Shown: piece after piece, positions 1 through 23,832 of the stretch
Layout of the letters: every line of letters starts with the position of its first letter
How positions within the stretch are numbered: the stretch's first letter is position 1
NCBI GenBank assembly: GCA_964636085.1
Contig: CAZWPQ010000025.1
Span: 9,936 to 33,767 of the forward strand
Reading direction: 5' to 3'
Source of the DNA: an uncultured Nitrososphaerota archaeon
Lineage (GTDB): Archaea; Asgardarchaeota; Njordarchaeia; Njordarchaeales; Panguiarchaeaceae
DNA length: 23,832 nt
Notes under the pieces: generated by a model
What the model saw: only the letters and a program-made list of their open reading frames with translations
What the model was told of the DNA's origin: nothing
Databases searched by the model: none
Translations under genes and position numbers: made by a program

Positions 1-755
1 ATCACAAACCTTTCTCCCCATCTAATCTCCGCATCTTTGGGATCGGGATTTTTGACGAAAATAGCATGCTCCTTCATGTACCTCAAATTGTCAAGCGGAT
101 CAGGCATTTTGTTTCTTCTACCGAAATCTGTGGGACACGTAGAGATTACCTCTATTACCCTAAATCCCCTCATCCTTAAGGCAGTCATAATACTCTTTAC
201 AAGTTGTCTCACATGGTATACCGTCCACCTAGCGACATATATCGCCCCACTTGACGCGGCGAGCCATACAGCATTGAATGGGGGCTCAAGATAATTACCA
301 TAGGGCGTAGTTGTAGTTCTAGTGTATTCGGGAGTTGTTGGGCCGACCTGACCTCCTGTCATCCCATAGTTAAAATTATTGACCAAGATAACCAAAATAT
401 CTATATTTCTCCTAGCAGCATGGATAAAGTGATTTCCACCAATCGCCAGCAAGTCCCCATCTCCAGAAATCACACATACATGAAGATCTGGACGCGCCAA
501 CTTTAGACCCATTGCAAATGGTATAGCTCGACCATGGGTTGTATGGAATCCATCAAATGCCCAATATCCACTAGCTCTCCCCGCACATCCTATGCCCGAT
601 ACAACAACAACTTTCTTTGGATCTATATCTAGCATATCTATGGCTCTTGCAAAAGCATTCATAATTATACCCATACCACAACCTGGACACCAGATATGGG
701 GGAGCCTGTCTCTCCTAACAAATCTATCAATTGGGTGTTGTTCCTCTATACTCAC
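1..755 (-). CDS. korB: 2-oxoacid:ferredoxin oxidoreductase beta subunit (2-oxoglutarate type), 3' end runs out of the window
   Basis: Not in the ORF track because the stop is outside the window. Hand translation from GTG at 755 (RBS GGAGGTGA upstream) gives MSIEEQHPIDRFVRRDRLPHIWCPGCG...SGIGC...HTTHGRAIPFA...GDGD...NNFNYGMTGGQ...EVISTCPT, the TPP-binding beta-subunit motifs. It follows the alpha subunit directly. Confidence 0.92.
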   Translation of the reverse strand, partial: MSIEEQHPIDRFVRRDRLPHIWCPGCGMGIIMNAFARAIDMLDIDPKKVVVVSGIGCAGRASGYWAFDGFHTTHGRAIPFAMGLKLARPDLHVCVISGDGDLLAIGGNHFIHAARRNIDILVILVNNFNYGMTGGQVGPTTPEYTRTTTTPYGNYLEPPFNAVWLAASSGAIYVARWTVYHVRQLVKSIMTALRMRGFRVIEVISTCPTDFGRRNKMPDPLDNLRYMKEHAIFVKNPDPKDAEIRWGERFV

Positions 756-756
756 A

Positions 757-1899
757 TCATTTCACCTCCATTATCTTATCAACTATCTCTTCGGGATATA
801 TCCACCTACCGCCATAATTCCCAACCCAATATACTTCAGTTCTCCCCTTAGAGGCTCTTTCAACCTCCCTAGTTATTTGCCCATCATTAATCTCCGCAAC
901 TATATATGCCTTAATATTCCTCGCATAACTATATACCAATTCGTCTGGGAAAGGCCATATAGTCTTCAATCTCAGCAACCCTACTTTAACTCCCTCCTCC
1001 CTCGCCATATCCACCGCATGCTTTGCGCTACGGGCAGCAGAGCCATAGGATATAACCACTATTTCCGCATCTTTAACCTTGTAGGCTTCATACTCAATAA
1101 TCTCATTTTTCCTACTCCGAATTTTCTCTATCAGTCTCTTAATTAATCTATTGTGGGCATCAGCATTCACGGCGGGATATCCCCGTTCGTCATGTGTAAG
1201 ACCAGTAGTCTGAATTCTATAACCCTCACCAACAGGGGCCATGGGAGGTATTAAATCTCTATCTGGAAGATATGGTAAGTAACTAGCCTTATCTCTAGCG
1301 ACCTTCCTGTTTATAATTATGACATCTCTAGGATCTGGAACGACAACCTTCTCATATAGATGTGATAAACCCTCATCCATAAGCATAATGACTGGAGTCC
1401 TAAATTTCTCCGCCAGATTAAACGCTGTTATGGTCATATTAAAACATTCCTGGACAGTACTTGGCGATATAGCTATTATCTCATGTGGCCCATGGGTTCC
1501 CCATCTAGCCTGCTGGACATCACCCATCCCAATCATCGTTGGGAGACCAGTAGATGGGCCTCCCCTCTGGATATTTGCAATAACGATTGGAACTTCCATC
1601 ATTATTGCTAGGCCTATATTTTCCTGCATTAACGAAAACCCTGGCCCAGATGTGGCAGTCATCGCTTTTAGTCCTCCCCAAGAAGCCCCGATAATAGTCG
1701 CGATGGAGCCTATTTCATCTTCCATTTGTACAAATATCCCGCCCACTTGGGGTAATCTCCAAGATAGTCTTTCTGATACTTCATTGGATGGAGTTATCGG
1801 GTAGCCTGCAAAGAACCTACAACCTGCAAATATGGCGCCCTCCGCTAGAGCATCATTACCGCTCCAGAAATATGCGCCAGGCTTCGCTACTCCATTCAT
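757..1899 (-). CDS. korA: 2-oxoacid:ferredoxin oxidoreductase alpha subunit (2-oxoglutarate type)
   Basis: Motifs GYPITPS, QMEDEIGS, TATSGPGFSLMQE and QRGGPSTGLPT. Start reassigned to ATG 1899 (MNGVAKPG), which overlaps the korD stop (ATGA) and follows a GGAGG RBS. Confidence 0.92.
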   Translation of the reverse strand: MNGVAKPGAYFWSGNDALAEGAIFAGCRFFAGYPITPSNEVSERLSWRLPQVGGIFVQMEDEIGSIATIIGASWGGLKAMTATSGPGFSLMQENIGLAIMMEVPIVIANIQRGGPSTGLPTMIGMGDVQQARWGTHGPHEIIAISPSTVQECFNMTITAFNLAEKFRTPVIMLMDEGLSHLYEKVVVPDPRDVIIINRKVARDKASYLPYLPDRDLIPPMAPVGEGYRIQTTGLTHDERGYPAVNADAHNRLIKRLIEKIRSRKNEIIEYEAYKVKDAEIVVISYGSAARSAKHAVDMAREEGVKVGLLRLKTIWPFPDELVYSYARNIKAYIVAEINDGQITREVERASKGRTEVYWVGNYGGRWIYPEEIVDKIMEVK

Positions 1900-2213
1900 T
1901 CTTCCCCCACCTCCTCCATAGGAACGCTGAAGATTGCAAACTCGGGACATATTAACGAGCAAAAGCTACAGTTTATACATACCCTAAATGGTGGTTCCTC
2001 AACAACTACTGGATAGTGATAACCTTTTACATTGATGTCTTCGGATTGCTTTAACACACCTGATGGACAATTCTCAATACAGAAACCACAGCCTTTGCAT
2101 CGATCCTTTATCACTATTACTTTCCCCCTACGGATCCTAACACCCTCCCTCTTCATCATTTTCAATTTAAATTCCATTTCTCTTTTCTCCACAGGCTTTC
2201 TAAACTGCAACAA
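1896..2213 (-). CDS. korD: 2-oxoacid:ferredoxin oxidoreductase delta subunit (2x[4Fe-4S] ferredoxin-like)
   Basis: CKGCGFCIENCP and CINCSFCSLICPEFAI motifs plus KGYHYP. TTG start with GAGGAGG RBS; coupled to korA. Confidence 0.88.
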   Translation of the reverse strand: MLQFRKPVEKREMEFKLKMMKREGVRIRRGKVIVIKDRCKGCGFCIENCPSGVLKQSEDINVKGYHYPVVVEEPPFRVCINCSFCSLICPEFAIFSVPMEEVGEE

Positions 2214-2296
2214 TTTTTACGCCTCCTCATAATATAAATGCATATACTCCCATATATACATATGAAAATACAAAAATATAAAGATTAATATAAAAA

Positions 2297-4249
2297 TTAT
2301 ACCTTCGCCTCAACGAGCGCACCTCCTATCATACTGAAAATCTGGCCCATCGCGTAATTGGTCAGTGTAATTGCGCCAGTCGGGCATGATGCTACACATG
2401 CACCACACCCCTCACATGCTACTCCAACAACCTCAGCTCCTTCGGGAGTCATTGTAATGGCACTATACGGACACAATGAGACACAAATTCTACATTTCGA
2501 GCAAAGATCCTTTTCCACATACGCCACTATAGGCTCCTTCTCTATCTCTCTCTTTGATAGAATCTCTACTGCTTTGCTAGCAGCTGCACTCGCTTGTGAT
2601 ACAGAATCCTGTATATCTTTTGGGCCCTGTGCAACACCCGCTAGGAAAATACCCTTTATGGGTGACTCGACAGGCCTTAGCTTTGGATGAACCTCCTGTA
2701 GAAAACCATTTTCATCAACAGGTATTCTTAGGACACTCGCGATTTCTTTTGTCCTCGGAACTATACCCGTAGCTAGGACAACCATGTCTACTGGTAGTTT
2801 TATTTGTTCGCCAGTAATTGTATCCGTCGCATAAACAATTAATTTTTCTCCAACCTTAGTTATCTTAGATACCCTACCCCTAATGTATCTGACCTTCGTT
2901 TCTTCCTGAACCCTCATTATAAACTCTTCGTATCTCTTTCCTCCGGATCTTATATCTATATAAAATACATATGCCTCGCCATCAGGAACCAAGTGTCTAT
3001 ATATGAATACATGTTTTGCCGTGTACATGCAACATATCCTTGAGCAATAGGGTAAGTGTTGAAGATCTCTAGACCCCACACATTGAATAAAGGCAATTCG
3101 CTTTGGTATTTTACCGTCACTTGGACGTCTAATCTCCCCTCCCGTGGGGCCAGTTGAGGATATCAACCTCTCGAATTGGAGCGAATCTATCACATCCTCA
3201 TATCTTCCATATCCATATTCCCCAATTTTTTCTTTTGGATATAAGTCGAACCCTGTAGCCACAATTATTGCCCCTACATCTACTTCTATTATTTCTTCTC
3301 TGTCGAATAGATTTATTGCGTTTTGCTCACATACCTCAGCACATTCTGAGCATCTGGCAGTACCTATTCCATAACAATTTTTCTCATCTATCAGATATGA
3401 GGATGGTACTGCTTGCGGGAATGGTATATATATGGCCTTTCTAAGTGCTAGGCCTCTGTTAAATTCCTTATCTATCACTACTTGAGGACAAACTTTTTCG
3501 CATTCTCCACATAGATTACATGCCTCTATATCAACATACCTTGGTCTCTTTCTTATTTTGACCTTAAAGTTTCCGACCGATCCACTAACTTCAATTACCT
3601 CGCTAAGTGTATATAGTTTAATCTTCGGATGCCTCGCCACTTCAGCCATTTTTGGTGTCAATATACACTGGGCACAGTCGAGTGTTGGGAATGTTTCTGC
3701 TAGTTGCGCCATTCTTCCACCTATTGTTGGAGATTTCTCTACTAAGATAGCCTCAAATCCATTATTAGCAACATCAAGAGCTGCTTGAATCCCAGCTATC
3801 CCTCCACCAATAACTAGGCATCTCCTAACAACATTACCTTTGACTTTTTCGAGTGGTTTATTACCAACAACTTTATTGACGACACTCCATATAATGCGTA
3901 TAGCCTTTTCTGTAGCCGCATCCACATCCTCGTGAACCCAACTATTCTGCTCTCTTATATTGGCCATCTCTACTTTGTATGGATTTAGTCCCACGCCGCT
4001 AGAGGCCACCCTGAATGTTTCTAGATGTAGCGACGGAGAACAAGCAGCCACGACAACCGCGGTTAGATTTTTTTCTCTAATAGCTTTTTGAATAAGTTCT
4101 TGTCCTGGGGTCGAGCACATATATTTATAGTCCTCAGCATGAACAACATAAGGATGCTTACCTATGACCTCAACAACCTTCTTTACATCCACGGTGTCCG
4201 CAATGTTTCTTCCGCAGTGACAAACGAAGACCCCGACCCTTTCACCCAT
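2297..4249 (-). CDS. hdrA: Heterodisulfide reductase subunit A (FAD/Fe-S, canonical full-length architecture)
   Basis: N-terminal VCHCG/MCS/AACSP domain, GGGIAG FAD motif, TFPTLDCAQC, inserted 2x[4Fe-4S] domain, QFER, CVGSRD...CSRICCMYTAK, and a C-terminal 2x[4Fe-4S] domain. Confidence 0.95.
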   Translation of the reverse strand: MGERVGVFVCHCGRNIADTVDVKKVVEVIGKHPYVVHAEDYKYMCSTPGQELIQKAIREKNLTAVVVAACSPSLHLETFRVASSGVGLNPYKVEMANIREQNSWVHEDVDAATEKAIRIIWSVVNKVVGNKPLEKVKGNVVRRCLVIGGGIAGIQAALDVANNGFEAILVEKSPTIGGRMAQLAETFPTLDCAQCILTPKMAEVARHPKIKLYTLSEVIEVSGSVGNFKVKIRKRPRYVDIEACNLCGECEKVCPQVVIDKEFNRGLALRKAIYIPFPQAVPSSYLIDEKNCYGIGTARCSECAEVCEQNAINLFDREEIIEVDVGAIIVATGFDLYPKEKIGEYGYGRYEDVIDSLQFERLISSTGPTGGEIRRPSDGKIPKRIAFIQCVGSRDLQHLPYCSRICCMYTAKHVFIYRHLVPDGEAYVFYIDIRSGGKRYEEFIMRVQEETKVRYIRGRVSKITKVGEKLIVYATDTITGEQIKLPVDMVVLATGIVPRTKEIASVLRIPVDENGFLQEVHPKLRPVESPIKGIFLAGVAQGPKDIQDSVSQASAAASKAVEILSKREIEKEPIVAYVEKDLCSKCRICVSLCPYSAITMTPEGAEVVGVACEGCGACVASCPTGAITLTNYAMGQIFSMIGGALVEAKV

Positions 4250-4261
4250 ACCGTATCCCGT

Positions 4262-5908
4262 TTATCTATACTTTATGTCTCCCCTGTAATCTGGTAATAT
4301 TATTGGTGCCTCAAGATCCGTCTTTATTCCTTCCTTCTCAAGCATTTCCTCCCATTTCCCGACATGATCTAGAGTCAATTTTCCGATTTTCACTTTTTCT
4401 ATGTGCTTCGCCGCACGCATTCCCGCCAATCTGCCAAACACTGTTATCTCAAGTAAGGAATTACCCATCAGTCTATTCTTCCCATGTACACCACCGGTTA
4501 CCTCTCCAGCAGCAAATAGATTTGGTATAGGCCTATCTCCACTACCAAGTACCTGACATTGAGTATTTATCCTTATACCTCCATTCTGATAGTGAAGCGT
4601 TGGATAAACAAGTATTGGTTCCTTCCTTATATCAATACCAAACCTCCTGAACTGCCTAAGCATCGCTGGAAGATATCTCTCAATTGTTCCCTCCCCCTTG
4701 ATTATTTCTATCATAGGAGAGTCCAACCATACGCCCCATGTACCTACGGGGGTTCTAACACCCTTCTTTCTCCCTTGACACTCCCTTATTATCGAGGCCG
4801 CCACGATGTCCCTTGGTTCTAATGGGTAGACAAATTGTTTTCCCTCTATATTTACTAATTGGGCACCAAGCCCCCTAACTTTCTCTGTTACTAGCTGACC
4901 AGCAATCTGTGGTGGCCAAGCGGCTCCTGTTGGGTGATATTGAACAGAGTCCAAATCTCGTATTGTTGCCCCAACTCTATATGCCATTACTACTCCATCC
5001 ATTGTTGCTCCATAGTGATTCGTTGTTTGGAAGCCTTGTATATGCAATCTTCCAAAGCCACCTGTAGTTAGTATAGTTGCTTTTGCACGAACCATGAGAT
5101 ATTCCTCTGTCTCTAGATTCATGAGTACTGCTCCAGCAACTTGTCCTCTATCATCCATCAGAAGCTCTACCGCTGGTGAGAATTCAATTATGTTTATGCC
5201 CTTGTTTAACACTTCATCCATAAGTACACGCATTATCTCGAGACCAGTATAGTCCCCCGCAGAGTGCATTCTATATCTCGAAGTTCCACCACCAGAGATC
5301 TCTATCATCTCCCCAGTCTCCTCTTTGTCGAACATAACCCCAAGATCCTCAAGCCACTTAATGATAAATGGAGCCGTGGTAACAAGTATCTTTACCAGTC
5401 TAGGATCATTGGTGTAGTGGCCTCCCCTCATAACATCCAAGAAATGAATTACGGGGCTATCATAGTCCTTATCTGCGGCCTGTATTCCGCCCTGCGCCAT
5501 TTTAGTATTTGCATCTCCAAATCTGAGCTTCGTAGCGATTAGTATTCTGTCTGCAGGCACCCCGCTATAGTGAGCCCACAATGCGGCAGATGCCCCTGCG
5601 CCTCCCCCACCAATTATTAGGATGTCAACATCGTAATCTGGTTCTGAGAGATCAAGATCCCTATATATGTTTCTAAGTCTTGAGTGAGCCTCAAGCAAAT
5701 CGGCGACTTCTAGTGGTGCTAACTCCCCCTTACTCGCCCCTATTCTGATTCTCCTTTTCTGTTCTGGCTTATAGTCAGGATGCCATTTCCTAAGGAGGTT
5801 TTCCTTTTCCTCATCGCCCAAGAGCGGGTATTTTTCCTCTAGACGCTTATCTCTAGTTTCCTCTACAACACGAATAGATTCTCTAAATTCTGGTGGATAT
5901 CCACTCAT
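4262..5908 (-). CDS. Fumarate reductase/succinate dehydrogenase family flavoprotein (soluble, probably non-covalent FAD, TfrA-like)
   Basis: GGGGAG, MAQGGI, QYHPTG, TEKVRG, PRDIVA, HYQNGG and HGKNRLMGNSL give the complete dicarboxylate active-site set. There is no His at the covalent-FAD position. Confidence 0.85.
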   Translation of the reverse strand: MSGYPPEFRESIRVVEETRDKRLEEKYPLLGDEEKENLLRKWHPDYKPEQKRRIRIGASKGELAPLEVADLLEAHSRLRNIYRDLDLSEPDYDVDILIIGGGGAGASAALWAHYSGVPADRILIATKLRFGDANTKMAQGGIQAADKDYDSPVIHFLDVMRGGHYTNDPRLVKILVTTAPFIIKWLEDLGVMFDKEETGEMIEISGGGTSRYRMHSAGDYTGLEIMRVLMDEVLNKGINIIEFSPAVELLMDDRGQVAGAVLMNLETEEYLMVRAKATILTTGGFGRLHIQGFQTTNHYGATMDGVVMAYRVGATIRDLDSVQYHPTGAAWPPQIAGQLVTEKVRGLGAQLVNIEGKQFVYPLEPRDIVAASIIRECQGRKKGVRTPVGTWGVWLDSPMIEIIKGEGTIERYLPAMLRQFRRFGIDIRKEPILVYPTLHYQNGGIRINTQCQVLGSGDRPIPNLFAAGEVTGGVHGKNRLMGNSLLEITVFGRLAGMRAAKHIEKVKIGKLTLDHVGKWEEMLEKEGIKTDLEAPIILPDYRGDIKYR

Positions 5909-6624
5909 TCCTGAATCACCTCCTCTATATCCATACCCTTTATAAGTTTTTCAGCCAAGTCTTTCCACAATTCAGGCCCTCCACTTATAACCTTGTTAAG
6001 CTTCTCTTCATATAGGCCCTGCGCTATTTCTTTTACACGCTTTTCTAAGTGCTTTGCTTTTGGTGCAATATACTTACCATAGAGACGCCTAACAAGTTGG
6101 AATACATAGAAATGCTGTATCTCCGCAGGACATCTGAGAGTACAGGAACCACAGGAAATACAATCGAAGGTTAGCCTAGCTGCCTTGGCTATATCCCCCC
6201 TTAGGATAGCCTGTATTGCATCCATGACCTCCAATTCTTGTGGACATACTTTTGTGCATGTATTACATGATATACATCTCGCTATTTCTGGAAATATAGC
6301 TAAAACAACAGATGCAGCTGGAGACATGTTTTCTAAGTCATACCTTGGTTTTTCCGCTGGAACAAATGGTATTTGTGTTAAATACATGCCCTCTTCTACT
6401 GGTGTTTGACATGCAAGGCCCACATAGAGTCTATAGTCTCCCTGTTTCCTGTATACTGTCGTACAGGCACCACAGAAGCCTCCGCGACATCCGACGCCCC
6501 GAACGAGCTTGTATCCAAGGTATTCTAGTGCCTTTAATATTGTTAGTCCCGCGGGGACCTTATATCTTTTCCCCATAAAATAGATGGTTACAAACCTTTT
6601 GATAGATTCGGGCTCCTTACTCAC
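5905..6624 (-). CDS. Fumarate reductase/SDH-type iron-sulfur subunit ([2Fe-2S] + 2x[4Fe-4S])
   Basis: CRGGFCGAC...LAC [2Fe-2S] motif, plus CISCNTCTKVCP and CISCGSCTLRCP. ATGA overlap with the flavoprotein gene. Confidence 0.85.
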   Translation of the reverse strand: MSKEPESIKRFVTIYFMGKRYKVPAGLTILKALEYLGYKLVRGVGCRGGFCGACTTVYRKQGDYRLYVGLACQTPVEEGMYLTQIPFVPAEKPRYDLENMSPAASVVLAIFPEIARCISCNTCTKVCPQELEVMDAIQAILRGDIAKAARLTFDCISCGSCTLRCPAEIQHFYVFQLVRRLYGKYIAPKAKHLEKRVKEIAQGLYEEKLNKVISGGPELWKDLAEKLIKGMDIEEVIQE

Positions 6625-7498
6625 GATTGACCACCCCCATAAGTTTCTCGATTTTTTCTAACACCTCCTTATTGAGAGAGTCTAGACGCCCAAAAGAAAA
6701 AGCCAACAGCTCCGATACATAAAAAACAGGAAGAACTCTCCCCTTTAATTCTCTAGATTTTTTCATTTGCCCCTCCTCCAAATTAAACTTGCATAACGGG
6801 CATGTAGTAACAAACATATCTGCCCCCATCTTTATGGCAGATTCGGCTATCTCCTTTATTCTATCCCACATAACTTCGGGATCCCTAACAACACCGTAGC
6901 TCCCACAACATTCATTCCTATCTGGGTAATCCACAGGCTCTATACCTATATTCAAGAGTATGTCCTCAATAACTGTTGGATCTTCTGGGTCGTCTATGGC
7001 TACTTCTCGGGGTCTAAGCAATAAACAGCCATAAAAAGCCGCAGCTTTAAGGCCCTTGAGTGGTTTTTTTACTTTTCTTCTTATGTTTTCGTACCCAATA
7101 TAATCCCTTAGTAATTCGAGTAAATGTACCACTTTTATCCTACCCTCATACTCTGGCTCGTCATCTAGATATTTTCTCAATCTTTCAGCACCATCTAGAT
7201 CTGTTTTGTATCTTCTATCTGCTTGTTTTAGAGTGTGATTACACATGGAGCAAACTGTTAGAATTATACTTTCGGCATTATATTTTTTGGCCACCTCTTG
7301 AGCTCTTATAAGGTTTCTTAGTGGAGCTACTGTAAATGCAACCGAATCTGTCGGCAAGTTATATACAACCCCACAACAAGTCCAATTATCGATTTCTATG
7401 AGTTCAATACCGAATTCCTCCAAGATCGCTTTTGTAGCCTTCTCGTATCCGATCGCAGTGGCCTTAACTGTGCAACCGGGATAATATACCAATCTCAT
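6617..7498 (-). CDS. hdrB: Heterodisulfide reductase subunit B (two CCG domains), copy 1
   Basis: YYPGC...WTCCG...CSMC and FYGC...ECCG...CPLC: all ten CCG-domain cysteines are present. Confidence 0.93.
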   Translation of the reverse strand: MRLVYYPGCTVKATAIGYEKATKAILEEFGIELIEIDNWTCCGVVYNLPTDSVAFTVAPLRNLIRAQEVAKKYNAESIILTVCSMCNHTLKQADRRYKTDLDGAERLRKYLDDEPEYEGRIKVVHLLELLRDYIGYENIRRKVKKPLKGLKAAAFYGCLLLRPREVAIDDPEDPTVIEDILLNIGIEPVDYPDRNECCGSYGVVRDPEVMWDRIKEIAESAIKMGADMFVTTCPLCKFNLEEGQMKKSRELKGRVLPVFYVSELLAFSFGRLDSLNKEVLEKIEKLMGVVNRE

Positions 7499-7504
7499 AT
7501 CAAT

Positions 7505-7885
7505 TCACCCCGTATATTTCCTACCAGCTGCCACAAGGGCAATAGGAGGATATTTTTCAAGATTCCTAATCCTTCTCAAATCAATAGCATCCAGTCTTTT
7601 ACGTAGCCTTATTACTCTAAGACCCTCCATTATTTTTGCCACGTCTAGGTTTCTTGGACATCTCACGGAACAAGTAAAACAGGTAGCACAATACCATATC
7701 GATTCCACATCCAGTACCCTCTCATCACCTAGCTGGATTAGATGTATAACCTGATACGGCAAGAGATCCATGTGGCTAGCCATAGGGCACCCCGCGCCAC
7801 ATTTTCCACACAGGTAGCATAGATATACATCCTGTTCCGTCAACTCATAGATTTTTTGCGCTAATCTGCTAGCCATATCCTTCAT
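7505..7885 (-). CDS. hdrC: Heterodisulfide reductase subunit C (short form), copy 1
   Basis: CYLCGKCGAGCP and IWYCATCFTCSVRCP; directly upstream of hdrB. Confidence 0.9.
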   Translation of the reverse strand: MKDMASRLAQKIYELTEQDVYLCYLCGKCGAGCPMASHMDLLPYQVIHLIQLGDERVLDVESIWYCATCFTCSVRCPRNLDVAKIMEGLRVIRLRKRLDAIDLRRIRNLEKYPPIALVAAGRKYTG

Positions 7886-8442
7886 CCCTCTCCTAACAAT
7901 TTCTTTCCATAGTTATAGCCCTCCTCAAATGCCTTAAGGTTAAGATCAAGATACCTTCCCCTTACTCCCTGTATAACACTTTTCTTCATTGTTTCTGGAT
8001 CTATTAGTTTTGATATCGCTGTGAATGCCCCAACCATAACTATGTTCGCTACAATTCTTCTTCCTAAACCATCTGCGATCCTTGTAGCTGGTATCTTGTA
8101 GACCCTGGCTTTCTTTGCTCGGTCATCAAGCCTAACTAGGTCCTCATCAACAATTAACGTTCCTCCGTTCTTCAAGATCCCGATATATGTGTCATAGGCC
8201 TCCTGATACATTATAATCAAGTAATCCGCACTCCTAACCAACGGATAATCTATCTCCCTCTCGGTGTCTATCACAACCCTAGAAGCACATCTGCCGCCAC
8301 GGGCTTCAGGACCATAGCTAGGAAGATACGTTGAGTTGTATCCCTTTAACATGGCTGCATTTCCTATTATGAATCCAGTAAGGAGGATCCCTTGTCCTCC
8401 ATAACCACCGACTATTATCTCGATTCTACCCACATTCCTCAC
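7882..8442 (-). CDS. korC: 2-oxoacid:ferredoxin oxidoreductase gamma subunit
   Basis: GYGGQG, SYGPEARGG and ANIVMVGA motifs; overlaps both mvhA and hdrC by 4 nt. Confidence 0.9.
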   Translation of the reverse strand: MRNVGRIEIIVGGYGGQGILLTGFIIGNAAMLKGYNSTYLPSYGPEARGGRCASRVVIDTEREIDYPLVRSADYLIIMYQEAYDTYIGILKNGGTLIVDEDLVRLDDRAKKARVYKIPATRIADGLGRRIVANIVMVGAFTAISKLIDPETMKKSVIQGVRGRYLDLNLKAFEEGYNYGKKLLGEG

Positions 8443-9887
8443 CTCTTTATTTTCTTCAATAATTTACTAACATTATCATAAATTCCAATAGATACTGTAA
8501 TTGCACCTGGGATATTATGTGTTGAACAGGCTAGACAAGGATCATATGCTCTGAATGCCATCTCTATCATGTCTAATATTGCATCGTCACATTTTCCATC
8601 GATTATAAGTCTCTCCGATACCCTTCTTATGTCCAAATTTATACTAGGATTATTCATTGTTGTCGGTATTATTAGGTTAACCATAGTTGCTATACCCTCC
8701 ATGTTAGACTCATAGTGATGTATGAGTAGTCCTCTAGGTGCCTCTACTGCTGATATACCAACACGAATTATCTCGCCTTCTGTGTTAAGCACATCTCTTG
8801 ATAAGATATCCTCATCTTGAATCAGCTCTAAAATCCTTTCGCTGGCATACACCATTTCGATTACCCTAGCATAGTGATAGGCCATAGTATGATGTGCTGG
8901 TTTGCCAAATAGTTCTACAAACCTTTCATAGAACTCCTGAGCCTTCTCTGTCGCGAATCCATCTGCAACATTTAACCTACCTAGTGGCCCCACTCGATAA
9001 ACTCCACTATCTGGACCATCAATTATTCCTTTCCAGCCAATCCTTTTTAAATAAGGCATCTTTGTGTAACTCCAAGGAACAACAGCTTCCGCAATATAAT
9101 CTAGATACTCTTTTGGTTCAAACTTATATAGCTCCTTGCCATTAGTATCAACAACTCTTATCTTTCCATCATAAAAGTTTACCCTGTTATGGTCATCAAC
9201 AATACCAGCATAGTGGGTTTTAAGGATATACATGTCTCCAAATACTATATCCTTATACTCTTCCTTCTGTATTAGTTCTGAAAACAATTCTACAGACTCC
9301 ACGGAGAATTTATATAGTTCCTTGGCATACTCTTCAATCTCCTTCACTTCTTCTTTGCTTAACGATTTACTTAACCCACCAGGAATAGACGTAACGGGAT
9401 GTATCGCCTTTCCTCCTATGATTTCCTCTATTCTCGTGATCTTTTCTCTCATCCTTAGTACCTTCTTAACAAGCTCAGGATGTCTCTTGTAGATACCTAT
9501 TATGCTCCTTTCTCTTCTATCAGCATGAGGAGATACAATGAAATCTGGTAGCGCTAGAGCATAGTAATGGATAGAGTGACTATCAAGCATATGTGCACAA
9601 TACCCAAGCTCTCTAATTTTCTTCGCAGCGGGTGGCGGTTCTCTCCCGTATAACATATCAGCAGCCTTTGCAGAAGCCATGTGATGAGCCCAAGGACAAA
9701 CACCACATATCCTAGTTACTATCCTAGGGAGCTCCTCCACTGGTCTACCTATGCAAAAACGCTCAAACCCTCTAAACTCTATTATCTGGAAGTACGCATT
9801 CTTGACTTTCCCCTTCTCGTCCAAGAATATCTTTATCTCTGCTTCTCCCTCCAATCTGGTTGCAGGGGATATCGTGATAACACTCAT
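8439..9887 (-). CDS. mvhA: [NiFe] hydrogenase large subunit, group 3c (F420-non-reducing, Hdr-linked)
   Basis: L1 RICGVCPWAHH, EAPRGLLIHHY, and L2 DPCLACSTH followed by a C-terminal extension for proteolytic maturation; mvhDGA synteny. Confidence 0.93.
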   Translation of the reverse strand: MSVITISPATRLEGEAEIKIFLDEKGKVKNAYFQIIEFRGFERFCIGRPVEELPRIVTRICGVCPWAHHMASAKAADMLYGREPPPAAKKIRELGYCAHMLDSHSIHYYALALPDFIVSPHADRRERSIIGIYKRHPELVKKVLRMREKITRIEEIIGGKAIHPVTSIPGGLSKSLSKEEVKEIEEYAKELYKFSVESVELFSELIQKEEYKDIVFGDMYILKTHYAGIVDDHNRVNFYDGKIRVVDTNGKELYKFEPKEYLDYIAEAVVPWSYTKMPYLKRIGWKGIIDGPDSGVYRVGPLGRLNVADGFATEKAQEFYERFVELFGKPAHHTMAYHYARVIEMVYASERILELIQDEDILSRDVLNTEGEIIRVGISAVEAPRGLLIHHYESNMEGIATMVNLIIPTTMNNPSINLDIRRVSERLIIDGKCDDAILDMIEMAFRAYDPCLACSTHNIPGAITVSIGIYDNVSKLLKKIKR

Positions 9888-10876
9888 TTTAACCTCCTCC
9901 TCGCTATTCTATGAAGCCTACTCAACCCAAGAGTAAAACGATAAAATAGGCCCACAGGATCACTAATTTTTTCAACTCTCTCCACCAATTCTTCATCGCT
10001 AAGTTTTGGCTCATTAGCTATTTCTATCAATGCTGCTAGGCTACTTACCATTTTGGCTCCAGGATCTATAATCTCTGGAGCGGGGCCCATACATCCCCTG
10101 CATGGCATATTGGCCTTAATACACTTTAATCCACAACCACCCCTTGTTATTGGTCCTAGACATATTATTCCTTGGGCTAAAAAACACTTATTAGGATCTA
10201 TATCCTTAACCTCATGAATTCTCCTAAAGCTACTTATCTCTATCTTCTCAGGTTTTTCTCTTTCACACTCATCACAAAGAGTTTTTAATGACGCAACAAC
10301 CGTCCCTTTTTGAATAGGTTTTCCATGTTCGAAATGTCCCAATAATAAACCTATGGCCTCGACTATAGACTCCGTTGGTGGTGGACACCCAGGTATATAA
10401 ATGTCTACCTCAATTAAATCGTCAACCTTAAGGTTCTCATCCAGTAATTTTGGTGCAGATACTCCATCATCACTTTTTCCACGTCCAGGAATAGTCCCCT
10501 CCTTATTAATTGTTGAAGGAGATTCAAAGTAGGCAATTTTAAATAACTCATCCACTCTATATAGATCCGCTAGGTCAGGTATACCGCCAAAACAGGCACA
10601 CGCACCAAATGCAATCTTAATTTTTGATTTCCTAGCAATTTTCTCTATAATATCTCTCTGCTTCTCGGTCCTGATGCTTCCCTGAAAAATCGCTATATCT
10701 ATGGATTCCAGTTTCTCTATATCTTCCTCCTTGAAATCAGTAGCTATGGGCCAGTACACAATCTCTATAGAGCCCAGCACATCAAGGAGTTTTTCATGCA
10801 GATCTATGATAGACATATCACAGCCGCCGCATACCTCTCCTGGAACTATAGCCATTTTATACATTTTGCCACCCAT
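9884..10876 (-). CDS. mvhG: [NiFe] hydrogenase small subunit, group 3c
   Basis: CGGC, FGACACFGG, IPGCPP, LCDEC and CFLAQGIICLGPITRGGC...CRGCMGP. Confidence 0.93.
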   Translation of the reverse strand: MGGKMYKMAIVPGEVCGGCDMSIIDLHEKLLDVLGSIEIVYWPIATDFKEEDIEKLESIDIAIFQGSIRTEKQRDIIEKIARKSKIKIAFGACACFGGIPDLADLYRVDELFKIAYFESPSTINKEGTIPGRGKSDDGVSAPKLLDENLKVDDLIEVDIYIPGCPPPTESIVEAIGLLLGHFEHGKPIQKGTVVASLKTLCDECEREKPEKIEISSFRRIHEVKDIDPNKCFLAQGIICLGPITRGGCGLKCIKANMPCRGCMGPAPEIIDPGAKMVSSLAALIEIANEPKLSDEELVERVEKISDPVGLFYRFTLGLSRLHRIARRRLK

Positions 10877-10877
10877 A

Positions 10878-11303
10878 CTACTCCCTCACTATGGGGCCCA
10901 ATTCTTTTAGCTTCTTCACAAAATCCTTGACTACCTCAACAAATTTCTTGGCCTCTGTAGCGGAAATCCACTCAAGCCTCAGCCTTTCGGGCTCTATACC
11001 CATCTGCGCAAGGAGCTTCTTCATCAATGCGACACGTTTAAGTGCCTTAAAATTACCCCTAAGGAAATGACAATCAGAGGGTGTATGACACCCCCCAATT
11101 AAGACTCCATCAGCCCCCGATTCAAAAGCCTTTACTACATACTGCATATCTACAAATCCAGAACACGGGACAGTAATAGATATTATATTGGGCGGGTACT
11201 TCATCCTACTAACGCCAGCAAGATCTGCACCCGCCGAAGCACAATACTGACACAAGAATGCGAATATTTTTGGCTCCCAGTTTCGTATATGATTTTCCTT
11301 CAT
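10878..11303 (-). CDS. mvhD: Hydrogenase/Hdr adaptor [2Fe-2S] subunit (canonical)
   Basis: FLCQYCASAGADLAG, VPCSG, GGCHTPSDCHF..GN and ERLRLEWISATE. Confidence 0.93.
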   Translation of the reverse strand: MKENHIRNWEPKIFAFLCQYCASAGADLAGVSRMKYPPNIISITVPCSGFVDMQYVVKAFESGADGVLIGGCHTPSDCHFLRGNFKALKRVALMKKLLAQMGIEPERLRLEWISATEAKKFVEVVKDFVKKLKELGPIVRE

Positions 11304-11395
11304 ATAGATTACCCTAAGTAAAAATCACTATAGTAATCCCTATATAATAACCATAAACAGATATATAAAAGTCTGCATATACATAATTGAAAATT

Positions 11396-11413
11396 TATAT
11401 ACAAATGTATATA
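11396..11413. promoter_or_regulatory. Perfect inverted repeat TATATACA-AA-TGTATATA upstream of the mvhD operon (candidate operator/promoter element)
   Basis: 8-bp arms with a 2-nt spacer, read directly in the AT-rich intergenic region 11304-11504. Confidence 0.4.
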
Positions 11414-11459
11414 GATATTTATAGTGGATAAAGTATGGAAAAACAAACCCGTAAATAAT

Positions 11460-11503
11460 AAAAAGAGATCATGAATAATATTGTAAAAAATACAAATCAT
11501 GAT
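11460..11503 (-). terminator. Candidate terminator after tusA (bulged hairpin followed by T-run)
   Basis: The minus strand reads ATCATGA-T-TTGTA-TTTTT-TACAA-TATTAT-TCATGAT-CTC-TTTTT immediately after the tusA stop. Confidence 0.4.
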
Positions 11504-11504
11504 G

Positions 11505-11771
11505 CTACTTTTTGCGTCTCATGAAGATTCTCCAGTATCCTGGTTCCTCTATGACACCCAGGAATTCGTGTCCTACCTTCTTTGCCCATTTTGGAAGATC
11601 ACGAGCTGTTCCAGGATCAGAACTCAGTACCTCTAGAACCCCATCTATAGGGATCTCTGTGATTGCTCTTTTTGCCGCTAGAAGTGGGCCTGGACAGGAT
11701 ACTCCTCTAGCATCCACAACTTTATCTGGTTTTATTTTTTCTAGCTCTTCCTTTGGGAGCCCCTCACTCAT
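11505..11771 (-). CDS. tusA: TusA/SirA family sulfurtransferase (sulfur carrier)
   Basis: VDARGVSCPGPLL (CPxP motif) and LEVLSSDPGTARDLPKW. Start set at ATG 11771 behind an AGGTGA RBS. Confidence 0.92.
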   Translation of the reverse strand: MSEGLPKEELEKIKPDKVVDARGVSCPGPLLAAKRAITEIPIDGVLEVLSSDPGTARDLPKWAKKVGHEFLGVIEEPGYWRIFMRRKK

Positions 11772-11805
11772 ATTATTCACCTATCAAAAACTATGGCTAT
11801 ATGGT

Positions 11806-12216
11806 TTATATAAAGAATGCTATTTCGGCTTCTTTTGCAGTGCTTACTATCTCAGCTGCACCCACGAAATCATCTGCTAGGTATATGTCTTCTAGTTTAG
11901 CATTCCATGCTTTTGCGGCGGCAGAACAGACATGTATTCTGACTGTACCCAACTCTTTAGCTTCTTTTAGCATTTCATACCATGGCTTTAGTCCTGCATT
12001 TTTGAGGCCCTTCTCTAGCTCCTCTGCTAATTCTTTATGCTCGCTGAGCTCCTTATTTTTCTCTAGATTCTTTTTGAGAAATGCATATACTCCCCATAGC
12101 ATTAGGTATATATCAACTTCCATATCCATAGCTACTGCTCCACTTGTTAATACGGCGGCACCTAACAATCTGTCAGGAGTACCAGAAAATATTACCAATA
12201 CCATTTTCTCTGGCAT
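11806..12216 (-). CDS. DsrE/DsrF/DrsH-like sulfur relay protein
   Basis: FSGTPDRL..AAVL.SGAVAMDMEVDIYLMLWG, a single conserved Cys in IHVCS, and C-terminal VGAAE...FFI; adjacent to tusA. Confidence 0.85.
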   Translation of the reverse strand: MPEKMVLVIFSGTPDRLLGAAVLTSGAVAMDMEVDIYLMLWGVYAFLKKNLEKNKELSEHKELAEELEKGLKNAGLKPWYEMLKEAKELGTVRIHVCSAAAKAWNAKLEDIYLADDFVGAAEIVSTAKEAEIAFFI

Positions 12217-12281
12217 TTTTTATCCCTATACGCTTCTATTTATACAAATATTATTATAAATATATAGAATCATATATACAA

Positions 12282-12689
12282 TTATAGCTCGATCCTCATT
12301 GCACCGGTATCCTTGTCCTTGACGAGCCTTATCCCATAATTTTCAAGTATTGTGGAGCCCAGTATTATGTCTATATGGCTAGCAATCATTTCTAGATATT
12401 CGGGAGGTAGAACGGATTTAAGATTTTTATCTATGAGCCAGACATACATGTTCTTTAATGTTTTTCCTTTTATCTCTATGTCTAATATTGCATACTCACT
12501 TAAATGTGCTCTTTGTTCTAAGCCTAGCAAGGCTTCGACTTTTGCTCCTGTTTCCCATGCCTTACCGAATAACTCCTCGAATTTATCCTTTGACATGAAT
12601 GCAAGATGAAAGTATTGGTAATCCAGAAGAGCTCTACATCTATGTGATTTGTCGCCTAATCTGATGATTACTTCTTGTATGGCTGCCAT
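12282..12689 (-). CDS. Retropepsin-like (clan AA aspartic protease fold) protein with degenerate catalytic motif
   Basis: RALLDYQ in place of ALxDTG, a DIEIKG strand and C-terminal DIILGSTILENYGI, matching the ILG..L motif; about 135 aa. Confidence 0.55.
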   Translation of the reverse strand: MAAIQEVIIRLGDKSHRCRALLDYQYFHLAFMSKDKFEELFGKAWETGAKVEALLGLEQRAHLSEYAILDIEIKGKTLKNMYVWLIDKNLKSVLPPEYLEMIASHIDIILGSTILENYGIRLVKDKDTGAMRIEL

Positions 12690-12712
12690 TCTTATTTCCT
12701 ATATCTACTAAA

Positions 12713-13582
12713 TCACTTACCTAGAATCTCATTTATCATTTTTAGTCTGTCATTCTCCAAATATTCTTCCTTATCCATTGCATAGGCAATTAGCTCTGGC
12801 TCATAGAATACTGGAAGTACTTTACCCAGCTTGTCCTTTCTCCTTTTCTGCCCCTCCTCTAAATTAAATGCACATAGTGGACATGTAGTAACAAAAGCAT
12901 TTGCCCCTCTCTCAATGGATGTTTTTGCTATGACATATATCCTGTCCCAAACAGCGTCGGGGTCCTTCGTCACCAAGTAACCACCACAACACTGGTTCTT
13001 GTAGGGGTAATCGATTGCCTCGGCACCAAGACTCCGGGTTATTTCCTCCATTATTGTTGGTTCCTCCGGATTGTCTATTCCTATTCCTTCTGGTCTAAGG
13101 AGATAGCATCCATAGAAAGGTGCTATCTTAAGACCCTTGAGTTGCCTAACTATCCTCCTCTTCAAATTTCGGAGACTAACAATGTCTCTTATGACCTCCA
13201 TAAAGTGGACAACTTTTATCTCGGCTTCATAATATGGTTCATCTTCTATAAAGTAGAAGACTCTATCGCGGACCTCATCGCTTTCCTTGTATCTTTCGTT
13301 CGCATATTTTAGAGTATTAAAACACATCGAGCATACCGTCAACAGATACTCGTTATCTATCCCAAGTTCTTTCTTCTCCTTTTGTGCGTATATTAGATTT
13401 CTTATCGGTGCGACGAGATGGTAATATGTATCCTTCGATAATCCTGGATATACTCCACAGCAAACCCAGTTCTTCAACTCTATTACCTCTATACCAAACT
13501 CTCTTAGAACTCCAATTGCTGCCTTTTCATATGCCCTAGCAGTTGTTTTTACAGTGCATCCTGGATAGTATAGCATCCGCAT
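12713..13582 (-). CDS. hdrB: Heterodisulfide reductase subunit B (two CCG domains), copy 2
   Basis: YYPGC...WVCCG...CSMC and FYGC...QCCGG...CPLC. Confidence 0.93.
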   Translation of the reverse strand: MRMLYYPGCTVKTTARAYEKAAIGVLREFGIEVIELKNWVCCGVYPGLSKDTYYHLVAPIRNLIYAQKEKKELGIDNEYLLTVCSMCFNTLKYANERYKESDEVRDRVFYFIEDEPYYEAEIKVVHFMEVIRDIVSLRNLKRRIVRQLKGLKIAPFYGCYLLRPEGIGIDNPEEPTIMEEITRSLGAEAIDYPYKNQCCGGYLVTKDPDAVWDRIYVIAKTSIERGANAFVTTCPLCAFNLEEGQKRRKDKLGKVLPVFYEPELIAYAMDKEEYLENDRLKMINEILGK

Positions 13583-13587
13583 CTAGA

Positions 13588-13959
13588 TCACCCCGTATAT
13601 TTCCTTCCAGCACCTACCAAAGCTATTGTAGGTAGAGCCTCAAGCTCCCTCACGCCCCTAAGCTCAATCGCATCCTTCCTCTTTCTTAGATTAATAAGTC
13701 TTAGGGCCTCAATTATGGCGGTGATGTTTATCTCCCTCGGGCATCTCTGGGTACAGGCTAAACAAGAAACACAATACCATATAGCATTTGTATCAACGAC
13801 CGATTCATCGCCAATACGTACCATATGTATTATCTGATGGGGCTTCACATCCATCAGGTCCGAAAATGGACAGACGGCCGAACACCGGCCGCATGCTATG
13901 CATAATTCCGCGTCTTCCCTACATATATCATATACTTTTTTCGTAAAATCCTTCTTCAT
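13588..13959 (-). CDS. hdrC: Heterodisulfide reductase subunit C (short form), copy 2
   Basis: CIACGRCSAVCP and IWYCVSCLACTQRCP. Start set at ATG 13959 (MKKDF) behind a GGTGA RBS. Confidence 0.9.
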   Translation of the reverse strand: MKKDFTKKVYDICREDAELCIACGRCSAVCPFSDLMDVKPHQIIHMVRIGDESVVDTNAIWYCVSCLACTQRCPREINITAIIEALRLINLRKRKDAIELRGVRELEALPTIALVGAGRKYTG

Positions 13960-13970
13960 AATATCACCAA

Positions 13971-14261
13971 TTAAAGTTCCTCTCCAAACCATTCAAAAAT
14001 GTATCGGTCCTCATCATCCTTTCCTGCTATCTTGACGACACCATGTCTGAGTAAAGTTGCTATGTACCAAGATAGTTCATGCATATCCATTCCAACCAGC
14101 TTGGATATCTCAGGAGCGCTTTTTGGGCCATTCTCTAGGGCCTTCTTTATCTTGTCTTTTATATCAATGAACGACCTCGCATTTTTAGCTAGCTCTATTG
14201 GGGGGGCAATATATTCAATTTTTTCCTTTAGGAGATCCACAGTTAGTTTTTTGGTAGCCAA
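13971..14261 (-). CDS. Small winged helix-turn-helix domain protein inside the Hdr operon
   Basis: KIKKALENGPKSAPEISKLVGMDMHELSWYIATLLRHGVV fits a wHTH pattern. TTG start at 14261 behind GGAGGTGA. Confidence 0.7.
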   Translation of the reverse strand: MATKKLTVDLLKEKIEYIAPPIELAKNARSFIDIKDKIKKALENGPKSAPEISKLVGMDMHELSWYIATLLRHGVVKIAGKDDEDRYIFEWFGEEL

Positions 14262-14266
14262 AGCAC

Positions 14267-16240
14267 TCACCTCCAAACGCGTGCTGAAGCCCTAATCATA
14301 TTTTTAATTTGATGAGTGGAAAGCGTCTTCAACTGGATAGCTTCCGATGGACACGCCGCTGTACATGCTCCACACCCTAAACACAAGACCTCGTTTACCC
14401 AAGCTCTCTCTCCTATACCAGGGTATTCCTTGATAGATATCGCCCCCGAAGGACATACCTCCATACATTTCTTTGACAAATTACAAATACTTGGATCAAC
14501 GATAGCCGTATTAGGTTCAAGCTCTACTTTTCCATGGATCAGTAGTGAAGTTACCTTTGCAGCAGCGGCGGATGCGGAGGCTAAAGTCTCAGTAATCGTT
14601 TTTGGTCCCTGTATGGTTCCAGCTATAAAAACTCCTGCTCTAAGCGTGTCGACTGGACGAAGTTTTGGGTGGGCTTCCTGCAGAAACCCATCTGTACCAG
14701 TTGATACCTTCAGTATTTCTTGGATTTTTTGTGCATCGTTAGCCTCCATACCTACTGATAATACCACAAGATCTGGTGTTAGTGTAATTTCTTTTCCGTT
14801 AAGTAGATAATCCTTAACTCTTACAATGAGTCCATTCTTGTCCCTTAAGACGATAGGCGGCTCGTTGTCGGGGTATTTGATAAATTTCATCTTTTTTCTC
14901 TGTGCCTCTAGGTAATAGAGTTCATACGAGCCATAGGTTCTTATATCTCTGTAGAGGTGGTATATCTTTGTATGGGGAAACCTTTCAGAGATTTTTAATG
15001 AAGTATATATTGTGGATGTACAGCAATATCTAGAGCAATATTGGTTTGTTTTCTCTCCTTTCCTAGGCTCCTGTCTACTACCTACGCAATATATGAAGCA
15101 TATGCTAGATATTTTTTTACCGTTAATGGTGAGCTCACTAGCATCACGGGGGATTGATGATAAAATTCTTTCTAGCTGCGGTAATGTGATGACCTCTGGA
15201 ACTTCTCCATACCCAAACTCGCCTTTCTTTGGTTCATAAGGTTTAAATCCGGTGGCTACTATTATCGCACCAACCTTGAACCTGTGTATTTCTTCTCTCT
15301 GGTTGAGATCTATGGAATCACCTACAATTTTAATACATTCACCACATTTTGTACATACATTTCCATCAATCGCTGGAATTTCTGGATAGGCTCCCTCGTA
15401 GGGATAGTATATGGCCTTTCGTTTGGTTAGCCCGAAATCATATTCGTTGGGAACCTCTACTGGACATGCTTTTATCGCATCTTTCATTCTTGGATGATCT
15501 TTCAGAACATATCTAGGCCTAACCTTAACTGTGACCTCGAAATCACCAATGTAGCCCTCTACTTTGATAACCTCACCATTGGTTATGATTATTACATTGT
15601 TCAATTTTTTCAATTCATCCACTAATTTCATGACGATGTCTCTCCCACTTCTACCATCTGGAAATGTTAACCACCATTTGGATACATTACCCCCCAAGAA
15701 TGGTTCTTTCTCAACGATAATAACATTAAATCCTATAGATGCAAGATCTATTGCTGCCTTCATTCCCGCTATTCCACCACCTATCACTAAGACACTTCTT
15801 TCTGCAGCTACACTTATCTTTTCCAAACTCCTTGCAAGCTTGACATATTCGATGCCAGATATTATATGGCTTATAGCCTTTTTTGTAGCCAACTCACGGT
15901 CATGCGTATGGGCCCATGAACAATGCTCCCTAATGTTGACATGATATAGAAGATATTCATTTAGCCCTCCCCGCTTTATGGTGTTCCTAAATGTCATTTC
16001 GTGTAGCTTAGGAGAACATGCGGCCACAACAACTCCGTCGAGACCCATCTCTTTAATATCCTCAATTATCATCTGCTGGCCGGTATCCGAGCACATAAAC
16101 ATGAAATCTTTTGCTACGGCAACTCCCGGGTAATCTTTTATTGCCTCTATTATTTTACTAATATCAACATAATTTGATATATTCCCCCCGCAGTGACATA
16201 CATATACCCCTATTCTCCCCCTCTCCTCTTTTACACTCAT
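14267..16240 (-). CDS. hdrA: HdrA-family flavoprotein, long partner (N-terminal Fe-S domain present, several motifs degenerate)
   Basis: VCHCGGNI/MCS/AACSP/REHCSW, GGGIAG, CVGSRQ...CSRYCC and C-terminal ferredoxin. Lacks TLDCxxC and the post-CC Lys. Confidence 0.9.
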   Translation of the reverse strand: MSVKEERGRIGVYVCHCGGNISNYVDISKIIEAIKDYPGVAVAKDFMFMCSDTGQQMIIEDIKEMGLDGVVVAACSPKLHEMTFRNTIKRGGLNEYLLYHVNIREHCSWAHTHDRELATKKAISHIISGIEYVKLARSLEKISVAAERSVLVIGGGIAGMKAAIDLASIGFNVIIVEKEPFLGGNVSKWWLTFPDGRSGRDIVMKLVDELKKLNNVIIITNGEVIKVEGYIGDFEVTVKVRPRYVLKDHPRMKDAIKACPVEVPNEYDFGLTKRKAIYYPYEGAYPEIPAIDGNVCTKCGECIKIVGDSIDLNQREEIHRFKVGAIIVATGFKPYEPKKGEFGYGEVPEVITLPQLERILSSIPRDASELTINGKKISSICFIYCVGSRQEPRKGEKTNQYCSRYCCTSTIYTSLKISERFPHTKIYHLYRDIRTYGSYELYYLEAQRKKMKFIKYPDNEPPIVLRDKNGLIVRVKDYLLNGKEITLTPDLVVLSVGMEANDAQKIQEILKVSTGTDGFLQEAHPKLRPVDTLRAGVFIAGTIQGPKTITETLASASAAAAKVTSLLIHGKVELEPNTAIVDPSICNLSKKCMEVCPSGAISIKEYPGIGERAWVNEVLCLGCGACTAACPSEAIQLKTLSTHQIKNMIRASARVWR

Positions 16241-17550
16241 CTACGCCCACCCCTCAGATTCATAACATATCTTGCAGCAGACATAGCTGCTGAATTAGCA
16301 TCAACAATAGAGTCAGGAATATCCTTGGGTCCAGAGGCCGTACCCGCTACAAAGACCCCGGGTATGCTTGTCTGATTTGGAGCAGAATTTGGATCAATGA
16401 CCTTGATCCATCCATATTCATCAAGATCCAAGTTAGCATTTTTGAATACCTTAGCAATTTCATTTTCTGGTCGAAAACCAACCGCCAATACGACTAAGTC
16501 AAATTTCTCATTCTTCATTTTTCCTTCTGAATAGTCGAAATATTTTATATTTATACTGCCATCAGAGTTTTCTTCAAGCAAGTCCACCTGCCCCTTAACA
16601 AATTCTATACCCATTAGTCTTGATTGATTGTAGAATTCTTCAAATCCTTTCCCAAATGCCCTTATATCGATATAGAATATGGTCGCCTCAGCCAATGGTA
16701 GGGCCCCGAGCACTAGTTGAGCTTGTTTGATAGAGTACATACAGCAGACTTGAGAACATATGGGATAATTCAGCTTCAAATCTCTCGATCCAGCACATAA
16801 AACAAATGCTATTCTTTCTGGCTCCTTAAAATCGAGAGGCCTAGCAACACCCCCAAGAGGGCTCGTGGGGGAAAGCAACCTATCCATTTGGATTGATGTT
16901 ATTACATTCTTGAATTTACCATATCTAAACTCTGGTTTTTCTTTCGGGTCAAATAGTCTATATCCAGTAGCTATGATTACCGCTTTTACTCTTATATTGA
17001 ATTTCATTTGCTGGTCTAGAAAATTAATAGCATCAGCGGGACATACATTCTCACACAAGCCACACATAAGGCAATTATCAATATCTATGACCGCTTTCTT
17101 CGGGATCGCCACGTCAAAGGCTATGTATACGGCCTTTCTTCCGCGCAAGTCAAAATTAAATTCATCTGGAATAACAATTGGACAGATTTTTTCACACCAT
17201 GTACATGCAGTACACTTACTAAAATCAACATATGTTGGTCTTCTGAGTATTATAGCATTGAAGTCTCCCTTTACTCGTCTGACTACCTCCAATACATCAG
17301 CATATACTAGGAGGTCTATATTTGGGTGATGTTGGACAGCGGCCATTTTTGGGGTCACTATACATGATGCACAGTCTAGGGTTGGAAATACCTTACTGAG
17401 CAAAGCCATTTTGCCGCCGATACTTGGAGATTTCTCCACCAAAAGAACCTTGAATCCCATATCTCCTAAGGTAAGAGAAGCCTCCATTCCTGCTATTCCA
17501 CCACCTATAACAAGGACATCATACTCTGATTTTGGTTCATTTATCAACAT
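16237..17550 (-). CDS. hdrA: HdrA-family flavoprotein, short partner (no N-terminal domain, no C-terminal ferredoxin)
   Basis: GGGIAG, FPTLDCASC, intact inserted 2x[4Fe-4S] domain and CAGSRD...CSQVCCMYSIK; ends after GPKDIPDS. Confidence 0.88.
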   Translation of the reverse strand: MLINEPKSEYDVLVIGGGIAGMEASLTLGDMGFKVLLVEKSPSIGGKMALLSKVFPTLDCASCIVTPKMAAVQHHPNIDLLVYADVLEVVRRVKGDFNAIILRRPTYVDFSKCTACTWCEKICPIVIPDEFNFDLRGRKAVYIAFDVAIPKKAVIDIDNCLMCGLCENVCPADAINFLDQQMKFNIRVKAVIIATGYRLFDPKEKPEFRYGKFKNVITSIQMDRLLSPTSPLGGVARPLDFKEPERIAFVLCAGSRDLKLNYPICSQVCCMYSIKQAQLVLGALPLAEATIFYIDIRAFGKGFEEFYNQSRLMGIEFVKGQVDLLEENSDGSINIKYFDYSEGKMKNEKFDLVVLAVGFRPENEIAKVFKNANLDLDEYGWIKVIDPNSAPNQTSIPGVFVAGTASGPKDIPDSIVDANSAAMSAARYVMNLRGGRR

Positions 17551-17552
17551 AT

Positions 17553-17969
17553 CTATCCCCTCTTCTTAACTGGGCCTAGCTTTTCAAGCTTCTCATAGAA
17601 CTCATTTATTAATCTTATGAACGGTTTTACACATACGGAACATATAGCAGCCATTTTTACCCTTTCTGGTTCATATCCATGCTCCTTTATAAGTCTCACC
17701 GCCTCCTCTACACGTTTCGCTGTGATGGCTGTACAGTCTGTCCTAAAGGGGCAGTCAGTACCATCCGCGGCTATAAAAACTCCGTCAAAACCACTTTCAA
17801 GCGCCAGGAGGATATACTCTGGCCTTATCATGGAAGAGCACGGAATTCTAATAATAGTAGTCGTTGGCGGGTAGTCCTTATGTTGCAATCCGGCAAGATC
17901 TATAGCAGAGTCAGAAATATATATAGTCGAAAACACAAGGATTCGCGGTCTAAAATTGTTGTCCGTCAC
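17553..17969 (-). CDS. MvhD/FlpD-like Fe-S subunit with atypical cysteine pattern
   Basis: IDLAG...YP...IRIPCSS..RPEYIL.AL.SGFDGVFI...PERVKM is the MvhD signature. The N-terminal CxxC is absent and there is a new C-terminal CSVC. Confidence 0.8.
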   Translation of the reverse strand: MTDNNFRPRILVFSTIYISDSAIDLAGLQHKDYPPTTTIIRIPCSSMIRPEYILLALESGFDGVFIAADGTDCPFRTDCTAITAKRVEEAVRLIKEHGYEPERVKMAAICSVCVKPFIRLINEFYEKLEKLGPVKKRG

Positions 17970-18044
17970 TTATATCGCCTTGCACTTGGGGTTGCATATA
18001 TTACGATAACCCACCAAGAGATATGAAATAATCAATATGTTGTT

Positions 18045-18056
18045 TTGTATATACAA
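18045..18056. promoter_or_regulatory. Palindrome TTGTATATACAA in the divergent intergenic region upstream of the second Hdr cluster
   Basis: Perfect 12-bp palindrome read directly; shares the TGTATATA half-site with 11396-11413. Confidence 0.35.
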
Positions 18057-18184
18057 CAATATAGACATATGTTATTACATACACAAACTATAGTATAATG
18101 TCTTAGGAGAACCTGTTTTAGTATTTAGGTATTAGAGGATTTTCTTATATGTGCACAAAATTATTATAATATTGATTACTTTGA

Positions 18185-18652
18185 ATGTTATGGGTGCGTT
18201 TTATGGGTTTGCTTGATATCGTTGACATACATCCAGACAGGCTTCCCTACTTTCCAACTATAAGCGGAACAAGAATTCCATTAAAGTTTATACTTGATCT
18301 ATTTGGCGCTGGGCTTCAACCAAACGATGTAGTAGAGGTTTTTCCAGATGTTGATATCAATGTTGTATTGTTGATATATAATAATAGAACATTTTTTAAG
18401 AAATGCTTAAAGGCACTCAAACTTGTTTCGGTTAGACGAGATATTCTATGCGGAATACCGACTATTCGAGGAACCAGAATCCCAGTACATATTGTGTATG
18501 ATATGTTGGACTCAGGATATACTCCCCATGAGATCTTGGAAGAATATCCTGAACTTTCTCTGAGTACAATACGTGGGTTGATAAGATATAGGAGCATACT
18601 AGAGCCTATTGTTAGCCGTATAAGGGAAAGAGTTCTGGCTGAGGAAGAATGA
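18185..18652 (+). CDS. DUF433-family antitoxin-like protein with two tandem DUF433 repeats
   Basis: PTISGTRIPLKFILDLF..G....VVEVFPDV and PTIRGTRIPVHIVYDML.SG....ILEEYPEL. ATGA overlap with the downstream PIN-like gene. Confidence 0.8.
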   Translation: MLWVRFMGLLDIVDIHPDRLPYFPTISGTRIPLKFILDLFGAGLQPNDVVEVFPDVDINVVLLIYNNRTFFKKCLKALKLVSVRRDILCGIPTIRGTRIPVHIVYDMLDSGYTPHEILEEYPELSLSTIRGLIRYRSILEPIVSRIRERVLAEEE

Positions 18653-19020
18653 GGTTTCTTGTAGACAGACATATACCAAAAAGGATAATCATTTTTCTAA
18701 AGGACAAGGGATATACTGCGAAAAGAATTAAACCAACTGCACGAAATTCTGAAATTGCCGTGGAGGCTCTTAAAGGAGACTATATAATTTTAACGGGAGA
18801 CATAGACTTCATTTCAGGATTATCCAAAAAATATGCAAAATCAGTAAAAAGAATCGTGATAAGGTTCAAAAAATACATCTGAGATCAAATCCTTCAATGC
18901 TTCGGCAAAATATTCGATGAGGTGATGGATTCCCTAAAAAGTACACCATTAGTGATAATAAAAGAGAAAAACCTAAAGATAAGGGTTAATATAAACGCCA
19001 AAATAATAGAATGTCCTTAG
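18649..19020 (+). pseudogene. DUF5615/Mut7-C-like PIN toxin interrupted by an in-frame TGA at 18880-18882
   Basis: MRFLVDRHIP...ILTGDIDF...IVIRF, then TGA. The same frame continues DQILQCFGKIFDEVMDSLKSTPLVIIKEKNLKIRV... to TAG at 19018-19020, matching the family's usual C-terminus. Confidence 0.7.
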
Positions 19021-19129
19021 TGAAAGCTATTTCTTAGAAACCCCCCACCCCCTGGCCATTATCATAGATATAATTTCTAATACTACCTAGCTATGCAGAC
19101 TCCTAGCCGTCCAGATCGATAAAAATTTC

Positions 19130-19234
19130 CTAGTATATGGCTATATATCCAGCATCTAAGAGCCTACTTTTTTCTGGCAGCCATTTCCATACATAATATG
19201 CACAGTTGGTAATGAAAATTAAAGGAAATTCCAT
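19130..19234 (-). pseudogene. Possible remnant of a class I SAM-dependent methyltransferase
   Basis: 34-codon ORF MEFPLIFITNCAYYVWKWLPEKSRLLDAGYIAIY*. It resembles the start of motif I (LP.....LDAG) but lacks the glycine loop. Confidence 0.25.
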
Positions 19235-19239
19235 TATTA

Positions 19240-19261
19240 GTAATACTTAAACAGGTATTAC
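19240..19261. promoter_or_regulatory. Inverted repeat GTAATAC-N8-GTATTAC, candidate autoregulatory operator of the antitoxin
   Basis: Perfect 7-bp arms flank TTAAACAG (TATA-like), 30 nt upstream of the antitoxin ATG. A further TAATAC lies at 19271-19276. Confidence 0.45.
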
Positions 19262-19290
19262 CAAATATGATAATACTTTAGTGAATCTAC

Positions 19291-19521
19291 ATGAGTAATC
19301 TTGTTGTCGTAACTGGTAAAGTGCCTAGAGAGCTAAAGAGGAAAGCGAAAAAGCTTGGAATAAATATCAATAGAGTCATAAGAGAAGCCCTAGAAAATGC
19401 TGTTAGGAAACGGGAAGAGGAACTATTCATAGAAAGTCTTAACAGGTGTGCGGGTATTCTAAATAAAATAGATATTAACCGTGTTGCCAAAAGTATGAGA
19501 GAGGATAGGGGGATCCGATGA
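19291..19521 (+). CDS. CcdA-family/ribbon-helix-helix type II antitoxin (archaeal VapB-like)
   Basis: VVTGKVPRELKRKAKKLGININRVIREALENAVR...IDINRVAKSMREDR, a typical archaeal antitoxin pattern ending in (I/M)REDR. Confidence 0.8.
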   Translation: MSNLVVVTGKVPRELKRKAKKLGININRVIREALENAVRKREEELFIESLNRCAGILNKIDINRVAKSMREDRGIR

Positions 19522-19589
19522 GTTATCTCATGGATGCTAATGCTTTCATTGTTGTTAGAAGAAAGAAACCATTGATTCTATTTCGATAA
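19518..19589 (+). pseudogene. Truncated VapC/PIN toxin remnant
   Basis: ATGA overlap with the antitoxin stop. MSYLMDANAFI matches the PIN beta1-Asp motif; stop after 23 codons. Confidence 0.6.
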
Positions 19590-19709
19590 AGCATACTCAT
19601 ACATGGCGCAAATTCGTTCGTCCCAGTTCTACAACTAATCCATTTATTAGTTAGCTTTAAATAGTTTTCTTCTCTATATATAAGTAGTGGGTAGTACGGC
19701 GTACAAAAT

Positions 19710-19946
19710 ATGTATATAGTAAAAGTCACAAGGAAATACCAAATCACCATTCCGAAAGATATTAGGGAAGCCTTCAACATTAGTATTGGAGATATGCTAC
19801 TCATAAGGAGTGAAGGCGATAGAATAGTTATAGAGCCCATAATTAGGAAGAATAAGGACGCCATAGAAAAAATTCTTAATATCTTTAGGGGATCCATGCC
19901 CGTTGACGCTGTTAAACTTGTTGAGGAGTCTTGGGATGAAGACTAG
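19710..19946 (+). CDS. vapB: AbrB/MazE/SpoVT-family antitoxin
   Basis: VKVTRKYQITIPKDIREAFNISIGD.L......DRIVIEP AbrB signature; overlaps the PIN gene. Confidence 0.88.
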   Translation: MYIVKVTRKYQITIPKDIREAFNISIGDMLLIRSEGDRIVIEPIIRKNKDAIEKILNIFRGSMPVDAVKLVEESWDED

Positions 19947-20439
19947 AGTGTATATAGATACAAATATTTTTGTCTATGCAATATTTCATGACCCAAAATT
20001 TGGCGACATATGTAGCAGAATTTTGCGCGATATGGGTTCGAGGCTATTTGATGCTTATGGCTCTATTCTGGTGGCTATAGAGCTACTAGGGAGCATATCA
20101 AAGATAGATCCCACTATAGCGTCGAATGCAACAAACCTCTATTTTCAACTTCCACATAAAATCCTGAATGTTAATCTAAAAACTCTGCGAATAGCTAGCC
20201 ACATAACTGATATTGTGAATCTAAGATACGATTCCATACACCTAGCCCTAATGATCGAGAACTCGGTAGACAGAATAATAACCAATGACAAGGACGATTG
20301 GTACAGAGCAAAAAACAACTTTAAGAAAATAAAAGAAAAATTAGAAAAGGAGGGATTCAAAATCGAAATAAACAACATCAACATCATTACTCCAGAAGAA
20401 TATAGGCTATTCGAAGAAACACTACATAAACGAGCCTAA
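19936..20439 (+). CDS. vapC: PIN-domain toxin (intact)
   Basis: VYIDTNIF, VAIEL, YDSIH and ITNDKD supply four acidic active-site positions. Start set at ATG 19936 behind a GAGGAG RBS. Confidence 0.85.
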   Translation: MKTRVYIDTNIFVYAIFHDPKFGDICSRILRDMGSRLFDAYGSILVAIELLGSISKIDPTIASNATNLYFQLPHKILNVNLKTLRIASHITDIVNLRYDSIHLALMIENSVDRIITNDKDDWYRAKNNFKKIKEKLEKEGFKIEINNINIITPEEYRLFEETLHKRA

Positions 20440-20491
20440 TCCAGCCTGTTATTCTTCTCGTAACCAACCGATTGGCTTCACGAAAAATGAT

Positions 20492-21328
20492 TTATGTTGT
20501 TTTTCTTATTATTCTTAGGAGTTTATCCACGATTTCTCCGAATTTCGCGCTTATCTCGCTTTCCCCCGATGCTATGAATGGTGTCCCATCGTCAGTCATT
20601 GTTACCACCCTTGGATCTATTGGTAGGTATCCTAGGAAGGGGACACCAAGCGTGTCTGCTGTCTCTTCTCCTCCTCCTTTACCAAATATGTATATTATCT
20701 CCCCACACTTTGGACATTTCAAGCCACGCATGTTCTCTATTATCCCTAGCACTGGAACACCAGTCAGTTTTGCCATTCCTAGGGCCTTTTTAGCATCATG
20801 AAGTGCTATTTTTTGTGGGGTAACCACAATTATTAGGCCAGTTAATTTTGGTATGTTCTTCATGACCGACAGTGCCTCGTCTCCTGTGCCCGGTGGCAGA
20901 TCTATTATTAGAAAATCTAATTCTCCCCAGTTTACTTGTGCTATAAATTGGAGTATAGCCTTAGCCACGAGAGGCCCCATCCAAACGACTGGTGAATCTT
21001 CCTCTGGAAGTAAATACTGTATGGACATTACCTTAATGCCTAGTGGGCCCTCTAGTGGCACTATACCATTCTCATCTAATGTAGGTCTATTATCCCCCGT
21101 TTTCAACGCAATAGGTATATCTGGGCCATATATGTCCGCATCTAGTATGCCTACTTTATAGCCACGCATGGCGAGAGCATAAGCCAAATTTACTGCTACA
21201 GTAGTTTTACCGACGCCACCTTTACCAGACATTATAGCTATCTTATATCTGATCTTCGACATTCTTTCCTCTGCTTGCTGTTTCAATTGCATAAAGGCCA
21301 ATTGAGCCTCATTTTTATTTTGCGACAA
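20492..21328 (-). CDS. mrp: Mrp/ApbC/NBP35 family Fe-S cluster carrier ATPase
   Basis: [26 protein letters not shown] and ENM...CPKC motifs. Confidence 0.92.
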
Positions 21329-21388
21329 TACATACTCACCCTATTAAACTTGTATTTATGCAGATATTAACATATGCATATAGAAATA

Positions 21389-22270
21389 TTAATATAAAAG
21401 TTTTCTCAATATGTGTTCTCCCAACCGTATTATGCATCTCGAAGGCTCAGAATCTGGGGCAACATCAATTATCTGTTTTCCACCGATATATGCCTCAACT
21501 ATAGCCCTATCATAAACTATCTCCACTACTTCCACATCATATTCCTCCGCGATATTATATATCAAGTCTCTGGATCCACCCGGGATATCCGCTTTGTTTA
21601 GTGCTATTATTAGTGGCTTATTATACTTCACTACGAGTCCTATATATTTTTTAAGATCGCTCGCCCCTAGGGGCGTGGGTTCTGTTACAGCAACCACTAA
21701 ATCTGATTTGTTTATAGTTAACCATATGTTGGCTCCAGTTCCAGGAGCCGAATCTATGACAACAAAATCATATAGACACATCTTATTCTCTGCATATTTT
21801 AACGTTTTTAGTGTCACATTTACATGCTGTCTTACCCCCGGAAATACCTCTCCCTGGACTAGATGAATATTATCTCTTCTCCCCTCATATATTTCACCAA
21901 GTTTCCTATCTCTCGAGCTTATTGCATCCATTGGACACACAAGCCTACATAACCCACAGCCCTCACAAAGGTTTACTAGTAAATTTGGTTTCTCTCCTTT
22001 CCTGCCAATTAGTGCATTCTCTGGGCATTTATCTATACACATTCCACATCCGATGCATTTTTCCTCATCTATCAGGGGAGCAAAACCAGTTACATCTTCA
22101 GCTTTTGATCTAGGTATGCCAAGAAGAATATGTGTTACAGGAGATTCTACGTCAGCATCGATGACAAGTATCTTATAGCCTTTTTTCGATAAAAATGTCG
22201 CAATGCTAGTCGCTAATAACGACTTTCCAGTACCTCCCTTCCCACCACCAAATGTAATTATTTTCGTCAT
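21389..22270 (-). CDS. MinD-superfamily P-loop ATPase with inserted 2x[4Fe-4S] ferredoxin domain (COG1149-like), copy 2
   Basis: GGKGGTGKS, DADVESP, CIGCGMCIDKCP, CEGCGLCRLVCP, DSAPGTG and VTEPTPLG. Confidence 0.88.
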   Translation of the reverse strand: MTKIITFGGGKGGTGKSLLATSIATFLSKKGYKILVIDADVESPVTHILLGIPRSKAEDVTGFAPLIDEEKCIGCGMCIDKCPENALIGRKGEKPNLLVNLCEGCGLCRLVCPMDAISSRDRKLGEIYEGRRDNIHLVQGEVFPGVRQHVNVTLKTLKYAENKMCLYDFVVIDSAPGTGANIWLTINKSDLVVAVTEPTPLGASDLKKYIGLVVKYNKPLIIALNKADIPGGSRDLIYNIAEEYDVEVVEIVYDRAIVEAYIGGKQIIDVAPDSEPSRCIIRLGEHILRKLLY

Positions 22271-23163
22271 GTCCTCACACCCAAAACCTCTAGTAGTTTC
22301 TCCGTGATTTCTTTCATGTGTTTGGTTGCCACCGAATTGGGGGCAAAGCTAAGTATATTCTGCATGCTTACATACGCTCTAACAACATTTTCGTCATATG
22401 GAACCACGCCAAGTAAAAATATGTTGTTTTTCTTGGCCCATTCCTCTATATCCCTTATAAAAGGCTTGTTCATGTCGAATTTATTTATTACACATGCCCT
22501 ATCAACACCAAAACTCTCAGCTATCCTAACTATTTTTGTCGCAGTTCTAATAGAGTAGATAGTAGGCTCCACAACAATGATGAGATAATCCGAACCCGCT
22601 ATTGACGATATAACTGGGCAACCCGTACCAGCGGCTGCATCAACAATTATAATACCATCTCCGATTTTATCTCTAGCCCTATTCTTTAATATATCTACTA
22701 ACTTGCCAGAATGCTTTCTGCCTATCTCAAGCTCCCCAGTTACTACCTCACAGTACTCAGTACCATAGACCTTTATTTCTCCGGTTTTTATTTTGGCCAT
22801 CTCTATCGCTTTCGAAGGACATACATATTTACACGAGCCGCATCCTTCACATAGCTCTCTAATAATCCTAGGTTTCCCATTCCACTCCACAGCACCAAAT
22901 TGGCATACATCATAACATTTTTTACATAATGTACATGCATCTTCACGTATAACAGCAATCATGCTATCATATATCTCCTCGCTCTGCTTTAGCTTAGCTC
23001 CCCCCAGCGCTATAACTAGATCTGGAGCCTCCACATCAGCGTCTACACCAATTACATTTATACCTTTGACGGGCAAGAAACTTAACAAAAAAGAGGAAAA
23101 TGTTGTTTTTCCAGTCCCTCCCTTCCCACTGGCTACTACGATTTCAAGTTTTTTGGACATCAT
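22267..23163 (-). CDS. MinD-superfamily P-loop ATPase with inserted 2x[4Fe-4S] ferredoxin domain (COG1149-like), copy 1
   Basis: SGKGGTGKTT, DADVEAPDL, CTLCKKCYDVC, CEGCGSCKYVCP, SGKLV, DAAAGTGCPV and VEPT. Confidence 0.88.
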   Translation of the reverse strand: MMSKKLEIVVASGKGGTGKTTFSSFLLSFLPVKGINVIGVDADVEAPDLVIALGGAKLKQSEEIYDSMIAVIREDACTLCKKCYDVCQFGAVEWNGKPRIIRELCEGCGSCKYVCPSKAIEMAKIKTGEIKVYGTEYCEVVTGELEIGRKHSGKLVDILKNRARDKIGDGIIIVDAAAGTGCPVISSIAGSDYLIIVVEPTIYSIRTATKIVRIAESFGVDRACVINKFDMNKPFIRDIEEWAKKNNIFLLGVVPYDENVVRAYVSMQNILSFAPNSVATKHMKEITEKLLEVLGVRT

Positions 23164-23498
23164 CAAACACAGGTAAACCCAACAGACTCTAGTGCCTGCC
23201 GCAGTGGTATTCCTGGAGATACACTCCTAAATTGTATGCCTAGGGCATTCATCGCCATCATCGCATTGGGGCCCGCTCTAGGGCCTAGAACAATGGACAC
23301 ACCCATACTGGCTAACCAATTAGCAACCGCTGGCCCAACCCCCCCTCTACCCATAGCATGGGGATTAGGGATTATTTGTAGGCTCTTAACTTTGTTATTT
23401 TCTATCTCTACTATTGCGAAAAAGGGTGCTCTAGCGAACCTATAGGATATGGGGGATTCCCAACCCATGTTAGCGTCAAGTGATACTGCCACCTTCAT
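23163..23498 (-). CDS. NifB/NifX family (dinitrogenase FeMo-cofactor biosynthesis domain, MTH1175-like) protein
   Basis: MKVAVS...SYRFARAPFFAIVE...NP...GGVG.......GV..V....GPNA...L...GI. Start set at ATG 23498. Confidence 0.85.
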   Translation of the reverse strand: MKVAVSLDANMGWESPISYRFARAPFFAIVEIENNKVKSLQIIPNPHAMGRGGVGPAVANWLASMGVSIVLGPRAGPNAMMAMNALGIQFRSVSPGIPLRQALESVGFTCV

Positions 23499-23510
23499 AA
23501 CACACACCCT

Positions 23511-23819
23511 CTAGACATAGAGATAACCAATAACTTTGCCTTTATGTTGAAGCGGAACATACCAATAATAACCATTAAATAATGGTTTTCCTATCTCTAA
23601 TTTATCCTTAGATACATTCTCCCAGATATAGCCAACTATTGCCCCATTATACACAATGTGACACATAGTAGAACCAGGATGCCTTATTATTGAAGAACTA
23701 CTCAATATACTCCTCGCCCTAGCAACTATATCACTCCCTAGAGAACTAATACCCACTTGACCAGACATCATATTTTGGCCTTGATTGGTATTCATGGCAT
23801 AGCCACGCATATATAACAT
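23511..23819 (-). CDS. Hypothetical protein with two internal beta-hairpin-like repeats
   Basis: Co-oriented, 12 nt upstream of the NifX-like gene; repeats IVYNGAIVGYIW and LQHKGKVIGYLY. The start codon is uncertain. Confidence 0.55.
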   Translation of the reverse strand: MLYMRGYAMNTNQGQNMMSGQVGISSLGSDIVARARSILSSSSIIRHPGSTMCHIVYNGAIVGYIWENVSKDKLEIGKPLFNGYYWYVPLQHKGKVIGYLYV

Positions 23820-23832
23820 CCATCCATATCCC

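Follow-up and report, generated by a model that had tools for sequence, protein, structure and literature searches.

A predicted hydrogen-driven version of the Hdr-coupled soluble fumarate reductase in an archaeal gene cluster carrying 2-oxoacid:ferredoxin oxidoreductase genes

The structures PDB 5ODC and 8RVU represent MvhAGD–HdrABC of hydrogenotrophic methanogens, the H2:CoM-S-S-CoB, ferredoxin oxidoreductase. In methanogens, the two full CCG motifs of HdrB make up the disulfide-reducing site. In type E succinate:quinone reductase/MFR (SdhABE(F)), a CCG protein partners SdhB/SdhA, and this CCG 'anchor' is a precedent for CCG clusters serving as an electron conduit. The thiol:fumarate reductase TfrAB of methanogens is soluble, and its Fe–S subunit, with one [2Fe–2S] and two [4Fe–4S] clusters, is combined with CCG domains in one fused chain, TfrB. 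In bacteria, the 'succinate operon' of Pseudoclostridium thermosuccinogenes holds fumarase, Flx-Hdr (7 genes) and a novel fumarate reductase, and was proposed to be bifurcating in a preprint, Koendjbiharie and van Kranenburg 2019, cited in PMC7282089. The organism makes succinate, and the operon is expressed and regulated (PMC7282089). In tubeworm symbionts and Thioflavicoccus mobilis, an rTCA cluster of the order korABCD-tfrAB-flxABCD-hdrABC led the authors to propose a complex that feeds both Kor and the fumarate reductase (PMC6315080; PMC11636981). Hdr-coupled soluble fumarate reductases driven by NADH (Flx), also interleaved with korABCD, were proposed in 2019–2020, and the novelty implied by the original prediction for the locus described here was overstated. 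Our literature search returned no paper on an Mvh (H2) version among searchable papers, so that this version alone seems undescribed, and no published assay of fumarate-dependent ferredoxin reduction for any family member.

The gene cluster analysed here may be viewed as the hydrogen-driven version of this published NADH-driven bacterial-operon idea, and its genes suggest that H2 probably drives the joint reduction of fumarate and ferredoxin in this uncultured archaeon. The cluster lies in a stretch of 23,832 nt, referred to as the window, within which all coordinates are given, in a genome that is 83% complete, against which all gene absences are read. It has the anchor-less FrdBA beside HdrABC and MvhD that marks the proposed Hdr-linked soluble fumarate reductase type, but MvhAG in place of the FlxABC NAD(P)H module. 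Compared by described architecture, it shares HdrABC/MvhD (FlxD) and an anchor-less FrdBA with the 'succinate operon', and FrdA of clostridial loci of that architecture is 55–59% identical to FrdA of the window. However, the donor of the 'succinate operon' is NADH via FlxABC, whereas that of the window would be H2 via MvhAG, and the bacterial operon has a fumarase inside it and lacks kor genes. With the tubeworm-symbiont cluster, the locus shares kor and fumarate reductase genes interleaved with hdr genes. That cluster, in contrast, belongs to Gammaproteobacteria, has an Flx (NADH) donor and is part of a complete rTCA cycle that includes ATP citrate lyase. In the window, the predicted donor is H2 and no match to the citrate synthase/lyase family (Citrate_synt) was found in the 83%-complete genome.

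All genes of the cluster, named by Pfam and NCBIfam profiles, lie on the minus strand. The original prediction had placed the genes in the order mvhD-mvhG-mvhA-korC-hdrC-hdrB-frdB-frdA-hdrA with gaps of at most 12 nt, followed by korDAB after 83 nt, with the frd genes inside the hdr set, korC between mvhA and hdrC, and no membrane anchor. The coordinates bear out this order, with intergenic distances of −8 to +12 nt, as well as the 83-nt gap between hdrA and korD. No anchor gene is present in the cluster, and no convincing transmembrane stretch was found in any of its proteins by the 19-residue Kyte–Doolittle mean, the highest value of which (1.67) belongs to KorC, a member of a soluble family. 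The AT-rich spacer of 201 nt upstream of mvhD (11304–11504, minus strand) contains several TATA-like boxes and is probably the promoter of the mvhD...hdrA unit, and the 83-nt AT-rich spacer with TATA-like runs upstream of korD (2214–2296, minus strand) is a possible internal promoter.

By alignment, the Mvh and Hdr parts of the window closely resemble those of the bifurcating complex whose structure is 5ODC; HdrA and MvhD align over their full length with its chains A and D. MvhD (141 aa; 10878–11303), the [2Fe–2S] adaptor from the hydrogenase to HdrA, matches Pfam FlpD with 169.5 bits and its 5ODC counterpart over the full length with 152.5 bits. MvhG (330 aa; 9884–10876), the [NiFe] hydrogenase small subunit, matches Pfam Oxidored_q6 and reaches 216.8 bits on NCBIfam VhuG, under the cut-off of 450. 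The group 3c-type [NiFe] hydrogenase large subunit MvhA (482 aa; 8439–9887) aligns over residues 4–481 with MvhA of 5ODC (5ODC_F; 408 bits), and its metal ligands, the four cysteines of RICGVC and DPCLAC, are intact. HdrA (650 aa; 2297–4249) is a full-length bifurcating-type flavoprotein: residues 4–644 align with 5–649 of HdrA of 5ODC (671.5 bits) with the Cys motifs in register, so that the N-terminal, inserted and C-terminal Fe–S domains are all retained. HdrC is a short form (126 aa; 7505–7885) with two [4Fe–4S] clusters, which scores 60–63 bits on the NCBIfam HdrC models and whose eight cysteines are 95–100% conserved among 43 homologues. HdrB (293 aa; 6617–7498) scores 125–127 bits against the HdrB chains of solved structures and has ten invariant cysteines, with both CCG motifs, which hold non-cubane [4Fe–4S] clusters, complete. 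Thus, the window shares MvhA, MvhG, MvhD, HdrA, HdrC and HdrB with the methanogen complex, ligands intact, and differs from it in its short HdrC and in the insertion of frdBA between hdrB and hdrA and of korC between mvhA and hdrC. The substrate, too, is expected to differ: searches of the 83%-complete genome gave neither mcrA (MCR_alpha) nor ComA, and CoM-S-S-CoB is therefore not expected here.

The frdA-like gene (548 aa; 4262–5908) encodes a flavoprotein with a FAD_binding_2 core (Pfam, 260 bits) and a predicted non-covalent FAD. Its best NCBIfam match is the TfrA model (NF004900), which it covers from position 6 to 417 of 546 with 350.7 bits against a cut-off of 718, and the TfrA equivalog was rejected on this score. 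It lacks the C-terminal third of this model, the C-terminal helical domain being absent, and carries an extension of about 90 aa that is always N-terminal in the 369 cluster representatives found at E ≤ 0.001 and is a signature of the family. A classical complex II or quinol:fumarate reductase was likewise rejected, since the anchor, the C-terminal domain and the [3Fe–4S] motif are absent and N134 replaces the His. Fumarate is likely the substrate of this flavoprotein, because the catalytic residues of Fcc3/FrdA (H325, T341, E342, R345, R366, H439 and R479) are all invariant, because E. coli FrdA and Fcc3 are the best fold matches of its AF2 model (pLDDT 85.6), because class I fumarase genes adjoin such clusters, and because P. 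thermosuccinogenes, whose homologous-looking operon is expressed, makes succinate. The predicted identity as a fumarate reductase thus gains support, with a complete active site from which the covalent-FAD His is missing.

This His position, at which the FAD is flavinylated, is occupied by an invariant Asn, N134. Loss of covalent FAD from FrdA/SdhA spares fumarate reduction and cripples succinate oxidation. The reductive direction is therefore favoured, the more so as the genome has no full FAD_binding_2 enzyme besides FrdA and as an Mdh-like gene, fumarase and sucC are present, whereas glutamate dehydrogenase (Gdh) and malic enzyme were not found in the 83%-complete genome. The system might alternatively run in reverse, in a fermenter in which Kor oxidises 2-oxoglutarate, succinate is oxidised to fumarate at low H2, and the electrons of succinate and of Kor-derived reduced ferredoxin are confurcated at HdrA to form H2. 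Mvh-Hdr reactions are reversible in principle, a 1:1 Kor/Frd stoichiometry is valid in this direction too, and most models of related uncultured archaea make them peptide fermenters, with succinate oxidation to H2 suggested for Culexarchaeia (PMC9723716). However, this reaction would cost about +70 kJ/mol under standard conditions and therefore need very low H2, the His normally required for succinate oxidation is the invariant Asn, and neither glutamate dehydrogenase nor malic enzyme, which could feed or drain the route, was found in the 83%-complete genome; we consider reverse running quite unlikely.

The frdB-like Fe–S subunit (239 aa; 5905–6624) has motifs for one [2Fe–2S] cluster and two CxxCxxCxxxC motifs, the second at the position of the [3Fe–4S] motif, and its twelve cysteines are invariant in 70 sequences. 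Its start overlaps the hdrB stop by 8 nt. On the TfrB model, FrdB falls on the N-terminal part and HdrB on the C-terminal part, so that the arrangement looks like a split TfrB, although TfrB is one fused chain whereas FrdB, HdrC and HdrB of the window are separate. A longer, fused FrdB homologue was not found, which weighs little as evidence. On the SdhE model, HdrB reaches 133.9 bits, well under the cut-off of 500, and the window, unlike type E SdhABE(F), has no quinone or membrane link but has HdrA and a hydrogenase. A complex prediction of HdrC, HdrB and FrdB scored 0.55 versus 0.00 for the best control; the runs agreed in at least 85% of contacts, the partner pLDDT was at least 74, and replacing HdrB abolished the score. 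In the benchmark, 58 of 80 solved complexes attained the mark, as did 2 of 110 mismatches; a score of 0.60 or less was seen in only 7 of those 80 complexes and in both mismatches. Of the modelling proposed in the original prediction, the HdrC–HdrB–FrdB part thus came out weakly positive, and a physical HdrC–HdrB–FrdB assembly is weakly supported.

FrdA homologues with 55–80% identity occur across many archaeal and bacterial phyla. The linkage that the original prediction suggested checking is strongly conserved: frdB adjoins frdA in 71 of 72 loci, hdrB lies directly upstream in 41 of 67, and hdrA (42/49 loci), mvhD (44/49), kor (19/49) and mvhA (15/49) lie within 10 kb. Recurrence in so many phyla puts the linkage far outside what chance would produce. 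The order in Thermoplasmata is korDABC-hdrA-mvhDGA-hdrCB-frdBA, and two same-genus genomes share with the window the position of korC apart from korDAB, between mvhA and hdrC. FlxABC replaces Mvh in Clostridia, Fusobacterium and many Heimdall loci, and the Mvh/Flx label changes at least 5–8 times on the FrdA tree; by this distribution, Mvh (H2) and Flx (NADH) are interchangeable donor modules on a conserved core. Class I fumarase genes adjoin the cluster in Clostridium loci and also in two Mvh-type Desulfurococcaceae loci (L028 and L061).

A same-genus genome, G001, has the whole operon korDAB-mvhDGA-korC-hdrCB-hdrA with no frdBA in it; the frdBA pair lies 6.5 kb away on the opposite strand, and Mvh-HdrABC-Kor may thus use a different acceptor. 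Co-regulation alone could account for the clustering, Mvh-HdrABC serving an unrelated acceptor or wiring H2 to ferredoxin or Kor, and FrdBA being a soluble fumarate reductase in its own right that draws on a different donor. The AT-rich spacers of the window, which suggest more than one promoter, and the weak support from complex prediction also fit this explanation. However, frdBA comes with no dedicated donor module, and in most loci it sits beside hdrCB, hdrA and mvhD, across distant phyla and with swapped donor modules, which makes mere co-regulation very unlikely.

The detached frdBA of G001 would also suit two enzymes linked by a recycled thiol/disulfide, in which MvhAGD–HdrABC bifurcates to ferredoxin and a carrier, either a small molecule or bound to protein, in disulfide or persulfide form, and FrdBA, docked at an HdrB-type CCG site, reoxidises the thiols and reduces fumarate. 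Both CCG motifs of the heterodisulfide site are complete in HdrB, genes for TusA and DsrE are the immediate upstream neighbours both here and in a relative (L002), and methanogen Tfr uses this route (Heim et al. 1998, as cited in PMC8163825). However, the TusA/DsrE link occurs in just 1 of 80 related loci, in most loci one hdrCB pair would have to cover both roles, and, with mcrA and ComA not found in the 83%-complete genome, CoM/CoB thiols as used by TfrAB are not expected. Direct contact would explain the hdrB/frdB overlap and the TfrB fusion just as well. We regard the thiol route as unlikely.

Direct coupling, to which we give about an even chance, would instead be H2-driven flavin-based bifurcation to fumarate and ferredoxin by a single soluble assembly, MvhAGD-HdrA-HdrC-HdrB-FrdB-FrdA. 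H2 would be oxidised by MvhAG, the electrons would pass via MvhD to the FAD of HdrA, and the pair would be split there. The downhill electron would travel through the [4Fe–4S] clusters of HdrC, the non-cubane clusters of HdrB and the three clusters of FrdB to the non-covalent FAD of FrdA, at which fumarate would be reduced to succinate, while the uphill electron would reach ferredoxin. The net reaction, 2 H2 + fumarate + Fd(ox) → succinate + Fd(red) + 2 H+, would yield about −70 kJ/mol under standard conditions (assumed −414, +33 and about −500 mV). KorABCD would use one Fd(red) per succinate for carboxylation of succinyl-CoA to 2-oxoglutarate and, with Mdh, fumarase and SucCD, would complete a reductive branch that leads from oxaloacetate to 2-oxoglutarate and is balanced in itself. 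The genome agrees with the original prediction in part. The suggested searches found sucC and fumarase and, in the 83%-complete genome, neither mcrA nor ComA; sucC, fumarase and the Mdh-like gene suit a reductive branch, rather than the full reverse TCA cycle, because citrate synthase/citrate-cleaving genes were not found. Taken as a whole, the earlier interpretation is partly supported: it gains from synteny, the active site, the split-TfrB look, genome content and the fumarase neighbours in other archaea, and is qualified by the weak complex prediction, the detached frdBA of G001, the citrate-cleaving genes not found, the Kor scores and the overstated novelty.

All four Kor subunits are encoded in the cluster, as judged by profile matches. 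KorC (186 aa; 7882–8442), the gamma subunit of a four-subunit 2-oxoacid:ferredoxin oxidoreductase, matches Pfam POR with 127 bits and is under the cut-off of the 2-oxoglutarate-specific NCBIfam model. KorA, the alpha subunit (401 aa as called; 757–1962), reaches 552.7 bits on the generic NCBIfam model PRK08659 (cut-off 411) and 403.8 bits on the 2-oxoglutarate synthase alpha model, under its cut-off of 579. KorD, the 2×[4Fe–4S] delta subunit (105 aa as called; 1896–2213), scores 59.1 bits on NCBIfam OGOR_delta, under the cut-off of 125. KorB, the TPP-binding beta subunit, crosses the window edge, with its first 251 aa inside (3–755) and its stop just past the edge in the contig, and the partial protein scores 255.7 bits on NCBIfam PRK09628. 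The genome has three further OFOR alpha genes, and the frd and sucC context favours 2-oxoglutarate as the Kor substrate. The 67-nt overlap between the korD and korA calls probably arises because korA was called from an early TTG, and the true korD start is perhaps the first ATG.

At the other end of the cluster, the 201-nt spacer, which the original prediction missed, contains a hydrophobic 63-aa ORF with no family match that is probably not a gene. Also missed was a second Hdr set with DsrE/TusA on this strand, directly upstream of the cluster (11505–17969).

The gene cluster on the minus strand of the window is real, conserved and soluble. Pfam and NCBIfam gave the same identities, and the order of the original prediction was confirmed, running in transcription order from MvhD (10878-11303), MvhG (9884-10876) and MvhA (8439-9887) through KorC (7882-8442), a short HdrC (7505-7885), HdrB (6617-7498), an FrdB-like Fe–S protein (5905-6624) and an FrdA-like flavoprotein (4262-5908) to HdrA (2297-4249), with KorD, KorA and KorB (its first 251 residues only) coming last. 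None of the products contains a convincing transmembrane stretch, so the reported lack of a membrane anchor holds. The intergenic gaps from mvhD to hdrA range from -8 to +12 nt, the overlap between hdrB and frdB being 8 nt. An AT-rich spacer of 201 nt with TATA-like boxes lies 5′ of mvhD (11304-11504) and looks, by its sequence, like an archaeal promoter region; the 83-nt spacer between hdrA and korD (2214-2296) is of the same kind. With both spacers present, up to three transcription units are possible. A 63-aa hydrophobic ORF inside the longer spacer (11309-11500, minus strand) matches no family and probably does not represent a gene.

The cluster appears to be an H2-driven variant of a proposed Hdr-linked fumarate reductase, interleaved here with Kor. 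The initial view that the cluster has no known counterpart must be corrected, since the idea of coupling Hdr to fumarate reductase has already been published for NADH-driven versions. In P. thermosuccinogenes, the “succinate operon” combines fumarase with seven genes of Flx-Hdr and a fumarate reductase described as novel, and is said to couple succinate formation with ferredoxin reduction (PMC7282089, citing a 2019 Koendjbiharie/van Kranenburg preprint). Tubeworm symbionts and Thioflavicoccus carry a korABCD-tfrAB-flxABCD-hdrABC cluster, for which the authors suggested one complex supplying both Kor and fumarate reductase (PMC6315080, PMC11636981). All these versions are NADH-driven (Flx), whereas that of the window is H2-driven (Mvh). 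Our literature search, which covered sources other than subscription journals, returned no paper on an H2/Mvh-type cluster, no characterised bifurcating fumarate reductase and no enzymology for any family member.

The mechanism originally proposed is the best available reading, and as stated in full it is about as likely to be right as wrong. In this mechanism, a soluble MvhAGD-HdrA-HdrC-HdrB-FrdB-FrdA assembly would bifurcate H2 electrons at the HdrA flavin, with the high-potential branch ending at fumarate (+33 mV) and the low-potential branch at ferredoxin, which Kor would spend on succinyl-CoA carboxylation at one ferredoxin per succinate. MvhA retains both NiFe cysteine pairs (RICGVC, DPCLAC) and matches its counterpart in 5ODC, the solved methanogen MvhAGD-HdrABC complex, with 408 bits; with the NiFe ligands intact, a dead hydrogenase was rejected. 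MvhD scores 152 bits against 5ODC and HdrA 671 bits, the latter aligning end to end with matched Cys motifs. In comparison with 42 homologues, ten Cys of HdrB are invariant and make up two complete CCG motifs; in HdrC eight Cys are conserved.

FrdB has twelve Cys that are invariant against 69 homologues, forming one [2Fe–2S] motif and two CxxCxxCxxxC motifs, the second of which therefore points to a second [4Fe–4S] cluster at the position of the [3Fe–4S] cluster in classical FrdB. The TfrB model (of the methanogen thiol:fumarate reductase, Tfr) is matched in its N-terminal part by FrdB and in its C-terminal part by HdrB. No longer or fused FrdB homologues were found at E<=1e-10 with a word-index search, which is prone to miss distant TfrB. 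Direct contact between HdrB and FrdB is argued from this split of the TfrB model, the 8-nt gene overlap and a complex prediction. The latter, taking up the proposed modelling of an Hdr–Frd interface, gave a weak pass for HdrC+HdrB+FrdB (0.55 vs. 0.00 for the best control), with at least 85% contact agreement among runs and partner pLDDT of at least 74; replacing HdrB lowered the score to 0.00. Among solved complexes 58 of 80 attained the mark, compared with 2 of 110 mismatches; only 7 of those 80 and both mismatches had a score of 0.60 or less. The prediction thus lends weak support to an HdrC+HdrB+FrdB association.

FrdA retains the full fumarate site of flavocytochrome c3/FrdA, with H325, T341, E342, R345, R366, H439 and R479 invariant among 41-70 homologues. 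An invariant Asn, N134, replaces the His that bears the covalent FAD in SdhA/FrdA, which, by analogy with established FrdA/SdhA biochemistry, argues for fumarate reduction over succinate oxidation. The same assembly running in reverse, i.e., in the confurcating direction, is improbable. FrdA has no C-terminal helical domain and carries a conserved N-terminal extension of ~90 aa, a family signature that is N-terminal in every case. Its AF2 model (pLDDT 85.6) has E. coli FrdA and Shewanella Fcc3 as nearest folds. An identity as L-aspartate oxidase or another FAD_binding_2 enzyme was rejected because of the invariably adjacent Fe–S partner, the fumarase neighbours and the FrdA/Fcc3-like fold. This flavoprotein is the only full FAD_binding_2 match in its genome.

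Homologues of FrdA are 55-80% identical, the nearest being in Njordarchaeota-labelled MAGs. Others occur in Thermoplasmata, Bathyarchaeia, Culexarchaeia, Methanomethylicia, Heimdall/Thor archaea and Desulfurococcaceae, and among bacteria in Clostridium, Fusobacterium, Oscillospiraceae, Desulfobacterales and others. The neighbourhood search called for earlier, in which the window proteins were mapped on 80 related loci, showed that the linkage is conserved across archaeal and bacterial groups: frdB is next to frdA in 71/72 cases and hdrB lies immediately upstream of frdB in 41/67, while hdrA, mvhD, mvhA and kor genes are found within 10 kb upstream in 42, 44, 15 and 19 of 49, respectively. That the clustering reflects mere co-regulation is unlikely. 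TusA/DsrE was rejected as a general partner of the cluster, being linked in 1 of the 80 loci. Thermoplasmata loci read korDABC-hdrA-mvhDGA-hdrC-hdrB-frdB-frdA, all in the same direction, and two Mvh-type Desulfurococcaceae loci read fumAB-hdrA-mvhDGA-hdrCB-frdBA; in Clostridium loci, too, class I fumarase genes are immediate neighbours of the cluster. Three genes between mvhD and the next gene take the place of MvhAG in Clostridia, Fusobacterium and many Heimdall loci, with Pfam matches to 4Fe-4S dicluster, Fer4_22 and FAD/NAD-binding with a DHODB-type Fe–S domain, which we read as putative FlxC, FlxB and FlxA, respectively. A FastTree phylogeny of FrdA requires at least 5-8 changes of donor type (Mvh or Flx), with one locus carrying both, so the conserved HdrA/HdrCB/FrdBA core has repeatedly exchanged its electron-input module. 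Among Asgard loci, L051 has both donor modules beside the Hdr-Frd core, and in L057 and L059 mvhDGA is flanked by two hdrA genes.

Closer to the window, the flavoprotein is present in 4/4 same-genus, 7/9 same-order and 7/27 more distant same-phylum genomes searched. The same-genus genome G002 (FrdA 95% identical) keeps the gene order of the window over the compared stretch from mvhA to korB, and within the genus korC keeps its place wedged in between mvhA and hdrC. Another, G001, has korDAB-mvhDGA-korC-hdrC-hdrB-hdrA as an uninterrupted block without frdBA (G001:C23:13500-33400), frdBA being on the opposite strand 6.5 kb off, beyond a 1712-aa ORF. Directly upstream of the cluster in the window, on the same strand, lies a second Hdr set (11505-17969, minus strand) in the order MvhD-like, a 437-aa HdrA without the terminal Fe–S domains, a 657-aa HdrA, a 101-aa unknown protein, HdrC, HdrB, a 135-aa unknown protein, DsrE-like and TusA; its HdrC/HdrB are 50% identical to the first pair. 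Two order-level relatives, L001 and L002, have frdBA behind an hdrCB pair of this second type, and in L002 dsrE-tusA precedes the second-type Hdr set, which directly precedes frdB-frdA. FrdBA is therefore nearly always beside HdrCB, the partner HdrA system varies and detachment is possible. The detachment in G001, the TusA/DsrE genes upstream and the full CCG site kept in HdrB favor two enzymes coupled by a thiol/disulfide carrier, a scheme we nevertheless regard as rather doubtful.

Methanogens run a reductive branch from oxaloacetate to 2-oxoglutarate with Tfr. The genome of the window (2.41 Mb) is 83% complete, and within that portion MCR alpha, ComA, the citrate synthase/lyase family, CdhC, glutamate dehydrogenase and malic enzyme were not found. 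It holds sucC, a single gene of the Ldh/Mdh family, and genes for three [NiFe] large subunits and four OFOR alpha subunits. Its class I fumarase is divided between the ends of two contigs: C23 (3-326) carries the N-terminal part of FumA, and C12 (1-1046) the C-terminal part plus FumB; these contigs probably adjoin. Of the suggested reverse TCA branch, the reductive branch from oxaloacetate to 2-oxoglutarate fits this gene content, while a full reverse TCA cycle does not.

In papers describing genomes of Asgard, Culexarchaeia and related archaea, Mvh-HdrABC is repeatedly noted without a known heterodisulfide substrate; those on related uncultured archaea pair it with an unspecified disulfide and handle fumarate reductase separately. 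If the fumarate branch is wired to HdrB, this would answer what Mvh-HdrABC reduces there, would make fumarate a further member of the small set of bifurcation acceptors and would account for the way in which quinone-free anaerobes use H2 to obtain low-potential ferredoxin for reductive carboxylation. We tentatively suggest, at somewhat less than an even chance for the whole, that in many non-methanogenic archaea (Asgard, Thermoplasmata, Bathyarchaeia, TACK) and bacteria fumarate, rather than an unspecified disulfide, is the physiological high-potential acceptor of Mvh/Flx-HdrABC, that the non-cubane clusters of HdrB serve as a pure wire into FrdB without thiol chemistry, and that together with Kor this makes a CO2-fixing step that is powered by H2 and stoichiometrically self-balanced. 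The hypothesis is directly testable because cultured Clostridia include Flx-type relatives.

Between the Hdr genes and the next operon stands a low-GC stretch (0.34-0.35; 18185-20439) with DUF433, DUF5615 and a PIN-domain gene, small genes that look like the toxin-antitoxin type. The following operon (20492-23831, minus strand) encodes a P-loop ATPase of Mrp/NUBPL type, two MinD/CbiA-like ATPases into which 2x[4Fe-4S] domains are inserted, and a “Nitro_FeMo-Co” domain protein of NifX/NifB type; it may be a metallocluster carrier/maturation set near the Fe–S-rich cluster. Beyond the low end of the window, the same contig (C25:1-9935) carries further redox genes of the CCG-domain kind: a GlcD-like FAD oxidase paired with a CCG protein, and a LutA-like CCG protein paired with a LutB-like LUD/4Fe-4S protein, a lactate/glycolate-type dehydrogenase set.

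Follow-up and report, generated by a model that had tools for sequence, protein, structure and literature searches.

What is the redox partner of an Hdr-like complex whose genes share an operon with sulfur carriers? We addressed this question in a window—the whole stretch of DNA analyzed, 23,832 nucleotides long—from a heat-loving, anaerobic Asgard archaeon (Njordarchaeales), for which a preprint describes a likely fermentative lifestyle. The explanation we favor, and place just short of an even chance, is that the operon derives from a widespread gene set as a soluble form specific to its lineage, in which carrier-bound sulfur would be handled by the core. A sequence-only reading had proposed nine co-oriented genes here, and ORF calls with Pfam and NCBIfam models confirmed their identities: each of the nine ORFs is on the minus strand, with the coordinates which that reading gave. 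Its statement that DsrAB, DsrC, AprAB, and a lipoate-binding protein are missing from the window also holds and can be extended to the genome, where DsrAB, DsrC, NIR_SIR, AprA, McrA (MCR_alpha, 0 matches), rhodanese, and YeeE had no matches. A lone GCV_H gene of the lipoate-binding type lies on a separate contig (C39), away from the operon, and sat stands alone on another (C11). Because the assembly is 83% complete, all genome-wide absences reported here are provisional.

Are the nine genes one transcription unit? Their junctions are overlaps or at most 25 nt, with the sole exception of an AT-rich gap of 65 nt ahead of dsrE (12217..12281, minus strand). Read directly, this gap contains "tataaata" about 30 nt before the dsrE ATG and no T-run longer than 3, hence no oligo-T terminator. 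A separate start for dsrE-tusA within the gap is possible, since the TATA-like box sits ahead of dsrE. The independence of dsrE-tusA, which the earlier reading had raised against its own proposal, is thus permitted by the box; the pair's linkage to the Hdr core, however, is conserved (see below). Oligo-T tracts are a terminator-like signal in archaea, and the intergenic region between tusA and mvhD (11304..11504, minus strand) has three of them (T6, T5, and T5) within about 70 nt of the tusA stop. TATA-like sequences lie between these tracts and mvhD, a 63-aa ORF at 11309-11500 looks spurious, and mvhDGA, directly next in order, starts about 200 nt past tusA.

What kind of carriers does the operon encode? 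DsrE (11806..12216, minus strand; DrsE_2 at 9.5e-10, plus DsrE models) has a sole cysteine, C97, that is invariant in seven orthologues, and a profile of these seven matches 2QS7 (SSO1126) at 1.1e-29. SSO1126 was classed as DsrE2B (Liu et al. 2014, PMC4175335), and the operon's DsrE is probably a carrier of this type; a tblastn search found no second DsrE in the genome. TusA (11505..11780, minus strand; TusA model, 9.1e-22) is the only match above the cut-off genome-wide, shares 65% identity with TusA from a bacterial HdrL operon, and has a CPGP motif invariant in 15 relatives. The earlier description of a single-Cys DsrE and a CPxP TusA therefore stands, with both motifs invariant among orthologues. 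Homologues of the two proteins bind each other and exchange sulfur groups in vitro (PMC4175335). After the other DsrE-TusA pairs found in archaea, an SQR/FCSD-like flavoprotein comes next in 17 of 23 loci, indicating that the pair recurrently accompanies a sulfur-active flavoenzyme.

How do the Hdr proteins of this operon differ from canonical ones? The MvhD-like protein (17553..17969, minus strand; FlpD, 6.7e-29) is 37% identical to the genome's canonical MvhD, as against 54% and 49% to its counterparts in bacterial TusA-HdrL operons. An N-terminal CxxC is missing, and the canonical cysteine pattern (N-terminal CxxC, GGCH...DCH), which is intact in the neighboring true MvhD, is replaced by FST..IS, AADGxDCP, DC, and ICSVC. 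Five cysteines—C44, C73, C79, C110, and C113—are invariant in an alignment of 60 archaeal and bacterial relatives, and this cysteine-rewired protein is the marker of a TusA/DsrE-linked MvhD-HdrA-HdrA family. The short HdrA1 (16237..17550, minus strand; 437 aa) covers only positions 139-560 of the HdrA2 model and aligns only to residues ~142-560 of methanogen HdrA (5ODC and 8RVV), its N- and C-terminal domains being missing; the LDCASC motif and both inserted-ferredoxin cluster motifs are retained. In a FastTree phylogeny of 435 columns, HdrA1 groups with archaeal short HdrAs and bacterial HdrL (support 1.0), with the genome's other HdrAs outside. "HdrL" is the bacterial short HdrA, which bears an NAD(P)H-type insertion. 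HdrA1 consists of both HdrL flanks, at 57% and 48% identity, without the 265-450-aa insert (GltD/Fer4_20), which is missing from the short HdrA in all archaeal forms examined. HdrA1 is thus a QmoA-like counterpart of HdrL minus the NAD(P)H insertion.

The full-length, QmoB-like HdrA2 (14267..16240, minus strand; 657 aa) aligns end to end with the HdrA of 5ODC (2e-148) and joins the clade of the family's second HdrA (support 1.0, FastTree), again with the genome's own paralogues outside. It retains the cluster cysteines of the N-terminal and TrxR domains, has lost both CSIC-motif cysteines and four of the eight inserted-ferredoxin cysteines, and has three cysteines in the first C-terminal ferredoxin motif. 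By these motifs, HdrA1 and HdrA2 are reciprocally degenerate. The protein that follows (13971..14276, minus strand; 101 aa, no cysteine; weak HTH_20 match) is modeled as a winged helix of three helices and a beta-hairpin (pLDDT 88), with weak ArsR/MarR-type matches only. A gene of 78-105 aa occupies this place between the second HdrA and the terminal module in 15 of 15 aligned loci, and the window's protein resembles the 78-aa form of bacteria only weakly (30% identity, E 1.9e-6 in a small set).

With which part of the operon do the carriers travel? A core—the DsrE2B-type carrier, TusA, the cysteine-rewired MvhD, a short and a long HdrA, and the winged-helix protein—recurs with its gene order kept in Vulcanisaeta, Fervidicoccaceae, Bathyarchaeia, an "Odin" MAG, a second Asgard genus, Njord relatives, and bacteria. 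These loci were picked by homology to the core, so its conservation is partly built into the sampling. Three genomes of the genus have the dsrE-tusA pair at the 3' end; a fourth, like the sister family and all other lineages examined, has it at the 5' end. Everywhere the pair adjoins the same MvhD-like/HdrA/HdrA/winged-helix genes. The earlier reading would have given way had the pair not been conserved next to this Hdr type; synteny across the genus, the sister family, and other lineages upholds the link. The terminal position varies. In most archaea examined (the sister genome G008, Bathyarchaeota, Asgard genus g23, Vulcanisaeta, the "Odin" MAG, and Fervidicoccaceae), the operon ends with a QmoC-like membrane protein that has no CCG domain. 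The three such proteins scanned (Vulcanisaeta L081, Bathyarchaeota L027, and Njord G008 L015) match NCBIfam qmoC over their full length at 188-227 bits, below the 300-bit cut-off. No QmoC is encoded in the window; in its genus, an HdrC/HdrB pair takes that place. Carriers stay with the core whether the terminal module is QmoC-like, HdrCB, or HdrCB-SdhBA, a pattern which shows that the module is exchangeable and that the carriers belong to the MvhD/HdrA/HdrA core and not to HdrB.

Could the carriers be something other than substrates? TusA and DsrE might supply cofactor sulfur, or mature or regulate the complex, which would then serve as a general ferredoxin-linked bifurcating module with a different acceptor, for example fumarate or some unknown disulfide. 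TusA is known to supply sulfur for cofactors and tRNA (PMC4175335); the operon's TusA, as the only one in the genome, must serve housekeeping needs too, and the unusual invariant cysteine set of the MvhD-like protein might need special assembly. However, if the role were maturation, it would be unusual to find dedicated carriers encoded within redox operons of many phyla, other archaeal DsrE-TusA pairs adjoin the SQR/FCSD-like sulfur flavoenzymes described above, and the ArsR-type regulators that head two bacterial operons would suit small-molecule control. We regard this alternative as very unlikely.

Where does the terminal module of this operon come from? HdrC (13588..13992, minus strand; Fer4_8 at 1.1e-12, plus HdrC models) may in fact begin at the Met at 13959. 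It shares 50% identity with the second HdrC in the window and 41% with an HdrC linked to Sdh, as against 29% with the family's own HdrC. HdrB (12713..13582, minus strand; CCG, 2.5e-18) has two CCG domains with both motifs complete, all ten motif cysteines being readable in the sequence. Its nearest outside relatives (45-47% identity) are in HdrA-HdrC-HdrB-SdhB-SdhA clusters; it is not significantly similar to the family's own HdrB, that of bacterial TusA-HdrL operons, from which a very long branch separates it in the tree. The operon thus has neither the family's own HdrC (~100 aa) nor its HdrB (~320 aa), with HdrCB of another lineage instead. The tree joins its HdrB (the "a" copy), as sister, to the "b" copy that is linked to SdhBA in the genus (97/95), and so places the HdrC/HdrB pair as a recent Njord-internal duplicate of the fumarate reductase-linked pair. 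That paralogous HdrC/HdrB, followed by SdhB/SdhA-like fumarate reductase genes (4262..7885, minus strand; Pfam), is a candidate partner of the operon. In a relative (G004), dsrE-tusA-mvhD-hdrA1-hdrA2-wHTH-hdrC-hdrB and then sdhBA form one overlapping ten-gene operon; each genome examined has one SdhA.

Does HdrB itself act on the carriers? Its CCG clusters might cleave a TusA/DsrE persulfide or a TusA-S-S-DsrE "heterodisulfide," with electrons from H2 arriving through MvhAG, as in methanogen Mvh-Hdr. The complete set of ten CCG cysteines fits this idea, as does the presence of two different carriers, which would mirror the two thiols of CoM-S-S-CoB. DsrK, a CCG protein that acts on a protein-bound trisulfide, offers a precedent. 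Moreover, two genomes of the genus have mvhDGA adjoining the cluster and a third has it on the same contig, and the failure to find McrA in the genome makes the usual Hdr substrate unlikely in this organism. Yet the core and its carriers also occur in loci that encode no CCG protein, HdrB arose by recent duplication of the SdhBA-linked HdrB and is dissimilar to its bacterial counterpart, and MvhAG comes with a canonical MvhD and an Hdr set of its own. No hydrogenase is encoded in the 8-10 kb flanks (or up to the contig end) of the Vulcanisaeta, Fervidicoccaceae, Bathyarchaeota, and "Odin" loci. Taken as a conserved site of carrier-sulfur cleavage, as the sequence-only reading had it, HdrB's CCG is not borne out, and cleavage by HdrB with H2 as the donor strikes us as unlikely. 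Direct HdrB action on the carriers in this genus may nonetheless occur, given the full set of active-site cysteines.

The small protein X, encoded between hdrB and dsrE (12282..12689, minus strand), matches no Pfam or NCBIfam family. Its model (pLDDT 87.5) matches Ddi1 and retroviral protease domains in Foldseek from E 3.5e-5, and its predicted fold is retropepsin (Ddi1 RVP)-like; the Asp is retained, but the D-T/S-G motif reads D-[YPA]-[QE]. X occurs in only eight protein clusters, all Njord-like, was not found in the sister family, and is a lineage-restricted extra gene relative to the bacterial operons.

How does this operon compare with known systems? The closest published relative is "type II Qmo," a complex of unclear role that is also present in organisms lacking Dsr or Apr (Neukirchen et al. 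2023, PMC10504309). Type II QmoABC of "Ca. Vulcanisaeta moutnovskia" and Ammonifex degensii combines two HdrA-like flavoproteins, one short and one long, with a fusion of HdrC to cytochrome b (PMC10504309), and the tandem short and long HdrAs here (437 and 657 aa) resemble it by description. The Vulcanisaeta locus that we read has the gene order of the archaeal form of the TusA/DsrE-linked family. In the published table, the accessions of V. moutnovskia QmoC, QmoB, and QmoA skip one (PMC10504309), at the position expected for the winged-helix protein. Unlike type II Qmo, the window has HdrC/HdrB in place of QmoC, a separate and cysteine-rewired MvhD, and DsrE and TusA in the operon, while the genome has no aprA match—and so no AprAB link such as that of QmoABC types I and II—and a sat gene that stands alone on its own contig. 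Replacement of QmoC by HdrBC is known from true Qmo systems (PMC10504309), and the soluble HdrB/HdrC behind two HdrA-like proteins recalls QmoAB-HdrBC of Gram-positive sulfate reducers and some sulfur oxidizers (PMC3333476, PMC10504309). That complex serves APS reductase, whereas AprAB is missing from the window and HdrCB derives from a fumarate reductase-linked lineage.

Both HdrAs match methanogen MvhAGD-HdrABC best (5ODC, 8RVU), and HdrC, a two-CCG HdrB, and an MvhD-type adaptor are shared with it. In contrast to the methanogen complex, two reciprocally degenerate HdrAs take the place of the HdrA homodimer, and neither of them has the full six cluster-binding cysteine sets; MvhD is cysteine-rewired; the operon has sulfur carriers and no hydrogenase gene; and McrA was not found in the 83%-complete host genome. 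With sHdr (hdrC1B1A-hyp-C2B2, LbpA, TusA, DsrE3/DsrE2), the operon shares DsrE2B-type and TusA carriers next to Hdr-like genes, and a small unknown gene after hdrA (PMC4175335). Unlike sHdr, it has one HdrCB pair instead of two, no LbpA gene in or beside the cluster (the sole lipoate-binding-type gene being on another contig), and two large HdrAs with ferredoxin domains that score 377-499 bits to methanogen HdrA vs. 136-147 bits to sHdrA (6TJR). These differences agree with the earlier reading that it is not sHdr. The bacterial operons, TusA/DsrE-MvhD-HdrL-HdrA-(small protein)-HdrC/HdrB or QmoC, have orthologous MvhD-like, TusA, HdrA1/HdrL, HdrA2, and small proteins; the window differs from them in having no NAD(P)H insertion, a different HdrCB, the added X, and dsrE-tusA at the 3' end. 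No paper on these bacterial operons turned up in the literature searched, nor, as the sequence-only reading had supposed, any functional description of the gene set.

How might such a complex work? Most likely, the operon encodes a flavin-based complex with carrier-bound sulfur as redox partner, electrons passing to or from the sulfur. HdrA1 and HdrA2 would form one asymmetric heterodimer around the flavin, with three ports. The first would be for ferredoxin, via the intact inserted ferredoxin domain of HdrA1, where bacteria have the NAD(P)H module; the second would lead through the HdrA2 C-terminal ferredoxin domain and HdrC/HdrB to a high-potential partner, either a disulfide or SdhBA with fumarate; the third would be the MvhD-like adaptor. 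Sulfur on TusA/DsrE, as a persulfide or a TusA-S(n)-DsrE bridge, would be the redox substrate, handled by the core rather than by HdrB specifically; in the core, no catalytic site for sulfur can be named. The net reaction would turn sulfane sulfur into H2S, with reduced ferredoxin and perhaps also H2 as donors; input of H2 from the neighboring MvhAG is suggested by gene neighborhood only. Reduction is more likely than oxidation in this archaeon, judging from lifestyle alone, but high-potential terminal partners (quinone, fumarate) suit oxidation equally well.

Oxidative bifurcation, accordingly, has to be weighed: carrier-bound sulfide or persulfide, or the TusA/DsrE dithiol, could be a mid-potential donor, with electrons going to a high-potential sink (quinone/QmoC or, here, fumarate via HdrCB and SdhBA) and to ferredoxin or NAD(P)+. 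Some terminal modules of the family do lead to high-potential acceptors, hdrCB-sdhBA of G004 is translationally coupled to the core in the ten-gene operon, and fumarase and malic enzyme genes lie beside bathyarchaeial HdrCB-SdhBA clusters. The potentials also fit, S0/HS- (about -270 mV) falling between ferredoxin and menaquinone (-75 mV) or fumarate (+30 mV) (see also PMC3333476). However, the genome (83% complete) yielded no enzyme that forms sulfite or disposes of sulfane sulfur, the window's sdhBA sits with the other HdrCB copy, and there is no sign that the host benefits from sulfide oxidation. We consider this version doubtful. More specific, and in our estimation quite unlikely, is the proposal that the TusA/DsrE pair (as dithiol, persulfide, or polysulfide bridge) is the mid-potential partner of flavin-based bifurcation or confurcation, docking at the rewired MvhD port, while ferredoxin (in bacteria, NAD(P)H) and a swappable high-potential module—quinone/QmoC, disulfide/HdrCB, or fumarate/HdrCB-SdhBA—would occupy the other ports. 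If true, it would define a new class of bifurcating enzyme with protein-bound sulfur as bifurcating substrate, widespread in anaerobes, Asgard archaea included.

What the Hdr-like complexes of nonmethanogenic archaea, Asgard included, use as substrate is a standing question, and here candidates are encoded within the operon itself. The family offers a testable rule—sulfur carriers tied to an MvhD/HdrA/HdrA core, with a swappable terminal module—and cultured organisms, Vulcanisaeta and Caldivirga, that are suited to testing the enzyme. If the complex reduces or oxidizes carrier-bound sulfur, the published "type II Qmo" would have to be read differently, and sulfur cycling in hot, anoxic habitats would gain a cytoplasmic step that has been missing.

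How are the putative sulfur-carrier genes of this archaeon organized? Minus-strand genes form one long run in the window, with nine open reading frames (ORFs) at 17969–11505, and their order and identities were confirmed as the sequence-only reading had claimed by ORF reading together with Pfam and NCBIfam models. All on the minus strand, they encode, in order, an MvhD-like protein (Pfam/NCBIfam), a short HdrA (HdrA1; 437 aa) that matches the HdrA2 model at positions 139–560 only, a full HdrA (HdrA2; 657 aa), a 101-aa protein with a weak HTH match, HdrC, HdrB with two CCG domains, a 135-aa protein belonging to no Pfam or NCBIfam family (X; 12282–12689), a DsrE/DrsE_2 protein, and TusA. Neighbouring genes overlap or lie no more than 25 nt apart, the sole exception being a 65-nt gap preceding dsrE, the eighth gene. 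Read by eye, a TATA-like box (tataaata) lies ~30 nt 5' of the dsrE start codon, the longest T-run in the gap is 3, and T6, T5, and T5 tracts fall within ~70 nt after tusA, in the spacer. Transcription could run on from hdrB-X into dsrE-tusA, and it could also start afresh within the operon. A 63-aa ORF at 11309–11500 was rejected as a gene, being hydrophobic, of low complexity, and within the AT-rich spacer. About 200 nt 3' of the operon lies a second cluster (2297–11303, minus strand) with mvhD-mvhG-mvhA, a POR gamma gene, the second hdrC-hdrB, sdhB-sdhA-like genes, and a third hdrA (Pfam). On the 5' side (18185–20439) is a group of small genes of the toxin-antitoxin type, with a DUF433/DUF5615 pair, a CcdA-like ORF, and one gene for a PIN-domain protein. 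Farther on, a NUBPL/ParA-type P-loop protein, two CbiA-ferredoxin fusions, and a NifX/FeMo-cofactor-domain protein are encoded in a row (20492–23831, minus strand), possibly a set of carriers for Fe-S or metalloclusters.

We next asked what sulfur metabolism surrounds the operon in the genome, an assembly that is 83% complete, so that genome-wide absences are limited accordingly. There are three Hdr sets, and the one TusA above the cut-off and the one DsrE are both inside the operon; a second, weak TusA-like ORF (contig C2:28193–28363; 23 bits) falls under the cut-off. Searches of this 83% complete genome found no DsrC, sulfite-reductase domain, AprA, McrA, rhodanese, or YeeE. The single GCV_H gene sits on a different contig from the operon, and a lone ATP sulfurylase (contig C11:29799–30434) has a phosphodiesterase-family gene as its neighbour and neither APS kinase nor APS reductase, nor any other sulfur gene, nearby. 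On these search results, none of the Dsr, Apr, sHdr, or methanogen pathways is available as a context for the operon. We rejected dissimilatory sulfate/sulfite reduction (DsrAB, DsrC, and AprA not found), methanogen-type CoM-S-S-CoB reduction (McrA not found), and an identity as sHdr, whose defining features are lacking.

Do the carrier genes belong with this Hdr type? DsrE has one cysteine, C97, which is invariant across seven orthologues, and the CPGP motif of TusA is invariant across 15 relatives. The closest match of DsrE is 2QS7, of the DsrE2B class, a group tied to Dsr or Hdr systems (Liu et al. 2014, PMC4175335). Of the order's 14 genomes, 8 encode DsrE. The dsrE-tusA pair stands at the 3' end, after X, in three genomes of the genus and comes first, immediately 5' of the MvhD-like gene, in the fourth and in the sister family; it has changed position yet remained with the cluster. 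The order dsrE-tusA-mvhD-like-hdrA1-hdrA2-small gene recurs in a Bathyarchaeota metagenome-assembled genome (MAG), at four loci of a second Asgard genus, and in Vulcanisaeta sp. JCM 14467 as well as one MAG each of 'Odinarchaeota' and Fervidicoccaceae; in these last three the genes are separated by gaps of 3–72 nt. The association would have been doubtful had the pair not been conserved beside this Hdr type; the opposite was found, both in Njordarchaeales and at outside loci. The second Asgard genus also carries additional TusA-like genes around its QmoC-type operon (locus L078, 4864–5094 and 11430–11648; L079, 8608–8850; L080, 6435–6662), an Mvh-Hdr cluster ~3–4 kb away in two loci, and, in one genome (G075), two copies of the whole operon.

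Other archaeal DsrE-TusA pairs have no Hdr nearby. At 17 of 23 such loci the next gene encodes an SQR/FCSD-like flavoprotein (~413 aa, Pyr_redox_2/FCSD-like; loci L028–L056), often accompanied by DUF1641; the pair is thus repeatedly found with a sulfur-active flavoenzyme, a supporting analogy. These loci come from Thermoplasmata, Aciduliprofundum, Thermoproteota, Thermofilaceae, and others, and from one Njordarchaeales relative (L040), and they represent a second conserved carrier-plus-flavoenzyme unit. The contig scan catches only DsrEs matching two peptide patterns, and hence is no census. Co-folding TusA and the MvhD-like protein gave a score of 0.03 (mark 0.32), which is evidence neither way on binding.

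What follows the core differs between lineages. After the small protein, a QmoC-like protein of 360–411 aa is encoded in Bathyarchaeota, the Njordarchaeales relative G008, the second Asgard genus, Vulcanisaeta, the 'Odinarchaeota' MAG, Fervidicoccaceae, and an Aminicenantes bacterium. Those scanned (Bathyarchaeota, G008, and Vulcanisaeta) have an HdrC-like Fe-S domain plus a nitrate-reductase-gamma-type membrane domain, or a full-length NCBIfam qmoC match under the cut-off; the remainder were assigned by similarity to the scanned proteins or from precomputed Pfam matches. No CCG protein follows the QmoC-like gene in the QmoC-type operons examined. The window's HdrB has another origin. It shares 45–47% identity with its counterparts in HdrA-HdrC-HdrB-SdhB-SdhA clusters of WOR-3, Methanomethylicota, and Bathyarchaeia; against the second HdrB of the window the figure is 50%, and to the HdrB of bacterial TusA-HdrL operons there is no significant similarity. 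In a maximum-likelihood HdrB tree, the operon copies (support 100/99) are sister to the SdhBA-linked copies of the genus (97/95), and both nest within a Njordarchaeales SdhBA-linked clade, with the family-type HdrBs across a very long branch. The HdrA-HdrCB-SdhBA set itself also occurs in WOR-3, Methanomethylicota, and Bathyarchaeia (L018–L020), in one case adjoining fumarase and malic enzyme genes; in the relative G010, the counterpart of the window's second cluster is without sdhBA. In another relative, G004, ten genes—dsrE-tusA-mvhD-like-hdrA1-hdrA2-wHTH-hdrC-hdrB-sdhB-sdhA (contig C19; L016, 147–8551)—are tightly packed and mostly overlapping, an arrangement in which the sulfur-carrier core is translationally coupled to a fumarate-reductase-like SdhBA. 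We infer that an HdrCB(-SdhBA) module took the place of QmoC in Njordarchaeales, and that the window's genus later duplicated HdrCB.

The carriers co-occur with the MvhD-like/HdrA1/HdrA2/wHTH core under any terminal module, and carrier function is therefore tied to the core. The sequence-only reading had placed sulfur cleavage at the CCG site of HdrB. As the carriers and core persist without any CCG protein, and as the window's HdrCB is a late recruit, this cannot be the general site of sulfur chemistry in the family. Thus, what that reading observed stands, and of its interpretation the carrier linkage is retained and HdrB as the conserved site is not.

Is the core itself shared with bacteria? 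An exhaustive search found the closest relatives of HdrA1 to be 740–930-aa proteins in which both HdrA1 flanks align around a 265–450-aa insert. The bacterial HdrL gene context reads (ArsR)-(DsrE)-TusA-MvhD-HdrL-HdrA-78/79-aa protein, then HdrC-HdrB or a QmoC-like protein. Identities to the counterparts in these operons are 54% and 49% for the MvhD-like protein, 65% and 49% for TusA, 57% and 48% for the two flanks of HdrA1 against one HdrL, and 44–47% for HdrA2. Against the genome's own MvhD, the MvhD-like protein reaches only 37% identity. It is without the N-terminal CxxC of true MvhD and has five cysteines that do not vary across 60 sequences from archaea and bacteria. In a tree of 26 HdrAs, two clades each have support 1.0: one joins HdrA1 to archaeal short HdrAs and bacterial HdrL, the other joins HdrA2 to the second HdrA of the family. 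The genome's remaining HdrAs fall outside both. An alignment with the solved methanogen HdrA shows that HdrA1 has the FAD motif, LDCASC, the cluster cysteines of the TrxR domain, and the two inserted-ferredoxin clusters and is without the N- and C-terminal domains. HdrA2 retains these two domains; missing from it are the CSIC cysteines and, of the eight cysteines in the inserted ferredoxin, four. This complementarity would be compatible with one asymmetric heterodimer replacing the methanogen homodimer. The archaeal core in the window has no NAD(P)H module. In the HdrL-type operon of a Fermentibacteria MAG (L086, 8069–9852), HdrB is followed by a 429-aa Fer2/Fer4-GCV_H (lipoate-carrier-type) fusion, possibly a bridge to lipoate-dependent sHdr chemistry, and then by a NuoE-like protein.

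Two small proteins complete the operon. The 101-aa protein has a confident winged-helix model and no cysteine, which excludes a thiol-based sensor; its fold search returned generic ArsR/MarR-type matches only (E ≥ 3.6e-3), and therefore no specific function follows. X (12282–12689, minus strand) has a confident model with a retropepsin/Ddi1-RVP-like fold and has lost the D-T/S-G motif, so an active aspartic protease was rejected. It is limited to eight Njordarchaeales-like protein clusters, is not present in the sister family, and is an accessory rather than a core part.

How does the operon relate to known systems? It is not sHdr and differs from both methanogen Hdr and Apr-linked Qmo. The nearest published entity is type II Qmo, which is described as nearer to HdrA than to bacterial Qmo, occurs in V. 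moutnovskia, Ammonifex, and also organisms without Dsr/Apr, and has an unclear role (Neukirchen et al. 2023, PMC10504309). In the table of that study one accession is skipped between QmoC and QmoB, where the wHTH gene would be expected. HdrBC in place of QmoC has been documented for true Qmo (PMC3333476, PMC10504309). Our literature search (TusA, DsrE, HdrA, MvhD, HdrL, QmoC, and Njordarchaeales Hdr) found no description of the gene set or of the link between complex and carriers.

In which direction would such a complex run? We envisage a flavin complex with three ports—ferredoxin (in bacteria, NAD(P)H), a high-potential module, and the MvhD-like port—for which carrier-bound sulfur would be one redox partner. 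Several cultured carriers of the operon reduce sulfur; together with a likely fermentative lifestyle, this speaks for an electron sink in which sulfane sulfur is reduced to H2S. That lifestyle is considered likely in a preprint (10.1101/2021.04.02.438162). With quinone or fumarate as high-potential terminal partners, an oxidative or bifurcating direction would be just as good a fit. The redox potentials behind this argument come in part from PMC3333476. Electron input from the adjacent MvhAG, which the sequence-only reading had entertained, is suggested by its neighbourhood, present in the window's genus and the second Asgard genus and not seen at the Vulcanisaeta, Fervidicoccaceae, Bathyarchaeota, and 'Odinarchaeota' loci; H2 would then be the source.

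Overall, the window operon is a new variant of a widespread, uncharacterised Hdr/Qmo-like family, distinguished by its lack of an NAD(P)H module, a fumarate-reductase-derived HdrCB, the added retropepsin-like orphan X, and transposed carrier genes. A sulfur-linked Hdr/Qmo-like complex is now placed in Asgard archaea, and the main value of the comparison is a rule: the carriers go with the core, and terminal modules can be swapped.
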